From a virus, in the IMG/VR virus record IMGVR_UViG_3300033144_006696, positions 1-64,000 of that record: DNA of 64,000 bases; one strand, 5' to 3'. Positions 1 through 64,000 of this stretch are shown piece after piece; position 1 is the first letter of the stretch, and each line of letters begins with the position of its first letter. The translations under genes were made by a program, and so were the position numbers. The notes under the pieces were generated by a model. The model saw only the letters and a program-made list of their open reading frames with translations. It made no database searches and was not told the origin of the DNA.

Positions 1-72
1 ACTACTGTTGTTTTCGATAGCAGTACTACTGTTGTTTTCGATAGCAGTACTACTGTTGTTTTCGATAGCAGT
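1..72. repeat. Three exact tandem copies of 24-bp unit ACTACTGTTGTTTTCGATAGCAGT
   Basis: Copies at 1-24, 25-48, 49-72; may continue beyond window edge. Confidence 0.95.
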
Positions 73-423
73 ATATTCTCTGTCATATAATCTTGAATAT
101 GGAAAGAGATATTCACTTACTTCTTGTCCCTTGATTGATTGTGTGGTTTTGTGTGGTTTTGTTATTAATAATCCTAATTTTTTTGCTTTTTTAATATTTA
201 TATCTATTGCAGACACACTACAACCACATGCTTTTGCCAATGTTTTTCTACTTGGATATGCTTTTCCATTTCTACCAGAAAATAAAAACAATCTTCCCAT
301 TAAAATCTTTACAGTACTTGGTACAAATGGACATTCTACTAATCCAATTGGTATGTTTATTCCAATAAACATATTAAAAGGATTGAAAGGAACTCCTTCT
401 TCAAGAATCTTTTTGTAAGTCAT
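1..423 (-). CDS. Phage replication initiator-like protein, N-terminal winged HTH; partial, runs off window start
   Basis: Manual translation from ATG at 423: MTYKKILEEGVPFNPFNMFIG...GKAYPSRKTLAKACGCSVSAIDINIKKAKKLGLL...EY(TAIENNSS)x3. The YPSRKTLA..CG.S..I...K.LGLL pattern is the HTH of phage Rep/O-like proteins. Absent from ORF track because it has no stop in the window. Confidence 0.7.
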   Translation of the reverse strand, partial: MTYKKILEEGVPFNPFNMFIGINIPIGLVECPFVPSTVKILMGRLFLFSGRNGKAYPSRKTLAKACGCSVSAIDINIKKAKKLGLLITKPHKTTQSIKGQEVSEYLFPYSRLYDREYTAIENNSSTAIENNSSTAIENNSS

Positions 424-564
424 TTCATACACCATTCATATTTTGATAATTAACTCTTGTATAATTATCTAAAACATAGTATATTACATTCAACTTGTTT
501 GTTTTAGATATTTATATGGTTTAAGGTTTTATTTATATTATGGGAATATAAATAAAACCTTTTT

Positions 565-1062
565 TTATTTTTTAATCTCTATCATTTGTTCAATTGATGG
601 TATATGCCAATATAAAACACCATTATAGTTTAGTGATATATGTTCATTCTTTGATTGCATTTTATTTAATTCCCATTTGGTGATTTTAAAATGTTTTTTT
701 GTCCATATTAGTCCTTTCCATATTTCCATATTTTTTGTTTGTATTATTGATAATATATTATGACTATTCAATATGGACATAAATAGTTTTTCTTGGTGTG
801 CTTTGTCTTTACATACACGAACTGAATAATGTGTAAATTCTACTAATTTTTTTGAATTCATCACTATTTGGTCAACTTGTTTTTCAGAGCACATTTTTAC
901 TTTGGTTATGAGTAGTTTTTTCGTTTCTTCATTTTTTTCTTCATACAAGAATACTAATACAACAGGTTTACCTCCAATAGATTCTGGCTTTTCTTTCTTG
1001 TCTTTATCAAATTGTTTAAATATCTGTGTAAGTGTTTTTGGTTTTATTAAGTTTTTGTTCAT
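565..1062 (-). CDS. Hypothetical protein
   Basis: 165-aa ORF, SD-like AAGGGG upstream, co-oriented with neighbours. Confidence 0.55.
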   Translation of the reverse strand: MNKNLIKPKTLTQIFKQFDKDKKEKPESIGGKPVVLVFLYEEKNEETKKLLITKVKMCSEKQVDQIVMNSKKLVEFTHYSVRVCKDKAHQEKLFMSILNSHNILSIIQTKNMEIWKGLIWTKKHFKITKWELNKMQSKNEHISLNYNGVLYWHIPSIEQMIEIKK

Positions 1063-1128
1063 TGATACCCCTTCTTTTTATGATTACTTCTTTTGTTAGT
1101 TCCCATAAAGCATTTTTCATTAATTTCA

Positions 1129-1386
1129 TCATTTTTTTGTTATTAATTTTAATTTTCTTAATTTTCTATAAACTCGTTCACCTTTTGATTTTTTCCATCC
1201 AATAGATTCACAAATATGTTCTATATCTTTGCAGTAATTAAATTTTTGGTTAAATCTACAAGCATCTTTTATTTCAATCATTAAAAGTTTTTCTGAATCT
1301 GTGATTGATAATGCTAAAATATAAGTAGGTACTATTAATGGATTATCAAATCTTAAGTCATATTCTTCATCTGTTGTTAATTTCAT
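1129..1386 (-). CDS. Small winged-HTH protein (Rep N-terminal-like)
   Basis: IVPTYILALSITDSEKLLMIEI...EHICESIGW...ERVYRKLRKLKLI resembles the HTH of phage replication proteins. Confidence 0.5.
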   Translation of the reverse strand: MKLTTDEEYDLRFDNPLIVPTYILALSITDSEKLLMIEIKDACRFNQKFNYCKDIEHICESIGWKKSKGERVYRKLRKLKLITKK

Positions 1387-1705
1387 TTATAATTTTACTC
1401 CAGTCTATATAATACCATGTTGCTGGTGGATGACCTTCTCTTTTTGTCACAACAAAATCAAGTTTTTTAATCTTCTTTTTTGCAAAAATAACTTCACCTT
1501 TTGAAAAAAGAAGATCATCCTCAATTTGCTCATTTGTTATTCTGATTGGATTAATTTTTCTATTATTTGATTTTTTCAAAAGGTATGATAAAAGTAATCC
1601 ACTCTTTGTAGTTTTTGTTATTTTTGCAAATTGTGGAATATACCAAACATCATTTGATTTATCGTCATTTGCCAATTTGTCTAATTGCTTTTCATTAATT
1701 TTCAT
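1367..1705 (-). CDS. Phage replication protein N-terminal winged-HTH-like domain
   Basis: YIPQFAKITKTTKSGLLLSYLL...TNEQIEDDLLFSKGEVIFAKKKIKKLDFV...REGHPPATWYYIDW matches the common phage replisome-organizer N-terminus. Confidence 0.55.
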   Translation of the reverse strand: MKINEKQLDKLANDDKSNDVWYIPQFAKITKTTKSGLLLSYLLKKSNNRKINPIRITNEQIEDDLLFSKGEVIFAKKKIKKLDFVVTKREGHPPATWYYIDWSKIINEINNR

Positions 1706-1774
1706 AGTAATTCCTTATTGTTTGTTTTCATACTATTATAGTTTGCTATAAAAAGTCAATATTTATTTTTATAA

Positions 1775-2299
1775 TTATACTCCCCAAATTTCTTCAGTTA
1801 TTTCAGGATATCCCGCATTATTCATTTGTACTTGTACTGCTATTGGGGCAATAAATTCTTTGCTAAATTTAATCGCTGTTTCTGTATCTTGTATTTTTTC
1901 ATATATTTCTTGAGATGTTCTTTCAGATAACCATTCAAATGCTTTTTCTTTTGGGTATCCTTCTTTATTAAAACAGAGATATTTTGATGCCCAAACCCAT
2001 CCTTTTTCTGTTTTGAAATTGTATGATGCTTTTAATATTTTTTCTTTATTCTTTTTGTGTATTGAATAAGTTACTCGTTTTAATTTATATTCACCATTAA
2101 TTTCATTTTTTGGTTTTTCAGTATCAGCTTCAAATAATTCATTATCAATAACTTTGAATTTTGAACATGAATCTAAATTGTTGAAATAAAAAATAGAACA
2201 TTTTTCTCCCATTTTTTTCATTATTTTGGAAATTTCTGAGTAATTTTGTGCTTCTATGATTAACAATTCTTCATCTATTAATACAATAAACTTTTCCAT
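1775..2299 (-). CDS. Protein with C-terminal domain resembling the tail of phage SF2 (RadD/YejH-like) helicases
   Basis: VTYSIHKK...LKASY...YLCFNKEGYPKEKAFEWL...APIAVQV...GYPEI pattern. Confidence 0.5.
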   Translation of the reverse strand: MEKFIVLIDEELLIIEAQNYSEISKIMKKMGEKCSIFYFNNLDSCSKFKVIDNELFEADTEKPKNEINGEYKLKRVTYSIHKKNKEKILKASYNFKTEKGWVWASKYLCFNKEGYPKEKAFEWLSERTSQEIYEKIQDTETAIKFSKEFIAPIAVQVQMNNAGYPEITEEIWGV

Positions 2300-2505
2300 T
2301 TTTTATCCTTTTTGATTTTTCTTTTGATCCTCTGTAATTGTTTCTTTGATGGTATTCAAAAGTATTTTTGTCATGCTTTAGCTATGTGTTTAGTAGTGCA
2401 GAACATACCATCCTTATCTGATGCCCCAAAAAACTTACAAACATCTTTATTTCTTTCTGAAAATAATATATTTTGATTTTGGGGCAGTTAATGTCATGTC
2501 GTTAG

Positions 2506-2550
2506 TTATAAAAGTTCAAGGTTTGTTAATTCAACCTTGAACTTTTATAA
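2506..2550. terminator. Perfect 18-bp inverted repeat, 9-nt loop (probable terminator)
   Basis: TTATAAAAGTTCAAGGTT / AACCTTGAACTTTTATAA just downstream of the 2579-2902 gene. Confidence 0.6.
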
Positions 2551-2578
2551 TTCAATCAGTATGTTTTGTTATGTTTTG

Positions 2579-2902
2579 TTATACCTCCAAATCTTTAATT
2601 TCGTCAGCTATCAGTTTTAAAAGATCTTCAGGAATATCTGAATCATCGTACTCATTTTTCATAAACCATTCTGCGGCTTCTTGATTACTGATTTCTATAT
2701 ATGTTTCTTGTGATCCCTCCCATCTTGACCATCCATTTAATATCCACTTTCCAGAAGTTGTTCTGTAAAGGATATGATTGCAGTGTTGTCCGGCAGATTT
2801 GGAAATATTATTATTACCATCCCAATCATTCGCATCTTTAAATTCTTGTGCTTTTTCTGGATTAAACCATTTACCATCACCATCTGTAATTGCAATTCTC
2901 AT
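2579..2902 (-). CDS. Hypothetical protein; intact paralog of the pseudogene at 12291-12616
   Basis: 107-aa ORF with AGGAG SD; colinear similarity to 12291-12616. Confidence 0.75.
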   Translation of the reverse strand: MRIAITDGDGKWFNPEKAQEFKDANDWDGNNNISKSAGQHCNHILYRTTSGKWILNGWSRWEGSQETYIEISNQEAAEWFMKNEYDDSDIPEDLLKLIADEIKDLEV

Positions 2903-2923
2903 AGCTAAATCTCCTATTGTAAT

Positions 2924-3163
2924 TTAAATTCTTCTTTCTTTTCCAACACGCATTAATTCCAATTTGTTATGTATTTGATTACGTATATGTTCTATATTAC
3001 ATAATTGGTCTATTCTCTTCAGGAGAATTTCTGCCTCTTCCTTCTTAACAAATATCCGAATAGTTGAAGAAATTATAACTGTTCTGATATTTATCATGTC
3101 AATTACTTCTTTCATGTTCATTTTTTCAGCTCCCTTCTTGAAATTGATTGTTTGTAATGGCAA
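2924..3163 (-). CDS. Hypothetical protein
   Basis: ORF track, co-oriented. Confidence 0.4.
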   Translation of the reverse strand: MPLQTINFKKGAEKMNMKEVIDMINIRTVIISSTIRIFVKKEEAEILLKRIDQLCNIEHIRNQIHNKLELMRVGKERRI

Positions 3164-3359
3164 TGGTCACACTCGTAGGTATTGATCCACAATGCTTGTG
3201 AGATTTTGGGAGTGATATTAAACATTACCCCAGTTTTGCATTTAGGACAAACGATCTCTTTGAGATTCATCTTTGTTTTAGTCAATTTTTAATCTTCCTT
3301 TTTTATATTCAATCTATAATTAGAACTTTATTCTGAGAACTTCTTTTAGGCTCAGTTTT

Positions 3360-3797
3360 TTATTTTTTAATTTTTTGAATTCTTCTTTGTTTTTTCTTGA
3401 CAAGTGATGCAGCAAGATTTGTATTTTTTTCTTTGATCTCTTTATCAACATTAGAATCTGTTTCAAGATCATCGTTTGTAGTCGTTTTTTGTACTCTGCT
3501 TTTTGTTTTTACATCTTGTTTGTCTTCTTCATTGCAAATAAATTTTACATGCTCCTGAAGCAACTGAATTGCTTCTTTATAAACTGATATCAATTCTTCA
3601 AGAGATCCATCCATATCACCAATTCTATCAATTATCGCCAGAGCTACTTTTTCTGTATTAGGGTGATATGTTTCTTTGACAACTTGTCTTTTCTCACCAG
3701 CATATTTTCCTTTGTTTAGTGTTGTTAATTTTTTCTCTTTTAATGTCCAGCCATGACTATCTTTAGAAATTGTGAAGTTTGAATTGATTTTTATCAT
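3360..3797 (-). CDS. Hypothetical protein
   Basis: 145-aa ORF, GGGGAG SD. Confidence 0.6.
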   Translation of the reverse strand: MIKINSNFTISKDSHGWTLKEKKLTTLNKGKYAGEKRQVVKETYHPNTEKVALAIIDRIGDMDGSLEELISVYKEAIQLLQEHVKFICNEEDKQDVKTKSRVQKTTTNDDLETDSNVDKEIKEKNTNLAASLVKKKQRRIQKIKK

Positions 3798-3901
3798 GAT
3801 CAGTATCTCCCCTTTTGTTTTTCTTCATATTGTCATATATAGCAGTAATAATCCATGTAGATTGCTTCAACGGTTAATCTTGTTTTTTGTGTTGGCTGTT
3901 T

Positions 3902-4843
3902 TTAATATTTTCCGTCAATCTTTCCACGAATAAATCTTAAATCTTCTTTTGATAAGGTATCGGGATCAGTTCCTTCTGGGAGATCCAGAATTTCTACATT
4001 GACAAATGGAGCAAGTTCATTTGCCAATTTATTTGCTCCTTCTATTCCTGCTTGATCACTGTCGAATATTATTATCACCTTGCTATATTTTGATAATATC
4101 AGTTTTTGTTTTGACGTAAGAGTAACACCAAATCCAGTTACTGCACCATTTCCAATTCTGTATTTGTCAAAAATCCCTTCAACCAAGCAGCAAATGACAC
4201 CGTTTGTGAATTCAGTCCCGTAGATTAATTCTTTTACATGAACAACTGAAAGCTCCTTTGATAAATGTTTATAGCGTAATTTTGAATCTTTAGAAATATC
4301 AATGCTTGTATATGTTAAAATTTTATTCCTGTTGTAAATTGGAACTATTATACGATTTGCCCATTTTCCTGATGACTTACAAAAATGGAGATTATATTTT
4401 TTTGTGAGATATATTGGATCAAACCTGCGTCCTTTCAAATAATTGGCATGTCTATTCCCTATTATTGATTTAGCTTCATCAGGAATATTGACCTTAATAC
4501 TTCTTGTTTGTTCACTTCTTTGATATGGTATTTTCAGTTCCCTGGACTCATGTTTGTGTAATATATCCAGAGCTTTTTCAAAAGATTGAAGTTCTTCTAT
4601 CAGGTAAGTTAAATAATTGCCAGTTTTTCCACATTTAAAACAACTTATAACAGGACTTTTAAGACATAAACCTAAGTGATTTGATTCATCATCCATACAA
4701 AATGGGCAGCTAACACCTATCCATCCCAACGAGACATTCTTTCCTGATTCAAAATATTCTATTTCAAGATCATCAAGAATTTCTCTAATATCAATGTTAT
4801 CTAATTGGATATTTTTGTATTTTCTTCTTTTTATTTGTCTCAT
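3902..4843 (-). CDS. DNA primase (Zn-binding domain + TOPRIM)
   Basis: CPFC...CFKC zinc finger; VEGIFD, IFDSDQAG and TDPD TOPRIM acidic motifs. Confidence 0.85.
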   Translation of the reverse strand: MRQIKRRKYKNIQLDNIDIREILDDLEIEYFESGKNVSLGWIGVSCPFCMDDESNHLGLCLKSPVISCFKCGKTGNYLTYLIEELQSFEKALDILHKHESRELKIPYQRSEQTRSIKVNIPDEAKSIIGNRHANYLKGRRFDPIYLTKKYNLHFCKSSGKWANRIIVPIYNRNKILTYTSIDISKDSKLRYKHLSKELSVVHVKELIYGTEFTNGVICCLVEGIFDKYRIGNGAVTGFGVTLTSKQKLILSKYSKVIIIFDSDQAGIEGANKLANELAPFVNVEILDLPEGTDPDTLSKEDLRFIRGKIDGKY

Positions 4844-4880
4844 AGGCTTCTAAGCTTGTTAAAATTTCTGCTTTTATTCT

Positions 4881-5240
4881 TCAAGATATTTTAGTTGTAG
4901 TTTTGTCGCATAATTCACTAAGTTTATTGAAATTTCTACATATAAGAACAACTTTTTCAGCTATTTCTTTTGTCATTAGCTTCATATGACATTCTTTTGG
5001 AGGGATTCCAAGACTTTTTGTTAACCAAGCATAGGCTACAGACCTTTTCATGAGTTTACTTTTCCAAATGATATCAAATGCTTGGTGAGCTTTTATTCTG
5101 GCAGCGTGTGTATTAGAATCTACAAGTGGGGATTCACCCCAACTCCACAAATTGCATGCTTGACAATAATTTTTACATCCATACTTAGTATTTGTTGTTT
5201 TTGCTTTTTTCCCGCAAGTAGGACAGTATATTGTCACCAT
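4881..5240 (-). CDS. DUF3268-like zinc-finger protein
   Basis: CPTCG...CQAC...RIKAHQAFDIIWKS...RSVAYAWL...LGIP..ECHM. Confidence 0.65.
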   Translation of the reverse strand: MVTIYCPTCGKKAKTTNTKYGCKNYCQACNLWSWGESPLVDSNTHAARIKAHQAFDIIWKSKLMKRSVAYAWLTKSLGIPPKECHMKLMTKEIAEKVVLICRNFNKLSELCDKTTTKIS

Positions 5241-5242
5241 AT

Positions 5243-5590
5243 TTACTCCTCCCGGCCAGGAGCTGGATGGTTTGATAAATCTTCTCCATCAGCAATTGCC
5301 TGTATGATAAGATCCCAATCACCTTTTTTCCAGGAATAGAAAGTAGGATTCCTTTTACAACAAACACAGTTTGGGTAGTTTCTTGTAATTCGCGGTTTTC
5401 CATCCTTAAAAATAGTGCTAACCGGGTTACTTTTATTATTGGCACACTCCACTGGATAAGGCAGTCTATTTTCGTAATAGGAACACCAACGACCAATCTT
5501 TTTAGGTTTTATAATTTTTGTGATTTTTCTGGCTTTTTTGATTATTGGTTTCTGTATTTTTCTATATTTTTCTTTTAATACTCTTGTCAT
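5243..5590 (-). CDS. Hypothetical protein (basic N-terminus, Cys-rich)
   Basis: ORF track, GGAG SD at end of upstream gene region. Confidence 0.55.
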   Translation of the reverse strand: MTRVLKEKYRKIQKPIIKKARKITKIIKPKKIGRWCSYYENRLPYPVECANNKSNPVSTIFKDGKPRITRNYPNCVCCKRNPTFYSWKKGDWDLIIQAIADGEDLSNHPAPGREE

Positions 5591-5634
5591 ATTAGATCCT
5601 TAATTGTAATTTTATCATTTTTTCATTCAATTTT

Positions 5635-5835
5635 TTATCTGGCATTTCTATACTCTGCTTCCTTGCCAAGTTCACAATCACAGTATGACCATTCAGAACC
5701 TGATCCTCTACATACCTTGCATGATGATCCATCATACATGCCTTCTCCAGATCCATTACAAGCTCTACATAAACCTTCTATGATGCCATTTTCACAAAGT
5801 TCACAAATTTCAACTTCTTTAGTTTTCTCAGCCAT
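5635..5835 (-). CDS. Small DnaJ-like CxxCxGxG zinc-finger protein
   Basis: CELCENG, CRACNGSG, CKVCRGSG repeats; AGGAG SD. Confidence 0.6.
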   Translation of the reverse strand: MAEKTKEVEICELCENGIIEGLCRACNGSGEGMYDGSSCKVCRGSGSEWSYCDCELGKEAEYRNAR

Positions 5836-5877
5836 GTTGTTTCTCCTTGATTGGTGTTATATAAAAATTTTTAATTC

Positions 5878-5906
5878 TTGACAATATATAAATTATATTG
5901 TACTCT
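5878..5906 (+). promoter_or_regulatory. sigma70-like promoter pointing into the non-coding structured region
   Basis: TTGACA (5878-5883), 17-bp spacer, TACTCT (5901-5906). Confidence 0.6.
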
Positions 5907-5912
5907 TTATTA

Positions 5913-6325
5913 ATTAATGGGGTTCTTTGGCTGGCTTTCTTACACCTCAATAAAATTAGTTCCTGACTAATCAAAAAGCAGAAGCCGTAAAATTTATTTT
6001 CAGGAAAGTGAAGTATTAGTGGGTGTGACCCGCACCACTTCGGTATATATAAGTCAGGGAGATTTATTCTCCCTAACGACACACACAAAGCGACTACGGC
6101 ATATGGAATTTTCCATAATCGGTAGGGTGAGCGCAGATGGACCCTGCGAAATCAAATTGTTGACTTAGTAAACCTAATACTTCCACTTAATTTATTTTCA
6201 TAAAATAGAAAACAAGAAATAAATTAAGTTCTGGCCTGTTCCCGCTCAGTCAGCTCACACAATTTCCTGTGTGTGTGGAATACGGGTTAGCAGTTCTATG
6301 TCTTGTGCATGGTTTTTCTTCCTTT
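5913..6325 (+). ncRNA. Candidate ~400-nt structured ncRNA, unidentified
   Basis: No credible ORF, GC-richer than flanks, at least eight helices visible by eye, upstream promoter and downstream T-rich tract. Confidence 0.45.
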
Positions 6326-6427
6326 TTTTTTCTTTTATGTGTTGTTTTTTGCTGCTTTAATTGAGTTTTAAATCAATCTCATACTCTGATACTCAAAAGA
6401 TTTAAAACTCTGTTAAATCAACTAAAA

Positions 6428-6700
6428 TTAACTTTGAATCAGTGAATTTTTATCATAACTTAAATAATTTCTAATTTTTGATGTGCGATTTGTATGGTTT
6501 TTTCTAAATTCAACAGTCTTACCAATTTCTTTCATTGATTTTATGAATTTTGTAAGATCACTATCCTCTTCCAGGTAAATATTATCATCCCGCATGTAAG
6601 AATAAGTTGATATTTTATTTTGAATCCCTAATTTTTTAATTAAAGATTTTTGAACTTTCAACCAACCATGACCAGGATCGCTAAAAAATTGGAATTTCAT
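6428..6700 (-). CDS. Conserved hypothetical protein (SDPGHGWL...YLEED type)
   Basis: Recognisable FSDPGHGWLKV...ISTYSY...YLEEDSD motif common in phages and plasmids. Confidence 0.7.
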   Translation of the reverse strand: MKFQFFSDPGHGWLKVQKSLIKKLGIQNKISTYSYMRDDNIYLEEDSDLTKFIKSMKEIGKTVEFRKNHTNRTSKIRNYLSYDKNSLIQS

Positions 6701-6921
6701 AAATTTTCCTCCTTCAATTTATCAATCAGATCTTGTAATTTGCCATCAAAAGGATTGTTATTTCCCATTGCTTGATTAAGCCCATACTCATTGTAGATAT
6801 AATAATTAGAAGCTATCTGAAAGTTTTTCAAAACACCAGTATATACCACAGAATCAATTAATCTTCTTGCTTCTGTGATAAGTTCCATTGCCTTTTCAAT
6901 TTTTTGAATATTTTTACTCAT
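6697..6921 (-). CDS. Hypothetical protein
   Basis: ORF overlapping next gene by ATGA. Confidence 0.5.
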   Translation of the reverse strand: MSKNIQKIEKAMELITEARRLIDSVVYTGVLKNFQIASNYYIYNEYGLNQAMGNNNPFDGKLQDLIDKLKEENL

Positions 6922-7455
6922 TTATCCACCATTGTATATGTTTATGAACGTATTTAAATGTCGGACTTGAGCTATTGTAATTTTTCAATTAAGACATTGT
7001 TCCGCTGCAAGATGATGACAAATAGCTTCATTAAAATCTTTGTATTGTCCGAAATTTGTCTTTTTATTATTTACTGTGATATAAGATTTATATTTTGATC
7101 TTTTATTTTTACATACACCTTTAACTCCACTTTTATTGTTTTTTAAATTTCTTATATTTCGTGTATTATATTGTTGTGATATTTCTCTGAGATTAGAAAT
7201 CCAATTATGGTGTTTTATTCTATCTTTATGATTAATATCATTTTCAGGCCAATACCCATAAATATATAACCAAGCCAAACGATGTGCAGTATAATTGTTT
7301 TTATTAATTGTTATCTAAATATATCCATCTGAATTTTTACATCCTGCAATATTTCCAATTTTAATTTTTCTTTTTGATACTTTCCATTTAAATATTCTGT
7401 TTAATGGATTGTAATTTAATTGTTTTTTCAATTCCTTGTATGTTAATTTTGCCAT
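6914..7455 (-). pseudogene. Degraded HNH-AP2 homing endonuclease
   Basis: MAKLTYKELKKQLNYNP...GYI*ITIN...AHRLAWLYIYGYWPENDINHKD..NWISNLR...NKSGVKGV; in-frame TAG at 7315-7317 and an apparent 1-nt deletion at about 6985 (TGG to TGA) before ...NSSSPTFKYV. Confidence 0.75.
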
Positions 7456-7567
7456 TTTTTCTTTCTTTGTTCCAATATTTGCTTTTGCAATTTGGACACA
7501 ATACAGGTTTATTTTTTGTTCTTGGGTACCATTTGTGCAGGCATCTTAAACATTGTAATTTTTTCAT
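7388..7567 (-). CDS. Small zinc-ribbon protein upstream of the HNH pseudogene
   Basis: Manual translation MKKLQCLRCLHKWYPRTKNKPVLCPNCKSKYW... (59 aa), AGGAG SD. Confidence 0.55.
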   Translation of the reverse strand: MKKLQCLRCLHKWYPRTKNKPVLCPNCKSKYWNKERKNGKINIQGIEKTIKLQSIKQNI

Positions 7568-7618
7568 ATGCTCCTCCTTTATTTATTACTTAACATAAGT
7601 AAGTTTTGTTGTCAAGAA

Positions 7619-7810
7619 TTATTCATCAATCCAAAAACGACCATCTTCATCAATACTTAAGAGTGCATCCGGTGATATTGAAGGTTTTCCTATATAAATT
7701 AAACCCTCTTTGATGTATTCTTTGACGGAATTTTCATCAATTTCTTGTTTGGCATAATACTTTACTGCTGAAATTTCATTAATAAAATAAGCAGTTCCTA
7801 AAAAAACCAT
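7619..7810 (-). CDS. Hypothetical protein
   Basis: ORF with AAGGAG SD. Confidence 0.55.
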   Translation of the reverse strand: MVFLGTAYFINEISAVKYYAKQEIDENSVKEYIKEGLIYIGKPSISPDALLSIDEDGRFWIDE

Positions 7811-8037
7811 TTTATTCTCCTTTTATAGGTTGTATGATTTTTACATCCTTTCTGGCTTGTCTTGTATCAGGCATTTCATTTATGCTAATTCGTTCTATTG
7901 TGATATTGTGAAGACTTACACCATATGCTTTTGCTTCTTTGTGGTGCCCATCGTTTTACATCACAATGATCTCCCCGCACCACTTCTCTATGAAACATCA
8001 TTGTTTTGGTTAATGTAACTTTGAATAAATTCATTTT

Positions 8038-8748
8038 TTATTCTTCTTTTATTTTTCTGCGCTTCTTTGGTCTTGTATATGTTATATGTTTCCAAGTTTT
8101 TTTATTCCATATATTTCCCACTGTACCACCACTAACATTAAATAATCTACCAACTTCAGACTGTGTTAGTTTTTCTTTTAAACTTAATATTTTTTTAACT
8201 TCATATTCTGTAAGTTTTGCCTTTGTATTTTTTATCCCTCTTGCTGATCTTCCTTTATTTTTCATATCTTGAAAATTATCTATGTGAGTTCCAAGAAATA
8301 AATGATCTGGATTTATGCATTTAGGATTATCACATGTATGACATACCTGTTTATCTTTTGGATCAATTCCTTTTAGATACTTGAATACGTATCTTGAAGC
8401 TAATGGTGATTCTTTGCTACGTGTACCACTTATTCTTGCATATCCTTTTATAAGTGATTTTGTCCAATTCCAGCAATTTGTTTTTGGGTCAATTTCAATT
8501 CTTGAAATTACAAAATCTTTATGTGATTGTTTATTTTTATTTTTTTTACCATTTTTTGATCTTGCTTCCAGAGCAAGACAGCCACAAGATTGTGTTTTTC
8601 CTACCCCACGAACTATTGCTGTTTTTCCACAATCACATTTACATTCCCAAAAAGTACATTGATTTTTTATATATGCTAATTTTATAAATGTTAATCTTCC
8701 ACGTTTTATTCCTGTTAGTTCTAACCTTTTACTCATGATCATCCCCAC
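8038..8748 (-). CDS. HNH homing endonuclease (N-terminal CxCxCG module, HNH, C-terminal HTH)
   Basis: WECKCDCG; CWNWT; VCHTCDNPKCINPDHLFLGTHIDN; AKLTEYEVKKI. Confidence 0.85.
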   Translation of the reverse strand: MGMIMSKRLELTGIKRGRLTFIKLAYIKNQCTFWECKCDCGKTAIVRGVGKTQSCGCLALEARSKNGKKNKNKQSHKDFVISRIEIDPKTNCWNWTKSLIKGYARISGTRSKESPLASRYVFKYLKGIDPKDKQVCHTCDNPKCINPDHLFLGTHIDNFQDMKNKGRSARGIKNTKAKLTEYEVKKILSLKEKLTQSEVGRLFNVSGGTVGNIWNKKTWKHITYTRPKKRRKIKEE

Positions 8749-11132
8749 TCATCTTTATAAATTTTATTACGTGAATAACCAGAGTATTTTAGAATACGCA
8801 CATTTTCATCTCGAAAATCAATGACTCTCGGTGTTTTATTTTTGTCTGGACGTAAAATTCTGCCAATGCTCTGTATTACCCTACCCTTCCACTTTACAGG
8901 AGTAGTTAAACACAAACAAGACAAACTGTCAAGTGAGAACCCTTCCCCGATTAATGAGAGTGTTGACAATAGAACCCTACATTTATTATTTTTCATATCT
9001 TTAATAATTTGTTTTCTTTTTTTGGATGCTGTTTTTCCAGAAACAACTAAATGATTAATTTTTATACTGTTTAACAATTTTGATAATGTATTTAAATGGT
9101 TCACCCTATCAGAAACAACTAAAATATTTCCATTATTATTTTTTATATCTGCATGGATTGTACGAACTATTAATTCATTCCTTTTTGGATCTTCCGTCAA
9201 TTTCTTAATGATAGTTGCGTATGGCATTTGATCCTCATCAATGAAACTTCTTGCTGCCCTAAAATTTGTTTTCACAAGAATAATTTGAGGTTTTAACACT
9301 TGTCCTTTTTCAAACAATAACTTCTTATCTACAGTATGGAGTTTGGGTCCCATATGCACATAGATTGCCCCTCCAAGACCATCTTTTCTGTAAGGTGTTG
9401 CAGATAATCCCATATAATGTTTTGCAGGGAATTGAATCAACGTATCGGACCATGTGTCGCTGGTTACACGATGACAGTTATGAACCAAAATGCCATTTGC
9501 AAAGTAGTTATTGTTGTCCTCAACTTCTATATTATAGACATAACCATCTGGACACACTTTTCCAAATTCTGATCCACTTCTGCGTTTGTGAACCGTAACA
9601 CTTTCCACCCTTTCCATTTTAAGAGAGATTCTTTCTTTCTGTCTAATTTCTTTCTTTGAATTGAATTGTGACTCTTTCCATCTATTTCTATTGCAATCTT
9701 CAATTTTCGATTTCCTAAATCCACTTTGTATACTTGTGGTACTTTCTTTTTCCGACACCACGCATGTTTGTTTCCATTGACATGATCTGCTGTTTTTACA
9801 GGTATTTCCATTTCCCATCCAAGTGCAATTGCCATTTTTTCTTGTTGGGGAGTCGGTCCAGTTCCGTTCCCACCTCTTGCTCCAAGCCATACATTGAATG
9901 TTCCATTTATTCTCCTCTTGGATTTCATTTTTTCTATGTTTAATGATGAGTGCATTGGGTTCGTTTCTGTCATCCGTTTGCTGTTGGCTCTCCTGGCCTG
10001 TTTTGATTTTGAATATAGGATTGTAGCTTTCATTCCACACTCCGGTGTGCAATATACATTTTTGTTTTGATTTGCTCTTTTTCTCTGATAAGGTGTTTTG
10101 CACTCTATAATTTTTTTGCAACTTGGACAAACGGTCATGATCTTTTTCATTTTGTTCTCCTTTTAAAATAGTATACTCTGTGGCTAACACAGAGTTATCA
10201 TTTAATTCGGAGGCTGTCAAGTACTCATTTCCATCAAAGAATGTGTGATTTGTTGTGCATACATTCTTTTTGCCATTTTTTAATTTCACAGTACATAGTG
10301 TATCAGGTTTATGTTTAAATACATTGAGAACTTTTTTCAATTCTATTAGATTTGTTTCATGGTTAAAACTATTTACATAATCACCAATCTTTATTGTTTC
10401 AATTGGCTTATCTCCAATTAATGTGCCTGCAATAAAACATTCGTCGCAAATTATATGGCCAAATTTACGTTCAAGTTCAGGCATTTTATTTTTTACCGTA
10501 TTGATTATTCCCACAGAGACATCTTTGATATTAAATTTCCCATCACCGATTATTCCACAGTCATAATCAAGAAACTTCTTGATTGATTCTTGCCATTGAT
10601 ACAGTAATTCTTTTGTATGAATTATTATTAATGTTGGTTGTTTTCTTTTTGCAATTACAGCGATAGCTATTATTGTTTTGCCTGAACCTGTATTTGCTTT
10701 AAGAACACCTATTGGATATCTCCGAATAATATCATTTACTGCAATTTCTTGGTAATCCCTTAACTTACCTTGAAACTTCAGATTTATTCCAGGTAGAGTC
10801 AAGGTTCTATCATCAATCTTAACTGGATAACCATTGTTTTTGAGCCATTTTTTCATGACCCAAATATAACCTCTTGGTGACCATATAATTTTACCATCGC
10901 GTGATACGGCAAAATATCTTATTTTTTCTGGTATGTCTGATGACACATAAGACCCAAATCTTATTGCATCATCGTAAGCTTTATTTTTGTATGTTAAATC
11001 TGAAAATAATTTCCTCATCGCCTCTTCATCTAAACCATAGTAGCGGCAGCCTTTGCCGATTTGTATGGTAACTGTATTTTTACCATTCTCCATCATAATA
11101 ATTACCACTATCTTCATTTGATTCATTATCAA
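8739..11132 (-). CDS. SF2 (DExH) helicase containing an intein
   Basis: NTGSGKT Walker A, DE|CH motif II split by intein, GLSATP motif III, QSIGRILR motif VI. Confidence 0.9.
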   Translation of the reverse strand: MIMNQMKIVVIIMMENGKNTVTIQIGKGCRYYGLDEEAMRKLFSDLTYKNKAYDDAIRFGSYVSSDIPEKIRYFAVSRDGKIIWSPRGYIWVMKKWLKNNGYPVKIDDRTLTLPGINLKFQGKLRDYQEIAVNDIIRRYPIGVLKANTGSGKTIIAIAVIAKRKQPTLIIIHTKELLYQWQESIKKFLDYDCGIIGDGKFNIKDVSVGIINTVKNKMPELERKFGHIICDECFIAGTLIGDKPIETIKIGDYVNSFNHETNLIELKKVLNVFKHKPDTLCTVKLKNGKKNVCTTNHTFFDGNEYLTASELNDNSVLATEYTILKGEQNEKDHDRLSKLQKNYRVQNTLSEKKSKSKQKCILHTGVWNESYNPIFKIKTGQESQQQTDDRNEPNALIIKHRKNEIQEENKWNIQCMAWSKRWERNWTDSPTRKNGNCTWMGNGNTCKNSRSCQWKQTCVVSEKESTTSIQSGFRKSKIEDCNRNRWKESQFNSKKEIRQKERISLKMERVESVTVHKRRSGSEFGKVCPDGYVYNIEVEDNNNYFANGILVHNCHRVTSDTWSDTLIQFPAKHYMGLSATPYRKDGLGGAIYVHMGPKLHTVDKKLLFEKGQVLKPQIILVKTNFRAARSFIDEDQMPYATIIKKLTEDPKRNELIVRTIHADIKNNNGNILVVSDRVNHLNTLSKLLNSIKINHLVVSGKTASKKRKQIIKDMKNNKCRVLLSTLSLIGEGFSLDSLSCLCLTTPVKWKGRVIQSIGRILRPDKNKTPRVIDFRDENVRILKYSGYSRNKIYKDEWG
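9477..10439 (-). mobile_element. Intein (321 aa) in helicase motif II with no in-frame nuclease domain
   Basis: Starts CFIAGTLI, block B CTTNHTFF, block F VYNIEVEDNNNYFA, ends LVHN followed by extein Cys. Confidence 0.9.
9527..10150 (-). CDS. Vsr/DUF559-like PD-(D/E)xK endonuclease nested in the +1 frame of the helicase intein
   Basis: CPSC..CTPEC Zn motif; YKVDLG...IAIEIDGKSH...DRKKESLLKWKGWKVLRFTN; own SD AAAGGAG 6 nt before ATG. Confidence 0.85.
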   Translation of the reverse strand: MKKIMTVCPSCKKIIECKTPYQRKRANQNKNVYCTPECGMKATILYSKSKQARRANSKRMTETNPMHSSLNIEKMKSKRRINGTFNVWLGARGGNGTGPTPQQEKMAIALGWEMEIPVKTADHVNGNKHAWCRKKKVPQVYKVDLGNRKLKIAIEIDGKSHNSIQRKKLDRKKESLLKWKGWKVLRFTNAEVDQNLEKCVQMVMSII

Positions 11133-11289
11133 TATCTTTTAAATTACCATGTGTGCTTATATCAAGAATAATAAAATTTTCTTGATCAATCCCTGTTTGT
11201 CTTTTTTCAGATTCTATAGCATTTTTATCAATTAATCTCAGTATTAATTCCGCAAATGCCCACATAAGTAAATCAACAATTAATCCCAT
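11080..11289 (-). CDS. Hypothetical protein
   Basis: ORF with AAGGA SD, overlaps the extended helicase ORF start. Confidence 0.4.
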   Translation of the reverse strand: MGLIVDLLMWAFAELILRLIDKNAIESEKRQTGIDQENFIILDISTHGNLKDIDNESNEDSGNYYDGEW

Positions 11290-11302
11290 ATTTATTCCTT
11301 TC

Positions 11303-11324
11303 GTGGGGATGTTTTCATCCCCAC
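11303..11324. terminator. 9-bp GC-rich hairpin
   Basis: GTGGGGATG-TTTT-CATCCCCAC between genes. Confidence 0.5.
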
Positions 11325-11338
11325 CAGTTAATTATGAT

Positions 11339-11695
11339 TTACCGAAAATTCCAGCGCATAATCGAATCTAATGGCTTTCTCCATTTAGAGTAGACTGTTT
11401 CAGGAACTACTTTCTTTAATGGTGTTAATTGAACTTTAACCAATGAAGGGAAGTGTGTCATCAATTTATTTCTTTTGAGGTAGTCGAAGAGGGTACGTGA
11501 ACTGATTTCTGTAAATTTTAATGTTTCAGAAATGGTCAATTCATCTCCAGCATTGTTTTTATATTTACCCTTTGCAAGAGGACCAAAATCCTTTTTGATC
11601 TCTTTTAGACGATCTTCAATTTCTTTTTTTGTTTTGTTAAGTTTTGATGCTTCTGCCAAAAGAAGTGATTGTCTGTCATCAAATGTGGTTGTCAT
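11339..11695 (-). CDS. Hypothetical protein
   Basis: 118-aa ORF. Confidence 0.65.
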   Translation of the reverse strand: MTTTFDDRQSLLLAEASKLNKTKKEIEDRLKEIKKDFGPLAKGKYKNNAGDELTISETLKFTEISSRTLFDYLKRNKLMTHFPSLVKVQLTPLKKVVPETVYSKWRKPLDSIMRWNFR

Positions 11696-11697
11696 GT

Positions 11698-11922
11698 TTA
11701 TTTTCCCTTGTTTTTACGGTTTTTCCTTCTGATTATCTTTTTTGCTCTTGCTGTTGCCCTTGCTGCAATATCATCATTAACCATTGATTTTACATGATTT
11801 TCTAATGTTAATCTGATGTATGATGATAAAGTTCTACTTTCGTCTTTAGCAAGAATTAATAATTGGTTTTTAAGTTCTTTTGGATAACTAAATGATAATC
11901 TACTGATTGTTTCATCTGCCAT
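11698..11922 (-). CDS. Ribbon-helix-helix (Arc/CopG-like) DNA-binding protein
   Basis: SRLSFSYPKELKNQLLILAKDESRTLSSYIRLTLENHV. Confidence 0.65.
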   Translation of the reverse strand: MADETISRLSFSYPKELKNQLLILAKDESRTLSSYIRLTLENHVKSMVNDDIAARATARAKKIIRRKNRKNKGK

Positions 11923-12074
11923 AATAATTTCCCTGTTTTAAATTAAAAATGTTTCACAAAAACTTATAAAATTAATATAAAACATTTTTAATTTAAAATC
12001 AATCTTTTTAATGATAAAATGTTTTATTTAGATTCCCTTATACAACCTATCTGTATGTTTTAAAATGGCACAAA

Positions 12075-12281
12075 TCAGATTAAAACCAGAGTAACAGAGC
12101 CAGATTTTTTAATACTGGCAGTCCCAATGAATTCTACTTCATTTCTGGTACGTTCTGATGTTGAATAAGTGATATAACGTCTGGAACTATCAATGGTGAT
12201 GACTTCCCCAATCATTGTAATTAATCCACTTGTAAAACAGCCTTGGCCTTGTTTAATTTCCTGCATAGTGTATTTTTTCAT
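12075..12281 (-). CDS. Hypothetical protein
   Basis: ORF with AAGGAG SD. Confidence 0.5.
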   Translation of the reverse strand: MKKYTMQEIKQGQGCFTSGLITMIGEVITIDSSRRYITYSTSERTRNEVEFIGTASIKKSGSVTLVLI

Positions 12282-12290
12282 TATATCTCC

Positions 12291-12616
12291 TTATATTTCT
12301 AGTTCTTTAATTTCACCAACCAATAATGCCAGAAGGTCCTTGGGGATGTCTGAATTATCATATTCATTTATCATGAACCACTTGGCTGCTTCTGCGTCGC
12401 TGATTTGGATGTATGTTTCTGAGGTTTCTTGCCATTGAGACCAACTATTAAGCACCTAACGACTAGAAGCAGTTCTGTAAAGACTGTGGTGATTGTGTTG
12501 TCCTGCTGACTTAGATACATTGTTGTTGCCGTCCCATTCTGGTGATCTGCAAATTTTTGTGCCTTGTCTGCATTAAACCATTGGCCATCACCAGTTGTTA
12601 ATGCAATTCTTTCCAT
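12291..12616 (-). pseudogene. Decayed paralog of the 2579-2902 gene
   Basis: MERIALTTGDGQWFNADKAQKF, then 1-nt deletion, then WDGNNNVSKSAGQH...R*VLNSWSQW...EAAKWFM.NEYD.SDIP.DLL; TAG at 12456-12458 replaces Trp. Confidence 0.85.
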
Positions 12617-12740
12617 GATCGGATCTCCTTTTGTTACTCGTTTCTTTGTTGATTTAATGAGCATTTAAAAAGAATACATATATTGACATACAAATCTTTT
12701 TAAATGCTCTAAAATCAGCTTTTAACAGTTCTTAACAGTA

Positions 12741-12989
12741 TTATTTCAATCTATTCTTAATATGTTTTTGAATTTCAGTTGGAAGATCTTTCAATTCAAT
12801 CTTTTTTCCCAGGTGATCACCTTCAACACAATCACCAAACATACTCACTCCTTGTGGACTGTTTGGGTTCATACTGATTGATAATGATAAAAGATGTGAT
12901 GTGGAAGAATCCCTATGTGTTGTTACCACAGTAATGCGGTCAATTGTCTCTCCCTCGTTGTCCCAAATTGATCTTATTTTTAAACTCAT
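12741..12989 (-). CDS. Conserved hypothetical protein
   Basis: DNEGETIDRITVV...PQGVS...HLGKKI...LP motif. Confidence 0.65.
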   Translation of the reverse strand: MSLKIRSIWDNEGETIDRITVVTTHRDSSTSHLLSLSISMNPNSPQGVSMFGDCVEGDHLGKKIELKDLPTEIQKHIKNRLK

Positions 12990-13294
12990 GATGAATACTC
13001 CTTTTTAGATTTTTTGGTTAAATTTTCAATCAATTCATTAAGGCCAAGGAACAATTCTTTTGGGTCAATTCCCATACTACACGGGCAGTTTTTTTCATTA
13101 CCATAAATAGCCATTACGCCGAATTTTTTATGGCAAAGATTGCAAAATATTTCATCGCGTTTATTGCTGCTCCCTCTATTACATTGTTCAGTATTTGAAT
13201 TATTATCATTATTTGGGCATGTTTTTCCACAGACACCATTTAAAGTATCTCTTAGTAGTTTATAATGAGCTGCCAAATACGTGTTGCTTATCAT
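12986..13294 (-). CDS. Cys-rich hypothetical protein; paralog of 20918-21370
   Basis: Shares NCPC.MGIDPK.LFLGL with the 20918-21112 ORF. Confidence 0.65.
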   Translation of the reverse strand: MISNTYLAAHYKLLRDTLNGVCGKTCPNNDNNSNTEQCNRGSSNKRDEIFCNLCHKKFGVMAIYGNEKNCPCSMGIDPKELFLGLNELIENLTKKSKKEYSS

Positions 13295-13348
13295 TATTGA
13301 ATCTCCTTGGTTATTTCATGTTTTTTTGTGTCTATTTAATTATTGCTT

Positions 13349-13534
13349 TTATATGATTTCTATTGTGACTTTGATGTTTTTTGGTGTATGCAGGAATTCT
13401 TGTAACCATTCACTTTCAAGATCAATTGTTATATGATTATTATCTTCACTAATAACCGCATCATCATTTTCCAAAATTAATGGAATACTTGTTATTGATA
13501 ATTTCATTTTATTATCATTAATTTTTACTTTCAC
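13349..13534 (-). CDS. Hypothetical protein
   Basis: ORF, AGGAGG SD. Confidence 0.5.
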   Translation of the reverse strand: MKVKINDNKMKLSITSIPLILENDDAVISEDNNHITIDLESEWLQEFLHTPKNIKVTIEII

Positions 13535-13545
13535 AATTACCTCCT

Positions 13546-13860
13546 TTATTCATCTTCGCATTGTCTACAAATATAATCTGGTCCATAACAATTTCCTACG
13601 TAATTGCCATGCTTACAGATGTCTCCTGGAACATTACGCCAACCTTGTGGAAATTCTTTTTCTGCTTTTTCAATACATGAATCACATAATAATAATTCAC
13701 CATTAATTCCAGTACAACCGCATGAACTCTTTACCATTTTGTATCCATATCTATTCGGAACGCATTGCATTACCTTATTTTTACACACCATATTTAAATC
13801 TCCTTTTGTTATAATTAATTTATTATCAGATGGTTTATCTGAACATTGATAAACCATCAA
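13546..13860 (-). CDS. Cys-rich hypothetical protein
   Basis: ORF track; true start may be internal (MVCK, AGGAG SD). Confidence 0.55.
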   Translation of the reverse strand: MMVYQCSDKPSDNKLIITKGDLNMVCKNKVMQCVPNRYGYKMVKSSCGCTGINGELLLCDSCIEKAEKEFPQGWRNVPGDICKHGNYVGNCYGPDYICRQCEDE

Positions 13861-13884
13861 ATAGAGAATTAATTAATGTCCACT

Positions 13885-14223
13885 TCAGAAACATTCATCT
13901 TTATAATTAATTTTGTAGAAATTAATCTCACATTTCCAATCACCAAGGTTTTCATTTAATGACCATCCATAGATTAACCATGACATCCTGATATTTTTAT
14001 TATTATCATTGTTGATCAACTTCATTCTGTTAATAATTGCTTCTGTCGTGGTTTTGTTGATTGTTATGGAGTTGTAACTTATAGATTTTACCTCATTCCA
14101 GTGTGGTATTGCCCATTTGTTTATCAAGATAATACAATCACTTGGTTTTTCATACTTTGCAAATGGTAGAATTTCTTCAATTTTCTTTTCATCTAATTTT
14201 ACTTTTAATTTTCCTTTTATCAT
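13885..14223 (-). CDS. Hypothetical protein
   Basis: ORF track. Confidence 0.55.
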   Translation of the reverse strand: MIKGKLKVKLDEKKIEEILPFAKYEKPSDCIILINKWAIPHWNEVKSISYNSITINKTTTEAIINRMKLINNDNNKNIRMSWLIYGWSLNENLGDWKCEINFYKINYKDECF

Positions 14224-14336
14224 TTTGATCCTTTTTTTTTGCTAAAATAAAGTATTTAAATGCTTGTTTTATAACATTTTGTTTATTTTACATAGCAATG
14301 TATACGTGAGATTTTAACAGTCTTAAAATAGCGTTT

Positions 14337-14633
14337 TTACTGTACCCAGATCAATTCATATTTTTCTGGAAGTGAATTACAAGGGTATTCTATGTCATCA
14401 CTATAATCCATGTTATGATCACAAGGATATTCTACATCTTCAATAGTTACCATCACACATTTACCAGTTGATTGTGAGAAATAAATAATTGGTAATTTAA
14501 ACCAAGAATTTATTGAAATCCATATTATATTTATAAACATAACAACAATTATCATATATCCAATAAAGTACAGAATATGTTTTATTTTCATTTTATGTAT
14601 CTCCAAATTTTGCATTGTCTTCAAACATGCCAA
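14337..14633 (-). CDS. Hypothetical membrane protein
   Basis: Hydrophobic segment ILYFIGYMIIVVMFINIIWISI. Confidence 0.5.
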   Translation of the reverse strand: MACLKTMQNLEIHKMKIKHILYFIGYMIIVVMFINIIWISINSWFKLPIIYFSQSTGKCVMVTIEDVEYPCDHNMDYSDDIEYPCNSLPEKYELIWVQ

Positions 14634-15036
14634 TAAATCGTTCTGGGATTTTTCCGTACCAGTTCAATTTGTTGGTAAAAATAACATTACCATTAAAAAA
14701 TTTGATTTCATTCCTTCCATCAAGAACATCCCCATATTCGGGGATGGTGTAAAAATACCCATCAATGATTATTATATTAGTTCTTTTTTCAATGGGAATT
14801 GAAATTTTTGAAAACCAGAAATTACAAGTATCACAGAAGCTATGGTTTGCATTAATGTTAATTTCTTTGCTGGCACATAGACGACATCCACCGTTTTCTT
14901 CATTTATGTTCTGACATTCTTGTTGAACAACTGGATGCCATGTGGGATTAATAATATCTCCCGGTTTGAAATTCTCTCTGGGCCATACTTTAAACTTTGC
15001 TTCTTCTTCATCTGAAAGTACTCGCCATATATTCAT
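14593..15036 (-). CDS. Hypothetical protein
   Basis: 147-aa ORF, AAGGA SD. Confidence 0.6.
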   Translation of the reverse strand: MNIWRVLSDEEEAKFKVWPRENFKPGDIINPTWHPVVQQECQNINEENGGCRLCASKEININANHSFCDTCNFWFSKISIPIEKRTNIIIIDGYFYTIPEYGDVLDGRNEIKFFNGNVIFTNKLNWYGKIPERFIGMFEDNAKFGDT

Positions 15037-15253
15037 ATTATTTTCCTTTAATTTTAAGCTTTCTATTTGCTAAGAGGGCTTATTTTTGTTAACTTAATTT
15101 TATGATTGCTGTTAATGAATTGTCTTTATCAGGTTCAATAACAGCAATCTGGTGAGGTTATTAATATAATTTTGTGTAAGGCTATTTAAATTATATTTTT
15201 CCTATCCGAGACATTGCTCTGCCGTAAGTTTATGGTAAATAGCTTTATCAAAA

Positions 15254-15514
15254 TCATTCCTTATTTAATTTAATTTGTTTAAGTGTTTTCAGTGAATTTT
15301 TTAATCTTTTTATTTCTTTTTCATGGGAATTAACCATACATTGTTTAAGTTCATCAAACCCCTGTTGAAGAGTTTTTGTTATAGGACAATGAAACCATCC
15401 TTGGGGATGTGGAAAGGACTGTTTATCAACTCTTTCCACATTGTCTGTTTTACAACATAAAATAACCCACTCATTATGAATGTTTTGTGAAATTTTTATA
15501 TGAAAATATTTCAT
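15254..15514 (-). CDS. Hypothetical protein
   Basis: ORF track. Confidence 0.5.
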   Translation of the reverse strand: MKYFHIKISQNIHNEWVILCCKTDNVERVDKQSFPHPQGWFHCPITKTLQQGFDELKQCMVNSHEKEIKRLKNSLKTLKQIKLNKE

Positions 15515-15523
15515 AATTATTTC

Positions 15524-15787
15524 TTATACTTTATAAATATTTTGGCAATCGTTATCAAGTTCATCCCCGTTGTAATAAGCACATAAACAAGAATGGCAGA
15601 TTTTAACCTCATAGTAATCTGATTTTCTATTTATTTCATCTGTCCAGAACCATGCTTTGCAATCATAAATATCACAACCTAATCCATTATTACAATTGCT
15701 GCAACCAGTATATGAGAAATATTTCTTAGCGTCTTTTTCTTCTTCACCAACATCTAAACCGAATATTTCATTATTGTTAATTTTCAT
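15524..15787 (-). CDS. Cys-rich hypothetical protein
   Basis: CSNC, CHSC motifs; GAGG SD. Confidence 0.55.
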   Translation of the reverse strand: MKINNNEIFGLDVGEEEKDAKKYFSYTGCSNCNNGLGCDIYDCKAWFWTDEINRKSDYYEVKICHSCLCAYYNGDELDNDCQNIYKV

Positions 15788-15918
15788 TTAAACCTCTTCT
15801 ACTATTTTAATTTTAGTGTACCTGGAACCAATAGCATTAAACATACCTTTTGTAAAAAGAACTTCTCTGATACTACCTTTATGATTAAAACTATGATCAG
15901 GTTGCAATATAATATCTC

Positions 15919-16170
15919 TTATGAAATAATCATCTGATTGATTTCAGTTGAGTTATCAAAAATGATGCAACAAGAACACCGAAAGATATGTTCTTGACCA
16001 TTTTTGAGTTTAATAATAAAATCTGCATCAGGGTTATTCATGGTTTCAATGCTTTTCACACTATCTGTGGAAAATCTACCGTTATGATAATTCTTTACAT
16101 AATCTCTATGGTCAAATATTTTCATTACATTTCTCCCAATCTTGTTTATAAACAACAAACTGTATATCAA
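15919..16170 (-). CDS. Hypothetical protein
   Basis: ORF track; probable start at internal MKIF (GGAG SD). Confidence 0.45.
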   Translation of the reverse strand: MIYSLLFINKIGRNVMKIFDHRDYVKNYHNGRFSTDSVKSIETMNNPDADFIIKLKNGQEHIFRCSCCIIFDNSTEINQMIIS

Positions 16171-16663
16171 TTTGTTGTTTGGTTAGTATTACGTAAATAC
16201 CCCTCTTTGTATTAGTAATACAATTTATTCCGGTGAGTTTTGTAAATTCACTTAATAAAATATGAGTTTCTTCTGGCATAAAAAAATCATTACCAAGCAT
16301 ATTTAAAATATTTATATAAAAACCATTTTTTGTATAAATATCAATGATTCTTTGTAAAACAACATCAAATTTTTCATAATTAATATCACCATAATTACAT
16401 AATCTGTCTTCTAAACTTGGTGATTTTAATATCAATGATTCAATATCATCTGTTGTTGGGTTCCATCTATCCGTGTGTTCAATGGATTTATTTATTTTTA
16501 CTTTGGTTACTACACGAAGATCTCCATGCAATATTGTTTGACTTGGTTCTTCATAGAAATAGAATCCACTACCATATTGCATCAAAGAATTTTCTGTGTG
16601 TAGGTACTTATTTTCAAATTTCTCAAAAATTGCATTGGTACCATGATAGAGTGTTTTTATCAT
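16112..16663 (-). CDS. ADP-ribosyltransferase-fold-like protein
   Basis: N-terminal LYHGT...F..F...YGSGFYF motif typical of ART/PARP-like folds; AAGGAG SD. Confidence 0.5.
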   Translation of the reverse strand: MIKTLYHGTNAIFEKFENKYLHTENSLMQYGSGFYFYEEPSQTILHGDLRVVTKVKINKSIEHTDRWNPTTDDIESLILKSPSLEDRLCNYGDINYEKFDVVLQRIIDIYTKNGFYINILNMLGNDFFMPEETHILLSEFTKLTGINCITNTKRGIYVILTKQQIDIQFVVYKQDWEKCNENI

Positions 16664-16767
16664 ATTTTCTCCTTTGTATAATTAATCTTCTATTCGATGG
16701 CTCATCCATTGTTTGAGCCACCTGATAGAATGTTAATTATTTTTTTCTCATTTTATTATACTCTTCC

Positions 16768-17103
16768 TTATGACATATAACTCCCAAGAATTGCAGCATC
16801 ACCACAATCTGAGATCTTTATCAGGACGCCAGAAAAGAATGAATCGGAGTGATATCCTTGCCACTTATCTCCAAATGGTGAGTTTTTGTCAAGATTCATA
16901 AAATCAGACAGGTGGTACCATGTTTTGTGGTATTTCAACCATCCGATTGCTTTATCCTCCTCTTCCAACCAATCATAATCATCAAGTACTTTTTTTGGTA
17001 CTTGATGATTATATTTGATTTCTTGGTAATTATTTGACCATGTGATTGTTGTTCCGCCAATTATTTCTTTCATTTTATCCCTCCTGTTGGTCCATTTTTG
17101 CAA
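16768..17103 (-). CDS. Conserved phage hypothetical protein
   Basis: WYHLSDFM...WQGYHSDSFFSGVLIK motif. Confidence 0.6.
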   Translation of the reverse strand: MQKWTNRRDKMKEIIGGTTITWSNNYQEIKYNHQVPKKVLDDYDWLEEEDKAIGWLKYHKTWYHLSDFMNLDKNSPFGDKWQGYHSDSFFSGVLIKISDCGDAAILGSYMS

Positions 17104-17746
17104 GTCTTAATCCATTTGCCAGGATTTCATTTTTATCAATGTCTTTATAAGTATACCCTAGTGTTTCAAGAGCATCCATATCATTCCAGGTATAACAGAA
17201 TTCTCTATTGGCTAATTCGTATGAAAACATATCCTTTATGAATCCTTCACCAGTTTTGTCAGACTCAATGGCATCAGTCATTTCTTTTTCCTGCCGTTTG
17301 TAAAACTCCTTAAACAATTTGGAATCTTCCCTTTTATAAAACCCACCATAATTCATTTTATAAATCTTGTCTGTATCAGTTACTTTCAGACCGAATTTTT
17401 CCATACCCTCTGTAAACTGTTCCTTGCTAAAAGCAAAGAACATCGGCAGTGCCTCAAATTCTTTTTGGTGTCTATTTTTTATGTCAATATATTTTTCCAC
17501 CAGAATCGGCACATACAGATAATGCCAGTCATTATGGAATATTTTGTCATTACTACTGGATTTCAGATTATGACGTTGGTTGTTTTCCATAAAATGAGGG
17601 CCATATACCTTTGTTGGAATCCCTTTTACAAGATTGCCAGCAATATATACTTTCTGACCTTTTTCAGCATCTTCCCAGTTTATAGGTTTAAAATTTTCAA
17701 TTGGTAATGACATTTTATTCTCCTTAAAAAAGTTCAAGTTCACCAA
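17075..17746 (-). CDS. Conserved hypothetical protein
   Basis: PMFFAFSKEQF.EGM...GGFY...F..ELAN.E...T motif in C-terminal half. Confidence 0.65.
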   Translation of the reverse strand: MVNLNFFKENKMSLPIENFKPINWEDAEKGQKVYIAGNLVKGIPTKVYGPHFMENNQRHNLKSSSNDKIFHNDWHYLYVPILVEKYIDIKNRHQKEFEALPMFFAFSKEQFTEGMEKFGLKVTDTDKIYKMNYGGFYKREDSKLFKEFYKRQEKEMTDAIESDKTGEGFIKDMFSYELANREFCYTWNDMDALETLGYTYKDIDKNEILANGLRLAKMDQQEG

Positions 17747-17967
17747 GGGAATGTCCCTGGAACAATATCACCATTGTTTTCACAGAAATCTTGAATGGTA
17801 TCAAGATTCAATTTATAATTATTGATTTCTAAGTTAAGAATTATATCAGACATGCTAAGGGTAATTCTGATATTGGTATCCTTATGGATAGTATCAACAA
17901 AATTATCCACAAGATTGTCATCTTTTGCCGCATCACATAAAATCTTCATTGTCTCTTTTTTATTCAC
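17740..17967 (-). CDS. Hypothetical protein
   Basis: GTG start with GGAGG SD. Confidence 0.5.
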   Translation of the reverse strand: MNKKETMKILCDAAKDDNLVDNFVDTIHKDTNIRITLSMSDIILNLEINNYKLNLDTIQDFCENNGDIVPGTFPW

Positions 17968-18175
17968 TTTCTACCTCCGTCAATACTAATACTACCAATA
18001 CATTTAAATTTTCTGCCAGAATTTTGGCTCCTTTGTCAGTTGCTTTTTGCCATGTCATCAAACCATGACTTGCTTGAATTTTAATACCATTTATTTTTTT
18101 CGTAGTGTATAATTCATACATAATTACCTTTCCTTTTTCATCTTTTTACATCTGTTTTAATTTTTTTTCATCTCT

Positions 18176-18211
18176 TTGACAACAATATAATTGTTATTTT
18201 ATTGTTGTCAA
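18176..18211. promoter_or_regulatory. 12-bp inverted repeat carrying TTGACA on both strands; minus-strand promoter TTGACA-17-TATATT
   Basis: TTGACAACAATA-N12-TATTGTTGTCAA. Confidence 0.5.
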
Positions 18212-18315
18212 ATAATAAAAATAAAGCGTTTAAATTGTTGTTTAATAGCGTTTTAAAAATTTTGAGTAATAGACTATCAATAAAATTTAAAGCTGTTAAA
18301 CAGCGATTTTCAGTT

Positions 18316-18579
18316 TTACAATACTTCCCTTTTAATTGATTTTAACCGTTGTAAATCGGATACCATTTTTTGTTCCCATTTACATATATCAAAATTAATG
18401 GTTTCCTGAAGACTGCAACGACCTTCCATTATGTTGGTTTCATGACCATAACCAAAATCAATTAAATTCCAGACAAATCTTTCATCATCTTTTGAAAGGT
18501 TGATTTTGTTTAAACAAGAATAGCCAATTTTTGCTGACAGTCTGTAAACTTCCGATTCTAAATGAACCATTGATCTCAT
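18316..18579 (-). CDS. Hypothetical protein
   Basis: AAGGAG SD. Confidence 0.55.
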   Translation of the reverse strand: MRSMVHLESEVYRLSAKIGYSCLNKINLSKDDERFVWNLIDFGYGHETNIMEGRCSLQETINFDICKWEQKMVSDLQRLKSIKREVL

Positions 18580-18681
18580 AATTTTCTCCTTGTTAAGTTT
18601 AAATATCTGCCCATTTGCTCGGGGCTGTCAGAAATGCGCCTGTATTATTTGCGGCAGTTTTCACATATGATAAAATATCTT

Positions 18682-18948
18682 CTAGAATGAGCACCCAGAA
18701 TTCTTTGACCATTTTCTGATGTCTTCAGGAGTGGCCACTATAGAATGACCAACAAATTTATCCTGGTTTAATTCTATCAGGGTTTCTGCTACAATTTCAA
18801 TCCAGGTTATTTCGTGGATTGGTTTGCATTTATATTCTGACTATGATCCAGTATAATGTAAGTAATTGTCTTTAACCCAAACAACTGCTGATGATGCGGC
18901 AGCTTCTTGTGGTGAAAGGCATGAATGTTCTGTTTCTGCGGCTTCCAT
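18682..18948 (-). pseudogene. Possible interrupted small gene
   Basis: MEAAETEH...YTGS*SEYKCKPIHEITW..., single internal TAG at 18841-18843. Confidence 0.3.
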
Positions 18949-18977
18949 GGCGATTTTTAATTTTTTAGCGGTAAATT

Positions 18978-19253
18978 TTATATTTTTGTTCTCCTTTTCA
19001 TGCTGGTTTTGTTGGAACTTTTGATTCCAATTTTTGGTGGAAATTCAGGAAATTCAATTCTTGTTTTGAGAACCCATAATTTAGAACTTGCAAGAACCAT
19101 TCGATATTCAATTTCTTGCAATTTCTTGACTTGTTCAACCCTGTATCTGTATTGTTCTGTAATAACACTACCAATTGACATACTTACAATTATAATTCCG
19201 ATCACTAATAATTTTTTCATTTTACTCTTTATGGTTATTAATATTATTATCAT
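18978..19253 (-). CDS. Hypothetical membrane or secreted protein
   Basis: MKKLLVIGIIIVSMSIG hydrophobic N-terminus. Confidence 0.5.
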   Translation of the reverse strand: MIIILITIKSKMKKLLVIGIIIVSMSIGSVITEQYRYRVEQVKKLQEIEYRMVLASSKLWVLKTRIEFPEFPPKIGIKSSNKTSMKRRTKI

Positions 19254-19300
19254 TAACTAATACGCCATATTTTATGTTTGATTTTGGTTTCATAATTCTC

Positions 19301-19717
19301 TTAAATAAATTCTATGGTAAAGATAGCCACTGGCAGATCATTGAAATCATCTTCATTAATTTTATTAAAGGCAAAATCCAAATCTGGATTAAATGCCTTA
19401 TTCATTTTGTCATTTGCCATGACATATATTTTCATTTCAGATAATTGGTTCTCAATCTCTTTTTTCAGTTTATCTAATGGGTATTTGTGATATTCAGCGG
19501 TATACATCATCGCATGTTCCCATATTAAATCAATTTCATCTTTAAGCATACTAAGGACTTCTTGGCATGTGGTATGTTTATCAATACTTATAGGTAACAT
19601 CACGCCAGATGTTCCGCTAAAATAGTCAGATAACATTGTGCCATGTTCTTGAATTTTTAATTCCATAATTTCTCCTTTTTGGTGAGGGTCAATATTCAGA
19701 CCCTCATATTTTCCCAT
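19301..19717 (-). CDS. Hypothetical protein
   Basis: ORF; probable start at internal MELK (AAGGAG SD). Confidence 0.55.
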   Translation of the reverse strand: MGKYEGLNIDPHQKGEIMELKIQEHGTMLSDYFSGTSGVMLPISIDKHTTCQEVLSMLKDEIDLIWEHAMMYTAEYHKYPLDKLKKEIENQLSEMKIYVMANDKMNKAFNPDLDFAFNKINEDDFNDLPVAIFTIEFI

Positions 19718-19720
19718 TGA

Positions 19721-20683
19721 TTATGCCACTGCCATTATTTTGTCGAATACTCTTGACAAATGTGTTCCGTTTTCAATTTTCACCGATTCTAGGGATTCAG
19801 AATCAGTAATACGTTGAGTAAATGCATTATACAAATCCCATGCGGTCAATTTGTTTTCTGCTAGCAGAATTCTGGGTGTTGTTTCTTGACCCCTCATTTC
19901 CAGACTAAGAATTTCTTCCTGTACCCTGGGTCCAGCAGAAAGTTTTTTAAACACATCCTCCATGGCAGGTTGGGTTAATCCCATGGCAGCATATTTCTTC
20001 CATTCACTTACTGATGCAAAAGATTTATCTACATTCTCAAAGAACCCCTGACAGTCCTTTTTAAAGTCTAACCCGGATTTGTGGAGTTTATTTACTGATA
20101 AAGATTCAAACCTGTTATCAGGAGATACCATTCCGTTTGAACATACTAAACGATATGCCCCGGCAACAAATCTCAATACTTTTGAAGTATCGGCACTGTT
20201 CTGCATTGTTGCCTGGAACTTGATCTTATCACCAGGGATAATTTCTTCGGAGAGGGCACTTTCCATGGTTGCCCACATTCGTCCTCCAGTTGGTGATGTT
20301 TTAATATCAATTTTTTCTAATTGAAATTCAGGTGGAATGAAATCCATACTAAGATTGATTGCATTCAGGTGTTGCAAAAGATTGTATTGGCTGGATACTG
20401 TTTTAAGTCCTTCCACCCTGCCATCAGAGAATATTGCTACATTCATTAAGCCAGAGGCTGCAAACAAATCCTCTGTGTTCTGGTTTAATTGTTTCAAGGT
20501 CATAAAGTCAACCCCTTCAAAATCAAACAATGGGCGACCTTGCACAATCCAAGGCACTTCTTCTAACCCAATTACTTTAATATTCATTTTTGCTGCTTTT
20601 GCCTTAATTTCTGCCCTGATTTTTTCCATAATAATTCTCCTTTGGTTATTCCTGGTAAATATCAGGAATATTATTTTTACCAA
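19721..20683 (-). CDS. DUF932-family protein
   Basis: VSSQYNLLQH...GGRMWA...NSADTS...GAYRLVCSNGMV...H...TAWDLYNAFT. Confidence 0.7.
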   Translation of the reverse strand: MVKIIFLIFTRNNQRRIIMEKIRAEIKAKAAKMNIKVIGLEEVPWIVQGRPLFDFEGVDFMTLKQLNQNTEDLFAASGLMNVAIFSDGRVEGLKTVSSQYNLLQHLNAINLSMDFIPPEFQLEKIDIKTSPTGGRMWATMESALSEEIIPGDKIKFQATMQNSADTSKVLRFVAGAYRLVCSNGMVSPDNRFESLSVNKLHKSGLDFKKDCQGFFENVDKSFASVSEWKKYAAMGLTQPAMEDVFKKLSAGPRVQEEILSLEMRGQETTPRILLAENKLTAWDLYNAFTQRITDSESLESVKIENGTHLSRVFDKIMAVA

Positions 20684-20685
20684 TT

Positions 20686-20904
20686 TTAAGATCGCATAAA
20701 TTGTTCAAGTTCGCGGTCCCAATCATCAAATTCTCGGTCAGGAGGGGAACTAATTTGAGCAAGTTTAACCCACTTATTTTCTCTTCTTAATCGTTTTAAA
20801 AGTTTCCAAGGGGTTTCCCCAGGAAATACTTCATTTTCTTTTGCCCATTCGGACCATTTCTGATCCCATTCTTCTTGATTAATTTCACTTGTGCAATTTT
20901 TCAT
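20686..20904 (-). CDS. Hypothetical protein
   Basis: AGGAGG SD. Confidence 0.5.
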   Translation of the reverse strand: MKNCTSEINQEEWDQKWSEWAKENEVFPGETPWKLLKRLRRENKWVKLAQISSPPDREFDDWDRELEQFMRS

Positions 20905-20917
20905 AATTACCTCCTTT

Positions 20918-21370
20918 TTAAATTTTCCCTGGTGACTTGGGCTTCTTCCAAGGAGTCGATATTTTGACCCTCTTTTTTCTTATTAGGCAGAATATTCTTT
21001 TTTTTGCTTTTTCGGTTAATTCGGAAATCAATATATCAAGACCCAGAAACAAGTTTTTTGGGTCAATTCCCATAAAACAGGGACAATTTTCTTTGTGACC
21101 TGCTTTAGCCATTTTTGCGAATGCATTGTGGCATGTATCACAAAAACCTTATTTCTATGGGTTTTTTCTGTACCAGTATTTATCTGCATCAACTTTAGAT
21201 CCGGTTAAGTTAGGACAAATAGTCTTATCACAATTGCCATTTAAGGATTCTCTCAATTCATTATAATGGGTTAGTAGAAATGTTTTATTAACCATAGTAA
21301 ATTTCTTTTTTGGTTTGTATCCATCCCCATTTTTCCCGGACTTTGGACACGGCATTATGTGATCATTCAC
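20918..21370 (-). pseudogene. Split paralog of the 12986-13294 gene
   Basis: Two same-frame ORFs (21155-21370, 20918-21112) separated by TAG and TAA; read together they give FLLTHYNELRESLNG.C..TICPN...FCDTCH...NCPCFMGIDPKNLFLGL. Confidence 0.7.
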
Positions 21371-21417
21371 ATAATGGTTGGGTTAATATAGGGGTCGATT
21401 TTTTGACCCCTTTTTTA

Positions 21418-21942
21418 CTATAGTTCGTGAGAATCAGTTACCCAGCATGGGTAGAATCCTTCTTCTTGGAAGGTTTTGGCAGAGGTGGAAGCCTCTTCCA
21501 AAGAGTCAAATTTTCCCCCAGTACAAAGACTTCCCCCTACATCATTTGACTGCCCCAGTACTTCATATTGGGGCAGTGCTGGATCATACACAATCACTTT
21601 GAAGCAGGAAAATCCTGCTTTGGTCACTTCCTTCAGGGTATATTCCCGAGACTCAGTGGCCCGGAAATTTGGGACTATAACCCAGGCAGTACTGCCATGC
21701 CCGAGTTCTACATTTTGCCGCTCAAAGTCAACTTTTGCATTCAGCAAGGTGGACAAGACCTTTGCTGTGTTCTCATGGGAGACTGCTGATTTATGGCAAA
21801 GCCACATTGGGAATCCGGAGTTATTCTTAAGCCATGGCCAAGGTCGAGTGACTGCCTTTTTGACTGTTTTTAAGCTGACTTCTTTTCCAGTGAATACACA
21901 ATCGGCTTTTACCATTTTGGGACTAAACGTATTTAACAACAT
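21418..21942 (-). CDS. acrIII-1: AcrIII-1 / DUF1874 (STIV B116, YddF)-like viral ring nuclease with C-terminal extension
   Basis: LLNTFSPKM (family LxNAFSxNM), SAVSH56ENTAKVLSTLL, FER75QNVEL, NFR94ATE97SREYTLKEV; H-R-R-E spacing 19/19/3 equals H47-R66-R85-E88 of SIRV1 gp29 as recalled; AAGGAG SD before ATG 21942. Confidence 0.8.
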   Translation of the reverse strand: MLLNTFSPKMVKADCVFTGKEVSLKTVKKAVTRPWPWLKNNSGFPMWLCHKSAVSHENTAKVLSTLLNAKVDFERQNVELGHGSTAWVIVPNFRATESREYTLKEVTKAGFSCFKVIVYDPALPQYEVLGQSNDVGGSLCTGGKFDSLEEASTSAKTFQEEGFYPCWVTDSHEL

Positions 21943-22072
21943 AATAATCTCCTTTTTTGGTTTGTTATTTTCAGAATGCCAATGCACCCTTTAAAACCCA
22001 TAAATTTTTATTTTTACTTATAGGCTTTAAAGGATGGGGAGTCGAATTTTTGACCCCCCTTTTCTGATTTGA

Positions 22073-22777
22073 TTAGGCTGCCTCAATTCCAAAATTCATT
22101 GGAGCTGATTCCCCGGCTGCTTTGCCGGCTTCAATTGTTTTTGAGTCTAAAGGCAAGTCCATTTTTTTTGATCTACCAAATTTCAGATTTGGATACTCTT
22201 TGTCCACCGCTTCATTGATCATGTCCATTTTACAGACAACTAAATCTCTGCATGCCTTATCAGCATGCATGGTGACATTCATGTCTTTTTTCAAATCATA
22301 TGCTCGAGAAATAATTATCCTAGCAGCGACATTGCCAAGTTGATTCCTTTTCTGCCAGTTTTTGGTTGCTGGAAATTCTTTCCATCCAGCTTTGTCAATA
22401 TGGTTGACACAAACACTGGCGAAATACATCGCCGTTTCTACATCGGAAAAAGTTCCAATGTAATCCCATTCTCGGCGAATTGGATTTTCCCAGGTGTAAT
22501 TCCTGTAAATGGTCTTTACATCAAAAGTGTTGCCAAACACTGACATGATATTTTCAACCCACTGAGGAATATTTCCTTCGTCTGCCAAGAAAGAAAACTG
22601 ATCTCGGATCAGGTTACCCTGCTCCATGTCAATTTCACTTTCTTCAATTCTGTATTTGGCCATAAGTTTGGCTGCGGCCAATTTGAAAGCTTTCCCTTCA
22701 GGAGTTCCTTCTTGGTCTTTGGCCTGGATCAAAATCTTCTCAACTTTGCTTATGATGGCTTGTTTTTTTTCGTCCAT
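22073..22777 (-). CDS. DUF2786-family protein
   Basis: IISKVEKILIQA....GTPEG.AF...AAKLMAKYRI N-terminus. Confidence 0.75.
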   Translation of the reverse strand: MDEKKQAIISKVEKILIQAKDQEGTPEGKAFKLAAAKLMAKYRIEESEIDMEQGNLIRDQFSFLADEGNIPQWVENIMSVFGNTFDVKTIYRNYTWENPIRREWDYIGTFSDVETAMYFASVCVNHIDKAGWKEFPATKNWQKRNQLGNVAARIIISRAYDLKKDMNVTMHADKACRDLVVCKMDMINEAVDKEYPNLKFGRSKKMDLPLDSKTIEAGKAAGESAPMNFGIEAA

Positions 22778-22877
22778 GGTAAATCTCCTTGTGGTTTTCT
22801 GTTATGACTCTCCATTTTATCAAGACTTGTTTCTTGGCGTATGCAATATGGATTGTATATGGCTGGGTTACTAACAA

Positions 22878-22900
22878 GGAGGGTTCAAAGGGAACCCTCC
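22878..22900. terminator. 9-bp hairpin
   Basis: GGAGGGTTC-AAAGG-GAACCCTCC. Confidence 0.5.
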
Positions 22901-22910
22901 AGATTTTTGG

Positions 22911-23198
22911 TTAGCAATTTTTCCAGGATCTTTCCGAAAACAGTCCCATTTTTATTTTGTTGACTAAAATTCGGTCAACGTCCATGTCGTCATAGAGCTT
23001 AGTGATATGTTTCTCATATGCTGATATGGCTTTTTTTTCTGCCATGTCCTCATTTTTTGCTTTATATAAATATGTAGTGATAACCCCATTACCATTTACA
23101 TTAATATGCCTAATTTCTATTGAAAATAATTCCATGGTAATTTTCCTTTTTAAATTTTTCCTGGTGACTCTGCCTTCTTCCAGGAGAATTTTAGCCAT
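22911..23198 (-). CDS. Hypothetical protein
   Basis: ORF track; may start at internal MELF. Confidence 0.5.
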   Translation of the reverse strand: MAKILLEEGRVTRKNLKRKITMELFSIEIRHINVNGNGVITTYLYKAKNEDMAEKKAISAYEKHITKLYDDMDVDRILVNKIKMGLFSERSWKNC

Positions 23199-23462
23199 TT
23201 ATCTATATTCTTTTCTCAGAGCCAGACATCTTGACCCTGTTTTCCCAGTTAACAGAATAAATCCCAGTCGGGCTCTACTGGGATCATTACAGCCTACTGG
23301 GGTTACTTCCAGTATGGCTTGTTTGAATTCTTTGTTCAAAAGTTTTGGAGTAATTCCCAGATCTTTTAAGGTTTGAACTTTAATCTTTGGCCAGATTCTT
23401 TTTGAAAACTTTATTCTATTTTTTAATGTCTGGATTATTTCAGATTCCAGTTTTGATTCCAT
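23199..23462 (-). CDS. Hypothetical protein
   Basis: AAGGAG SD. Confidence 0.55.
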   Translation of the reverse strand: MESKLESEIIQTLKNRIKFSKRIWPKIKVQTLKDLGITPKLLNKEFKQAILEVTPVGCNDPSRARLGFILLTGKTGSRCLALRKEYR

Positions 23463-23605
23463 TCTTTCTCCTTTTAAAAATCTTTATTTATCCCTGATAA
23501 TATCCAGATACGGACGTTTTTAAAATATCCGGATACAGGGACACATAAAACTCAAAACGTCCCTGTATCTCAAAAATTTTAAGCCTTAGTTTATTTATCC
23601 TAAAA

Positions 23606-23662
23606 ATTATAAAAGCGAAAAAAAAGACTAAAATAAAAAGTCTTTTTTTTCGCTTTTATAAT
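23606..23662. terminator. Perfect 24-bp inverted repeat, 9-nt loop
   Basis: ATTATAAAAGCGAAAAAAAAGACT / AGTCTTTTTTTTCGCTTTTATAAT downstream of the 23703-24842 gene. Confidence 0.6.
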
Positions 23663-23702
23663 CAGGGGATTATTTTCTAATCCCCTTAAAGAAGATTAAT
23701 GA

Positions 23703-24842
23703 TTAAATTTGTCCGTCTACGTTTACATTTTCTAGTTCTGCTATTGTCCCCAGGGAAACAAGTTCCTTCCATGCAGTATGGAACTTACTACACAAGTCAC
23801 GAGTCCCCTTGTCCCCTTCTGGGGGAACTGTAGTCCATCCATTAAGATACTGAAACATTTTAGTTTGTACAGTTCCTTCTTTTCCCAGTTCCTGTTTATG
23901 TTTATATGATCCATTGCACTCACGGACAAACTTAAGAGCGCTTGCTATTGTACAATTAAACTCTGCTACAAACAATGGGATAATAAAATCTGCATCTTTT
24001 CCATTTGTTAAATAAGGGATAGTGAAAAGATATTTTTTATGCACTATCCCTTTTTTTGGAGTGGATGTAGATCCGGATTTTATTTTTTTGTTTTTTTTGC
24101 TTACTTTGGATGATAACAGATCTGCTATCATTTTTTCTAGGCTTAAGATCTGATTTTGAAGATCTACAACATTAATAGGGATATCAATAATCAATTGATT
24201 AATTTTTTCATGTTTTGATTTTTTAATCACTTCTAATGCAAGAAACATCTCCGTTTGTACTTTTATAGTCCCGGATAATGTCTCTGATATCATAGACTCC
24301 ATATCAGCGTTATTGAGTATTTTTGCACTATTCAACATAGTCTGGATTTCATTGACGTTGCTGTCAATCAAGTCAAGTTCACTTTGTTTTTCACTTTCCA
24401 GATCTGTTATTTCATGTAATTGCATGTAAAGTGCATTATTAATTAATTTTTGTGTTTCTTGTTCTTTTTTCTCCGTCTCTGTTAACTCTTTTGCTATTCT
24501 AAAAGAGTTAACAAGACTTTTAGCAGATTCGATTTTTTTCGCTTGAATTTTATCAAATTCAAATTTATCTCGCTTATCCTGTTCTTTTTGCTCTTGTTCC
24601 AGTTTCTCTTTTTTTTGTAATGCTAACAACTCTGCTTGTTCTTTTGCTTTAAGATCAATCGTAAGTTGACTGCATACAGTGTAAATTTTATTTGATTTCT
24701 TCAAACACTCTTTGCATGCAGGAGTGTTGTCGTTACATGTCATTATACACGTCTTTTTAGTACTACATTTTATAGTCTTTCCGTCAATTACAACTGAATA
24801 CTCGTTTGACTTTGCTGTGGATGCTGTTTTGATTTTTGACAT
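23703..24842 (-). CDS. Hypothetical protein, first gene of left arm (Cys-rich N-terminus, coiled coil)
   Basis: 379-aa ORF, AAGGAG SD. Confidence 0.7.
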   Translation of the reverse strand: MSKIKTASTAKSNEYSVVIDGKTIKCSTKKTCIMTCNDNTPACKECLKKSNKIYTVCSQLTIDLKAKEQAELLALQKKEKLEQEQKEQDKRDKFEFDKIQAKKIESAKSLVNSFRIAKELTETEKKEQETQKLINNALYMQLHEITDLESEKQSELDLIDSNVNEIQTMLNSAKILNNADMESMISETLSGTIKVQTEMFLALEVIKKSKHEKINQLIIDIPINVVDLQNQILSLEKMIADLLSSKVSKKNKKIKSGSTSTPKKGIVHKKYLFTIPYLTNGKDADFIIPLFVAEFNCTIASALKFVRECNGSYKHKQELGKEGTVQTKMFQYLNGWTTVPPEGDKGTRDLCSKFHTAWKELVSLGTIAELENVNVDGQI

Positions 24843-24967
24843 GTTTAGTTCTCCTTTAATAAAGATAAATCGTTTTTATTGCTTACTACTTAGATCGTTT
24901 TTAATCCCCATTGGATTAAAAATAATTGTATTGTAGAATTATGATATTTTCATAATCGTACATGCTC

Positions 24968-24996
24968 CCTATAATATAAATAAAAACACTTGTCAA
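24968..24996 (-). promoter_or_regulatory. Candidate early promoter
   Basis: TTGACA-17-TATAGG on minus strand. Confidence 0.45.
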
Positions 24997-25017
24997 CATT
25001 TTATTTTACTTATTTTA

Positions 25018-25435
25018 TAACTATCTGAAATCATTGATAGTCAATAGTGAAAATAATCGGCGATATTAACAATTTAATGATTATTGTCGATACATCATGA
25101 AAATATCGCAAATAACAATTATTTAGAGTAATATTAAGTATTTAGCTTATAATCATCTTATATAACATTATTAATGTTTATTAGTGTTTATTATTATCCT
25201 TATAAGATAAATATGAGCTAAGTATCTATAATCATTGCATATATGATAAATTGCGTTTTACATCAAAATAATGCTTATTAATTGCGCTTTACATCATATA
25301 AGATATTTGTACTATAAGTATCTATAATCATTGAATATATGAAACAATAATACGAAACATGTAATTTACATATTTTATACATCAAATGAAACACGATACA
25401 ATACGATTGAATATAATGAAACATGTAACTTACAT
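25018..25435. repeat. Cluster of dispersed 17-19-bp direct repeats in the divergent intergenic region
   Basis: TAAGTATCTATAATCATTG at 25219 and 25315 (variant at 25018); AATTGCGYTTTACATCA at 25249 and 25280; GAAACATGTAAYTTACAT at 25354 and 25418. Confidence 0.8.
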
Positions 25436-26232
25436 CTTTATGATCATTAATGAAACATTTTGAATAAATCTTGTATAACTTACTGATATCATTAAATAAA
25501 ATGTAAATTTTAACATTTAGGAATTATGAATAGCAGAATAACATTAATTTTAATAGTTCTTAAATAGCACTTAAAACGATTTTGACAATGTTTACCTGGA
25601 TAAACATATCATATCGCATAATAACAGTGTTCACAATAAGTCAGGGAATGAGTAAAGGTGCCTTCCGGGATAAACGTATAGTTGATACATGAGACGCATG
25701 TTTTGTGCGGTGAACAGTGTTTCGGGAGGAAGTCCTGGGGAAGGGAGGGGGACCTTTCGCGTCACGTTCGTTTTTATAAAAATTGGTATATTATTTGATA
25801 TAGTATTTAATATATTATTCTTTCTTATTATATTACCTTTCTTCTTTATTCATTTTATGAAAATTTTATAGAATTTTATTCAGAATTTTAAAGTATTTTT
25901 AAACAAAACAATATTTTCTCCTTTTTTAATTTGCTACCATGCACAAATACTTTTTATTTCAATTTTCCCCCTTATTCTATATAGCTTCTTGTTTTTTAAC
26001 CATTTTTTTTATTTTTAACCATTATTTTTTTTAAAATCATATAATTTATGAATTTTTAAATTCTTGGTAAATTAATGGTTGATTTCTAGTTAATTTTAGA
26101 TTTCTCCATAGAAGAGATTTCCTAAAATTTCAATAAATCCCTTATTTTATATAGTTTTAAATAATTTTACCATAATTTTACAGAAATTTTTATTCAAATT
26201 TTAAAATATTATTAACCATTGTATTATTCTAC

Positions 26233-26261
26233 TTGACAAAAGGTAATTTTGATGGTAATTT
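26233..26261 (+). promoter_or_regulatory. sigma70-like promoter at head of morphogenesis arm
   Basis: TTGACA-17-TAATTT. Confidence 0.6.
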
Positions 26262-26280
26262 ATAAATCAAGGAGATAAAA

Positions 26281-26625
26281 ATGAATTCAAATAAAAAGAT
26301 ACTTAAAAAAACATTAATAATTCCTATAAGAATACAAGGAAGAACAACTTCAATTACACTCAAAAAGAGCATTGTAATACTGTATATGCTCTTTACAGTC
26401 ATTCCCGAAGGGGAGAGTATCAATTACAGTCTAAACAGAGCAAAGAGGACACAACAATTAAAAGGAGCAGTATTAGATTTTGTTTACAAATGTCTTGATC
26501 AATGGAATGGTAAAACAGCCAAAGGATTGTCTGATTTTGTTACTGATAAAATGATTCTTGAATTACTTGATGAAGATGATTTAGAAAAATATAATAAAAT
26601 TGTTGAAATTATAGCTGATTTATAG
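26281..26625 (+). CDS. Ribbon-helix-helix-like protein
   Basis: IRIQGRTTSITL resembles the RHH_4-type motif; AAGGAG SD. Confidence 0.5.
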   Translation: MNSNKKILKKTLIIPIRIQGRTTSITLKKSIVILYMLFTVIPEGESINYSLNRAKRTQQLKGAVLDFVYKCLDQWNGKTAKGLSDFVTDKMILELLDEDDLEKYNKIVEIIADL

Positions 26626-26634
26626 GAGAAAATT

Positions 26635-27294
26635 ATGTTTAAAAGAAAACTTAAAAGAAAAAAATTAATTAAATCAGATAAAAAATTATCAAAAAAAGTT
26701 GCTAAAATAAGAAAAATTAAAAAACCAGATAAACCATTGAAAAAAAAACTTAAAACATATTATAAAAGACAGCAATGCGCTTTTATTCGTAAAAATGGAC
26801 AACAATGCAAAAAAATTGCAGTAGGTAAAAGTACATTATGTGAAATACATGGTGGAGATGTAGTGATAAAAGAAAATCTTTATAAAGGAACTGAAGAAAT
26901 TACTCATCCTAATCACATGGTAAAATTTAATCCTGCTATTCATCCAATTGCATATATTGAAATGGCTAAAGAAGGTTTTTCAGAAGTAGAGATTGCTGCT
27001 GAATTTAATGTTTCTTGTGAAGCATTAAATGGATGGGCAGAAAGATTTGAAAGTTTTTATACTGCTAAAGAAGTTGGTAAAGCAATGCATGAGGCATGGT
27101 GGTTACGTGAAGGTAAAAATAATTTAAATGAAAGATCTTTCAATACACCATTATTTAAATATATGACTATGAATAAATTAGGATATTCTGATAAAATTGA
27201 GCAGAAATCTTTAAATATGAATTTACATGGAGTTTTAATGGTTCCTGATACTGTTTCTGAAGAAGATTGGGAAAAGGATTTAATTGATGTCTAA
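26635..27294 (+). CDS. terS: Terminase small subunit (P22 gp3-like, HTH)
   Basis: GFSEVEIAAEFNVSCEALNGW...F......GK...EAWW...G...FNT.LFKY..MNKLGYSDK; position upstream of TerL. Confidence 0.7.
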   Translation: MFKRKLKRKKLIKSDKKLSKKVAKIRKIKKPDKPLKKKLKTYYKRQQCAFIRKNGQQCKKIAVGKSTLCEIHGGDVVIKENLYKGTEEITHPNHMVKFNPAIHPIAYIEMAKEGFSEVEIAAEFNVSCEALNGWAERFESFYTAKEVGKAMHEAWWLREGKNNLNERSFNTPLFKYMTMNKLGYSDKIEQKSLNMNLHGVLMVPDTVSEEDWEKDLIDV

Positions 27295-27970
27295 ATTAAA
27301 GAAAATAAAAAAAGAAAAAAGAAAAAAGAAAATACCTTCTCCTTTTACAAAGGAATTTTATGCCTCTATGTCACCTGAAGTAAAAAAGGCATATTTTGAT
27401 AAAAGAACAAAAAATAGAAAAAAAAATGGAGCTAAAACTCCTTCAAAGGGATTAAAGAAATTTTATGCCTCTATGTCTCCAGCAAAAAAGAAAAAGTTTT
27501 TTGATAAAATAATGAAAAATAGAAAAAAAAATGGAGCTAAAACTTCTTCAAAGGGATTGAAGGAATTTTATGCCTCTATGTCACCTGAAGTAAAAAAGGC
27601 ATATTTTGATAAAAGAACAAAAGCATCAGCAGAAACTAAAAAAAGGATTGGATATAAACCAGATCTAAAAGGATTAATTGCATATAGAAATAATATGACT
27701 TTAGCAGAAAAGAAGAAATTTTATAGCAAAAGAGCAAAAACTTTAAGAAAAACTAATGCAAAAAGAACACCGGAATCGAAAAAAGCACAAACTTCTAATG
27801 CAGTTAAAGCCAGAAAAGCAATTATTGCTACACCAGAAGGTAGAGCAAGATTAGCAGCAATAACCACTAAGAGTATATTGAAATCACAAAACTCTATAGT
27901 AATAAGAGATCTTCCAAGAATTAATGATTATGCAGGAAATATTACTTTTTCGGAGTATGAATCCTTATGA
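27284..27970 (+). CDS. Basic repeat protein (NUMOD-like helical repeats, no nuclease motif seen)
   Basis: 35-aa repeats KEFYASMSPEVKKAYFDKRTK.RKKNGAKT.SKGL. Confidence 0.6.
   Translation: MMSKLKKIKKEKRKKKIPSPFTKEFYASMSPEVKKAYFDKRTKNRKKNGAKTPSKGLKKFYASMSPAKKKKFFDKIMKNRKKNGAKTSSKGLKEFYASMSPEVKKAYFDKRTKASAETKKRIGYKPDLKGLIAYRNNMTLAEKKKFYSKRAKTLRKTNAKRTPESKKAQTSNAVKARKAIIATPEGRARLAAITTKSILKSQNSIVIRDLPRINDYAGNITFSEYESL
27351..27622 (+). repeat. 105-bp tandem repeat, about 2.6 copies
   Basis: 62 bp identical at 27351-27412 and 27561-27622, diverged middle copy at about 27456. Confidence 0.85.
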
Positions 27971-30645
27971 GAAAAAAACCACCAGTAATTTGGAAACCAT
28001 GGCCTGGAGCACAGCAGAGATTTTTGACTTGTCCTGTATGGGAATGCTTACTCCATGGCAACCGGGGCGGCGGGAAGACGGATGTGCTGATAATGGATTA
28101 TTTGCAAAATGTAGGAAAGGGGTTTGGAGCTGACTATAAAGGACTATTGCTTAGAGAGGCTACTACAGAACTCGGGGATGTGATTTCTAAAACAAAGAAA
28201 TGGATTCCAAGAATTTTTCCAATGGCAAAATTCAATAATTCTAAAAAAGTATGGACTTTTCCAGAAGGAGAAACACTATGGTTGAATTATGCAAGAGTAG
28301 ATGTGGATTATGAACAATACCACGGACATGAGTTTTGTTACGATAGTGACACAGAAATTCTTTTACCTGATAAGCAGCAGAAAAAAGCTAAAAATATAAA
28401 AATTGGTGATTTAGTTCAGACTTTACAGGGACCGAAAAAAATCACCAAAATTTTTAAATCAAAAAAGATAGGTGTTAAAGTTTCTGCTTTAGATGAGGAT
28501 TTGAATTTAATAAGTCAGCAACAGCAAGCTTTAACACATTCTGTTTTGACCAACGACGGATGGCAACGGATAGGGTTGTCCTGCTTGTTTCAAGTTTCTG
28601 AGCAATCTGAAGTTGGGAAACATTATTTAAAAGAAGTTTCTCAATTTCTTTTTGGTGTGCATCAAGAAATCCTGGCGGCTTCGCAGTTGAACCTTTGCTT
28701 GGTAGAGTTCCATTCCATTTCTGCAAATATCTCCAAATGGTATTCTTGTTTGTGTCAAATTTTTTCCCAATTTCTACATTTGATAATTTCATACTCTTCA
28801 TTTTCAAAATCTCAGATTTGTGAACTTCAAGAAAGCCTATTGGCTTGCCGCTTTGAAAAAGTTTTGGGAATCTTCGATAAAGAGTGGAAACATGAACACC
28901 AAATATTTCTGCAACTTCTTCAGCACTGTTCTTTTTTAATAGATCTTGCACATCAATTTCAAGCATCTTATTTTCATCAAAGGCTGTCCATTGTATGTCA
29001 TATTTTTGAATTATCTTCTTTACTAAAGATTCAGAAATGTCCAATAAATCAGCAGCAATATTCCTTGAAATACTATTATTCTTTGCAAATCCTTTTACTT
29101 TCTGAATTAATTCGGGATTATGATGCATTGAATGGTACTTACCAAGATGTTCAGCATGATCTTTACAGAGTATTAGATTATCAGGATGATTGTTTGAAGG
29201 ATTCTTATCATCATGGTGCGGAATTTCACCAGGAAGTAGAAAACGATTTAATTTCTGCTCCATCACAAATCTGTGTTCAAAAATACAACCTCCTTTCTGT
29301 GCATAAGGATGATTTGGGCACTTTAACAGAATGTAGCCCTTCTTATCTGGAGAAAGTCTCTTATAGACAACCTTACTCTTATGAATTTTTTCAAACAACT
29401 GCTGCATTGAATCCTGTTTCTTTTTCCGTTTCCTCATTAGAGACTCCTATTGATATGGTTGATTTTGAAGTAGAAGATGCTCACCACTATTTAACATCAA
29501 TGAACAGTATCATAGATAATGAAAAGAGTCAAGATATATTTACTGTAAGTTCCAATTGCTATATTGGTTGGGAAGAAATAAGTAACCATGCTTTACCAAA
29601 CGTCTATTTAAAATTGATGTCTTGTAATCGTTCTTCAAATCCCAAAATACCATTGAAATATAGAGCAACATGTAATCCTAGCGGCCCAGGACATCAATGG
29701 TTAAAACGAAGGTTCATTGATGCAGGACCTCCAGGGAAAATTCAAAGAGAAAAATTAGAATTTGAATATCCTGATAAAAATGGAGAAATGACAAAAACTG
29801 AATTGACAGTAGCAAGAACTCATGTTCAAAGTTATCAATCAGAGAATAAATCATTAGCTGAAGCAGATCCTTTATACATGGCCAAAATCTTTTCACTTAC
29901 CCAAGATAATGAGATGTTAAGAAAGGCATGGATTGATGGAAGTTGGGATTTATTGATTGGTGGATTTTTCACTGATGTATGGGACCCTAAAATACACGTT
30001 CTTCCAAATTTTAAACCACCAAAATCTTGGAAACTTTTTAGGAGTTTTGATTGGGGTTCTTCTAAGCCATGGGCAGTCACTTACGGAGCAGAATGTAATG
30101 GTGAACAACCAATTCCAATTGATGTTGATTTGCCATATTTTCCAAAAGGATCAGTTGTTATTTTAAATGAAATTTATGGGTGGACAGGAATTCCAAATGA
30201 GGGTGATCAAGCAATATCTTCTGAGATTGCTGAAAGGGTTTTAGCTGTTGACAATGTTTTATTTGGTGAGTATGCTATGAAAGTTATACCTGGACCTGCT
30301 GATTCTGCAATTTGGGCTGTTATTGATGGGACTTCAATTGGTGCTGCATTGACAAATTCTGGATGTAATTGGACAAGAGCGCATAAAGGACCAGGATCAA
30401 GAGTAGCTGGATGGTCAATTATTAGACAAATGTTAGGAGCAGCAAAAAGGAAAGATCTTGAACGACCACATTTATATTTCTTTCAGCAAGCAGAACACCA
30501 TATTAGAACTTTGCCATTACAACAAAGAGACAAGAAAAAACCTGAAGATCTTCAAACCGATGGGGAAGATCACATTTGTGACAGTTTACGGTATCTTTTG
30601 TCACGTAAAATGACAACAATGAAAAGACGAAAGGTAGGTATTTGA
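27967..30645 (+). CDS. terL: Terminase large subunit containing an intein
   Basis: GNRGGGKT Walker A, HEF|CYIGWEE Walker B split by intein, ATCNP, FDWG, DH.CDSLRY nuclease motifs. Confidence 0.95.
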   Translation: MRKKPPVIWKPWPGAQQRFLTCPVWECLLHGNRGGGKTDVLIMDYLQNVGKGFGADYKGLLLREATTELGDVISKTKKWIPRIFPMAKFNNSKKVWTFPEGETLWLNYARVDVDYEQYHGHEFCYDSDTEILLPDKQQKKAKNIKIGDLVQTLQGPKKITKIFKSKKIGVKVSALDEDLNLISQQQQALTHSVLTNDGWQRIGLSCLFQVSEQSEVGKHYLKEVSQFLFGVHQEILAASQLNLCLVEFHSISANISKWYSCLCQIFSQFLHLIISYSSFSKSQICELQESLLACRFEKVLGIFDKEWKHEHQIFLQLLQHCSFLIDLAHQFQASYFHQRLSIVCHIFELSSLLKIQKCPINQQQYSLKYYYSLQILLLSELIRDYDALNGTYQDVQHDLYRVLDYQDDCLKDSYHHGAEFHQEVENDLISAPSQICVQKYNLLSVHKDDLGTLTECSPSYLEKVSYRQPYSYEFFQTTAALNPVSFSVSSLETPIDMVDFEVEDAHHYLTSMNSIIDNEKSQDIFTVSSNCYIGWEEISNHALPNVYLKLMSCNRSSNPKIPLKYRATCNPSGPGHQWLKRRFIDAGPPGKIQREKLEFEYPDKNGEMTKTELTVARTHVQSYQSENKSLAEADPLYMAKIFSLTQDNEMLRKAWIDGSWDLLIGGFFTDVWDPKIHVLPNFKPPKSWKLFRSFDWGSSKPWAVTYGAECNGEQPIPIDVDLPYFPKGSVVILNEIYGWTGIPNEGDQAISSEIAERVLAVDNVLFGEYAMKVIPGPADSAIWAVIDGTSIGAALTNSGCNWTRAHKGPGSRVAGWSIIRQMLGAAKRKDLERPHLYFFQQAEHHIRTLPLQQRDKKKPEDLQTDGEDHICDSLRYLLSRKMTTMKRRKVGI
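28475..29437 (-). CDS. HNH endonuclease with multiple HTH domains, antisense inside the TerL intein
   Basis: GYILLKCPNHPYA..GG.IFEHRFVME.KL.R...E.PHHDDKNPSNNHPDNL; four HTH-like repeats (e.g. AEEVAEIFGVHVSTLYRR); AGGAG SD 7 nt before ATG. Confidence 0.9.
   Translation of the reverse strand: MRKRKKKQDSMQQLFEKIHKSKVVYKRLSPDKKGYILLKCPNHPYAQKGGCIFEHRFVMEQKLNRFLLPGEIPHHDDKNPSNNHPDNLILCKDHAEHLGKYHSMHHNPELIQKVKGFAKNNSISRNIAADLLDISESLVKKIIQKYDIQWTAFDENKMLEIDVQDLLKKNSAEEVAEIFGVHVSTLYRRFPKLFQSGKPIGFLEVHKSEILKMKSMKLSNVEIGKKFDTNKNTIWRYLQKWNGTLPSKGSTAKPPGFLDAHQKEIEKLLLNNVSQLQIAQKLETSRTTLSVAIRRWSKQNVLKLAVADLLNSNPHLKQKL
29504..29532 (-). promoter_or_regulatory. Candidate antisense sigma70 promoter for the nested HNH gene
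   Basis: TTGACT-17-TACTGT with TGn extension, inside an atypical insertion between intein blocks F and G. Confidence 0.55.
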
Positions 30646-30722
30646 TTCTTTCTGTTATTTAATACTTGATTCGTTTCATTATTAAATATAATATGCTTTA
30701 TAATCCTAAAGGAGGATAAGGC

Positions 30723-31298
30723 ATGAAAAGAGTTAAAATTATTTCAGATACAATTCAAGAGTTTTGGGAGAGATATTATTTTTGTGGTAATTATTTTCAA
30801 AAGAATGGTAAAAGATTGCATAGAGAAGTTTGGAAATTCTATAAAGGAGAAATTCCCAAAGGTTTTATAGTACATCACATAAAAGAGGATAAATCTAAAA
30901 ATCAAATTGAAGATTTTGAGCTTATGATAAGAGCAAAACATGTATTACATCACATTAAAAAAAGAAAACCCATTCCAATTACTAAACAATGTAGGGAAGC
31001 AGCAAACAAATGGCATGGTAGTGAAGATGGTAGAAAATGGCATAATAAACATTATGAAAATACTAAAAAAAATTTACAAAAAAAGATAGAAAGGGAATGT
31101 TCTTGGTGTGGTGAAATTTTTGAAAGCAAAAGAAAAAATGTAGATGTATTTTGTTCTGGAAAATGTAGAACAGCCAGCAGGAAGGCTTCTGGAATTGATG
31201 ATATTGAAAAAATATGTGAAGTATGTTCTAAATTTTATATGGCAAATAAATATTCAAAGGTGAAAACTTGTTCAAAGATTTGTAAACGTAAACTTTAA
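30723..31298 (+). CDS. HNH endonuclease with C-terminal zinc ribbons
   Basis: RLHREVW...IPKGFIVHHIKEDKSKNQIEDFEL...H..HH; CSWC..FCSGKC; CEVC..CSKIC. Confidence 0.8.
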   Translation: MKRVKIISDTIQEFWERYYFCGNYFQKNGKRLHREVWKFYKGEIPKGFIVHHIKEDKSKNQIEDFELMIRAKHVLHHIKKRKPIPITKQCREAANKWHGSEDGRKWHNKHYENTKKNLQKKIERECSWCGEIFESKRKNVDVFCSGKCRTASRKASGIDDIEKICEVCSKFYMANKYSKVKTCSKICKRKL

Positions 31299-31312
31299 AA
31301 AGGAAATAAACA

Positions 31313-31609
31313 ATGGCGAAAGTAAGTTTAATGAATGCACAAGAAAAACAATGGCAGAGAGAATGGGATGCACGTACATTAGCAGATGCTGAAGAGATAA
31401 GGGCAAAACCTGCTCGATTAAAAGGTGCACAACAGGCAGCAAAAACAATGGCAAAAGATGCTCAAGTAAAAGCTGCATCATTGAGTAAGGTTGCCAAAAC
31501 AACTGCACCCAAAGCAAAACCAAGAGCTAAAGTTGCTCCTAGAACTGCTCCAAAGAAGAGCACAGCGACTGTGAATAGTAATACAAAAACTCCTTATAAA
31601 AGGAAATAA
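31313..31609 (+). CDS. Small basic hypothetical protein
   Basis: EKQWQREWDARTLADAEEI plus Ala/Lys-rich tail. Confidence 0.65.
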   Translation: MAKVSLMNAQEKQWQREWDARTLADAEEIRAKPARLKGAQQAAKTMAKDAQVKAASLSKVAKTTAPKAKPRAKVAPRTAPKKSTATVNSNTKTPYKRK

Positions 31610-31612
31610 ACA

Positions 31613-33139
31613 ATGATAACCCCTAAAACAGTTCAATCAAGTTCTGTAAGTACAGAACATGTTGATTATGTGAAGTTTAAAAAGCCTTGGGTACGTGTTC
31701 GTGATTGCATGGAAGGTGAAGATGCAATCAAAGATAAGGAAGAAACTTATCTTCCTCGTCCTTCTGGTATGACTGGTGATTATGCTGCTGCATATGATCC
31801 TTATAAAGAAAGAGCACATTTTCCTTTGGTTACTTCTTATGCGCTTCAAGGAGCTTTGGGTATTGTTATTACTAAACTTCCTGAATTTAATGTGCCAAAA
31901 GAATTAGAATACATCATCAAGACAGCAACTAAAGATGGTAGGTCATTGCAGCAACTTTTTCTTGATATGATTATTGAGATATTTCAGACAGGAAGATCTC
32001 CAATTTTAGTGGATATTGTTTCTGCTAAGAATGAGTTTAGGTTTGTGCAATATAAAGCAGAAGATTTTATTAATTGGAAAACTGCTTTGGTTGAAGATGA
32101 AAGGAATCTTATTCTTGGAGTTTTGAAAGAAGTACGTCCATCCAGTTTAGATATATTTTCTCATGACACTGATGATGTATATAGAGTTCTCAATATGAAT
32201 GAAAATGGTGAATATTACACCACCCTTTATACAGATGATGGAGTAAATTTAACATCTGAAATTATTCCTCATTTTAGAGGAAAATCAATAAAAGAGATTC
32301 CTCTTTTTCTTGCAGGATCAATTAACAATTCATTTGATCTGCAACCAATACCTTTGATATCTGTAGCCAATTGTTCTATCCAAATTTATCGGAAAGAAGC
32401 TGATCTTGCAAATTCAGAATATTTATCATGTAATCCGACTCTTTGTATTGTTGGCGCATCTAATGATGGAGATCTTCCAAATGTTGTGGGTTCTTCAGTC
32501 ATGATTGTGTTGCCTAACGAGCAAGCAAGAGTTTTCTATACAGTGACAGACACAGCAGCACTAACACACGTTAAACAGCATATAACCGATCTTTATGACG
32601 AAGCTATTCGTCATGGTGTTGCTATTCTTGACGCACGAAAGGGTGTTGAAGCAGCAGAGTCATTGAGAATCAGGCAATCAACACAATCAGCTTCTATTTA
32701 TTCTGTGTATCTTGCAGCTATGAATGCCATTAAGGAAGGCTTAATAGCAATGTGTAAATGGGGTGAATATAATGAAGAAGATATTATTCTTGATGCTCCA
32801 TCTTCATTGACACAAGGTATTCCTGATTCATCTGTACTGAAAGAAATTATTGAAGGATTTTCAACAGAGGTTATTCCACTTCCAGTTATTCATAGATATC
32901 TTGTTTATTCTGGCCTTTTAGACCAAACTGTGGGATTTGAAGATTATATAGAACAATTAAATGCTTATAAACCAACTGTTAAGACTGATAATAATGGTGC
33001 AGTTGCTGATGTATCTGATACAGTTGAAGAAGATTCTTTGGATAAAGATGGTAATATTATAAAAACTAAATCAATAAAAAAACAAACAACATCCGCAGAA
33101 ATAAAAAAAGAAAGTGAAGGACCGGAAGATACTAATTGA
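31613..33139 (+). CDS. Portal protein (DUF4055-like)
   Basis: W..VRD..EGEDAIK...TYLPRP...Y..YKERA.F; position and size after TerL. Confidence 0.85.
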   Translation: MITPKTVQSSSVSTEHVDYVKFKKPWVRVRDCMEGEDAIKDKEETYLPRPSGMTGDYAAAYDPYKERAHFPLVTSYALQGALGIVITKLPEFNVPKELEYIIKTATKDGRSLQQLFLDMIIEIFQTGRSPILVDIVSAKNEFRFVQYKAEDFINWKTALVEDERNLILGVLKEVRPSSLDIFSHDTDDVYRVLNMNENGEYYTTLYTDDGVNLTSEIIPHFRGKSIKEIPLFLAGSINNSFDLQPIPLISVANCSIQIYRKEADLANSEYLSCNPTLCIVGASNDGDLPNVVGSSVMIVLPNEQARVFYTVTDTAALTHVKQHITDLYDEAIRHGVAILDARKGVEAAESLRIRQSTQSASIYSVYLAAMNAIKEGLIAMCKWGEYNEEDIILDAPSSLTQGIPDSSVLKEIIEGFSTEVIPLPVIHRYLVYSGLLDQTVGFEDYIEQLNAYKPTVKTDNNGAVADVSDTVEEDSLDKDGNIIKTKSIKKQTTSAEIKKESEGPEDTN

Positions 33140-33241
33140 TATTATCTTAATAATACAATATGTTTTGATTGATTAAATAACCGGAGTTTTGAGAACTCTA
33201 AACTGGAATTCTGAGAATTCCCAAATTAGGAGATTTATAAC

Positions 33242-34021
33242 ATGACAGATTTCAATTTTATTGAAGATGAGGAACTGAGAACTAAAGCAGAAGATGTTCA
33301 CAAGATTGATGTGGATGAACTGACTGTCAATTTGACAAACAGTGCTAAGACTCAGATTGAGGAAGCCGTTGAAGGCTTGAAAACTAAAAATGCTGAAATT
33401 TTAGACGAAAAGAAAGCACTCGCACAGAATCTCAAGAAATTTGATGGTTTTGATGTTGAAGTTGCCAAAACTGCCACTGAATTTTATGAAGCACATAAGG
33501 ATGCTGAATTTTTGAAAGATGGAACTGTTGAAGAATTAATTGAAAAGAAAACATCCCAGTTGAATTCTGATCATGAAGTCCAGGTAAATGAACTTACTGA
33601 AAAACTGTCCGCAGCAGTTGAACACGGAGCAACATACCAATTACTCTTTGAATCTAAAGTCATTGATGATGGTTTAAGAGCTGAAGCAGTGAAACAGGGT
33701 GTTCGTGTTGAAGCTGTTGATGATATCATTCTACGGGGTCGTGGTGTGTTCTCACTTGATGAGAAAAAGCAGATTGAAGCTCGTGATTCTGAAGGTAAAC
33801 TTGCTATCACTGAAGATAAAAAAGTTCTGAATGTTAAAAATTGGATTACTGGATTAAAAGATACTTCTCCACATTATTGGCCAGATTCCAGAGGTGCTGG
33901 TGCTCATGGTGGAGCTGGTGGTAATGATTCTGATTACACAGTTAAATTGGCGGAACTTGCTGCAAAGGGTGATATGACAGGTTATCGTGCTTTACGTGAT
34001 AAACATCAAAAAGCTAAATAA
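33242..34021 (+). CDS. Capsid scaffolding protein
   Basis: Coiled coil, GLK.KN.EIL.EKK, W...LK...PHYWP.S.G.GA.G C-terminus. Confidence 0.8.
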   Translation: MTDFNFIEDEELRTKAEDVHKIDVDELTVNLTNSAKTQIEEAVEGLKTKNAEILDEKKALAQNLKKFDGFDVEVAKTATEFYEAHKDAEFLKDGTVEELIEKKTSQLNSDHEVQVNELTEKLSAAVEHGATYQLLFESKVIDDGLRAEAVKQGVRVEAVDDIILRGRGVFSLDEKKQIEARDSEGKLAITEDKKVLNVKNWITGLKDTSPHYWPDSRGAGAHGGAGGNDSDYTVKLAELAAKGDMTGYRALRDKHQKAK

Positions 34022-34048
34022 AGATAATTTGTAAATATTGATTGATTA

Positions 34049-34077
34049 TTGACTGTTTATTGAATTTGTAGTATAGT
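34049..34077 (+). promoter_or_regulatory. sigma70-like promoter of the endonuclease cassette
   Basis: TTGACT-17-TATAGT. Confidence 0.65.
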
Positions 34078-34097
34078 TAATTTAAATAAATGTACAA

Positions 34098-34152
34098 AAT
34101 AAGGGATAGGGTCGCTCCTGAAAGATGGTTTACTCAGCCATTTTCCCTTATT
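34098..34152 (+). promoter_or_regulatory. Structured 5' leader element, copy A
   Basis: 9-bp closing stem AATAAGGGA/TCCCTTATT enclosing TAGGGTCGCTCCTGAAAG and a second hairpin. Confidence 0.6.
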
Positions 34153-34181
34153 AAATTTTGAGTATTAAATGGAGATTTAAA

Positions 34182-36035
34182 ATGGCGCCTAAATTGACAC
34201 TCTCTCAATTTATTCAAAAAGCAAATCAGGTACATAATTCAAATTATTCTTACGAAAAAACAACATACCAAAAATCTAATATTAAAACTACAGTAACCTG
34301 CAATGTTCATGGCAATTTTTCATTAACACCAAATAATCATTTGTCAGGAAAAGGATGTCCTGAATGTGCTTTAATTAAACGAGCAAATTCTTGTAAACTT
34401 ACTATTCAAGAATTTATTAAAAAAGCAAATAAAGTTCATTTAAACAAATATGATTATTCTAATTCAGTTTATTTGGGGATGGATAAAAAAATATCAATCA
34501 TTTGTCCCGTTTCTAATCATGGTGAATTTAGCCAATTAGCATGTAATCATGTTTTTGGAAAAGGATGTCCTAAATGCAAATCTGATAAAACATCTCTTCG
34601 TTGTAGACATTCAACAAAAGATTTTATCCGTAAAGCTAAAGAAATCCACGGAAATACTTATGATTATTCTATGGTTGATTATATAAGTGGTAAATTAAAA
34701 ATTAAAATTATCTGTAAAGAGCATGGTATTTTTGAACAAGTTCCACAAAGCCATTTGAGTGATAGTGGATGTCCAAAATGTGTTGGTTTTAATTCAACAT
34801 TTGAAGATTTTATTAGAGAAGCAAAATTAATTCACGGTGATAAATATGATTATTCATTAGTTAATGAGACATATAAAAATACTCGTGTAAAAATTCCAAT
34901 TATTTGTCCTGTCCATGGACAATTTTTCCAAACACCTTTTGTACATTTAAGAGGTAATGGTTGCAATTTATGTGGTTATGATACTACAGCGAAAAAGAGA
35001 ACATTAACTACTTCTGATTTTATAGAACGCTCAAAATTAATCCATAATAATTTCTATGATTATTCAAAATCAATATACATAAAGAATAAAACAGAAATTT
35101 CTATTTGCTGCCCTCTTCATGGATTATTTACTCAGTCTCCAAATAACCATCTTGCAGGAAAAGGATGTCCAAAATGTGTAGGTAGGATTTCAAAAGAAGA
35201 AATAGAAGTAGCTGATTTTTTGAAATCTTTAAATGTACAAGTACAAACATCAAACAAATCTATTCTTAATACAAAAGAATTGGATATTGTTCTTCCTGAT
35301 TTTAAAATTGCAGTAGAATATAATGGATTATATTGGCATTCTTCAGCAAGTCTAAGTTTTGGAAAATATAATCATTATAATAAAACTCAAGAATGTTTAG
35401 AAAAAGGGTATAGATTAGTTCATATTTTTAGTGATGATTGGAAGTTTAAAAAAGAAATAATTCAATCAATTTTATCTAATTTTGTGAATAAAACTCAAAT
35501 AAAATATTTTGCAAGAAAATGTATTTGTAAAAAAATACAAAAAGATTTAGCAGTAGAATTTCTTAATAAGAATCATCTTCAAGGATATGTTATAAGTTCT
35601 TTTCATTATGGTTTATTTTATAATGATAAACTTTTGCAAGTGATGTCTTTTAAAAAAGACAAACAAAATTTTAATTTAGTACGTCTTGCTGCTAAATTAA
35701 ATATTCAGGTAGTTGGTGGTGCAAATAAATTATTTAAACATTTTTGTAGAAATGAGGAATTTAAATCTGTTTTTACATTTGCTGATTTATATTTATTTAA
35801 TGGCCGTGTTTATGAACATCTTGGATTTAAGAAAATTAAAGAAATTCCAATTGATTACTCTTATGTGTATAAGGGAAAAAGAAAACATAAATTTGGTTTC
35901 AGAAGAAAACGTCTTAAAACATTATTGAATAATTTTGATGAAACTAAATCAGAATTATGGAATACTAGAAATAATGGAATTTACAGAATTTATGATTGTG
36001 GTAAAAATAAATATGAATTTGTAAAAAATACTTGA
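34182..36035 (+). CDS. Free-standing homing endonuclease-like protein (5 DUF723-like Zn modules + PD-(D/E)xK domain + C-terminal domain)
   Basis: 5x C..HG.F.Q.P..HL.G.GC..C; ELDIVLPDFKIAVEYNGLYWH; ARKC...FL..NHLQG; IYDCG; ATG 34182 with GGAG SD. Confidence 0.8.
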   Translation: MAPKLTLSQFIQKANQVHNSNYSYEKTTYQKSNIKTTVTCNVHGNFSLTPNNHLSGKGCPECALIKRANSCKLTIQEFIKKANKVHLNKYDYSNSVYLGMDKKISIICPVSNHGEFSQLACNHVFGKGCPKCKSDKTSLRCRHSTKDFIRKAKEIHGNTYDYSMVDYISGKLKIKIICKEHGIFEQVPQSHLSDSGCPKCVGFNSTFEDFIREAKLIHGDKYDYSLVNETYKNTRVKIPIICPVHGQFFQTPFVHLRGNGCNLCGYDTTAKKRTLTTSDFIERSKLIHNNFYDYSKSIYIKNKTEISICCPLHGLFTQSPNNHLAGKGCPKCVGRISKEEIEVADFLKSLNVQVQTSNKSILNTKELDIVLPDFKIAVEYNGLYWHSSASLSFGKYNHYNKTQECLEKGYRLVHIFSDDWKFKKEIIQSILSNFVNKTQIKYFARKCICKKIQKDLAVEFLNKNHLQGYVISSFHYGLFYNDKLLQVMSFKKDKQNFNLVRLAAKLNIQVVGGANKLFKHFCRNEEFKSVFTFADLYLFNGRVYEHLGFKKIKEIPIDYSYVYKGKRKHKFGFRRKRLKTLLNNFDETKSELWNTRNNGIYRIYDCGKNKYEFVKNT

Positions 36036-36060
36036 CAAATGAATATTCTTTGTTTAGTGT
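36032..36060 (+). promoter_or_regulatory. sigma70-like promoter upstream of the major capsid gene
   Basis: TTGACA-17-TAGTGT, followed by two hairpins in the leader. Confidence 0.55.
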
Positions 36061-36206
36061 AATGTTATATAGTGGTGTTTCTGGGAAACACCACATCAAT
36101 TTAGAAAAAGTCTTGGGGGCTACGATTACTTATTTTGTGAATAAGTAACTTAGTCCCTTTTTTTATGTAAAATATTTAATAAACAATTAAAGTAAGGAGA
36201 TTTATC

Positions 36207-37379
36207 ATGGCAGCAGGCGACAACATCTGGAGCCACCCTTCTATCATCGCGGCAGAGGCGTTAACACATCTCGAGGACGCACTTGTCATTGCACCACTTT
36301 GTGCTACAGACAAGACATCTGATTTTTCAAATAAAGCCAACGGTTGGAAAGTTGGTGATTCTGTTTCTTTTCGGACTCATGGTGAATATGAAGTTGATGA
36401 ATTTGCAACTACCATTAGCACACAGTCTATCGGAACCTCTACACGTCCCATGGAGATTGAAAAACATTTCGATATCTCTGTTGAAGTCGGTGCAAGAGAA
36501 TACTCTTTGGATCTGGATTCTTTTGTTGAACAGGTTATTCAGCCTGCAACATATAAACTGGCAGAAAGTGTTGACACTTATATAGGAACGAAAATCCTTG
36601 AAGCTGCTGGAGCTTATTACAGCACTGGTCTTTTTACAACTGCCGCTGACATTGCACTTGCCCGTAAAACTGCAACCATCCAGCAATTGGCAATGAATCG
36701 TTTTTGTCTTGTTGATTTGGATATTGAAGCAATTCTTCTTGGACAGACTTGGTTTAATCAGTCTAACTCTCGTGGCTCAGATGGTGAAATGACTCTTCGT
36801 AATGCAGATATGGGTCGTGTAATGGGTATGGATTTCTTTTCCAGTATCGCTTTTCCTACTGAAACTGCTGATTATACTGTGGGTACATTTATTGGTGTAA
36901 CTAATAATACCACTGCAACCAAAAACTTGATTGGTGATTCTCTTTTGATTGTTGATGGTGTTGCAGCTTCCCAGTTTACCCTTGTTGCTGGTGATCGTCT
37001 GTATATTCCTGGTGTCCGTCGTCCTCTAAAAGTTAAAACTGCTGTTGGGGATACTGACGCAACTACTTCAATTGTCCTGGTTGATCCTATTACTGAAATT
37101 ATTCCTGATGATACTGCTGTAACTGTTATTGCTTCTGGAAAAGATGTTCAACATCATGGTGTAATTATGGATGATCGTTCTCTTGCTGTTGCATTTCCTA
37201 TGCTTGATCTTCCTGAAGATCGTGTTGCTGCTACTGCGTCCAATAATGGCATTAGTATTCGTATCGTTAAAGGGTATGATTTGAGTTCCAAGAAAACTAC
37301 GATGTCCCTGGATCTTCTATGTGGTGCTTTTGCTCTTGATCCTCGTCGAATGACTCTTGTTGGTGATAAATCTTCTTAA
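36207..37379 (+). CDS. Major capsid protein, P22 coat (gp5) family
   Basis: IIAAEAL..LED.LV...KVGDSV.FR...IEKHFD.S...LDLDSF.EQVIQPA..LAESVD; SLDLLCG C-terminus. Confidence 0.85.
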   Translation: MAAGDNIWSHPSIIAAEALTHLEDALVIAPLCATDKTSDFSNKANGWKVGDSVSFRTHGEYEVDEFATTISTQSIGTSTRPMEIEKHFDISVEVGAREYSLDLDSFVEQVIQPATYKLAESVDTYIGTKILEAAGAYYSTGLFTTAADIALARKTATIQQLAMNRFCLVDLDIEAILLGQTWFNQSNSRGSDGEMTLRNADMGRVMGMDFFSSIAFPTETADYTVGTFIGVTNNTTATKNLIGDSLLIVDGVAASQFTLVAGDRLYIPGVRRPLKVKTAVGDTDATTSIVLVDPITEIIPDDTAVTVIASGKDVQHHGVIMDDRSLAVAFPMLDLPEDRVAATASNNGISIRIVKGYDLSSKKTTMSLDLLCGAFALDPRRMTLVGDKSS

Positions 37380-37426
37380 TTTTTTGAATAGAGTAAAATT
37401 TTAATTCTAAATAAAAGGAAATAATT

Positions 37427-37615
37427 ATGAAGGTTTATGATAAAGAAGGAAAAGTTGTGAATGCAGATAAGAATCAAATTGAGATTCTTATGAATGCAGG
37501 ATGGACTAAAACTAAACCAGAACTTATTATTAAGGAAGAGCTTAAAAAGGATACTGTAGTCAAAGCAATTCCTAAAGTAAAGAAATCCATAAGAAAAATT
37601 TCCTCTAAAGTATAA
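37427..37615 (+). CDS. Small hypothetical virion protein
   Basis: ORF after MCP, AAGGA SD. Confidence 0.55.
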   Translation: MKVYDKEGKVVNADKNQIEILMNAGWTKTKPELIIKEELKKDTVVKAIPKVKKSIRKISSKV

Positions 37616-37624
37616 GGGGGAATT

Positions 37625-38134
37625 ATGGCTTTAATTGCTACATTAGGTGCTACTGATGCAAATTCATACGTTAACAGAGCTGAGGCTGATCTCTACTTTG
37701 CAGATCGAATGCATTCCTCTACTTGGACAGCATTAACAGATGCGGTGAAAGATCAATTATTGATAACTTCTTCTCGTATGTTAGATTGGCATGTTAAATG
37801 GAAGGGCACAAAGACTGAAGACACTCAAGCAATGCAGCACCCAAGGGAGGATATGCTTCGTCCAGATGGAACTGAAATTGATGATGGTGTTCTTGCTCCT
37901 GAAGTTAAAATTGCTGTGTATGAATTAGCTCTTGTGAATATTACATCAGATAGAATGATTGATGATCCTTTAGCTGGAATAGGTCAATTAAAAGCTGGTT
38001 CTTTAATGATTAAAGCTGGCCCTGAAAAGCCAAACCAAACCAACGCTAAACCAGTGCCCTCACATATATATTCAATATTATCAGATTTGTATGTGCAGGG
38101 CAGAGGAAGTATAGTTAGATTATTAAGGGCATAA
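37625..38134 (+). CDS. Head-tail adaptor-like protein
   Basis: ANSYV...AD.YF..R...W...L...SR.LD...W.G...Q....PR...P.EVK.A..ELAL. Confidence 0.7.
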   Translation: MALIATLGATDANSYVNRAEADLYFADRMHSSTWTALTDAVKDQLLITSSRMLDWHVKWKGTKTEDTQAMQHPREDMLRPDGTEIDDGVLAPEVKIAVYELALVNITSDRMIDDPLAGIGQLKAGSLMIKAGPEKPNQTNAKPVPSHIYSILSDLYVQGRGSIVRLLRA

Positions 38135-38135
38135 A

Positions 38136-38498
38136 ATGGCAAATCTTAGAAATACATTCTTATCTGGTCTTGAAACTATCTTCAATGTAATGAATGAAGC
38201 AGTTAAAACTGGAATATATACTGTTGAAGAAGATGATGGGTTTAATAATTCTGTCATCACTTCTGATGTTGTTAGATGTATTTTTGAGAATTTTTCTGAA
38301 AAAGATATTCATGATCTTTCTTTTTATGAATTAATTCAACCCAAAGATATTAAAGGATTAATACCATTTGTTGATTTAGTTAATTGTGAAATTACAACTC
38401 AAGCTTCTATCATGTTTGGAACTGAAAAATATATGGTAGAAGCTTATGATGTTGATCCAATGAGTGTTGTTTTTACAACCCTTTTGAGGAAAGTTTAA
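38136..38498 (+). CDS. Putative head closure protein
   Basis: Position and size in neck module. Confidence 0.5.
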   Translation: MANLRNTFLSGLETIFNVMNEAVKTGIYTVEEDDGFNNSVITSDVVRCIFENFSEKDIHDLSFYELIQPKDIKGLIPFVDLVNCEITTQASIMFGTEKYMVEAYDVDPMSVVFTTLLRKV

Positions 38499-38499
38499 T

Positions 38500-39003
38500 A
38501 TGAATTTAAACGAAATTATCAAAGGATTGGCTAAAATTACAGAGGGATCAGCTATCAAAGCTAATGTTTCTCGTCTTTTATACAAAAAAGATAATGAATT
38601 AATTGATTTGTTAAAAGAGCATTCACCATACGACCCGGAACACAAAGATCCTCATTTTCGGGATCAATGGAAAGCATCAAGAAAAAAGTACGGCAATTCA
38701 AAAGTTCTGGCTCAGATTATTGTTTCCAATAGTACACCAATATATGGACAATTTTTAGTAGCTGGTGCAGAACTTAATCAAGCTCCTTGGTATTATCCTA
38801 ATAGGATTCGTAAAGGTAAGAAAAAGGGTCAGTTTAAGAAAGGTACTGGAAAACTTACAAAAGTTCAAGGTAAAGTTTGGGCTGGTGGATTAGATCCAGG
38901 TCATATTAAAACAGTTGGAGGTCCAATTGCGCAAGTTTTAACAAAATTTATTGATAAATTTACACAAGAAGTATCTGATGAATTTGTGAAGGGGTTCTTC
39001 TAA
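38500..39003 (+). CDS. Putative neck/tail completion protein (HK97 gp10-like)
   Basis: SPYD...FRDQW, NSTPIYG..L motifs; position. Confidence 0.55.
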   Translation: MNLNEIIKGLAKITEGSAIKANVSRLLYKKDNELIDLLKEHSPYDPEHKDPHFRDQWKASRKKYGNSKVLAQIIVSNSTPIYGQFLVAGAELNQAPWYYPNRIRKGKKKGQFKKGTGKLTKVQGKVWAGGLDPGHIKTVGGPIAQVLTKFIDKFTQEVSDEFVKGFF

Positions 39004-39503
39004 TGGGTATTCAAGGTATTCAAGCATTTTTGAATGTTATCTGTGCAGGAGATAACAATAGAGAAGATGCTTTACAAGAAATATATGAACGCATTAAAGT
39101 AAAAAGGATTTCTTTGGGTCTTACTTCTTTTAAAAGGACTCCAACTGAACCAATAGTTGAAAAAGATATGCCTTGTGTGTTTATGCTTGAAGGTCCTGAT
39201 AATATTATTGAATATTCCAGCAGGGGTAATATGGGATATCCTGTTAGAAGAACTTTAGAAGTTACTTTAGAATTAGTAACCAATTCCAATATAGATATTA
39301 AATCTAAATTGAGAGATTTAAGAAAAGCTGTTTTTGCTGAAAGGGATATTGATCCTCCTGTTTATAATCCAAGATTAGTAGATGTTGGACAAACTGGGTT
39401 TATTAGTGAAAATAGAACTGAGGGTCCTTCAGGATATGGTTTACAAGATATTTTAGGAATGTCTCTTGTGCTTGATTTGGTATATACAGATGATATTATC
39501 TGA
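39003..39503 (+). CDS. Putative tail terminator protein
   Basis: Position immediately before tail tube, D.PCVF.LEG motif. Confidence 0.55.
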   Translation: MGIQGIQAFLNVICAGDNNREDALQEIYERIKVKRISLGLTSFKRTPTEPIVEKDMPCVFMLEGPDNIIEYSSRGNMGYPVRRTLEVTLELVTNSNIDIKSKLRDLRKAVFAERDIDPPVYNPRLVDVGQTGFISENRTEGPSGYGLQDILGMSLVLDLVYTDDII

Positions 39504-39520
39504 TTTTAGGAAGGTTTAAA

Positions 39521-39574
39521 ATGGTAAATACTTCAAACAATTATAGTCTTCTCCTAATTTTTGTGATATACTAA
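39521..39574 (+). pseudogene. Vestigial duplicate of the tail-tube gene 5' end
   Basis: SD + ATG GTA AAT ACT TCA AAC AAT TAT AGT CTT (MVNTSNNYSL) versus tube start MAVSPNTDNYSL. Confidence 0.45.
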
Positions 39575-39581
39575 TGCAAAC

Positions 39582-39636
39582 TACAGTGGATAGGATCGCA
39601 TCCGAAAAGTGGCATCTCAACCACCCCTCCACTGTA
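39582..39636 (+). promoter_or_regulatory. Structured 5' leader element, copy B
   Basis: 9-bp closing stem TACAGTGGA/TCCACTGTA enclosing TAGGATCGCATCCGAAAAG and GTGG/CCAC hairpin; preceded by TGaTATACT extended -10. Confidence 0.6.
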
Positions 39637-39675
39637 CTTCTTTTTGAGAATATTGCTATGAGAGGTAATATTAAT

Positions 39676-40191
39676 ATGATTTACAAAGATTTGCCAAGAG
39701 CTGATTATCTTAGATCCATTTTTAATTACAACAAAAAGACTGGAAAATTAATCTGGAAAAAGAAAACTGCTAATTGTGTTAAGATTGGAACTGAGGCAGG
39801 GTTTGTATCAGGCAGAACTGGAAGATTGCAAGTTTCTATAAAAGGTGAAGTTTTTTATGTTCCAAGAATTATTTGGAAAATGGTAAAAGGCAGAATTCCA
39901 AATTATAAACAAATTGATCATGATGATAGAAATCCTCTTAATAATGCTTGGGATAATTTGTCTTTGAAAACCCAGTCAGAAAATATGAAAAATTCTTCAC
40001 TTCAACGTAATAACACATCAGGTATTGTTGGTGTAAATTTTCATAAATTTTCTGGGTTATGGAAAGGTAGTATTTCTAATAATAAGAAAATAGAAACAGT
40101 ATATTTTAAAACCATGGATGAAGCCATAGATTGGAGGAGAAGCAAAGAAAGAGAGTATGGATTTCATAAGAACCATGGAAAGACTTTCTAA
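39676..40191 (+). CDS. HNH-AP2 homing endonuclease
   Basis: FNYNKKTGKLIW...IDHDDRNPLNNAWDNL...N..NTSGIVGV; ATG 39676 with GAGG SD. Confidence 0.85.
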   Translation: MIYKDLPRADYLRSIFNYNKKTGKLIWKKKTANCVKIGTEAGFVSGRTGRLQVSIKGEVFYVPRIIWKMVKGRIPNYKQIDHDDRNPLNNAWDNLSLKTQSENMKNSSLQRNNTSGIVGVNFHKFSGLWKGSISNNKKIETVYFKTMDEAIDWRRSKEREYGFHKNHGKTF

Positions 40192-40214
40192 CAATAATTA
40201 TAGGAGATTTAATC

Positions 40215-41231
40215 ATGGCAGTAAGTCCAAATACTGACAATTATAGCCTCGGGAAAGGAGTGGTGTATTTTGATCAGCTTGTTTCTAGTGTCTATCAAGG
40301 AGAAAGGGATCTTGGTAATGCGCCCTCTTTCACATTTAATATTGCACTTGAAACACTTGAGCATTTCAGCTCACGAGGTGGTTTGAAAGCGAAAGATAAG
40401 AGTATTATTTCTCAGATCACTCCAGGTCTGGCATTCACTCTTGATGAAGTTAACAAAGAAAATATGGCATTGCTCACATTGGGCGATACCACTACTGTTA
40501 CACAAACTGCTGGATCTATAGTGGCTGAAGTTGTTACAGCACACATGGACAAACGAGTAGATCTTGATTATCGTGGAATTGAGAATTGGAATCTTACTTA
40601 TGATTCAGGTACAGTTATCTTTGTTGTTGGTGAGGTTGTTACTGGTGCTGGTGGTGCAACTGGTGTTGTTCTTTCTGTTACAGGAACTTCTGTCGCAGGT
40701 ACTTTGGTAATTGCAAAAACAAATGCAACTTTGTTTGTTACTGCTGAAGCTATTACTGGTTCCGGTACTGGTGCAGCATCTGTGACTACTGCAATTCCCA
40801 CTTTATCAACAACTCCTGTTATGCTTGTTCAAGATTCTGCCGATACAGTTACTTACGTTGCTGGGACTGATTATGAAATCTCAACAACTTTGAGTGATGA
40901 TGATATTGGACGAATTAAGTTTATTGGGAGTACCATTACTGAAAGTGATGAAATTCATATTACTTATGGCCATGCAGCACTCACGTATACAAACATTGCA
41001 GCCTTTGCAAACACACAGATCATTGGAAAACTCAGGTTTGTTTCTGATAATCCCGCTGGTAATCAGCAGGAACTGGAAGCATGGAGTGTTTCTCTTGTAC
41101 CTGCTGGGGATACTGCCATGATTGGTGACGATTGGTCTACTCTCCAATTTAATGGTGAAATTTTGAAAGACGAAACAAATCACCCACTTACTCCGTATAT
41201 GAATATCATTATGGATCAATCTCTCACATAA
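40215..41231 (+). CDS. Major tail (tube) protein with inserted beta-rich domain
   Basis: DNYSLGKG..YF...RDLGNAP.F....E.LEH.SSR.G...D; GD.A.IGDDW..L.F.GE.L. Confidence 0.8.
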   Translation: MAVSPNTDNYSLGKGVVYFDQLVSSVYQGERDLGNAPSFTFNIALETLEHFSSRGGLKAKDKSIISQITPGLAFTLDEVNKENMALLTLGDTTTVTQTAGSIVAEVVTAHMDKRVDLDYRGIENWNLTYDSGTVIFVVGEVVTGAGGATGVVLSVTGTSVAGTLVIAKTNATLFVTAEAITGSGTGAASVTTAIPTLSTTPVMLVQDSADTVTYVAGTDYEISTTLSDDDIGRIKFIGSTITESDEIHITYGHAALTYTNIAAFANTQIIGKLRFVSDNPAGNQQELEAWSVSLVPAGDTAMIGDDWSTLQFNGEILKDETNHPLTPYMNIIMDQSLT

Positions 41232-41237
41232 TTTATA

Positions 41238-41278
41238 ATAGGTATAGAGCAGTACGTAACGTACTGCTCTATACCTAT
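41238..41278. terminator. Perfect 20-bp inverted repeat with 1-nt centre between convergent genes
   Basis: ATAGGTATAGAGCAGTACGT-A-ACGTACTGCTCTATACCTAT. Confidence 0.75.
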
Positions 41279-41281
41279 ATA

Positions 41282-41953
41282 TTAAGTAGGATATCCTCCA
41301 TACATAATATCATTTTTTAACTCATTTACTTCTTCAAAAATCACAATTTCTTCTGGGATTCTTTTTAATATGTTTGTTTGAAACCACCAAGAATGATCAA
41401 GTAAATAACCCCCACTTATATTTCCTAATTTGCAGTATTTTAAATTAATTTTATTCTCCGAACAATATCTCATAGAAATAATCTTTCTCCATTCATTAAA
41501 CCTAATTATGCCAAATGAACAAAAATAAGCTGGAGTTATTACTTTTGGATTTATAAATCCATGTGGGTGTATTATGGTATCAGAAGAAATCCAATTATCT
41601 ATATTGAAAAAATATTTAACAGTTTCTGTATCCAATTGCATAAAGTAAGGTATTCTGATAACTTTAATTCCCATCATTGAGTATACTTTATCTTTTTTAA
41701 TATCAGCTAATATTGTTTTTGGATTAGTAAAATGTCCGTATCCATCAAATTCTATAATTAATTGTAATTTTTTACAGTAATAGTCAGGCCTATTTAGTAT
41801 GTTAGATTCTGGAACTTTTCTATCATGCACAAAATCATACCCAGGAAAAATTGTTTTTAAATGCACCCCTAATGATTTTTCATTTAAAAATGGTATGTTT
41901 TTTACATCTGCCAATGAAGTATCTGAATTTATCCCTTTTGCATATTTAGTCAT
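41282..41953 (-). CDS. DUF559/Vsr-like endonuclease, antisense in tail module
   Basis: NRPDYY...LIIEFDGYGHFT...D..KD..Y...G.KVIRIPYF. Confidence 0.75.
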   Translation of the reverse strand: MTKYAKGINSDTSLADVKNIPFLNEKSLGVHLKTIFPGYDFVHDRKVPESNILNRPDYYCKKLQLIIEFDGYGHFTNPKTILADIKKDKVYSMMGIKVIRIPYFMQLDTETVKYFFNIDNWISSDTIIHPHGFINPKVITPAYFCSFGIIRFNEWRKIISMRYCSENKINLKYCKLGNISGGYLLDHSWWFQTNILKRIPEEIVIFEEVNELKNDIMYGGYPT

Positions 41954-42092
41954 TTTTTTCTCCCTTTTCTTTAAATTCTGTTAATACCTTCCTCATTAAT
42001 TCTGATTTATTCATTTTCCTTTTCTCAGCTTCTTTTTTAAACCAATCATCAATTATTGGATTTATTCTTATTGTTGCTATTACTTTTCTCAT
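41946..42092 (-). CDS. Small ribbon-helix-helix (CopG-like) protein, 48 aa
   Basis: Manual translation MRKVIATIRINPIIDDWFKKEAEKRKMNKSELMRKVLTEF...; AAGGAG SD; overlaps start of the endonuclease gene. Confidence 0.65.
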   Translation of the reverse strand: MRKVIATIRINPIIDDWFKKEAEKRKMNKSELMRKVLTEFKEKGEKND

Positions 42093-42144
42093 GTTTTCTC
42101 CTTTTATAAATGTAATTGATATGTGTGTTAATTAACATACGACT

Positions 42145-42173
42145 AACGTACACTAAATTATATCGTTTGTCAA
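42145..42173 (-). promoter_or_regulatory. sigma70-like promoter of the RHH-endonuclease operon
   Basis: TTGACA-17-TACGTT. Confidence 0.55.
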
Positions 42174-42299
42174 TAGAAAAATTGATTGTTTTTTTATATT
42201 TTCTGTGTTATTGTTTTATGGGTAATTTAATATAGTCTGGTAAGAAAAAGAAACAAGAAATAACTTACTGGATCAACTCACATAAAAGAAGGAAATACA

Positions 42300-42722
42300 A
42301 TGAAAAAGCAAAAACTCAACTTAGATCTTGAAGCATTATTCCCCGGTTCAGCCCTCCCCATCGGAAATGAATCAATCATTATCCGTCCCTTGAATATTGA
42401 ACAACTTGCCATTCTTTCAAAAAAAGCTTCTTGCATTGGCTCCATTCTTGTTGAGAAAGGAATCACTTTTGAAAACTTCAATACTCCTATAAATCTTTTT
42501 CAACTTGCTGTTATTTCTTTAGAAAATATTCCTGATGTACTTGCAGAAGCTGCCAATGTAGAAATGGACACTCTTAAAAAACTTCCTATTGAAATCATTG
42601 TACAAATCATTGAAAAGATCATCTCTGAAAATATGAAATCCAAAGAGGTACTGGAAAAAAACTTCAAGAGCTTGATCGAGAAATTTCAAACTCAACCTCT
42701 TCCGACTCAAAAGAAGAAATAG
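42300..42722 (+). CDS. Tail assembly chaperone (G-like)
   Basis: Position before tape measure, size, slippery site near the end. Confidence 0.7.
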   Translation: MKKQKLNLDLEALFPGSALPIGNESIIIRPLNIEQLAILSKKASCIGSILVEKGITFENFNTPINLFQLAVISLENIPDVLAEAANVEMDTLKKLPIEIIVQIIEKIISENMKSKEVLEKNFKSLIEKFQTQPLPTQKKK

Positions 42723-43033
42723 AGACTGATATCTCATTTGCTGTTCAGACATTGGTTTCAAATGGACATCATTGGTCAAGCATAAAATCATATACATTGT
42801 CAGAAATAGGTTCTTTTTTTAAAGTTGTGGTAATTCAAGAAAGAAATAAGAAAGCTCAGAATATTTCAGATTCATGGCAAGCAAATAATTTAACTTTAGA
42901 AGGATTACAGCAGGTTTTAGGTTCTTTGGGATCTCATTCAAACCTTGGTAAGAAGGAAACAGGACCACCTCCAAAAGAAGTCCAAAAAGATTGGAGTAGA
43001 TTGGCTTCATTTATGTCTAAACATCAAGGATAA
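42656..43033 (+). CDS. Tail assembly chaperone -1 frameshift extension (GT-like)
   Basis: A AAA AAC heptamer at 42656-42662; -1 frame is open (KLQELDREISNS...) and continuous with ORF 42752-43033. Confidence 0.7.
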   Translation, partial: KKLQELDREISNSTSSDSKEEIETDISFAVQTLVSNGHHWSSIKSYTLSEIGSFFKVVVIQERNKKAQNISDSWQANNLTLEGLQQVLGSLGSHSNLGKKETGPPPKEVQKDWSRLASFMSKHQG

Positions 43034-43048
43034 GTAAAGGAAATTGAT

Positions 43049-46000
43049 ATGGCTGATACTAAAAGAACAGCAGAGATTGTTTTAAAAATAACTGGTTTTG
43101 ATCCTGCATTATTGAAACCCCTTATTTCTGCTTTTGAAGGCATATCAAAAGCAGTTGATAATGTAGCCACAAAAGTTAAGTCATTCCAAGATACACTAAC
43201 AACCATTAAAACCCCCGCATCTCTGAATACAATCGTTAAGCATTTTCAATCTCTTGAAGCAATTAAACTTCATGCAATTGGCACTTTTGTTAATAATCTC
43301 AAAAAAATAAATGATGTTAATGCTACTGGTTTTAAAACCTTTGTCACTCAGATGACAAAATTAGCAGGACTCACAATTCCATCTTTGTTAGCTTTTAAAA
43401 ATAATATCACAGCATTAAATAAAATAAAAAAATTACCTGATTTAACACCTTTTGCAACTGCACTTAAAAGTTTATCTGGTATTGGTAATATTACAGTCCT
43501 TACATCTTTTGTCACTCAAATGACAAAATTAGCAAGGCTTACAATTCCTAGTTTTACAAAGTTTGTAACTGACCTTAAAAATCTTGTTAAAGTAGATTTA
43601 ACTGGAGTTGTTGCTAATTTAAAAGCTTTTAATAATGCAATAGTGAAGCTTGAAAAGGCTGGGAGTCTTGATGCATTCAAAAAACTTGCAACTGACGTAA
43701 ACAGCTTAAAAACAGCTTTAGCAGGGGTTGCTGCTGATGTTAATAAGACAGCTAAAGCTGTAAGCAATGCAGGAAAGAGATCCAGAGAGGCTTCTATTGG
43801 TCTTACAGGATTTACAGAGAAACTGAAATCTTTTGTAGAAAAATTCAGAACAGTTGCAACTTTTAGAAGTATATCTGAAGTAATATTACTAGTAAAAGCA
43901 GCATTCATTAGTGGCTTAGCTGCAATTATTGAATATGATCAAGCTTTAAAAGATCTCCAAGCGATTACTGGAGCAACATCTCTTGAAGTTTCTCAAATGG
44001 GTACTAAAATTCTTGAAGTTGCTTCCTCCACAAAATTCTCTGCTTCAGAAATTGCAGAAGGAATGAGAGTTATTGGTCAGGCTGGTTTTTCTGCAAGTGA
44101 TGCTATTCAGACAATGCAATCTATATCAGATCTTGCAACTGGAACTTTATCAACAATGGCTTCAACAGTTGATTTGGTTACAACTGCAATGAGAGTATTC
44201 CAGATAGATGCTTCACAATCTTCTCAGATAGTTGATGTTTTTGCCAATGCAGTAAATAAATCAAAACTCACTATTGATAAATTACGTACAGCAATGAATT
44301 ATGTTGGTCCAATTGCCAAAGCATCTGGAATTGATTTTAAAGAATTATCTGCTGCAATGGGCACTTTGGCTAATTCAGGATTACGTGCCTCTACAATGGG
44401 TACTGGACTTAGACGTATATTTGCTGAATTAGTAAGTCCTTCTAAATCTTTAAGGGTGGCAGCTAAAGAAGCTGGTGTGGCATTAAATGAATTAGATCCA
44501 ACTTCAAATAGTTTAGCCTCTGTATTGGGTAATTTACGATTAGTTTTAGATGATTCAAGTGCTGCATTTGATATTTTTGGGAAGCGTGGCGCTGCTGCTG
44601 TTTTAGCTTTGGTAGGAAATAAGGGTGATTTCAGGACTATGCTTGACACAGTTAGTAAGACTGGAACTGCTGCAAAAATGGCAGCAATTCAAATGGAAGG
44701 TCTTGGCGTATCTTTTAAGAATTTACGAGATAGATTGGGTGTTTTAGCAATTGCATTTGGTGAAGGTGGAATTTCAGGAGCAATGCGTGTTTTTATTACT
44801 GTGGTTAAAGGATTAATAATATCATTAACCTATCTTGCAGAAACAACTTTTGGAAAAATGGTAATAGGTCTAGGTATATTAGTTACTTCCATTACGGCAG
44901 TTTCTTTAGCTTTTGTGGGATTAAAAGCTGCTACAAATTTTATTGTAATGCATTCTGCAATTAAACTCCTTGTTGCTGAATGGGCTTCCGCTGCTTTATT
45001 TTTTGAAACTTCTATGAGTGGTTTATTTGCTATTGTGATAAAAAACCCAATTATTTTAGCAATAATTGGTACAGTTGCTGCATTGGCAGGAATAGCAGCA
45101 GTTATTAATCATACAATTGGTAATACTAAGGAATTAGCTGGCGAAGCTGCAAAATTGGCAGATAAGTATGGGACTTTAACAGACACAGTAAATAATTACA
45201 AAATAAGTTTAATTGGATTAGATAAAGGCTCAAAGGAAGTAAAAGAAGCAAATCTTGCTTTACGAAATAGTTTATTAGTTACTAAAAATGAATTTATTGA
45301 ATTAAATGCAGAAGCTCTTGCTGTAGTTGCAAGTATAAATGCTATAGATGGTTCTGTTACTGATGGTGGAAAAGCTTTAGATATTTATGCAGATAAATTA
45401 AATGTATTACAAAAAAATAAATTGGTTACAAGTACAGAACTTGCAAATAAATCATTACAAGAACAAACTGGATTGATTAGTCAGCTAGGAAATAAATTTT
45501 CTGATCTTGGCAAAATGATTTTCATGGCTAGTTCTGAATTAGAAGCTTTTAAAGCTAAACAAAAAGAAATTAATGAATATTCAGATCTTTTATCAAAAGG
45601 ATTTGATAAATCAGGTATAAGTTTTGAGGATCTTGGCAATAAAATTCTTTCATGGGATCATACAAAATTAACAAGTCAGCAAGAAGAGATAATTAGAAGT
45701 TATGAATTTATAAATGAACAATCTAGTAAATATGTTGATTGGTTAGTTAAAACTAACCAAGTTGGGTTAGATAATACAGTACAAAGTTTTCAAGATTTAG
45801 CGGAAGATGCAGGTTTAACTGGTGTTGCTTTAACATCTGTTGTTGAAAAACTCACAGCATTTAAAAAGGTTTCTGCTGAAGGATTTTCAAATAGAATAGA
45901 AAAATGGGAAAAAGATATCAAAAATGCAGATGGAAGTTTAAAAGATTACATTGCAACATATTTAAAATTAAATGGTGCCGCAACAGACGCTGAGAAAATA

Positions 46001-48313
46001 GAAGCTAATGCCATCAAAACTGAACAAGCTAATTTTATTTTAAAATTAAATCAAGCAAAAGAATTAAAGCAAGCTGAGATTGCCAATGGCGTTTCTAAAA
46101 AAGATGCTGCTGAAAAATATTATGCCACTGAACGAAAATTAATTGAAGGATCTGTTGATGTAGGAAAACATGCTGCTGAATCAAGACTCATCCAAAATGC
46201 TGCAATGCTTGCCAAATTAACTTCAGACACACAAAATGAATTAGATAAAAAAGCTGAACAATACAAAGGTAATGCAGATTTAATAGAGAAGTATCATAGT
46301 GAAATTAGAATAAAGTTTAGGGCAAAAGAAGCAGAGTTACTAGCTGGCACATTTGTAGATGAGAAAGTCCGAGAAGCTGAGTATAAAACTCATCTAAATA
46401 GATTGAAAACTGACCATTCAAAGTATATAAATGAATTGGCAATTCAGGAATCTCAAGGTCTTATTACAAACAAAGAATTTAACAGATTGAAATTAGAAGA
46501 TAATGTTAAATTAAACCAAGAATTATTAGATCTTGCAGTAGCACATACTGATGCAATTAAAGAAGAAGACACAGTAAAATGGGAAAAAAGTAATGCTGCA
46601 CAATTAAAAGCAGAACAAAATCTTTACAAATCAAAATTAGCAATGACTGTTGCTTATAACAAAGAAGTGGTTAATCTGAATAAAGATATCACTGATGCTG
46701 ATGAAGATTATAAAAAGAAAAGAATAAAGATAGAAGAAGATCTTAGGAACAAACTTAAGTCAATTGATAAAGAAATTGTAGATAATAGAAAAGCTCTTGC
46801 TGCTGAAACTGCATCTGATGAAATTGATTTAGCTGAAAAAGCAAATGTCAAATGGCGTGAAAGTAATGACATTAAATCAGGTGGTGATAGAGATAGAATT
46901 AAAGCATATGATAAAATTAAACAGGCAAGTGAATTATTACATCAAGCTGAAGCGGAAGGTGATGAAGGAAAATTAGCAAATGCTTTAAAGTTAATTAAAC
47001 AGTCAGAAACTCTTGCTGATGGATTAGATAATCAAACTCAATCTGCGGCTGCTTTGAGAGAAGTTCTAAAAGCCACATCAAAAGCAAGAGATGTTAAATA
47101 TGAAATTAAAGAACTGGAACTTCTTAAAAAGAAAAATGAGGAAATTGCAGATGCTGCCGCAGATCAAGCAAAAGAAAAAGAACTATATAAGGTTAAAATA
47201 ACTGAAGCCACTAAAGCATTAAAAATTATCACTAATCTTGAAAAAATCAGATATGATGCAGAAATTGCACACATAAATGCTGCAAATGCTTTAAAGATTA
47301 AGAATGAACGATTGAGGGCTGAGTATGCTGCTCTTGGAGAGGATTTTTACCTAACTGAAGCACAATACATTGCTGCAAGAGGTGTTGAGTTAGCAAAGCA
47401 AAGCAAAACAGAAATACAAGCTTCTACGGAACTTCTTGAAGCAGAGAAACAAAAAGCACAAATTAAAAGAGATGCTGCTGATTATGTTGCTTCTGGTGGA
47501 TCTATGAGTGAAGAAGAATACATCAAAAGTACAACAGAGGCTTTAAAAACAAAACATAACCAAGTAATGGCTGATACTAAGACTGAAGCTGATGCCATAA
47601 ATAAAATTGCAGAAGATAATAAACCAATTGAAATTATTGATCTAACTGATCTTGGCTTTACTGTACAAAAAGCTGAAGAAATTATAAAAAGAGGAATTAC
47701 AGAAGATGATCTTCAGTTAATGATAAGTGCAAAAATGAGAGTCAATCCTGAAGGCTCTGTTCCAGAAATGGTTGAATGGACAAAAAACAAAATTAATGAA
47801 ATTACAGAAAATGTGATTGATGTTTTGATTAATATTATTGGGATTGATAAAATAGATGATCTCAAAAATAAAATAGATAGTTTAAAAGATAAAACAGTCA
47901 CTATTACTACAAAATATAAATCAACAGGTGATAAACCTTCCGGATACGCTACAGGTGGTAGACTTCCTGGATTTGGCGGTGGTGATAGAATACCAATTCT
48001 TGGTGAAGCAGGTGAATGGATAATAAATAAACTTGCTGTTCAAAAATATGGTGATAGCTTTTTATCTAAATTGAATAATATGAGTCTTCCTAAATTTCAA
48101 AATGGTGGTTCAATATCACCATCTGTTTCTACAACATCTAATATTTCCAATGTGATAAATAAAACAGGATCGGATATTTTTTCAAAGATAAATGATTTTG
48201 GTAAAATTATTCTTGATACTGGTAATATGAAAGTTCCTGTTATTGCACATAAGAGTGTAATAACAGAATTAAGTAGTCATTTAAGAAAATCTTCATTAAT
48301 GGGGGTTAATTAA
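43049..48313 (+). CDS. Tape measure protein (TP901-like core)
   Basis: YDQALKDLQAITGAT...STKFSASEIAEG...QAGF; A.GG..PG.G.GD.IP...EAGEW..N near C-terminus; 1754 aa. Confidence 0.95.
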   Translation: MADTKRTAEIVLKITGFDPALLKPLISAFEGISKAVDNVATKVKSFQDTLTTIKTPASLNTIVKHFQSLEAIKLHAIGTFVNNLKKINDVNATGFKTFVTQMTKLAGLTIPSLLAFKNNITALNKIKKLPDLTPFATALKSLSGIGNITVLTSFVTQMTKLARLTIPSFTKFVTDLKNLVKVDLTGVVANLKAFNNAIVKLEKAGSLDAFKKLATDVNSLKTALAGVAADVNKTAKAVSNAGKRSREASIGLTGFTEKLKSFVEKFRTVATFRSISEVILLVKAAFISGLAAIIEYDQALKDLQAITGATSLEVSQMGTKILEVASSTKFSASEIAEGMRVIGQAGFSASDAIQTMQSISDLATGTLSTMASTVDLVTTAMRVFQIDASQSSQIVDVFANAVNKSKLTIDKLRTAMNYVGPIAKASGIDFKELSAAMGTLANSGLRASTMGTGLRRIFAELVSPSKSLRVAAKEAGVALNELDPTSNSLASVLGNLRLVLDDSSAAFDIFGKRGAAAVLALVGNKGDFRTMLDTVSKTGTAAKMAAIQMEGLGVSFKNLRDRLGVLAIAFGEGGISGAMRVFITVVKGLIISLTYLAETTFGKMVIGLGILVTSITAVSLAFVGLKAATNFIVMHSAIKLLVAEWASAALFFETSMSGLFAIVIKNPIILAIIGTVAALAGIAAVINHTIGNTKELAGEAAKLADKYGTLTDTVNNYKISLIGLDKGSKEVKEANLALRNSLLVTKNEFIELNAEALAVVASINAIDGSVTDGGKALDIYADKLNVLQKNKLVTSTELANKSLQEQTGLISQLGNKFSDLGKMIFMASSELEAFKAKQKEINEYSDLLSKGFDKSGISFEDLGNKILSWDHTKLTSQQEEIIRSYEFINEQSSKYVDWLVKTNQVGLDNTVQSFQDLAEDAGLTGVALTSVVEKLTAFKKVSAEGFSNRIEKWEKDIKNADGSLKDYIATYLKLNGAATDAEKIEANAIKTEQANFILKLNQAKELKQAEIANGVSKKDAAEKYYATERKLIEGSVDVGKHAAESRLIQNAAMLAKLTSDTQNELDKKAEQYKGNADLIEKYHSEIRIKFRAKEAELLAGTFVDEKVREAEYKTHLNRLKTDHSKYINELAIQESQGLITNKEFNRLKLEDNVKLNQELLDLAVAHTDAIKEEDTVKWEKSNAAQLKAEQNLYKSKLAMTVAYNKEVVNLNKDITDADEDYKKKRIKIEEDLRNKLKSIDKEIVDNRKALAAETASDEIDLAEKANVKWRESNDIKSGGDRDRIKAYDKIKQASELLHQAEAEGDEGKLANALKLIKQSETLADGLDNQTQSAAALREVLKATSKARDVKYEIKELELLKKKNEEIADAAADQAKEKELYKVKITEATKALKIITNLEKIRYDAEIAHINAANALKIKNERLRAEYAALGEDFYLTEAQYIAARGVELAKQSKTEIQASTELLEAEKQKAQIKRDAADYVASGGSMSEEEYIKSTTEALKTKHNQVMADTKTEADAINKIAEDNKPIEIIDLTDLGFTVQKAEEIIKRGITEDDLQLMISAKMRVNPEGSVPEMVEWTKNKINEITENVIDVLINIIGIDKIDDLKNKIDSLKDKTVTITTKYKSTGDKPSGYATGGRLPGFGGGDRIPILGEAGEWIINKLAVQKYGDSFLSKLNNMSLPKFQNGGSISPSVSTTSNISNVINKTGSDIFSKINDFGKIILDTGNMKVPVIAHKSVITELSSHLRKSSLMGVN

Positions 48314-48690
48314 TGAGTGTTTTAATAGATTCAATTGATGTTACTGGATTAATAAAGGAGGATTTATTTCCTACTGGTATTCAAACTGTTTCTGAAATTT
48401 CCAGTGCAGGTTCTCAAATTATATATGAACGACCAATATTGTTTTTCCAATCTGATTTATTAGGAGGTGCTGATTTTGGATGGTTAACATTATCTGTTAT
48501 GGAAAGTTTACAAGTTCTTGCTAAAGTGATAGGTGCTTCATATGTACTTAATTATGAAGGTACTTTAACCAATGTTAGATTTAGAACTGAAGAACCTCCA
48601 GTAGTGTATGGAGAAAAATTGATAAATCGCTCTAATCAGATTACTTCTGATTATTATAACAATATTGTTTTAAAATTAATGGAGGTTTAA
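48313..48690 (+). CDS. Putative tail (distal-tail-like) protein
   Basis: Directly follows tape measure. Confidence 0.55.
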   Translation: MSVLIDSIDVTGLIKEDLFPTGIQTVSEISSAGSQIIYERPILFFQSDLLGGADFGWLTLSVMESLQVLAKVIGASYVLNYEGTLTNVRFRTEEPPVVYGEKLINRSNQITSDYYNNIVLKLMEV

Positions 48691-48692
48691 AA

Positions 48693-50135
48693 ATGACTAT
48701 TTCTTTAACTGATATTACTTACAAGAAATCAAAGGTTATTACTGATACTACTGCTAATGGTGGAAGAATGGGAGATACCACTGTAGTTTCTGGTGCTAAA
48801 CATTCTCTTTTTCCAAGGGTAACTAAATCAGAAAGAATAAATGGAACTACAAGATATAGAAAAGAATTCTGGAAAAATGCCCAAGCAGACGATGATATAG
48901 CATATGGTGTTCTTCAGTGGATTGAAGTCCCAAGTAATGCTGGTGATCGTTTTTATATGAAAAAAGGAACTTCTATTGATACTCAAAATGGATTAACAAC
49001 TCCCGCTGCTGGAACTGTTCACCAATGGATTGGGGGTGGTCAATTAGAAACTGCTCTTTCTGGGTCTGAAACTTCTGTTGCTATTACAATGGAAAGTGAT
49101 GATTATGTTTTTGAAAATGGTGCATATCTTCATATTGCAGACAAAGTACAAGCTTCTCAAACTGTAGCTGCTGATGTAGTTGTTGGGGATTCTATTACTT
49201 TTGGAACTTCTTGGACAAAAATCACTTCAACAACTGATATCACATATCCGAATGGGGTTTATATTGGTGATAATGCTGTCCTTTCTTTGAAAACGACAAC
49301 AAATGAAGAATGGCTTACTATTGCTGAAAATCTTTATTCTGATGAAAGTATTAGTACTGGAGATGGGACAACTGAAGTTGTTCTTTCAACTTTAACTAAT
49401 AAGACAAATGGAATTTGTCAAGTTGTTGGGAAACTCCCTGTAATATCTTCTTTAACGGCTGCTGACGCTGCGTTGACAGTCTATTTGAATCAAGATGGCA
49501 CTGTTATCACTGCCACAAGTGATGCAAGTGCTGGAGAGCTTAATATGACAACGGGTGTTTGGACTACTGATATTACTTGGACAAGTGCTCCTGGTGCTGG
49601 AAAAGATGTCACATGTACTTATCAAGAGAAACCTTATTCTTATAGTGGTAATGTTGCTACAGTAGCTTTGGATGATCAAGTTGCAAATGTTTATACTACT
49701 GCTATGACCCGATGCTCTGCATGTCTTTATAATGCTGAAATAGTTTCCAGTGTCGATAGTCAAGTTGTCACAACTGTTGGTGATGGTGATTTTGATTATA
49801 CTACTTACCCGATTGTTGCTCATAATGAAGGTGCTGAACAAGATACTATTACAATAACTTTTAGTAGTGGTTCTGCTTTTGCTGTTGTCGGAACAAATCT
49901 TGGTGCGATTACAACTGGAACTACTTCTGTTGATGTTACTGCTGTAAATCCAGATACCAGTGAAGATTTATTTTTTCTTGATGCTACTGGATGGTCTGGA
50001 ACATGGGCTTCTGGGGATACTTTAGTTTTTGAACTTTATGAATCAGCTCAAAGTGTTTGGCTTAAAGAAGTGGTTCCTGTTTCTACTACACAAGAACCAC
50101 ATAATCTTTGTGTAATTGGTTTTTATCTTGAGTAA
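48693..50135 (+). CDS. Tail structural protein
   Basis: NGG.MG....SG....LFP.V...ER..G....RK.F motif; Thr/Gly-rich beta composition. Confidence 0.65.
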   Translation: MTISLTDITYKKSKVITDTTANGGRMGDTTVVSGAKHSLFPRVTKSERINGTTRYRKEFWKNAQADDDIAYGVLQWIEVPSNAGDRFYMKKGTSIDTQNGLTTPAAGTVHQWIGGGQLETALSGSETSVAITMESDDYVFENGAYLHIADKVQASQTVAADVVVGDSITFGTSWTKITSTTDITYPNGVYIGDNAVLSLKTTTNEEWLTIAENLYSDESISTGDGTTEVVLSTLTNKTNGICQVVGKLPVISSLTAADAALTVYLNQDGTVITATSDASAGELNMTTGVWTTDITWTSAPGAGKDVTCTYQEKPYSYSGNVATVALDDQVANVYTTAMTRCSACLYNAEIVSSVDSQVVTTVGDGDFDYTTYPIVAHNEGAEQDTITITFSSGSAFAVVGTNLGAITTGTTSVDVTAVNPDTSEDLFFLDATGWSGTWASGDTLVFELYESAQSVWLKEVVPVSTTQEPHNLCVIGFYLE

Positions 50136-50148
50136 TTATATTAGAGAG

Positions 50149-50172
50149 ATGGGCAGTTTAATTACTGCCCAT
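50149..50172. terminator. 9-bp hairpin
   Basis: ATGGGCAGT-TTAATT-ACTGCCCAT. Confidence 0.55.
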
Positions 50173-50181
50173 AAATAAATT

Positions 50182-50475
50182 ATGGCTTTGGGTAAAATAA
50201 AATTTACTATTGATAATACAAAAGTAAACTCAATATTAACTGATTTTCCAGTCATGGTTCAATTATTCAGTTTTATTGGAACGGGTACTTATAATGGTAC
50301 GCAAATTTTTATTGATCTAACATCAAATTGGTAAAAAATAAAGTTTACAAATCTTAGTGGCACTGAACTTTATGTAGAGAAAGAAAAGTGGGATGATATT
50401 GGAAAAGAAGTTGCTTTTCATGTAAAAATAGATTTCATATTGAGTTCTATAAATACCATTTTTTATCTTGAGTAA
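50182..50475 (+). pseudogene. DUF2341-like domain fragment with in-frame stop
   Basis: MALGKIKFTIDNTKVNSILTDFPVMV...NW*KIKFT...ELYVEKEKWD...FHVK...IFYLE; TAA at 50332-50334. Confidence 0.65.
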
Positions 50476-50525
50476 CAATAAATGAGGGTAAAACCCTCCT
50501 TATTTTTTATAATATTGGAGATAAA

Positions 50526-53500
50526 ATGCCTTATTTTTCATTTAATCCATCATATGTGTCTGATATTTCTTTATGGCTTGATGCAGATGATGATAGTACT
50601 ATTACTATTGATACCGGGGTTTCTATATGGGAGGATAAATCAGGAAATGAAAATGATGCAACACAAAGTACTTCTTCATATCAACCTACTATAAATACAG
50701 GTTCTCTTAATGGAAAAAATACAGTTTTATTTTCTGGATTAAGTCAAAAAATAATATGGGATTCATTAGAACCTCATTCGTATTTATCTGTTTGTAAATG
50801 GACTGATGCTTTAGGATCATATAGACATTTTATTAATTTTTTTCATGGTCATATAGATGGGTCTTTAATTTTTTCTTCTGTATATTGCCCCGCTGGATAT
50901 GGGGGAAGTGCCTTTGTAAATGGAATAGCCGCTTTAGGGTCAGCTCTTCCCAGAAATACATCTTGGGAAATTTTAGATGTTATTCCTTTAGAAAGTGAAA
51001 CATATTCAATAGAGGGTACTGGTGCTCAAGATGGATTTCCAACAAGAGCTTTTTACGGTGAAATAGCAGAAATAATAATTTTTGATGTGGAACCGTCTAC
51101 AGAAAATAGACAAAAAATAGAAGGGTATCTTGCTCATAAATGGGCTCTTACTTCAGGACTTGCTATAGGTCACCCATATAAGACAGAAGAACCTACTATA
51201 TATATCCCTACGTTAAGTGAACCTTCGTTATTTGTAATGTATAATGCCCTTGATGAAATAAGATGTGCATTTATTTCAAAAAATTCATTGGGAACATTAA
51301 TAGAAAATAATAATATAGATAATTCATTAGGTGATGAAAAAATATTTTCAATTTTAGATTCATTATCTATTGATCAAATTTTTTCTATTATATTTGAATA
51401 TGGTACTGTAATTTATAATGCTTTTTCTATTTTTTCTTCTTTATGTTTAGATGAAAATAATAAAAAAATTGGATTTTCATTAGGGGAAGAAAAAATAGAA
51501 AAAATATTTTTTTCTTTATCTATTTTACAAGAAAATAATTTTATTATAAATGAAGTTATTTCTCTTCTTAGATATAATCTATTGAATTCTTCAATAGGTG
51601 AAAGTACTATAAATAAAATTATTTCATCTTTTGAACTTTTAACTTCTTTTCTTTCTTTTAAATTCATTTATGGAGTTGATTTTTTACTTGAAGTTTTTAA
51701 TAAAAGAAATTCATTAGGGGAAAATGTAGAATTTAAAAATCTTTTTGGAATAACTGATTCATATAATTTTTTGATTAAAAATCAATACGGTACTTATCTA
51801 GAAAATTTTCTTAGTGTTTTGAATGAAGTTAAAGGGGTTTATGAAGATAGAACTTCAGCATATACACAAGCTTTAAATAATATATTATTGATTAATGATC
51901 CATTATCTTCAAATCAATTAATAAAATCAACTTTTGAGTTATTAACTTCTAAACAAGATTTATTTAATATTATAACAAAAGGATTTGATGGTTATTTAAG
52001 TATTATTAATCAATTAAACCTTAATGATCCATTATCTTCAAATCAATTAATAAAATCAACTTTTGAGTTATTGATATCTAATGATTTAATAAAAAATATT
52101 ATTTCAGAAGGAATAAATAATAAACAATCCATAGTAAATACTCTTTCTACTTCTATTGAACGAAATCAGAAAATTATAAATGACATTTCTAATCTATCAG
52201 GTTTATTGAAAAATTTTTTGATAAAAGGTTCTATTTATGAATTACCGACAAAGTTTTATTCTTATGATGTAAAAGTTTATTTAGATGGAATAAATATTTC
52301 TTCAATGGTTTCTTCTGATATAACAATTGAAAAAGATCAAAGGAATATTCATAATTCAATTTCTTTTTCCTCTATTTCGGAAGTTTTATTTAATAAAGCA
52401 AATCCAAGTATTTTGGAAGGACAAATAAGGATTGAGGTTCAAATAGATTCTTCTGTTATGTATTTTCTTCTTGAAGAAAGAAGTTTTACTTCTGATGGAA
52501 CAGTAAGTTATTGGGGAAGAGATGCAACTGCAAGAGATAATTCTCCATGGTCTAACTCAATGAATGTTATTTTATATGAATGGCAATCAGCAAAAGATTT
52601 AGTTGAATCATTAGTTGATTATTCTGCAATTGATTGGGAAATATTTGATTGGCAGCTTCCTAATACATTTGAAGCTACAGGAACTCCAGTAGAAATCATA
52701 AGTATAATTGCTTCTGAAATTGGAGCTATTGTTAGAGCACAAGATGATGGGAGTTTGTGCATAAGATATCCATACCCAATTCGTCCAGTTGATATAAAAA
52801 CTTCACAATCAGTTTATTCTTATTCAAGTGATATTGTTTATGGGGAAAGTTTCTCTGAAGAGAATGGTGATTGGTATAATCAAGTAACTGTGACTGCTGA
52901 CACTAATGATAAAACAGCACCTCAGCTTGAATTAGAAGATGTTGTTGATGGAGAAAGAATTATAGGAACTACTTCATATGTAAGGGCCTTTTATTATGAA
53001 GATCCAGAAGAAGCCCCTTCAATTACTTCTCAAGATATTACTGATGGGTTCATAACTTTTATAAAAAAAGATGTAGAAGAAATAACAGAAATAATAACCT
53101 TTTCAAATGGTTCAGGGTCTTCTTCTTATCCATTGAAAACAAGAAAAAGTGTATCTTGGTTAGGAAGAGAAAATACAATCTTAACATGGAATGAGTATTC
53201 AACTGATATTACTTTAGAGACAGAAGATTATTGCCTTGCAGAAATAACATATGACTCTGAATATCATCGTTATAAAGCGTCGGGACATAACGTAGAGGAG
53301 CTTTTGACAATCTTTGAGATAGAGAGTACATACTATTCATCTATACTCGTTAAAACAGATTCTATTGCTTCTATAGGGGATAAAGAAGGAGATGAAATAA
53401 CAACCTCTTATTTAACAGAAGAATTTGCTTTAGTAAAAAGAGGGGAAAATTGGATTGATGATAATAAATATAATATCAAAATAATCTCATTTAATTCTTC

Positions 53501-53648
53501 ATATATTTCAACTGTAAAAGATGGGGATGTTATTTGGCTTGATATAGGTAAAATCCCTTCTGGAAATTATCAAGTTATTTCAAATGGAATTATAATAAAT
53601 GGACCGAAAGTTATTAATAATATGACGGTGAAACAATGGGAAGTATAA
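50526..53648 (+). CDS. Tail tip protein with N-terminal LamG-like domain
   Basis: LWLDADD...VS.WEDKSGN..DATQ....QPT; GEIAEIII...RQKIEGYLAHKW. Confidence 0.7.
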   Translation: MPYFSFNPSYVSDISLWLDADDDSTITIDTGVSIWEDKSGNENDATQSTSSYQPTINTGSLNGKNTVLFSGLSQKIIWDSLEPHSYLSVCKWTDALGSYRHFINFFHGHIDGSLIFSSVYCPAGYGGSAFVNGIAALGSALPRNTSWEILDVIPLESETYSIEGTGAQDGFPTRAFYGEIAEIIIFDVEPSTENRQKIEGYLAHKWALTSGLAIGHPYKTEEPTIYIPTLSEPSLFVMYNALDEIRCAFISKNSLGTLIENNNIDNSLGDEKIFSILDSLSIDQIFSIIFEYGTVIYNAFSIFSSLCLDENNKKIGFSLGEEKIEKIFFSLSILQENNFIINEVISLLRYNLLNSSIGESTINKIISSFELLTSFLSFKFIYGVDFLLEVFNKRNSLGENVEFKNLFGITDSYNFLIKNQYGTYLENFLSVLNEVKGVYEDRTSAYTQALNNILLINDPLSSNQLIKSTFELLTSKQDLFNIITKGFDGYLSIINQLNLNDPLSSNQLIKSTFELLISNDLIKNIISEGINNKQSIVNTLSTSIERNQKIINDISNLSGLLKNFLIKGSIYELPTKFYSYDVKVYLDGINISSMVSSDITIEKDQRNIHNSISFSSISEVLFNKANPSILEGQIRIEVQIDSSVMYFLLEERSFTSDGTVSYWGRDATARDNSPWSNSMNVILYEWQSAKDLVESLVDYSAIDWEIFDWQLPNTFEATGTPVEIISIIASEIGAIVRAQDDGSLCIRYPYPIRPVDIKTSQSVYSYSSDIVYGESFSEENGDWYNQVTVTADTNDKTAPQLELEDVVDGERIIGTTSYVRAFYYEDPEEAPSITSQDITDGFITFIKKDVEEITEIITFSNGSGSSSYPLKTRKSVSWLGRENTILTWNEYSTDITLETEDYCLAEITYDSEYHRYKASGHNVEELLTIFEIESTYYSSILVKTDSIASIGDKEGDEITTSYLTEEFALVKRGENWIDDNKYNIKIISFNSSYISTVKDGDVIWLDIGKIPSGNYQVISNGIIINGPKVINNMTVKQWEV
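51892..52072 (+). repeat. 52-bp exact direct repeat, 129 bp apart
   Basis: TTAATGATCC...TTTTGAGTTATT at 51892-51943 and 52021-52072. Confidence 0.9.
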
Positions 53649-53893
53649 ATGATTTATTTACACAAAAACAAGAAGTCACTCTTGCGAGAGTAACTGGATT
53701 TGGTTCTTCTGGAGAATTTAAAGTCTCTATTAGTGGTATTATACGAAGAGTAAATTCTGCTGCAAATGAAATTATAAAAATAGGAGATACTGTTCTTTTG
53801 AATAAAACTCCTCATGGAAAATATTATATTGTAGGAAAAACAACTGGATTAGGAAATTCAAAAAACATAAAGGAGATTACAAGAAATGGCTGA
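53636..53893 (+). CDS. Small tail protein (OB-fold-like)
   Basis: ORF in tail module. Confidence 0.55.
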   Translation: MGSINDLFTQKQEVTLARVTGFGSSGEFKVSISGIIRRVNSAANEIIKIGDTVLLNKTPHGKYYIVGKTTGLGNSKNIKEITRNG

Positions 53894-54446
53894 TACCTCT
53901 TTAACTATAAGTTTTTCAACACAAGTAGATGGGACGGATGATGACGGAAACGATCTTTTTATTGATATTGAATTAGATGATGAATTAAATGGTGATATTT
54001 CCACTTTTGAATTTGGAGCTACTGTTTATTTAAGGGTATTTACAAATTGTTCTATCATTGATTTTTATCCAAGTGAAGGGACTGTATTACCAACATCTAC
54101 TTCCCTTCCCCCTACAGATGGACCAGCAGAAATTTCAGAAATTATTACGTTTACACAACCTCCTGAATCTGCTGGTGGAGTAGTGGCAGATAATACAGCA
54201 TCATTATCTTATCCTGCTTCTTCTGGTTTTTCTGCTGTTAAATTAGGAAGTGGAGCAGGATGTGGTTCTATTTCACTTAGTTCTACTGACTCAAGCACGG
54301 CAGTTGCAAGTCAAGCTGGTCCTGGTGTTTATACAGCAACATATAATGCAGTATATGCAAGTAAAAATATTATAGGTCCTGCTGCTCCTATTGGATGGGA
54401 TAATGAAGAAACTTACCCTGTTGTAGTTGTTGTTGTGGGATCATAA
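53886..54446 (+). CDS. Tail protein
   Basis: ORF in tail module. Confidence 0.6.
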   Translation: MADTSLTISFSTQVDGTDDDGNDLFIDIELDDELNGDISTFEFGATVYLRVFTNCSIIDFYPSEGTVLPTSTSLPPTDGPAEISEIITFTQPPESAGGVVADNTASLSYPASSGFSAVKLGSGAGCGSISLSSTDSSTAVASQAGPGVYTATYNAVYASKNIIGPAAPIGWDNEETYPVVVVVVGS

Positions 54447-54456
54447 GGAGATATTT

Positions 54457-55254
54457 ATGGCTTTTGACTCTTCAATTATTAATTTTTCAAATGAACTTTC
54501 TTCTGGCTCTCTTTCTACTGAATTAGAACTTGACAGTGATTACCATATTTCTTTGTATGGATCTGAAAAATCATCTTTTACAAAAAATGAATTAGTCTAT
54601 TTAAAAATTAAACCAATTTATACTTTAGAACCATATACTATTCAAACATCAGAAGGAACTTGTGTAAAAAATAGTCAAGGAAATATAAAAGAATTTATTG
54701 AATTTTTATCTTTTCTAAATACAACTTATGAATATTTATCACAAGAACCAATTGGGAATGTTTCTACTGAATGGACTGTTGGTAATGGTGGTTCTGTTTT
54801 AAAAGATGGAAAAATTATGTCTATCAATTCTCCAACATTGGGAATTTTAAAATGTACTTATAATGTATATTTTGATAGATTAAAATTAACAACTCCTTCT
54901 AATTTTACTGGTACTGAAATACTTGTAATAGCTGGTTCTGAATTATACGGTTATTCTAATTTATCTATCACTTATTATGATGAAGATTCAGGAGAAGGAA
55001 CTGGAGTAATTACTGATATATCTTTAATGGTTAAAGATATTATGACAGATAATGTTATTTCTGGAGCTACTGTTATTATTTCAAAAAGTGGTATAATTCT
55101 TTATACAGGAACTTCAGATTCATCAGGACAAGTGGCTGTTATTGGTATTTGTGTAACAGGAGAAACTTATGATGTAAAAACTACCGCACCTTTATATTTT
55201 GGTTCTGATGAAGATTATCTTAATAATGATTCTTTTACAGTTCCAGCGGGGTAA
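54457..55254 (+). CDS. Tail protein
   Basis: ATG 54457 with AAGGAG SD; paralogous architecture to preceding gene. Confidence 0.6.
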   Translation: MAFDSSIINFSNELSSGSLSTELELDSDYHISLYGSEKSSFTKNELVYLKIKPIYTLEPYTIQTSEGTCVKNSQGNIKEFIEFLSFLNTTYEYLSQEPIGNVSTEWTVGNGGSVLKDGKIMSINSPTLGILKCTYNVYFDRLKLTTPSNFTGTEILVIAGSELYGYSNLSITYYDEDSGEGTGVITDISLMVKDIMTDNVISGATVIISKSGIILYTGTSDSSGQVAVIGICVTGETYDVKTTAPLYFGSDEDYLNNDSFTVPAG

Positions 55255-55257
55255 ATT

Positions 55258-57627
55258 ATGGCTTCTTTTACAATTTATTTAAGTTCAATAGAACCATCAG
55301 TGATAGAAATTGGAGAATTAACAAACAATACTATTTCTAATTCAGAAGAACCATATACAATAAAATTACTTCCTTCATCTTCTCTAAATTCTAAAATACA
55401 AATAAATATAAATCTTAGAAAAATTGTGGATGATTATATCTTTGCTGTTTTTGATCCTGGAGATCCTTATATAAGTTGGGAAAGATCTTCTCATCAAGTT
55501 ATTATTGGTTATGATAATGATGGGAATCCTGAATACCGTAGTTCTCCAGATTCAAGTATATCAATTTCTTTTAAACAACCAGGAAATGATAAAGTAGCAT
55601 TTCCTTATTGGACTGATACTTATGTTGCGGCAAAAAATCCTGATAATATATCAGAACATTATCCTTTTATTCTTAGAAATTCGTGGACTGAAGAAATTAC
55701 TTTAGGAGAGATTCCAGAAAGTAAAGATAATATTTGGAATAAATCATATGAAATTGAAAAAGAACATACTGAAGATCAACCAATAGTAAGACCAGGAGAA
55801 TATATAACTGTTAGATGGTATATGAAAGTAAATGGAACATATTTTAATACTCCTTCTATTGTTATTTCTTATGAAACTCCTTTGTTTACTGGTGGATGGA
55901 TTACTGGAAAAACAGGAGAAGGTGTTGATGTAAAATATACTGTTGAAATTTTTGGTAAAACTGTTACAGATATAGTACCTACTGATTTTTATGATTATTC
56001 TGTTGGTAAATGGGTTTATTTAATGAAAAACGTAAATTTAATTTTAGATCCAGAATTAGACAATAAACAAATGTTTGGTTCTTCTAATATTTCTGATCCA
56101 AATTCTGATTACAGAATAGTCCCTTTTAATTTTAAAGGCCCAATGAATGTTGACTGTGCTGTCCCTTTTGAAGATTCAATTGATTTAGATTCTGCTACCA
56201 ATTTTGAAGAAGTTTTTGATATGATTAAATATGAAGCAACCATAATTTCTATAGATACAAGTAATGATACAGCGGAAGTTGATATTCCTAACGGTAGTCT
56301 ACATACATTACCTATATTTTATTATTGTGATGGAACTGAACCTGTTATTGAAGGCGGCTCCTCTGCATTTTCTGTTGGTGATCAAGTAATTGTAGAATCC
56401 CCAAATATTAATGACTTAGATGATGCAAGAATAATTGGATTTGCTGAAGGTTTAAAAGAATGTGAAGTAGTTTACTATATAAAAATAGTAAGAGAATACG
56501 ATCAACAATTAATGAGCGAGGAAATGCCAAATTATTGTTGTCCTGTTTTAATGTGGAAAAATCCAGAAGATCCTTGGTGGTGGTGGGAAAATGTAGAAAT
56601 TAAATCTAATGAATTTATTTCAGACACAGAAAATTCTTTATATGGGTATTACAAAATTGTTGTTTCTGAAATAGACCCTAATTATGAAAATATAATGTCT
56701 GATGGCTGTTTTATTTATATGGATGGAGAAGTCAGTATAGAATGTTTTTATGATGAAACACAAGTTAAAAAATATGAGTATTTATCTGATGAAATAAATA
56801 ATAATGTCATTCCTACTAAACCTGGAAAATATGATGCTAAAATACCTTATTATTTAATAGAATCAGAATATGGGCCTGAATTAGAATGGGTAAATGTGTG
56901 CACATCAGATTGCGATACAAGTGAAATACAAGGATCTATTATAATTAATGATGATCCCTTTATAGCTAACCCAATTAATTATAAAATATCATTTGATGGT
57001 TTAAATGTTAAATATTGGAAAATTAATTCTTATAGTGGTTTAACTTATAATTACTCTTCTTTTACTAAACAAAATTATGGATATAAGAAAACTACTGTGA
57101 CGTCTACAATCCCTTATTTACTTCGCACACAATTAGGATTATCTGGAGCTGTTTCAGATTACTATGGATTAGTTGATTCATTAGCATATGTGGGAAACAG
57201 TTCTTGTGATACGGAAATTCCAGGTATTACATGGGATAAGCAGTTAGTAAGATTTCTTTATCCTGCATTACAAGCTTTTTATGATCCAGAAGGTTTTAAT
57301 GAAAGCCATACTTATGAATATGGATATGAAATAGTTAATGGATCATACGATATAACTAATTCAGATGTTCATGATTATGAGACAACAGAACCATCTGTAT
57401 TTGATGATGGATCGGGAACCCCAAGAGAGCATCTTTTTGAAATAACTATTAATTCTACTTATGATTCTTGGGAAAAACAAGATGTTTATGTTTATTCGGC
57501 ACAATTAGGTGGTCCTTTTTCTCCCTATGAATTTGTTTATTGCACTAACGTGACAAACATTAAACCATTTATATGCAGGTCGTCTGAACCTAAAAATGCT
57601 GGTTATATCAATATTGATTATGAATAA
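55258..57627 (+). CDS. Large acidic tail/baseplate-like protein
   Basis: 789-aa ORF; ...P..Y.C.....EGG..AF.VGD.V.V motif. Confidence 0.6.
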   Translation: MASFTIYLSSIEPSVIEIGELTNNTISNSEEPYTIKLLPSSSLNSKIQININLRKIVDDYIFAVFDPGDPYISWERSSHQVIIGYDNDGNPEYRSSPDSSISISFKQPGNDKVAFPYWTDTYVAAKNPDNISEHYPFILRNSWTEEITLGEIPESKDNIWNKSYEIEKEHTEDQPIVRPGEYITVRWYMKVNGTYFNTPSIVISYETPLFTGGWITGKTGEGVDVKYTVEIFGKTVTDIVPTDFYDYSVGKWVYLMKNVNLILDPELDNKQMFGSSNISDPNSDYRIVPFNFKGPMNVDCAVPFEDSIDLDSATNFEEVFDMIKYEATIISIDTSNDTAEVDIPNGSLHTLPIFYYCDGTEPVIEGGSSAFSVGDQVIVESPNINDLDDARIIGFAEGLKECEVVYYIKIVREYDQQLMSEEMPNYCCPVLMWKNPEDPWWWWENVEIKSNEFISDTENSLYGYYKIVVSEIDPNYENIMSDGCFIYMDGEVSIECFYDETQVKKYEYLSDEINNNVIPTKPGKYDAKIPYYLIESEYGPELEWVNVCTSDCDTSEIQGSIIINDDPFIANPINYKISFDGLNVKYWKINSYSGLTYNYSSFTKQNYGYKKTTVTSTIPYLLRTQLGLSGAVSDYYGLVDSLAYVGNSSCDTEIPGITWDKQLVRFLYPALQAFYDPEGFNESHTYEYGYEIVNGSYDITNSDVHDYETTEPSVFDDGSGTPREHLFEITINSTYDSWEKQDVYVYSAQLGGPFSPYEFVYCTNVTNIKPFICRSSEPKNAGYINIDYE

Positions 57628-57755
57628 TTAAGTATCTTTATATTCAAATAACCACTTAAAGGGGGTGATAATTATCAAATAATGATTTTAATTTCTTAAT
57701 TTTATTTAGGAGAGTTTTCAAATGAAAACTGACGATGAATCATGAGGAGAATGAA

Positions 57756-58110
57756 ATGAATCCGATTACAACCGAAGATTACACAGCAAATGCTATGTAC
57801 GACAATATTGGATGGGGAAGTTATTTATGATTCTTTATAAGCTCTCCAGGAAATTATGAACCAACTCCTAACACAATAATCTCTTTGTGTAAAAAATGAA
57901 CAGGAACTTTTAAATAAAATTGACACTTTAATTAATACTGAGAAGAAAGAGTCTAACTATTTTTCTTTCTTGAAAGAACTTAAATATTCTACTATAAAAG
58001 AAGGTAAGGAAATCGCCGCTATTTCTGATGGAATACAGAAAGCAGCTAATTCTCCTTATGAAATGATGGTTATGAATAAGTGGTTAATAATGGAATATGG
58101 AGGAAAATAA
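57756..58110 (+). pseudogene. Frameshifted hypothetical gene
   Basis: GAGGAG SD then coding-like fragments in different frames ending in TAA adjacent to the next ATG. Confidence 0.35.
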
Positions 58111-58341
58111 ATGGAATATAATGTTCCTATAGACCCTAAAGGAAAAGTTGCTGCTTCTGGAACTTCCGGTTTTTCTGAAACTTTTACTGCTGATGGAGAT
58201 TGGCAAGCAATTACTTTAACAAATGAATATAAAAGACTTTTAATTCAATGTGATGCTGGGGATGATGTTTATATCCACATTGATAATCCGGTTGAGTTTC
58301 ATTACTGTTTTAATTCTGATGGAACGAACATATTATTCTGA
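58111..58341 (+). CDS. Hypothetical protein, possibly truncated
   Basis: GGAGG SD, ORF track. Confidence 0.5.
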   Translation: MEYNVPIDPKGKVAASGTSGFSETFTADGDWQAITLTNEYKRLLIQCDAGDDVYIHIDNPVEFHYCFNSDGTNILF

Positions 58342-58375
58342 ATTAGAATTATCTATTAAAATAAGGAATTACAGA

Positions 58376-58813
58376 ATGAAGATTTCAAGAAGTCAAGAAA
58401 TGCTCCATCCAATTTTAACAGAGTGTGTTAAAAAAATTCAAAAAGAGATCATTGATACTCATAATATCCCAATGCGCCTATTTGAAACAGGTAGAGACTT
58501 TGAACGTCATAAAATGTTAATCAGCAAAGGTAGAACAAAAGATTATATCTCAGGACATCTTTATAACCTTGAAAATGATCCTCCTTTATATGCAAAAGCA
58601 GTTGATTATGTTTTTTATGATGGTAGATGGTCTTGGAATTTCAGGGATTCTACTATAATATCTTGGTATAATATTTTTGGAAATCTTGTTTTAGATGTTT
58701 GTCCAGAATTGGAATGGTATGCTAATAATAGGAAATCAGTGAATTATTCACATTTTGTATTAAGAGAAAAAATAATAATTCAAAATTTAAATACCATTTC
58801 TTGTGTCATTTAA
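58376..58813 (+). CDS. Peptidase M15-family endolysin-like protein
   Basis: LHP.L...FETGR..ER...L..KG.TK...SGHL...AVD...W...NH-like C-terminal His; ATG 58376 with AAGGA SD. Confidence 0.7.
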   Translation: MKISRSQEMLHPILTECVKKIQKEIIDTHNIPMRLFETGRDFERHKMLISKGRTKDYISGHLYNLENDPPLYAKAVDYVFYDGRWSWNFRDSTIISWYNIFGNLVLDVCPELEWYANNRKSVNYSHFVLREKIIIQNLNTISCVI

Positions 58814-58895
58814 AAATAAAATATTTAAAATATTGCCTAACAGAAAATTTTGTGATAAGCTTTGATTCAAAGCTTATTAAATAAAGGAGTTTGTT

Positions 58896-59243
58896 ATGGG
58901 TGAATTAATTAAAAATAGATTGCATGATTTATATGGTGATGGAAATACTGGAGGATATACTTATACTGTTGATATTGCTAATGGTGAATCAGATACTGTT
59001 AAATTATTTTCAGCAGGAAGAGGGATGTCTATTGGAGTTGCTATTTTAGTATGTGGAGTAAATACAGGAAGGATTGATTTTACAATTGATTCTCATGAAA
59101 TGATTGATGATGGAACTGCTGTATGGGTTGTATGGGATAAAGGTGTAGTCACAGGAACTCAAATAGATACATTCAGAATCAAAATGACTGCATTGAAAGG
59201 CGTAAGTGTTTCTGGTGCAATAACTTTTAAATTGTTCTTGTAG
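58896..59243 (+). CDS. Hypothetical virion-like protein
   Basis: AAGGAG SD. Confidence 0.6.
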   Translation: MGELIKNRLHDLYGDGNTGGYTYTVDIANGESDTVKLFSAGRGMSIGVAILVCGVNTGRIDFTIDSHEMIDDGTAVWVVWDKGVVTGTQIDTFRIKMTALKGVSVSGAITFKLFL

Positions 59244-59251
59244 GAGTAAAA

Positions 59252-59623
59252 ATGTCTAATTCAGGTTTATGGTTAAGTTCAACAGGAGTAGCATTAACTT
59301 CTAAAACAACGCCAGAATCTCTGATTTTTGGAACAGGTGATACTATTAAAAGTTTTACTATCACTGGAAATTATAAAGTTACCAGAATAATTTTGGTGAT
59401 GCCAACTTTTTCTGGTGCTGTTGTGACTGGTGTTCTTTCTATTGAAAATGCAGATGGAATTGAGATTTATGCTTCTTCTGCTGCTTCAGAAACAAATACA
59501 CATGTATATTCTCCTGATCCTGGAGTTCCTTTAGTTGGAATAAATACATTCAAATTAACACTTAGTACTAATCCATTAAGTTCAGGAACTCCTACGGTTT
59601 CATTGTATTTAGAGGAGGGTTAA
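59252..59623 (+). CDS. Hypothetical virion-like protein
   Basis: AGGAG SD. Confidence 0.6.
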   Translation: MSNSGLWLSSTGVALTSKTTPESLIFGTGDTIKSFTITGNYKVTRIILVMPTFSGAVVTGVLSIENADGIEIYASSAASETNTHVYSPDPGVPLVGINTFKLTLSTNPLSSGTPTVSLYLEEG

Positions 59624-59624
59624 T

Positions 59625-60233
59625 ATGGGTTCAGTTCATCATGGAAATTCTATAGAAGAAACAAAGGTTATTTCTAAAGGTGTTTTCAAGAATGTGACCA
59701 TCATAGAAGTTGAAAAAGAGATTGTATTTCCTGTGATGATCCCAGTAGAAATTGAAAAACCTACCTTCGTTGAAAAAGAATATGAAAAACCAATTCAAGT
59801 AGAAAAGGAATACGAAAAACCTGTAATTGTTAAAAAGGAATACGAAAAACCTGTCATTATTGAAAAAGAATATAATCTTCCTGTAATGATGGAAAAAGAA
59901 TATATGATTCCTGTTATTATTGAAAAAGAGTATGAACTTCCAATACTGATGGAAAAAGAATACGAAAAACCAATACTGATTGAAAAGGAATATGAACTTC
60001 CTGTTGTAGCTGCTAAAGAATTCAAAGAGATCATTGAAGCATCCAAAGCGATGATTTGGGAATTAAATACAATAATTATTGGATTGAAAGAAACCATTAA
60101 TCAAATAAATTCAACAATACCAAATCAGATCAAAATTCCTGAAATTGTGCATGAAAAAGTTTTAGTAAAGGATGTTAAAATCATAGAAGAAACAATTACA
60201 GTTATTGGCAAAGTTATAACCAGAGGTAAATAA
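59625..60233 (+). CDS. Protein with eight 10-aa EKEYEKPVII-type repeats
   Basis: ORF track; 30-bp tandem units at 59772-60011. Confidence 0.7.
   Translation: MGSVHHGNSIEETKVISKGVFKNVTIIEVEKEIVFPVMIPVEIEKPTFVEKEYEKPIQVEKEYEKPVIVKKEYEKPVIIEKEYNLPVMMEKEYMIPVIIEKEYELPILMEKEYEKPILIEKEYELPVVAAKEFKEIIEASKAMIWELNTIIIGLKETINQINSTIPNQIKIPEIVHEKVLVKDVKIIEETITVIGKVITRGK
59772..60011 (+). repeat. 30-bp degenerate tandem repeat x8
   Basis: GAAAAAGAATATGAAAAACCAATTCAAGTA-type units every 30 bp. Confidence 0.85.
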
Positions 60234-60234
60234 A

Positions 60235-60546
60235 ATGGCAAGTTCACAGTATCATGAATTAAATCATCCAAGAAAAATATCTTCTGTTGAAGATGGTGAA
60301 ATTGCTATTTATGGTACAAGTGATGGTGGGACAACTTGGCATCCAATTTCAGTAGATTCTTCTGGGAATCTTAATATTGTAAATGGTTTAGTTCCTTCAG
60401 GATATGATTATATTGCACTATCATATACGGGAGATAATCTCACAGGAGTAGAATATAAAGAAGGAGGAATCTCGGGTACTGTGGTTGCTTCATTGACACT
60501 TGTGTATGATTCCAATGACAATATAACATCCATTACTAAAATTTAG
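60235..60546 (+). CDS. Hypothetical virion protein
   Basis: GYDYIAL.Y....LT.V.YK.GG..GT.VA.LTL.YD motif. Confidence 0.65.
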   Translation: MASSQYHELNHPRKISSVEDGEIAIYGTSDGGTTWHPISVDSSGNLNIVNGLVPSGYDYIALSYTGDNLTGVEYKEGGISGTVVASLTLVYDSNDNITSITKI

Positions 60547-60555
60547 GTGTAAAAT

Positions 60556-60780
60556 ATGGCTTATGTATTCAATGTTCTTACAGGAAATCTTGATTATTAT
60601 GAACCAGCTTCTTCATCTCCCCCTGTATCAGTGGATGCTTATTTTCCTAAGTATGTTTTAACAAACGAAGAATTAACAATTCAAGCATTTGGGCAATATG
60701 TTCTACACGGAAAAGTTGCATTAACTTTAAATGGAACTGCTGAAATAATCTTAGAAGAAGGTGCGGAGGTAATACTTTGA
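60556..60780 (+). CDS. Hypothetical virion protein
   Basis: YVFN.LTG.LD motif. Confidence 0.55.
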   Translation: MAYVFNVLTGNLDYYEPASSSPPVSVDAYFPKYVLTNEELTIQAFGQYVLHGKVALTLNGTAEIILEEGAEVIL

Positions 60781-60965
60781 GTGAACCAGCAAAAATCATA
60801 CTAACAATGGGCACATCTATCCCTGCACAAAATCCAGCAATTGGAAAAATTGCACTATACCCAAAAACAGATGGATGGTATCAACTTGATTCTGATGGTG
60901 TTGAAACAAAAATAGAAGGTGGAGTAATACAAGAAGAAGCAATTATGTGGGCAATGGTTTTATAG
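60777..60965 (+). CDS. Hypothetical virion protein
   Basis: ALYPKTDG.Y..DS.G.E motif. Confidence 0.55.
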   Translation: MSEPAKIILTMGTSIPAQNPAIGKIALYPKTDGWYQLDSDGVETKIEGGVIQEEAIMWAMVL

Positions 60966-60974
60966 GAGTATTTT

Positions 60975-63689
60975 ATGATTGTTTTAGAAATAGGGGATAA
61001 AATTCAAGGAGTAGCTTCAGTTAATTCTGTAGTTGATTTTTCACTTTCTGGATTGGATAACAATACTTTAAGTCTTCTTAGTACAGGCCAAATAAGTTCA
61101 TCTCTTGCAGATTTATATACAGCAGATAGTGTTGATGTAGTTAAAACACTGACATTTGTCAATACTCACTCTGATGTTGTATATTTGAATTTATATGTTC
61201 TTCCATTTGAAGGTGTTGCAAGAAGAATTTTAGCGAAAGATTTGAAACTTTCAATAGGTACTGCTATTCATACTGATGGTGAAATTTTCTCACTTGTTCA
61301 TCCTGTTGAAGAATCTTTTTTGGCAAGTGTTGATGATACACCATATGATGCAACAACATGGAATGGAAATACAGATGCTGCTACTAAAAATGCAATTCGT
61401 GATAAAATAGAAACTCTTGCAAGTGGTCATGATGCAGTAACTATAGATACAGCAAATGGTTTATCTCTCTCTACTCAAGTACTTTCCCTTGCTGCTGCAA
61501 CTAATTCTATTCCTGGTGCAGCAACAGCAGCACAAATCACTGCCATTGAAGCAAATACAGGAAAAACTACTAACGCAACACATACTGGTGATGTGACTGG
61601 TGATGTTATTTTAACTCTTGATAAAACTGCAATAACAGGACAAACTACAGTAACTGCTGATAATGCTGATTATGTGGTTATATCAGATACGAGTGACACA
61701 GGGGCATTGAAAAAAGCACTTGTTTCTGATTTTGGTGGTATTGCTATATCAAGCTTTACTCAAGATTCAGGGATACTTGTAGGGACTGGTGCAGGCACAT
61801 TTCAGGAAGAAACAGGTGCAACTCTCAGGACAAGTTTGAATGTTGATGTCTCTGGAACAGATAATAGCACTGATGTCACCTTGCATGCTTCCGCCACAAC
61901 TGGAGGATTAAGCTTATCAACTCAAGAAATAAGCAGTCGAGCCGCATCAAACGCATTGACAGGCTATGCCACAGCAGCACAAATAACAGCCCTTGAACTG
62001 GCCACAAACATCGAAAATTATGCAAATTCTCCAATGGTTATCACAGGCGGTGAAATTACCACTTTGGGAGCAGCTGCCGGGACTTTTGATGTATCTGCTA
62101 TCACAGCGTTGGTAAGATCTACAGATAGCTATACAGGTGCCTTGGTTTATATAACTTTAGGGGATCAAAGTGATGTTACTATTTCATTAGCGAATACCAC
62201 ATATTTTGTGTTTTTGGATTATAACGGTGGCGCCCCTCAAATAAATTTAGATACAACAAATGTTTATGAAGCAGGTACAGATAGAACACAGCTTCCTATT
62301 GGAAAAGTGATGAAGGACGGTTCCGATGTTGTTCATTATATTTCTGGTGGATATAATTTTCAAGATGGTGTCAGAAAATTACAACGCAGAATAAGAGATT
62401 TACACAATCTTACTCTTGCTTCTGGATCTACAATAGAATATCAGGCCACGAATCAATTTACGATGACTCAGGCGGTAATATATGCAGGTGTAAATAAATT
62501 CACTATTGCCAATTACGACAGTAATGCAACGGATTTTATTCATTTTTATTCAGCAGGAGGCGGTAATTTTACTTATACCGCTGCGACTGACACAATAGAT
62601 TTTGCTAATTACGATGCGGGTGCAGGATCTCTTGATAGCGTTAGTAATGCTAAGTTTGGGTGTTTTTGGGTGTATGTACATATTGATGGTCATGCATATG
62701 TGCGGTATGGGGAATGTAATGGATCATTAGCGGAAGCAGAAGCCTCGTTAGAGCCAAGTAAACCTATACACTTGGCTGACTTTGGTATTTTGGTTGGTAA
62801 ATTTATAATGCCTGCTGCCGGGGGTAGTTTTTCACTTGTTCAAATGGTGACTGATACACAATTTACGGCAGTATCTGCGGCTGATCATGCTAATTTAACC
62901 AGTCTTGCTTACGCGAATTCTGGGCATACGGGTTTTGCAACTGATGATAACACCACTGATGTGACACTGAGCGCTTCCGCCACGACTGGGGGAATGAGTC
63001 TATCCGGACAGGAAATCAGTAATAGATCTGCCACAAACGCGTTGACAGGATATGCTACTGCTGCACATATTACGGCTATCGAAACTAATACGGACAAAGT
63101 AAGTCTTGAAGATAATTCCGTTACTCTTGCAAAAATGGCAGGCGGAACTGATGGTAATTTAATCACTTACGATGCGGCTGGTGATCCTGCCTATGTTGCT
63201 ACAGGGACGGTAGGTCAAGTTCTAACAAGTGCTGGAGCTGGCGCAGCTCCTACTATGCAGGATGCTGGCGGTATTTCTGATGTGGTTAATGATACCACCC
63301 CTACGCTTGGCGGACCGCTGGATGCCGATGATAAAATAATCTCAAAGGCAGTAATGAAAGATACCGGAGAGACAATCAATGTTCTCGGAGACCTCGGGGG
63401 TGGCACAGATGATATTGATCTTGAAGATGGGAATGTGGTAACTGCTACTGTTTCCACAGCAGAGCAGACATTCACTTTTTCAAATCCTCCGGCAAGCGGA
63501 ACGAATGGGAGCTTTACTTTGATCCTCACGAATGGTGGCTCGCAGACTGTTAATTGGCCTGCAAGCGTTGATTGGGTCGATGCCACTGCACCCACTTTAA
63601 CCGCTGCTGGTGTTGATGTTTTGGTGTTTACGACCATAGATGCTGGTACGATTTATTTAGGCTTCACCGCCGGATTGGATGTGTCATAA
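60975..63689 (+). CDS. Tail fibre-like protein with internal repeats
   Basis: Thr/Ala/Gly-rich; three related TATAAQITAIE modules; C-terminal LTNGGSQTVNWPASVDW...PTLT..GVDVLVF domain. Confidence 0.75.
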   Translation: MIVLEIGDKIQGVASVNSVVDFSLSGLDNNTLSLLSTGQISSSLADLYTADSVDVVKTLTFVNTHSDVVYLNLYVLPFEGVARRILAKDLKLSIGTAIHTDGEIFSLVHPVEESFLASVDDTPYDATTWNGNTDAATKNAIRDKIETLASGHDAVTIDTANGLSLSTQVLSLAAATNSIPGAATAAQITAIEANTGKTTNATHTGDVTGDVILTLDKTAITGQTTVTADNADYVVISDTSDTGALKKALVSDFGGIAISSFTQDSGILVGTGAGTFQEETGATLRTSLNVDVSGTDNSTDVTLHASATTGGLSLSTQEISSRAASNALTGYATAAQITALELATNIENYANSPMVITGGEITTLGAAAGTFDVSAITALVRSTDSYTGALVYITLGDQSDVTISLANTTYFVFLDYNGGAPQINLDTTNVYEAGTDRTQLPIGKVMKDGSDVVHYISGGYNFQDGVRKLQRRIRDLHNLTLASGSTIEYQATNQFTMTQAVIYAGVNKFTIANYDSNATDFIHFYSAGGGNFTYTAATDTIDFANYDAGAGSLDSVSNAKFGCFWVYVHIDGHAYVRYGECNGSLAEAEASLEPSKPIHLADFGILVGKFIMPAAGGSFSLVQMVTDTQFTAVSAADHANLTSLAYANSGHTGFATDDNTTDVTLSASATTGGMSLSGQEISNRSATNALTGYATAAHITAIETNTDKVSLEDNSVTLAKMAGGTDGNLITYDAAGDPAYVATGTVGQVLTSAGAGAAPTMQDAGGISDVVNDTTPTLGGPLDADDKIISKAVMKDTGETINVLGDLGGGTDDIDLEDGNVVTATVSTAEQTFTFSNPPASGTNGSFTLILTNGGSQTVNWPASVDWVDATAPTLTAAGVDVLVFTTIDAGTIYLGFTAGLDVS

Positions 63690-64000
63690 TGAGTTTACTT
63701 GCGAACAAATTAATAATGTGTGCAGGGAGTGGAGATGAAGAAATCCTCCCTGAAGCCATAGACTTTGACGGTACGAATGATTATTTGAGTCGGTCAAGTG
63801 ATTTGGTGGGTAATACAGATGGTAAGACTTTTACTTTTAGTTGTTGGGTTTATAATTATCATACAACGTCTCTTTCATTGTACTCAAGCAAAACGTCGGC
63901 AGGTACTATAAACATATATGTTAATAATTCAGGTACCTTGTATATACAGATGGTTAATGCTACCGGTACTGAGATTAGACTTAACTGGGAAGCACCGAGC
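63689..64000 (+). CDS. LamG/ConA-like domain protein; partial, runs off window end
   Basis: TAATG overlap; MSLLANKLIMCAGSG...AIDFDGTNDYLSR....DGKTFTFSCWV. Confidence 0.7.
   Translation, partial: MSLLANKLIMCAGSGDEEILPEAIDFDGTNDYLSRSSDLVGNTDGKTFTFSCWVYNYHTTSLSLYSSKTSAGTINIYVNNSGTLYIQMVNATGTEIRLNWEAPS

Follow-up and report, generated by a model that had tools for sequence, protein, structure and literature searches.

A GC-rich non-coding gap in the replication module of a phage without cultured relatives is a candidate gene for a structured RNA

Introduction

The question raised by this locus is whether a promoter-like site that faces no gene, together with the long non-coding gap into which it points, marks a gene for a structured RNA, and if so which strand of the gap carries it. 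Large non-coding RNAs are known from ORF-less gaps of phage genomes, as is the case for the ~800-nt RNA of ICP1, a phage that lacks tRNA genes (PMC7567579), and for GOLLD and ROOL (PMC12286853), all of which are abundant yet unexplained (PMC12286853, PMC7567579). Long and GC-rich intergenic regions are moreover the very feature by which the GC-IGR method finds structured RNAs (PMC6429828, PMC8632094). A first-pass annotation of the DNA had proposed that a plus-strand promoter drives a structured RNA of ~400 nt which is antisense to the surrounding early genes. It could match this RNA to neither tRNA, tmRNA, RNase P, a hammerhead nor an omega/HEARO RNA, and suggested that it might be a new large phage RNA, for instance a decoy or sponge.

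The analysis presented here leads us to the view that the gap is probably an RNA gene, lineage-specific and with the standing of a candidate only, and we place the probability that the locus specifies a functional structured RNA, on either one of its strands, at roughly 0.55. If real, it would be a previously undescribed structured RNA from a lineage of phages without cultured relatives, although as a single orphan sequence its present value is that of a candidate and not of a discovery.

Results

Genomic setting of the gap

The window, meaning the whole 64-kb stretch of DNA that was analysed, represents the first part of an IMG/VR record of 123,866 bp with a GC content of 31% and a CheckV completeness of 100%. 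Minus-strand genes extend from ~69 kb through the start of the record to 24.8 kb and plus-strand genes from 26 to 69 kb, and GC skew tracks gene direction across the genome, turning at ~25 kb and again at ~69 kb. The earlier placement of the genes of this arm on the minus strand was borne out, as every ORF of at least 100 aa between 565 and 22777 is located on the minus strand. The capsid protein and the primase exhibit at most ~30% identity to proteins of any cultured phage. The gap is part of the replication module, with the helicase gene on one side and the primase gene on the other (Table 1), and the DUF3268-like gene that had been suspected in its vicinity is indeed a gene for a DUF3268 protein. 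It falls within a 3.9-kb lineage-specific variable segment that holds genes for homing (HNH) endonucleases, one of which is broken.

Table 1. Features of the gap and genes in its surroundings (positions are those of the window; z values are relative to shuffled sequences).
Feature	Position	Strand	Remarks
Primase gene	3902-4843	-	minus-strand arm
DUF3268 protein gene	4881-5240		
115-aa protein gene			between the DUF3268 gene and the 66-aa gene
66-aa DnaJ-type zinc-finger protein gene	5635-5835	-	SD AAGGAG, ATG at 5835
Gap	5836-6427		592 nt
Weaker promoter-like site TTGTCA-N17-TATAAC	5856-5884	-	read from the sequence; -10 lacks the final T
Sigma-70-type promoter-like site TTGACA-N17-TACTCT	5878-5906	+	TTGACA 5878-5883, TACTCT 5901-5906; predicted start ~5912-5914; points into the gap
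AT-rich 5' segment	5907-6002		~25% GC; 5908-6005: z +1.15 (plus), +0.07 (minus)
Direct repeat AATTTATTTTCA, left copy	5991-6002		perfect 12-nt repeat flanking the core
Core structured domain	6003-6190		188 nt; 14-bp closing helix 6006-6019/6174-6188; hairpins 6021-6031, 6053-6077, 6094-6125, 6132-6148 and 6149-6166
ACACACACA run	6079-6087		on the minus strand, can alternatively pair with the (UA)4 run 6043-6050
Perfect 13-bp AU hairpin	6185-6229		arms 6185-6197/6217-6229; 6180-6235: z -2.5 (plus), -2.0 (minus)
Direct repeat AATTTATTTTCA, right copy	6189-6200		perfect 12-nt repeat flanking the core
Weakly structured domain	6235-6290		CCCG/CGGG around a CACACA/UGUGUG hairpin; holds TGTGTGTGT (6268-6276)
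Weak hairpin with T tract	6296-6336	+	hairpin 6296-6312 (-3.8 kcal/mol, two G-U pairs), T tract 6313-6336
Long AT-rich inverted repeat	6341-6432		34-nt arms, 79% complementary; abuts the 90-aa gene at its stop codon
90-aa protein gene	6428-6700	-	on the other side of the gap from the 66-aa gene
Genes for a 74-aa protein, a broken HNH endonuclease and an intact HNH endonuclease			in that order beyond the 90-aa gene, before the helicase
Intein-containing helicase gene	8739-11132		

The gap is non-coding, long and rich in GC

Once a spurious frame of 106 codons is set aside, the gap is the longest intergenic region of the entire genome. When codon usage across 5841-6420 is scored as log-odds, with the phage's own long ORFs for training, all six frames come out negative, which agrees with the reading of the region as a block free of ORFs; the five neighbouring genes score between +0.22 and +0.45 by the same measure. 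The 106-codon frame, located on the minus strand, is the longest that is open in the gap. It has a codon score of -0.18 and no start codon with a ribosome site, and it was rejected as a gene following an exhaustive phmmer search of 1.84 billion protein representatives in which the one marginal match was a repeat-protein artefact. Comparison of the small ORFs of the gap to PHROGs and Pfam returned no match, and six-frame tblastn of the gap against ~250 related loci gave nothing real.

The block had also been called GC-richer than its surroundings, and its GC fraction is 0.39-0.47 as compared to 0.25-0.31 in the flanks. The richest 150-nt window, 6001-6150, reaches 0.47, and the structured core (see below) has a value of 0.44-0.47; among the other intergenic regions the richest 150-nt window, at 18607, attains 0.42, and the intergenic mean is 0.26. 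These properties bear on the simplest alternative, namely that the gap is a neutral spacer whose hairpins and promoter-like site are by-products of simple repeats, AT-rich composition and a recombination-prone region. Phage genomes are compact, yet this is the longest non-coding stretch of the genome and contains its highest intergenic GC, and for these reasons as well as others given below we judge a neutral spacer to be very improbable.

A plus-strand promoter-like site faces no gene

The promoter that had been read on the plus strand is present, and we regard it as credible given that its motif class is enriched in non-coding DNA and elsewhere in such DNA always stands ahead of a gene. Perfect TTGACA-N17-TAnnnT motifs occur at seven sites genome-wide, five of them in non-coding DNA, which constitutes 13% of the genome and in which 0.38 would be expected (a 13-fold enrichment, with a maximum of two in 200 shuffles). 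Each of the other four non-coding copies is located 20-192 nt upstream of a gene on the same strand, and the copy at 5878 alone faces none. The -10 hexamer of this copy matches three of the six consensus positions and has no correctly spaced TG, and the site was not listed by the promoter scan. When the motif is defined more loosely its frequency is what a neutral spacer would lead one to expect, as TTGAC-N16-18-TAnnnT has 32 copies genome-wide versus ~32 estimated from base composition, and TTGACW-N16-18-TACTNT has two copies versus 0.5 expected in the window; the 13-fold enrichment of the perfect class argues against such a spacer. The -35 element TTGTCA of the weaker minus-strand site overlaps the plus-strand -35 element, so that the two sites are arranged back to back and, to judge from its sequence, the minus-strand site would drive the 66-aa zinc-finger gene.

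The T tract in which the proposed RNA had been said to end is likewise present. The weak hairpin ahead of it forms on the plus strand only and was not called by the terminator scan; hairpin and tract together constitute a possible weak terminator of a plus-strand RNA of ~410-425 nt. When read on the minus strand the same tract is a polypurine tract. The only terminator-like site called between 5400 and 6900 is a minus-strand hairpin, 6077-6053, and no terminator was called by the scan on that strand in passing from the 90-aa gene into the gap.

A promoter motif that is directed into an ORF-free segment without a ribosome site corresponds to what has been described for the origins of the lactococcal c2-type phages (Ceduovirus), where it gives rise to the PE1-T transcript, with ColE1 RNA II as the general model (PMC7150918). 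The gap might thus be a transcription-activated replication origin, at which a non-coding structured transcript primes or opens the origin in the manner of PE1-T, of T4 oriF and oriG or of ColE1 RNA II. The action of PE1-T is proposed to depend on how long the transcript is and how it folds, its sequence is poorly conserved between relatives, and c2-type origins vary in sequence even among closely related phages (PMC7150918), a divergence that would fit the absence of homologues reported below. An origin would also be at home in the replication module, between helicase and primase, and would be served by the AT-rich unstructured stretch that follows the promoter, by the AT-rich inverted repeats and the polypurine/polypyrimidine tract beside the core, and by a DNA-level fold that is equally significant on both strands (the core folded as single-stranded DNA has a z of -4.2 on each). 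This symmetry would accommodate an element acting at the level of DNA more generally. However, neither iterons nor DnaA boxes were found, on account of which an origin of the classic kind was rejected, and there is no change of GC skew at 6 kb. Furthermore, the divergent gap at 24.8-26.3 kb, which is AT-rich and larger, has no weaker a claim to being the origin, and in relatives that share the helicase and the primase the two are separated by just two small genes. In c2 the origin is positioned between divergent early and late blocks and its transcript runs with the early genes (PMC7150918), whereas the promoter described here opposes all neighbouring genes from inside one arm and is not accompanied by a skew signal. 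Taken together, these observations make an origin an improbable explanation of the gap.

Predicted structure is concentrated in a 188-nt core

A scan of 4.5-8.0 kb in sliding windows showed a single sustained run of strongly negative z values, at 5926-6450. All helices listed in the first-pass annotation were recovered in their places, among them the perfect 13-bp hairpin, and predicted structure exceeds chance at three places, namely the 188-nt core, this AU hairpin and the hairpin formed by the long inverted repeat at 6341-6432. The claim of a structured RNA of ~400 nt holds for the core, which is structured beyond chance, and the robust part amounts to 188 nt rather than to the whole: across all 431 nt the plus strand attains a z of only -2.05 relative to shuffles, and no significant structure is predicted for the ~90 nt with which the proposed RNA would begin. 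The TTCCTGA/TCAGGAA helix that had been noted towards the 5' end is present, though its region, 5908-6005, is not structured beyond chance, and neither is 6230-6340 (z -2.1 on the plus and -1.2 on the minus strand). The first four nucleotides of the AU hairpin overlap the 3' strand of the closing helix, with the last four pairs of which the hairpin competes. The hairpin at 6336-6436 has a predicted energy of -19.7 kcal/mol (z -4.6) on the plus and -25.4 kcal/mol (z -5.7) on the minus strand, and its inverted repeat is not followed by a U tract on either strand.

For a neutral spacer, it can be said that several other intergenic gaps hold single 150-nt windows with a z below -5, and that the full-length plus-strand value given above is modest. 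Against it can be set the z values of the core (-7.9 and -4.3), as well as two unique complementary 9-mers, placed 189 nt apart, that are described next.

A long-range pairing between ACACACACA and TGTGTGTGT had been proposed as a pseudoknot or switch. The two segments are present and form a perfect 9-bp Watson-Crick pair, and no other such 9-mers occur in the 124 kb of the genome, a uniqueness in sequence that supports the suggestion that they may pair. The isolated CA/TG duplex has a predicted energy of -12.9 to -14.1 kcal/mol, and since it crosses the closing helix it would constitute either a pseudoknot or an alternative fold.

Folding and transcription signals point to different strands

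Comparison with shuffled controls, in which the first-pass annotation had seen one way to refute its proposal, shows that the core beats its shuffles on both strands, with an RNA minimum free energy (MFE) of -58.4 kcal/mol (z -4.29) on the plus and -70.1 kcal/mol (z -7.85) on the minus strand. The plus-strand core adopts a nested architecture that employs the TAAGTCA/TGACTTA helix. The minus-strand core is a well-defined six-way junction with a centroid almost equal to the MFE structure, in which the hairpin 6053-6077 can be extended to 6035-6093. The difference of -11.7 kcal/mol in favour of the minus strand was reached in none of 150 shuffles. Most of this margin derives from one GU-rich helix, (UG)4 with (UA)4, which competes with the long-range pair. 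In the plus-strand fold the CA run is located in an unpaired junction and is free for a pseudoknot of about -14 kcal/mol, by which the energy gap is roughly closed. Because the minus-strand margin depends on a helix that competes with the CA/TG pair, it does not by itself settle the strand.

The folding data nevertheless form the main argument for a second alternative, according to which the gene-sense, minus-strand RNA alone is functional, with the core as a domain of the polycistronic transcript between the 90-aa gene and the zinc-finger/primase operon, be it as a cis-acting leader, a switch, a processing or stability element or an excised stable RNA. The hairpin at 6336-6436 is also the better one on this strand. 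Such an RNA is almost certainly made, given that the neighbouring genes are all on the minus strand and that no terminator precedes the gap. It could take up two competing folds, one in which (CA)5 remains local alongside a (UG)4-(UA)4 pairing and another in which (CA)5 pairs with (UG)4; the latter would release the 10-bp hairpin 6077-6053 together with the U/A-rich tail behind it, flagged as terminator-like and, as stated above, alone in being so. This alternative is weakened by the fact that its energetic advantage is mostly that of a single GU-rich helix between two simple repeats, an advantage roughly evened out by the long-range pair open to the plus strand. In addition, ~168 unstructured nucleotides and a promoter-like site intervene before the next start codon, unlike in the expression platform of a riboswitch, and the unpaired positions are, by hand count, C-rich and G-poor, which is unusual for functional RNAs. 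The plus-strand promoter, moreover, is left unexplained. In our estimation a function confined to the minus-strand RNA is therefore unlikely, albeit deserving of more weight than an origin.

Folding favours the minus strand and transcription signals favour the plus strand, and these two lines of evidence disagree. The idea of an antisense RNA transcribed from the plus strand accordingly retains its promoter, while the core folds markedly better on the opposite, gene-sense strand; a strong folding score alone does not show which strand matters. A functional plus-strand RNA at this locus appears to us a realistic possibility, if short of an even chance, and as an independent gene the plus-strand RNA driven by the promoter has somewhat better prospects than the minus-strand fold.

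Repeats around the core resemble an insertion footprint

The core is flanked by the two copies of AATTTATTTTCA, and most of the right copy is contained in the 13-bp AU hairpin. Within these direct repeats lies the 14/15-bp inverted repeat 6006-6019/6174-6188, which is the closing helix of the core, and to go by the sequence the combination of direct and terminal inverted repeats looks like the footprint of an insertion. As the right copy is part of a hairpin that competes with the closing helix, the repeat could equally belong to an RNA switch.

Such a footprint suggests a further alternative, in which the core is an insert, MITE-like or otherwise a horizontally acquired remnant without present function, with the closing helix representing its terminal inverted repeats and the 12-nt direct repeats its target-site duplication. 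A core with a GC fraction of 0.44-0.47 is foreign to a genome of 31% GC, the surrounding 3.9-kb segment is lineage-specific and includes a broken HNH gene, and the gap is absent from relatives. MITE-like non-coding RNAs flanked by inverted repeats are, furthermore, known from phage satellites (PMC7567579), and the locus shares with the PLE transcript that lies between inverted repeats (PMC7567579) the character of a short non-coding unit with terminal inverted repeats and a direct repeat resembling a target-site duplication. Unlike RNAs of the PLE type it is present as a single copy, and its complementarity to the leaders of other genes is limited to chance 12-14-mers. A MITE would occur in multiple copies, whereas no second copy was detected in the genome, in our searches of phages and plasmids or in pattern scans of IMG/VR and GTDB. 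The interior of the core consists of independent near-perfect hairpins and not of one long palindrome, and the left direct repeat is offset by 3 nt from the inverted repeat. A 12-nt AT-rich repeat is in any case not very rare, with ~0.4 expected anywhere in the gap according to our estimate, though far fewer at the exact flanks. A functionless remnant is thus, in our opinion, a decidedly improbable account of the core.

The gap is specific to its lineage

The guess that the RNA corresponds to no known family was upheld, in that a search of the whole 64-kb window with Rfam 15, which includes GOLLD, ROOL, HEARO/omega RNA, the DUF3268 motif, group I and II introns, riboswitches and self-cleaving ribozymes, yielded no match at gathering score. 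When matches with an E value of up to 10 were admitted they were at chance level, the best reaching 21.8 bits where the gathering score is 95, and the core was not among the parts covered. The exclusion of tRNA and tmRNA proved correct also, as ARAGORN detects no such gene, be it within the window or anywhere else in the genome of 123,866 bp.

Nucleotide searches were equally negative. A blastn search of the region with 'distant' settings gave no match in 50,697 phage records and 72,556 plasmids, nor did megablast of the first 20 kb. With blastn and nhmmer no match was obtained in 77 loci carrying relatives of the 66-aa gene, 160 loci carrying relatives of the 90-aa gene and three loci carrying relatives of the primase, and the whole records of five relatives contained no match to the region. 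A covariance model (R1) built from the core alone was run over 166 syntenic loci, the five whole related records and the phage's own genome, where it found itself only; it also gave two 13-bit chance matches in DNA of 71% GC. Of three exact-pattern scans of IMG/VR, one returned three chance 18-mer matches and the other two none, and an exact-pattern scan of GTDB genomes produced no match. Within the rest of the phage genome, leaders of other genes included, complementarity to the region was restricted to chance 12-14-mers. A GC-rich 13-mer is shared with position 7974 and does not extend.

The closest known relative (P0002), identified by a 76% identical version of the 90-aa protein, is present on a Logan contig of 14,733 bp, and the identical 90-aa protein (P0001) is carried by a second contig. 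One relative, the primase of which is 55% identical, has just two small genes and no gap between helicase and primase, and across 130 other loci with the 90-aa family the gap downstream has a median of 0, for which reason the gap was rejected as a partner of this gene family. The absence of the gap from the nearest relatives implies that the island is lineage-specific and that the element is dispensable for this type of phage. That no homologue of the region was detected in these searches counts against an RNA gene and in favour of a neutral spacer.

Three further candidates were discarded. A retron, which an inverted repeat with a long hairpin superficially resembles, was rejected because RVT_1 (PF00078) is absent genome-wide, the controls having matched. 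A group I intron was rejected since the 90-aa gene is of full length relative to nine homologues and no intron model matched; the 66-aa gene on the other flank is also complete, possessing its own SD and ATG and aligning with its relatives from residue 2, which contradicts an intron. A captured antisense copy of a foreign gene was rejected in view of the lack of nucleotide or protein similarity to anything searched.

Discussion

Among known systems, the locus most readily invites comparison with GOLLD (RF01998), ROOL (RF03087) and the ICP1 RNA, with which it shares a setting in a stretch of a large lytic phage genome that is several hundred nucleotides long and free of genes, a GC content above that of its surroundings, many hairpins and a function that is unassigned. 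Like ICP1, the phage in question has a genome of ~125 kb and carries no tRNA genes. The locus differs from GOLLD and ROOL by the lack of a covariance-model match even at an E value of up to 10, and from all three RNAs by the extent of its robust fold, which measures 188 nt as opposed to 600-800 nt, by having no relatives and by being known from sequence alone.

The minus-strand fold, being composed of a closing helix and five hairpins in ~190 nt with a possible long-range pairing, is reminiscent of multi-stem riboswitch aptamers, of which the FMN riboswitch is a six-stem and the lysine riboswitch a five-stem junction. Unlike riboswitches, it has no match to an Rfam riboswitch model and no expression platform by the next gene, and its neighbours are concerned with replication and not with metabolism.

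If the locus is indeed a promoter-driven RNA gene, we envisage that polymerase would start near 5913 and produce a plus-strand RNA of ~410-425 nt with an unstructured AU-rich 5' part and a folded core. The ACACACACA strand of the junction, being unpaired, could form a pseudoknot with UGUGUGUGU further downstream, and the RNA would end at the weak hairpin and U tract near 6313-6336. Owing to the lack of a terminator between the 90-aa gene and the gap, gene-sense read-through very probably crosses the gap, and the resulting minus-strand RNA would carry the even more stable six-way-junction fold. The two RNAs would be fully complementary, and antisense pairing between them may process or insulate the read-through transcript ahead of the operon of zinc-finger, DUF3268 and primase genes, with the folded core setting stability and pairing rate. 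As both strands are probably transcribed, an antisense relation ahead of the primase operon would be the most economical mechanism, but we advance it as a guess and hold it to be doubtful.

A more ambitious interpretation of the RNA gene is that the core and the CA/UG pseudoknot constitute the first member of a new class of ornate phage RNAs, which we put forward tentatively and regard as unlikely. With equal caution, such an RNA might be a promoter-driven, trans-acting molecule, functioning as an anti-defence decoy or as an antisense regulator of the replication operon, or else a switch that senses a ligand or a protein. Compact examples, here of ~190 nt, are more tractable for work on structure and function than are the large phage RNAs. 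Variable and endonuclease-rich segments, such as the one in which the gap is located, are places where accessory and counter-defence functions tend to gather.

Small open reading frames and genes around the gap

Two tiny open reading frames lie within the 592-nt non-coding gap (5836-6427), one on each strand. On the minus strand (6297-6327), the Shine-Dalgarno-like AAAGGAAG stands at the end of the polypurine tract and is followed 7 nt further by a mini-ORF of four codons, ATG CAC AAG ACA TAG, which could be a chance occurrence or a leader minigene. On the plus strand, the 17-codon ORF MGFFGWLSYTSIKLVPD (5918-5971) begins approximately 5 nt past the predicted transcription start and would thus be nearly leaderless; it is without a ribosome-binding site and without a coding signal, and is probably due to chance.

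The 90-aa protein encoded at 6428-6700 (minus strand) is a member of a very widespread family of small phage proteins for which Pfam has no model; IMG/VR contains over 500 loci of this family, and the JGI metagenomes over 570. The motifs DPGHGW, YLEEDxD and S.IR.Y are invariant in the family alignment. The resemblance of the family to PUA-like domains is only weak and sub-threshold. Approximately 560 nt from the gap, three short minus-strand ORFs (6985-7567) jointly match a single HNH endonuclease that is intact in a related phage (224 aa, L080:5349-6023), and the trio appears to be a homing endonuclease gene that is frameshifted or decaying. HNH endonucleases are numerous in the 124-kb phage genome as a whole, its helicase gene contains an intein, and it encodes zero tRNA genes.

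Folded windows and promoter-like sites elsewhere in the genome

Five more intergenic windows of the phage genome (G000:C1) fold very strongly and probably represent terminators or long inverted repeats; the GC content of the folded core at 6003-6190 exceeds that of all five.

Strongly folding intergenic windows and fragments of the HNH endonuclease gene
Feature	Position	Strand	Remark
Strong-fold window	G000:C1 24843-24992		z -5 to -8, at least one strand
Strong-fold window	G000:C1 72596-72745		z -5 to -8, at least one strand
Strong-fold window	G000:C1 86940-87089		z -5 to -8, at least one strand
Strong-fold window	G000:C1 115883-116032		z -5 to -8, at least one strand
Strong-fold window	G000:C1 117657-117806		z -5 to -8, at least one strand
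Short ORF, 59 aa	7388-7567	minus	part of HNH match
Short ORF, 46 aa	7315-7455	minus	part of HNH match
Short ORF, 97 aa	6985-7278	minus	part of HNH match

Beyond the window, the promoter-like sites at G000:C1:86130-86158 and 115922-115950 have an identical 26-nt stretch, TTGACTTTTTCACTTGATTATCATAA, in common, and each is located approximately 100 nt upstream of a small island of plus-strand genes within the minus-strand arm. The pair looks like a duplicated promoter module. Within the window, overlapping promoter-like sites form a palindromic pair, TTGACAACAATA...TATTGTTGTCAA, at 18176-18211 inside a 348-nt gap, and the 150-nt window around this pair has folding z values of -4.7 / -4.3.

Follow-up and report, generated by a model that had tools for sequence, protein, structure and literature searches.

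In the window (the whole 64,000-nt stretch of viral DNA that was analyzed), a continuous open reading frame (ORF) on the plus strand encodes the terminase large subunit (TerL) of an uncultured phage, and this ORF contains a 407-aa insert with the features of an intein. A 320-aa ORF encoding a protein with an HNH motif lies inside the insert on the minus strand. An earlier note, made from the DNA letters alone, had pointed out this arrangement, and what it described is found where that note had placed it. The plus-strand features are as follows:

27967-30645, plus strand: TerL precursor ORF, 892 aa with the intein included
27967-28335, plus strand: N-extein, 123 aa, carrying the Walker A motif
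28336-29556, plus strand: intein, 407 aa, from Cys1 to Ser-Ser-Asn407, with ends that coincide with the exact gap against empty alleles
28336-28605, plus strand: N-terminal lobe of the Hint domain, aa 1-90, with the codon of block B His68 at 28537-28539
28606-29433, plus strand: read-through segment, aa 91-366, which is what the sense frame yields opposite the HNH gene
29434-29556, plus strand: C-terminal lobe of the Hint domain, aa 367-407, comprising block F, the F-G insertion (29494-29535) and block G up to Asn407
29557-29559, plus strand: +1 Cys codon, the predicted splice nucleophile
29557-30645, plus strand: C-extein, 362 aa and the stop codon, starting with a presumed Walker B-like motif

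The TerL host gene

The exteins match the terminase large subunit families phrog_979 (3.7e-14) and phrog_2 (1.5e-17) of the PHROG collection, which was needed for the identification because Pfam does not recognize this TerL family at all. The closest cultured relatives are the TerL proteins of Pseudomonas and Stenotrophomonas siphophages, at approximately 40% identity. In the empty-site alleles L028, L030, L034, L037, L038, L040 and L041 the N-extein is joined directly to the C-extein. Judging from the WIGWEE-type motif on its 3' side, the insert presumably sits just before Walker B; a PDB sequence search with the empty-site TerL of L028 matched no solved TerL relative, and the Walker B assignment is therefore kept as presumed. 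A free-standing HNH_3 gene is located directly downstream of terL. Elsewhere in the same phage genome, nuclease genes are nested in other ways: besides the antisense HNH in TerL, there is a same-strand, out-of-frame DUF559 nuclease in the helicase gene and an in-frame HNH in the DNA polymerase gene.

Predicted intein fold and splice residues

The AF2 model of the intein matches the gp41-1 intein (6riz) with a VIA Z score of 14.6 and an rmsd of 1.9 Å over 111 of 127 residues. All of the top 50 structural matches are inteins or Hint domains, and Foldseek agrees on the Hint fold (2.1e-4). In the model, this fold is assembled from the N- and C-terminal lobes of the insert: the N-terminal lobe is beta-rich with pLDDT values of 70-88, and residues 361-380 reach 81-84. 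At the level of sequence, the Pfam Hint models score under their cut-offs on the window's intein (Vint, 19.6 bits, cut-off 27; Hom_end_hint, 15.5 bits, cut-off 32.1), and a PDB sequence search with the intein gives a weak match to gp41-1 (E 0.3).

The first intein residue is Cys or Ser in 16 of 16 sequences (Cys in the window), the last is Asn in 15 and Gln in the remaining one, and Cys or Ser occupies position +1 in all intein-bearing alleles that could be read there. Eleven empty-site alleles, which are contiguous exactly at the intein boundaries, have Pro (ten alleles) or Val (one allele) at the +1 position. The predicted fold and the conservation of the junction residues in 16 relatives bear out the proposal of a TerL intein that begins with Cys1 and ends in Asn before a +1 Cys. 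The penultimate residue reads Ser, not His, as had been remarked, and it is Ser, Gln, Ala or Lys across the relatives. The penultimate His is dispensable in a minority of active inteins and hence is no absolute criterion.

Other positions of the two lobes are also conserved. In block B (Thr-x-x-His), His68 is invariant in the 16 aligned sequences and the Thr position is occupied by Ala or Gly; Trp76 and Gly80 are invariant as well. In the C-terminal lobe, Val375, Asp376, Phe377, Glu378 and Val379 are invariant or nearly so, and the F-G insertion differs in length among relatives. Over intein residues 1-46 the third codon position is the most variable, as in normal sense coding. The host gene is not split: the window and all relatives have one continuous host ORF.

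The antisense HNH gene

The following features were assigned to the minus strand:

28475-29437, minus strand: putative HNH homing-endonuclease gene, 320 aa and the stop codon, nested in the insert
29504-29532, minus strand: promoter-like site TTGACT-17 nt-TACTGT, putatively of the HNH gene, inside the F-G insertion
29444-29448, minus strand: Shine-Dalgarno (SD) sequence AGGAG, 6 nt before the HNH ATG, lying over the sense codons just before block F
29126-29350, minus strand: HNH nuclease core, aa 30-104, from PHROG families and structural match
28538-29080, minus strand: helix-turn-helix (HTH) array, aa 120-300, from Pfam HTH_23, HTH_28, HTH_38 and HTH_7

The complete HNH and multi-HTH protein that had been read from the antisense strand is confirmed by matches to PHROG HNH endonuclease families (3.8e-16, aa 30-101) and to Pfam HTH_23 (2.3e-13). 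Pfam HNH_3 scores 21.2 bits on the window's ORF, under its 24.8-bit cut-off, and is recorded for relatives. Eight residues are invariant in the HNH alignment, i.e., His55, Arg56, Glu60, His74, His75, Asn87, His97 and His102, and the catalytic His, Asn and His are among them. The protein model (pLDDT 79) matches I-HmuI (1u3e) over residues 11-102 (Z 6.3, rmsd 3.4 Å, 80 residues, 21% identity), and its modelled HTH modules match the DNA-binding domains of resolvase, Tc3 and GcrA (Z 6-7); a PDB search with the HNH profile found HTH proteins only. The predicted protein combines an HNH catalytic motif with sequence-specific DNA-binding modules, two of the properties by which an HNH homing endonuclease is recognized.

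The AGGAG sequence upstream of the gene is present as the earlier note had described it, and an SD-like purine run occurs at the equivalent position in five of five loci examined. A TTGAYT hexamer, a 17-nt spacer and a hexamer starting with TA are found 95-110 nt before the ATG, again in five of five loci, and it is on this positional conservation among relatives, not on a generic scan, that the proposed antisense promoter rests. A generic promoter scan with a stricter rule does not list the site because its second hexamer has three of six consensus bases.

An open sense frame opposite the nuclease gene

Over the 963 nt opposite the HNH ORF, the TerL frame contains no stop codon. Codon shuffling of the HNH ORF gives an expectation of 25.5 sense-frame stops and synonymous resampling one of 16.1, and zero stops was reached in 0 of 20,000 trials of either test; the remaining two plus-strand frames across the HNH ORF contain 25 and 18 stops. 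The sense frame is stop-free because the risky HNH codons (NTT, NCT and NTC) never precede a codon starting with A. There are 71 risky codons in the window's gene, where 36% of codons start with A, and 56-71 per locus when the window and its relatives are taken together, none of them followed by A. In nine HNH proteins, Phe is never followed by Ile, Met, Thr, Asn or Lys, versus 30 such pairs expected. Four relative loci have no sense-frame stops against 18-21 expected, and locus L044, whose HNH protein is 30% identical, has none against 12.7 expected. These sequence comparisons support the view that the open sense frame is maintained by selection.

The 276 residues of the read-through segment are fairly hydrophobic, have no match among protein families and are modelled with pLDDT below 50 over aa 228-359. 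The dN/dS ratio is 0.17-0.43 in the HNH frame versus 1.1-1.4 in the sense frame, and within the segment the second sense position is the most variable, so that the codon-position pattern is inverted. This two-strand comparison supports the HNH frame as the selected one in that part of the insert. A different pattern is seen at one end of the nuclease gene:

28478-28605, both strands: double-constraint zone, where HNH aa 278-320 (its last HTH and tail) are encoded across from intein aa 48-90 (the Hint strands surrounding block B)

Here, the C-terminal 44 codons of HNH are opposite intein residues 47-90. Change is low at the three codon positions (0.26, 0.23 and 0.29), each of the two frames has a low dN and a low dS (the pair L032-L036, whose sense frame may be misassigned, was left out of dN/dS for the overlap segment), and invariant residues of both proteins fall on shared bases. 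Constraint on both strands had been predicted at this very place, where the C-terminus of HNH meets the block B His codon at 28537. On sequence evidence, each part of the earlier reading that could be tested in this way (a TerL intein, a separate antisense homing nuclease, an open frame and double constraint) is supported.

Relatives and distribution

The combination of intein and antisense HNH is found again in other, diverged phages that are uncultured; HNH identity falls as low as 30%, and the sense frame is always stop-free. In L044, which was reached via the protein P0022, extein, intein and nuclease are all at ~30% identity to those of the window, and the terL site and the relative codon phase are the same. 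A locus search for P0020, a distant HNH relative, gave none. Gene calls annotate the HNH in only four of the approximately 15 family members found.

On an extein tree of 25 taxa, the presence of the intein requires at least eight changes, no fewer than with shuffled labels. The flanking DNA of L031, which has the intein, and L033, which is empty, is 92-100% identical. Between the window and L025, the C-exteins are 91% identical, the HNH proteins 58% and the intein N-termini 46%. HNH is found only together with the intein and is absent from all empty alleles. Part of the scatter could stem from precise losses and not from gains.

Related arrangements were found at other loci. In L002 and L003, an unrelated P-loop terminase intein carries a related HNH core on its antisense strand, again with the same phase. 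In L007 and L011, antisense HNH ORFs are located inside polyvalent proteins with no detectable intein; codon shuffling is uninformative for these two loci because their codons are in exact register.

Proposed explanation

We think it probable that a mobile intein occupies the ATPase domain of TerL at this locus and that its homing endonuclease is encoded by a gene of its own on the other strand instead of forming a domain of the intein protein. We infer that the TerL mRNA, its frame being open, would be read straight through into an 892-aa precursor, in which the Hint lobes (aa 1-90 and 367-407) are predicted to fold together and loop out the 276 residues encoded by the HNH complement. The predicted fold and conserved residues suggest that splicing would follow the class 1 pathway, with Cys1, Cys+1 and cyclisation of Asn407, and the product would be a TerL of 485 aa that carries Cys at the position of the Pro or Val of empty alleles. 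The 320-aa nuclease, with its HNH core and three or four HTH modules, would be expressed from its own SD and the promoter-like site in the F-G loop. The scattered intein distribution and, likewise indirectly, the extein-intein discordance suggest that in a mixed infection the nuclease would cut intein-less terL at the conserved site, and that repair would transfer the intein, together with its nuclease gene and the +1 Cys codon, to the broken allele. As TerL is essential, the HNH gene may never create a sense-frame stop, and it indeed avoids NTT, NCT and NTC before A and does without Phe followed by Ile, Met, Thr, Asn or Lys.

More tentatively, and as less likely than not, the intein and the antisense HNH might form an old, integrated two-strand selfish unit instead of a chance or transient invasion, and the HNH lineage might have specialized in occupying the antisense strand of inteins. 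Down to ~30% identity (L044), intein and nuclease remain together at one terL site and in one relative codon phase, a dedicated F-G loop of the splicing domain houses the promoter-like site, and the last DNA-binding helix is co-encoded with block B, all of which would fit an old unit; the related antisense core in the P-loop terminase intein of L002 and L003 would fit a specialized lineage. Convergent transcription could couple nuclease and terminase expression, and the modulation of terminase expression by antisense transcription that the earlier note suggested is speculation.

Alternative explanations

It is unlikely, in our judgment, that the intein is real and the antisense HNH does not act, or has ceased to act, as its homing enzyme, being either a decaying passenger or a protein that serves the phage in competitor exclusion or as a terminase-associated helper that cuts DNA in packaging. 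The nuclease can decay, as is evident from the lineage of L026 and L027, where an in-frame nonsense codon interrupts HNH and the sense frame is still open, and a stretch of about 12 residues close to the N-terminus is missing from the HNH proteins of L025 and P0013. Terminase-adjacent HNH proteins are packaging helpers in some phages, and the HNH_3 gene just downstream of terL may be counted on the same side. However, purifying selection acts on HNH down to 30% identity, the gene is missing from all empty alleles, and an I-HmuI-like core with a long HTH array is the build of site-specific homing enzymes. In addition, the intein and the nuclease are discordant with the exteins, which indicates that the two move or turn over together.

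Very improbable is an insert that stays in TerL as an unspliced, tolerated loop hiding a nuclease gene, as has been proposed for the ShiLan insertion in a phage methylase. Hidden HNH genes without an intein do exist in host ORFs (PMC11855218), and L007 and L011 appear to be of this kind, but a tolerated loop would not account for the predicted Hint fold (Z 14.6), for the conserved Cys/Ser1, terminal Asn and +1 Cys/Ser at a junction where empty alleles have Pro or Val, or for the normal sense-frame purifying selection on the splice lobes. The insert also adjoins an ATPase catalytic motif, where 407 extra residues would probably be hard to tolerate. Removal at the RNA level, by a group I or group II intron that bears its endonuclease gene in antisense and whose intein-like ends are coincidental, was dropped as having next to no likelihood: phage group I introns often carry HNH endonuclease genes, e.g., that of I-HmuI, the best structural match of the core, but an Rfam scan of 27000-31500 at E up to 1 gave no match, an intron would not need the open sense frame that is stop-free in every relative against 11-25 stops expected, and the Hint fold and the +1 Cys/Ser would be left unexplained.

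Significance

A mobile intein with an opposite-strand nuclease, our preferred explanation, adds HNH to the nuclease families able to reside antisense within an intein. Gene-calling programs retain the long TerL ORF and discard the antisense gene nested in it, and since the HNH is called in so few members of the family, such nucleases are largely invisible in databases. The locus supports the view that inteins gain nucleases when mini-inteins are invaded by free-standing endonuclease genes, in any frame or orientation. It is also a clean natural case of dual coding on opposite strands: the rule that it follows, forbidden dicodons, can be measured, and both proteins are conserved within a short zone. 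The near-identical alleles with and without the intein are a ready substrate for a homing assay, and the nuclease may be a new long-target enzyme.

Comparison with known systems

The earlier note had rated the locus as a candidate for an under-described system. This claim does not stand for the layout, because antisense LAGLIDADG and VSR-like endonucleases have already been reported in inteins. Antisense LAGLIDADG genes were described in the inteins of Synechocystis DnaX and a Chloroflexus SpoVR-like protein (Gorbalenya 1998; Gogarten et al. 2002, according to the account in bioRxiv 10.1101/2025.01.02.630785), and actinobacteriophage inteins, terminase inteins included, carry antisense LAGLIDADG or VSR-like endonucleases (Gosselin et al. 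2025, bioRxiv 10.1101/2025.01.02.630785). As in the window, those systems have a separate antisense nuclease ORF in the endonuclease slot of a contiguous intein, with an open host frame; their hosts include phage TerL and their distribution suggests ongoing transfer. Unlike them, the nuclease described here is an HNH protein (HNH_3 type) with an HTH array, whereas HNH occurs there only in frame, and the host is an uncultured, AT-rich, 124-kb virus instead of an actinophage. In the window, moreover, the nuclease ORF and its signals extend into the region encoding the splicing domain, with block B facing the last HTH and blocks F-G facing the SD and the promoter-like site. In the literature searched, no description of an antisense HNH in an intein was found.

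Nuclease genes in overlapping frames are known from other inteins as well. The cyanobacterial dnaX intein with an out-of-frame LAGLIDADG gene has been read as a secondary invasion of a mini-intein (bioRxiv 10.64898/2026.09.14.751524); it shares with our locus the overlapping frames and a contrast in dN/dS, with low values for the nuclease reading frame and elevated ones for that of the intein, but its nuclease is treated there as a LAGLIDADG protein in the +2 frame of the same strand of a bacterial replication gene, whereas ours is an antisense HNH in a phage packaging gene. The fractured genes, i.e., split inteins whose halves are separated by a free-standing endonuclease gene (Dassa et al. 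2009, PMC2677866), resemble the locus in that an endonuclease gene of the free-standing type, bringing its own signals, occupies the middle of an intein within phage-like DNA from the environment, and gp41-1, a member of that family, is the best structural match of this intein. They consist of two trans-splicing ORFs with the endonuclease gene between them, while the host frame here is continuous and overlapped.

Outside inteins, the ShiLan insertion (Arsenault et al. 2025, PMC11855218) hides an out-of-frame HNH gene in a phage methylase and likewise leaves the host frame stop-free, but it has no splicing domain and its HNH is on the same strand, in contrast to the splicing domain and antisense HNH of the present locus. 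I-HmuI, an HNH homing endonuclease from a group I intron of a Bacillus phage (PDB 1u3e), has the same order of an HNH core followed by DNA-binding modules; it is intron-encoded on the sense strand, its structural match is modest, and the protein described here has a longer C-terminal HTH array. Taken with these systems, the locus is the HNH version of a layout that has already been published for other nucleases.

The insert in the terminase gene

The window derives from an IMG/VR virus record of 123,866 bp that is rated complete by CheckV, and its G+C content is 32%. The features at the centre of this analysis are as follows:

27967..30645, plus strand: large terminase subunit (TerL) ORF, 892 aa
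28336-29556, plus strand: intein of 407 residues, beginning with Cys, ending in Ser-Ser-Asn and followed by Cys
28475..29437, minus strand: HNH gene, 320 aa

Pfam does not recognize the TerL family of the window; PHROG does, with hits of terminase large subunit families to both TerL residues 1-123 and residues 531-892 (3.7e-14 and 1.5e-17), and the closest cultured relatives are found in Pseudomonas and Stenotrophomonas siphophages (~40% identity).

The earlier note, made from the sequence alone, described the insert as an intein (Cys1 ... Asn / Cys+1), and structural comparison supports this reading. In an AlphaFold2 model based on 16 aligned sequences (pLDDT 70-90 for residues 1-110, 81-84 for 361-380 and <50 for 228-359), the two termini jointly form a predicted Hint fold, which VIA-align matches to the gp41-1 intein with Z 14.6 and rmsd 1.9 Å over 111 of 127 residues. 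All of the 50 best VIA-align matches are inteins or Hint domains, and Foldseek is in agreement. The first residue is Cys or Ser in 16/16 intein sequences, the last is Asn in 15/16, and Cys or Ser occupies +1 in all intein-bearing alleles where this residue is readable. Eleven intein-less alleles are contiguous exactly at the insert boundaries; ten have Pro at +1 and one has Val. Cys/Ser at +1 with the intein versus Pro/Val without it is demanded by a protein-splicing element and not by an RNA intron. The latter, named in the earlier note as an alternative, is very unlikely, as this pattern is needless for an intron and an Rfam scan of the terL region (27000-31500, E up to 1) matched nothing.

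The intein is atypical in lacking the penultimate His. In block B the Thr is replaced and His68 is invariant, blocks F and G are separated by a variable insertion of 10-25 residues, and Pfam Hint models score below their cut-offs. Within part of the read-through segment (28606-28935, intein residues 91-200) AlphaFold2 predicts long helices (pLDDT as high as 90), which may reflect only the conservation imposed by the antisense gene.

The antisense nuclease and its candidate expression signals

Among PHROG families the HNH protein matches HNH endonucleases (3.8e-16), and in Pfam several HTH families, one of them HTH_23 (2.3e-13); its catalytic His, Asn and His are invariant. In the predicted structure (pLDDT 79) the HNH core bears a modest likeness to the homing endonuclease I-HmuI (Z 6.3, rmsd 3.4 Å, 80 residues), and the remainder is modelled as an array of HTH domains. 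The AGGAG first read as a Shine-Dalgarno sequence is present 6 nt 5' of the ATG, and an SD-like run precedes the HNH ATG in 5/5 loci examined. Also in 5/5 loci, a pair of hexamers 17 nt apart, TTGAYT and one that begins with TA, is found 95-110 nt 5' of the ATG:

29532-29527 (TTGACT) and 29509-29504 (TACTGT), minus strand: putative HNH promoter, position kept in 5/5 loci

This promoter-like site, which a generic promoter scan did not list, falls within the insertion between blocks F and G. The only sense residues conserved in that insertion, Ser-Gln, are read from the complement of the first hexamer.

The open sense frame

As had been claimed, the TerL sense frame is free of stops over all 963 nt opposite the HNH gene (25 and 18 stops in the other two plus-strand frames). 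Shuffling of the HNH codons gave a mean of 25.5 sense stops and synonymous resampling with the codon usage of the window itself a mean of 16.1; zero was reached in 0/20,000 trials of either kind. The open frame is more than chance. In this phase an HNH codon ending in TT, CT or TC creates a sense stop if the next codon starts with A, and the frame is stop-free because none of the 71 such codons precedes an A-start codon (36% of HNH codons start with A). Phe followed by Ile, Met, Thr, Asn or Lys, for which a sense stop is unavoidable by synonymous choice, is absent from nine HNH family members, where 30 occurrences would be expected.

Relatives with the same arrangement

The same arrangement at the same site occurs in the IMG/VR loci L025, L026/L027, L031, L032 and L036, and in the distant relative L044. 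In the first five the HNH is 42-60% identical to that of the window and the sense frame is open throughout; the four of these with an intact HNH have 0 sense stops versus 18-21 expected. L044 (59% G+C) is only ~30% identical in each of the HNH, the intein N-terminus and the C-extein, and retains the site, the antisense arrangement and the relative phase, with 0 stops versus 12.7 expected; stop-freeness has therefore been maintained over deep divergence, and was not only filtered at insertion. Among 5.8 billion proteins 11 TerLs with a window-type intein were found; only four gene calls of the HNH ORF exist. In two family members, L025 and P0013, ~12 HNH residues are deleted just before the HNH core (~40-52, window numbering).

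Selection on the two strands

Of the three sense codon positions, position 2, which is the wobble position of the HNH frame, changes most in the middle of the insert (0.47) and position 3 least (0.31); in the exteins and splice lobes position 3 is most variable, as usual. With the sequences aligned in the HNH frame, Nei-Gojobori dN/dS is 0.17-0.43 in that frame versus 1.1-1.4 in the sense frame. Intein residues 47-90 face the last 44 HNH codons, and here little change is seen at all three codon positions and both dN and dS are low in both frames. In this zone, invariant residues in the last HTH's recognition helix share their bases with invariant residues in the strands that follow block B. 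The claim that both strands are constrained where the HNH C-terminus overlaps block B therefore holds.

Probable mobility and possible nuclease decay

On an extein tree of 25 sequences, intein presence requires a minimum of 8 changes, as many as with shuffled labels; well-supported branches force 6 of the 8. L031, which has the intein, and L033, which lacks it at this site, share flanking DNA that is 92-100% identical, with Cys and Val, respectively, at +1. The window and L025 are 91% identical in their C-exteins versus 58% in the HNH and 46% in the intein N-termini. This scattered presence and extein/intein discordance are consistent with a unit that was repeatedly gained, replaced or precisely lost as a whole. 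L027 carries a single in-frame HNH stop at ~3090, the same in L026, with the TerL frame still open. Either the nuclease was inactivated recently or the stop is a sequencing error; the pattern is as expected if the nuclease decays while the intein must still splice.

Other inteins and hidden nucleases

The TerL family of the window is a hot spot for inteins, and one gene can carry as many as four. L044 has one at the P-loop, one at the pre-Walker-B site (where its antisense HNH lies) and, beyond these, two mini-inteins; P0004 and P0006 have three inteins each. Further loci are listed below.

Inteins and nuclease ORFs in the same genome, the same TerL family and other genes
L044, 1462-5550, minus strand: TerL of 1362 aa with four inteins
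L002, 1875-4700, minus strand: TerL with P-loop (Walker A) intein; antisense HNH 3818-4546, plus strand
L003, 1344-3827, minus strand: TerL with P-loop (Walker A) intein; antisense HNH 3008-3706, plus strand
L033, 1953-2845: intein near TerL C-terminus; nested HNH_3 ORF 2205-2792 (plus), same strand, out-of-frame
Window, 8739-11132, minus strand: helicase gene (ResIII + Helicase_C) with intein (Pfam Intein_splicing 2.7e-14)
Window, 9527-10150, minus strand: ORF nested in helicase intein, same strand, out-of-frame, 207 aa, DUF559/Vsr-like nuclease (1.6e-12)
L043, ~104.8-108.0 kb of the window's genome, outside the window: DNA polymerase A gene with intein (Intein_splicing 36.3 bits)
Window, 30723-31298, plus strand: free-standing HNH_3 endonuclease gene, 191 aa (1.7e-8), directly downstream of terL
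L007, 3827-4309, plus strand: HNH ORF inside a 2760-aa minus-strand frame
L011, 3734-4288, plus strand: HNH ORF inside a 1113-aa frame

In L002 (Intein_splicing 2.1e-16) and L003, whose TerL is unrelated, a related HNH core is encoded antisense, in the relative phase seen in the window, and each locus has 0 host-frame stops versus 11 expected; the 3' part of this HNH covers almost all of the N-terminal Hint lobe. The nested ORF of L033 (195 aa, HNH_3 3.5e-11) leaves 0 host-frame stops versus 4.9 expected (zero in 5/5000 shuffles), and the nuclease ORF in the middle of the helicase intein 0 versus 14.1. The DNA polymerase A intein carries an HNH_3 domain in-frame, and thus one phage genome shows antisense, out-of-frame and in-frame nucleases. 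A search of this genome for relatives of the nested HNH did not return the free-standing HNH_3. The HNH ORFs of L007 and L011 lie antisense in exact codon register within polyvalent phage proteins (SNF2, RadC, MuF, ART; InPase) in which no intein is detectable, and may be antisense counterparts of ShiLan-type hidden HNH.

Comparison with known systems

The TerL intein with an antisense HNH is confirmed as first observed and its first interpretation is supported; splicing, antisense expression and cleavage by the element are inferred. The earlier note also called it the best candidate in the window for an under-described system. Inteins with antisense endonucleases have been published (bioRxiv 10.1101/2025.01.02.630785); a full-text literature search turned up no inteins with an antisense HNH. 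That bioRxiv work gives HNH in inteins as in-frame only and credits the first antisense LAGLIDADG cases to Gorbalenya 1998 and Gogarten et al. 2002. Other published arrangements are a dnaX intein with an out-of-frame LAGLIDADG (10.64898/2026.09.14.751524), a hidden same-strand HNH without an intein (PMC11855218) and fractured genes with split inteins (PMC2677866). The window element is best classed as a probable HNH version of a known but rare intein architecture, which differs from the published antisense-endonuclease inteins in its HNH nuclease, its different terL site and its deeper overlap into the splicing domain.

Follow-up and report, generated by a model that had tools for sequence, protein, structure and literature searches.

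The two leader RNAs described here, each lying ahead of an endonuclease gene in a phage genome, are members of the int-alpA family, and we propose, with a probability of about 0.6, that they control nuclease translation in cis by means of competing pseudoknots, within cassettes composed of a promoter, a leader and a nuclease gene. A rigid three-way junction would form the leader, and the apical loop of its third stem, P3, would pair with either of two segments of the downstream tail, never with both. With the loop on a decoy located 4–10 nt past the closing stem P1, the ribosome-binding site would be free; with the loop on the Shine–Dalgarno region, 17–24 nt past P1, it would be masked. The balance of the two pseudoknots would then set, or switch, the yield of a potentially harmful downstream protein. 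The proposal builds on directly supported features: the leaders have a covarying structure, their loops are complementary to their tails, they sit at a fixed position ahead of start codons, they belong to a known RNA family and they are inherited together with the nuclease gene.

Two nuclease leaders fold as three-way junctions

The window is the whole stretch of viral DNA that was analysed (64,000 nt). An earlier note had described two three-way junctions in it, with closing stems of unrelated sequence and a common core, each behind its own promoter. Both junctions are recovered by folding and by a covariance model (R1, below); their P1 and P3 stems are unrelated, and the promoters are TTGACT-17-TATAGT for copy A and an extended −10 element, TG-n-TATACT, for copy B.

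Cassette A
34049..34077, + strand, promoter: TTGACT, 17-nt spacer, TATAGT; consensus scan, 10/12 matches
34098..34152, + strand, leader RNA copy A, three-way junction by fold
34098–34106 with 34144–34152, + strand, P1, 9-bp closing stem
34107–34108 (UA), 34109–34118 (P2) and 34119–34124 (joining strand), + strand, junction
34125–34141, + strand, P3, with its loop around 34129–34137
34159..34164, + strand, decoy (site 1), 6 nt complementary to the P3 loop; duplex −6.8 kcal/mol
34171..34174, + strand, site 2, the Shine–Dalgarno GGAG of nuclease A; position from sequence
34182..36035, + strand, nuclease A gene, 617 aa, zinc-finger modules and a restriction-endonuclease-like domain; homing endonuclease family

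Cassette B
39537..39549, + strand, left 13-nt direct repeat flanking the cassette
39564..39572, + strand, extended −10 element, TG-n-TATACT, read from sequence
39582..39636, + strand, leader RNA copy B, three-way junction by fold
39582–39590 with 39628–39636, + strand, P1, 9-bp closing stem
39591–39592 (UA), 39593–39603 (P2) and 39604–39608 (GAAAA), + strand, junction
39609–39612 with 39621–39624, + strand, P3; loop 39613–39620
39644..39649, + strand, decoy (site 1), 6 nt complementary to the P3 loop; −5.8 kcal/mol
39659..39665, + strand, site 2, Shine–Dalgarno region, 5 bases complementary to the P3 loop; −5.5 kcal/mol
39676..40191, + strand, nuclease B gene, 171 aa, HNH_3 homing-type endonuclease
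40237..40249, + strand, right copy of the 13-nt repeat, spaced 700 bp from the left one and lying within the true start of gene 40215

In both copies, the 5′ half of P1 is followed by an unpaired UA, a short conserved P2 hairpin, a joining strand rich in A, the P3 hairpin and then the 3′ half of P1. The junction is the RNAfold minimum-energy fold of copy B (z = −3.4), and the minimum-energy fold of copy A is a slightly extended version of it (z = −2.3). Copy A deviates slightly in its joining strand (UGAAAG), in its U-rich 3′ joining strand and in a P2 loop that is one base shorter; compensatory changes are present in its orthologues. The distance from the leader to the nuclease start is 29 nt for copy A (ATG 34182) and 39 nt for copy B (ATG 39676), and an in-frame ATG at 39658, also behind copy B, lacks a ribosome-binding site.

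A small conserved three-way junction in mobile DNA, with GAAA and CU joining strands that loosely recall the hammerhead, might suggest a self-cleaving ribozyme, as the earlier note had allowed, or a DNA-level site such as a homing target or a recombination site. The hammerhead's catalytic core, in which CUGAUGA joins stems I and II and the other strands carry GAAA and UH, is not found in the leaders. Their strand between P1 and P2 is 2 nt long (UA) where the hammerhead needs 7, and Rfam scans reporting matches up to E = 10 contained no ribozyme family. The G–U pairs and the strand-specific position ahead of start codons argue for RNA over duplex DNA, and we regard a ribozyme or a DNA site as very improbable. 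Two further readings were rejected: a tRNA-like structure (no T arm; P3 loops without U33) and a terminator (P1 is not generally followed by a U-run).

The element always shares the strand of its downstream gene and lies directly 5′ of it, with the start codon 26–36 nt past P1 in nearly all members and, in many, a −10 box 3–9 nt 5′ of P1. Extended −10 boxes occupy the position of the cassette A promoter in the orthologous cassettes of phages L252, L257 and L261. A U-rich run follows P1 in copy B, in several members and in the Rfam consensus. The upstream promoter and this U-run are what one would expect from an independent, trans-acting small RNA that is made from its own promoter and ended by P1 and the U-run, and int-alpA carries the Rfam type 'Gene; sRNA'. 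However, copy A and many members have no U-run 3′ of P1, the spacing to the following start codon is constant, the loop covaries with the downstream gene's own ribosome-binding region, and the invariable same-strand position directly before a gene also counts against a small RNA, an explanation that we find improbable.

Both leaders belong to the int-alpA family

Copy B matches the Rfam family RF02996 (int-alpA) at 36.0 bits over the full model length, the gathering score being 35.8, and sister copies elsewhere among phages reach 46 and 38.9 bits. A 161-nt scan of copy A, with E up to 10, yielded no Rfam match, because the P2 loop of this copy falls one base short of the family's usual length. 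The Rfam check suggested in the earlier note is thereby borne out for B, which reaches the gathering score, and not for A. A gathering-threshold Rfam scan of the whole window returned no match; B surfaces only with laxer filters or in a genome search. The covariance model R1, which was built without copies A and B from seven foreign phage copies, undoubted relatives with scores of 38.9–46 bits against RF02996, recovers both of them, B at 39.5 bits (E = 6e-9) and A at 31.8 bits (E = 1e-6), while the next best match in the window scores 10.8 bits. The two copies share a 12-mer where P1 meets P2; the window contains it twice, versus 0.16 occurrences expected from shuffles. The int-alpA layout, P1/UA/P2/GAA-rich strand/P3/short pyrimidine strand/P1′ with covarying P1 and P3, is present here. 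Copies A and B are int-alpA family members, B a canonical one and A a one-base-shorter variant; the leaders are not a new RNA class, int-alpA being already catalogued.

The family's name refers to integrative elements of proteobacteria, in which the RNA stands between an integrase gene and alpA. The copies described here lie outside that context, which is descriptive and no part of the model. The family is reportedly one candidate RNA of Weinberg et al. 2017. It is not discussed in the main text of that paper (PMC5737381), and the passages returned from matching full texts in a literature search for 'int-alpA' do not concern the RNA.

A search for RF02996 in three arbitrary genomes gave no match. 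Canonical int-alpA RNAs, present in 12 of 151 sampled Gammaproteobacteria, have the same design of loop, decoy and ribosome-binding site as the phage copies, and one canonical member (L300) has the same P2 as copy A. They occur in chromosomal elements, about 8 nt past the stop codon of an upstream gene, whereas the copies described here belong to promoter-bearing phage nuclease cassettes. For the genes 3′ of the canonical RNAs, neither Pfam nor PADLOC gave a match.

The P3 loop is complementary to two sites in the tail

We quantified the pairing in 32 distinct sequences, using an alignment that was fitted to the model. In this alignment, 97.6% of cells are paired, compared to 61.7% in shuffles and at most 48% in slid controls; in 13 of the 15 pairs, both partners vary. 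The covariation and the promoter placement support the earlier note's view of a functional covarying cis-RNA at the 5′ end of nuclease messages.

The P3 loop is complementary to two tail sites, the decoy (4–10 nt after P1) and the Shine–Dalgarno region (17–24 nt after P1). Across 26 non-redundant phage members, the longest loop-to-tail complement has a mean length of 5.6 nt versus 2.96 nt for permuted loops, and a second, non-overlapping site has 4.2 nt versus 1.46 nt. A set of 18 canonical gammaproteobacterial int-alpA RNAs replicates the pairing (5.56 and 4.06 nt versus 4.00 and 2.65 nt for permuted loops), and none of 2000 loop permutations among members reaches the observed complementarity (26 phage plus 18 canonical sequences). 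The two pairings are similar in strength, with means of −6.2 and −5.7 kcal/mol, and in 18 of 31 members the decoy pairing is the more stable one. For copy B, the pairing energy at site 2 nearly equals that of the decoy (−5.5 vs −5.8 kcal/mol); for copy A, only about 3 bp are possible between site 2 and the P3 loop (−2.9 kcal/mol), and its decoy covaries with the loop in the orthologues of L252, L257, L261 and L267.

We infer that these loop-to-tail pairings form in vivo and affect translation; a ligand, a protein or folding kinetics might choose between them. Of the functions offered in the earlier note, an expression throttle would fit best, given a P3 loop complementary to the ribosome-binding region. 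The preference for the decoy could mean that the ribosome-binding site is mostly free, and masking of the Shine–Dalgarno sequence would be weak in copy A and its close orthologues, where about 3 bp can form.

Mutually exclusive pairings of similar strength also resemble an expression platform, and about 20 near-invariant core bases are kept across phages whose local G+C ranges from 0.38 to 0.69. Both features would suit a riboswitch-like sensor, in which binding of a small molecule or a universal host factor to the junction and P2 would choose between the decoy (on) and the ribosome-binding site (off). However, P2 is freely replaceable, which leaves only about 7–9 conserved junction bases, and the very mixed downstream genes suggest no ligand; Rfam scans matched no known riboswitch family. 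Such a sensor appears unlikely to us. We hold it equally doubtful that the int-alpA fold is a true two-state translational switch, attached by mobile elements to harmful genes (homing nucleases, TnpB, island cargo). Here the junction would hold the P3 loop within reach of either the decoy or the ribosome-binding site, and the partner would depend on a universal cue, be it a metabolite, an ion, the ribosome or co-transcriptional timing; if this were true, the fold would be an orphan riboswitch-like device widespread in phages.

A less likely variant of the two-state switch is a 5′ structure that resists exonucleases. Taken as an explanation of its own, the junction and a loop-to-tail pseudoknot would act as a 5′-terminal stabiliser, protecting the message from 5′-end-dependent decay. 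In many members, a few bases at most separate the beginning of the element from the predicted start of transcription, and the element shares its topology with the flavivirus xrRNAs (viral exonuclease-resistant RNAs), where the apical loop of a three-way junction pairs with the strand that directly follows the closing stem. A stabiliser would leave the second complementary site, at the ribosome-binding region, unexplained; the canonical members, so soon after an upstream stop codon, are not at a 5′ end, and many hosts are without a 5′-to-3′ exonuclease. There is little probability, in our estimate, that stabilisation is the leader's role.

The leaders are co-inherited with mobile nuclease genes

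Each copy is the 5′ leader of a self-contained mobile cassette that comprises a promoter, the leader and a homing-type nuclease gene. Nuclease A, whose gene has a low G+C content (0.23–0.29), matches Pfam DUF4379, DUF723 and MTES_1575 (weak) as well as PHROG 559 (E = 8e-150) and PHROG 3339; nuclease B matches Pfam HNH_3 (E = 4e-14) and PHROG 99 (E = 1e-53). Cassette B is a 700-bp insertion with 13-nt flanking repeats, unique among 41 related phages; in the relatives, only 20–60 nt separate the two genes that flank the site. The left repeat sits in a degenerate duplicate (39508–39549) of the start of gene 40215, which covers the gene's ribosome-binding site and first codons.

In the 41 related phages, the leader is present only where the nuclease A gene has been inserted, and it is found in every relative that has the region ahead of nuclease A on its contig (L252, L257, L259, L261 and L267). 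Relatives without this homing endonuclease gene (HEG) gave no leader match, including eight that were searched with filters off. The leader is co-inherited with the nuclease gene. The earlier suggestion that the element travels with nucleases agrees with its place in inserted cassettes among related phages. A megablast search of positions 33000–41000 against the phage collection returned no match. The leaders sit at two places in the structural module of a 124-kb phage, one flanked by scaffold and coat genes and the other by head-tail and tail genes.

The P2 sequence type found here is virus-specific: 27 of 35 pattern matches are real in viral contigs versus 1–2 of 100 in bacterial genomes. 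The 17-nt core pattern has at least 120 matches in bacterial genomes, of which 1–2 of the first 100 are real according to the model, and most of these bacterial matches are due to chance. The P2 sequence differs in the second copy of L119 and in canonical int-alpA, and two further copies in the present genome have a P2 consisting of a 7-bp arm with 9–10-nt loops; Rfam scans of these two long-P2 copies gave no int-alpA match. A loose pattern match at 55703 proved to be coding sequence and not a leader copy.

Homing-type nucleases or TnpB-like proteins make up 12 of 23 downstream genes, a count from a biased sample, because a pattern drawn from this window served to collect the phage members. 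About half of the phage copies precede other genes, including a helicase, a glycosyltransferase and genes of unknown function, and the leader lies ahead of only one of the six HNH_3 genes of this genome. The association of the leader with nucleases is strong but not exclusive, and the earlier claim of a new, nuclease-specific element is not supported for a member of int-alpA with these neighbours. A link to COG3860, mentioned in the same note, found no backing in the Rfam scans.

Implications and comparison with known control RNAs

The competing-pseudoknot model would give int-alpA, typed as an sRNA by Rfam, a concrete cis mechanism in which a decoy and a ribosome-binding site vie for one loop. 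One branch of the family, specific to viruses, travels from phage to phage at the head of homing-nuclease cassettes. Confirmation of the model would explain how free-standing nuclease genes inside essential late operons are kept at a tolerable dose, and the leader would supply a compact, portable translational control part. For annotation, the leader marks cassette boundaries and true start codons.

In the pseudoknot-type translational riboswitches preQ1-II and SAM-II, a loop or strand pairs with the 3′ tail that holds the Shine–Dalgarno sequence. The leaders likewise have a hairpin loop complementary to such a tail; unlike these riboswitches, they have a replaceable P2 and no Rfam riboswitch match. 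A literature search that combined homing endonucleases with pseudoknots returned nothing relevant.

In the T4-type HEGs I-TevI, I-TevII, I-TevIII, segB and mobE, RNA hairpins sequester the ribosome-binding site (PMC2988022). The two systems have no sequence or family relationship. They are alike in that RNA structure can mask the ribosome-binding site of a HEG, in a dedicated promoter immediately 5′ and in the presumed purpose, which is to limit or time nuclease synthesis (PMC2988022). In T4, the local hairpin exists only on read-through transcripts, and the late promoter starts inside it (PMC2988022). In contrast, the leaders described here are conserved, transferable three-way junctions that lie wholly 3′ of the promoter, and masking is predicted to occur through a loop-to-tail pseudoknot that competes with a decoy.

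Structure and family membership of the two leader RNAs

The earlier note had placed two structured RNAs ahead of two nuclease genes, and its positions for both elements are correct. The two loci contain the following features.

34049-34077, sigma-70-type promoter (10/12 matches), upstream of copy A
34098-34152, leader RNA copy A (RNAfold and covariance model)
Downstream of copy A, nuclease A, a 617-aa zinc-finger/restriction-endonuclease-like homing endonuclease (PHROG 559, E = 8e-150)
39564-39572, extended -10 element, upstream of copy B
39582-39636, leader RNA copy B (RNAfold, covariance model and RF02996)
Downstream of copy B, nuclease B, a 171-aa HNH_3 endonuclease

Each copy is closed by a 9-bp stem, P1, of unrelated sequence, followed in the 3′ direction by an unpaired UA, the hairpin arm P2, an A-rich joining strand, the second arm P3 and one to three pyrimidines that lead into the 3′ strand of P1. 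P2 is short and nearly identical between the copies, with a loop one base shorter in copy A, and the P3 sequences are unrelated. A 12-mer common to both occurs twice in the window, compared to 0.16 expected occurrences. The junction is the minimum-energy fold of copy B (z = -3.4), and RNAfold yields it in a slightly extended form for copy A (z = -2.3).

In an Rfam search with laxer filters, copy B matched RF02996 (int-alpA RNA) over the full model length with 36.0 bits (gathering score 35.8), and copy A had no match to this model. Pattern scans of viral contigs yielded about 27 further elements with a common core and differing P1 and P3 sequences, three of which scored 46, 38.9 and 30.6 bits against RF02996. 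A covariance model trained on seven of these foreign copies, to which neither window copy contributed, scored copy B at 39.5 bits and copy A at 31.8 bits, with the next window match at 10.8 bits. Across 32 distinct sequences, 13 of 15 pairs have changes on both sides, and 97.6% of cells are paired, compared to 61.7% in shuffles and at most 48% with slid partners, in an alignment whose fitting to the model somewhat favours the structure. Copy B is an int-alpA member and copy A is a divergent member.

The virus record is 123,866 bp long and the window covers its first 64 kb; its second half contains two more divergent copies (G000, coordinates in the whole record).

G000 86225-86289 (L125:2425-2489), divergent leader copy
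G000 116441-116506 (L126:12741-12806), divergent leader copy

Both keep the junction, have a 7-bp P2 arm, share an identical P1 and carry P3 loops complementary to their tails, the segments 3′ of P1. Near-identical promoters precede them, and the genes that follow are paralogues of 204 and 189 aa, on the + strand amid - strand genes, with no Pfam or PHROG family. Second leader copies also lie 0.5-1.7 kb from the first in other phage contigs, at L099:5506-5554(-) and L119:2017-2068(+), the latter with a different, compensated P2 sequence.

Complementarity of the P3 loop to two tail sites

Two tail segments complement the P3 loop: site 1, a decoy 4-10 nt past P1, and site 2, located 17-24 nt past P1, which is the downstream gene's Shine-Dalgarno region. 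The start codon lies 26-36 nt past P1 in nearly all members. Among 26 non-redundant members, the longest complement averages 5.6 nt and the second, non-overlapping one 4.2 nt; permuting loops among these members gave 2.96 ± 0.39 and 1.46 ± 0.38 nt, and the observed values were reached in 0 of 2000 permutations. Canonical int-alpA RNAs, fetched from 12 of 151 sampled Gammaproteobacteria, have complements of 5.56 and 4.06 nt versus 4.00 and 2.65 nt when permuted, with no permutation as high. In some members (L036, L034 and L066), the tail sites are unlike a Shine-Dalgarno sequence and still match their own loop; the match is therefore loop-specific, rather than a general purine-rich resemblance. 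In copy A orthologues, decoy and loop covary.

The calculated duplex energies at the decoy and the Shine-Dalgarno site are -5.8 and -5.5 kcal/mol for copy B, -6.8 and -2.9 kcal/mol for copy A, and on average -6.2 and -5.7 kcal/mol across 31 members, with the decoy stronger in 18 of them. The canonical RNAs (L290-L308, Gammaproteobacteria) begin about 8 nt past the upstream gene's stop codon, and the genes after them, with products of 107-333 aa, match nothing in Pfam or PADLOC.

Insertion of the two cassettes

Cassette A, carrying copy A and nuclease A, was compared across 41 related phages found via their coat protein. The scaffold-coat gap is about 200-230 nt in most of them, and six have a nuclease A homologue between the scaffold and coat genes. 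The leader precedes it in all five with that region on the contig (L252, L257, L259, L261 and L267); the contig of the sixth, L249, is cut. A leader search in relatives lacking the homing endonuclease gene, eight of them with filters off, gave no match. The insertion point is bounded by the scaffold stop codon on one side and by a conserved coat promoter and leader on the other, and the cassette's G+C is below that of its flanks.

At 36010-36206, a promoter-like site of its own and a structured leader serve the coat gene; this leader, which is unrelated to int-alpA, consists of a perfect small hairpin, a long G-rich stem and a T-run, and is kept in the nuclease-less relatives L248, L254, L258 and L262. 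Two other relatives carry further insertions in this structural module, neither with a detectable leader: portal and scaffold are separated by an HNH_3-like gene in one (L247:3346-3729), and scaffold and coat by an unexplained 1.3-kb gap in the other (L250:3503-4851).

Cassette B is found in this genome only, as a 700-bp insertion at a site that spans 20-60 nt in relatives. Its borders (39508-39549 and 40197-40249) carry a 13-nt direct repeat, whose two copies (39537-39549 and 40237-40249) are 700 bp apart. Just upstream, the ribosome-binding site and opening codons of the target gene, 40215, recur as a degenerate duplicate, which has left a short relic reading frame from 39521.

Of the 23 downstream genes across the family, 10 encode nucleases of the HNH, endonuclease VII or homing type, and TnpB-like proteins account for two more. 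The remaining genes code for a helicase, a glycosyltransferase and a replication-like protein, or have no known function. The pattern used to collect members came from this window and may bias the set towards a nuclease-linked lineage. This genome carries six HNH_3 genes, and the leader precedes just one of them; the following HNH_3-domain matches have none of int-alpA type.

7159-7290(-)
8275-8400(-)
29162-29275(-)
30813-30941(+)
G000 106329-106454(-)

One of these five sits inside a 1269-aa open frame.

A proposed mechanism of translational control

The leader, whose structure, covariation and placement are shown, is best read as an element that controls translation in cis. Its junction would position the P3 loop for pairing with either the decoy or the ribosome-binding region. 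A loop on the decoy would leave the ribosome-binding site free, and a loop on the ribosome-binding region would mask it. We infer that these pairings form in vivo and affect translation, and some factor may choose between them. P2 is exchangeable for quite different arms, which speaks against a ligand pocket in P2; only the junction bases remain conserved.

Because the RNA family is already catalogued, with the Rfam type small RNA, these leaders are not a new RNA class; to our knowledge, the decoy/ribosome-binding-site design and the cassette association are absent from its Rfam description. The closest known working parallel is found in T4, where RNA structure masks the ribosome-binding sites of homing endonuclease messages (PMC2988022), though those masking structures are unrelated in form to the int-alpA leader.
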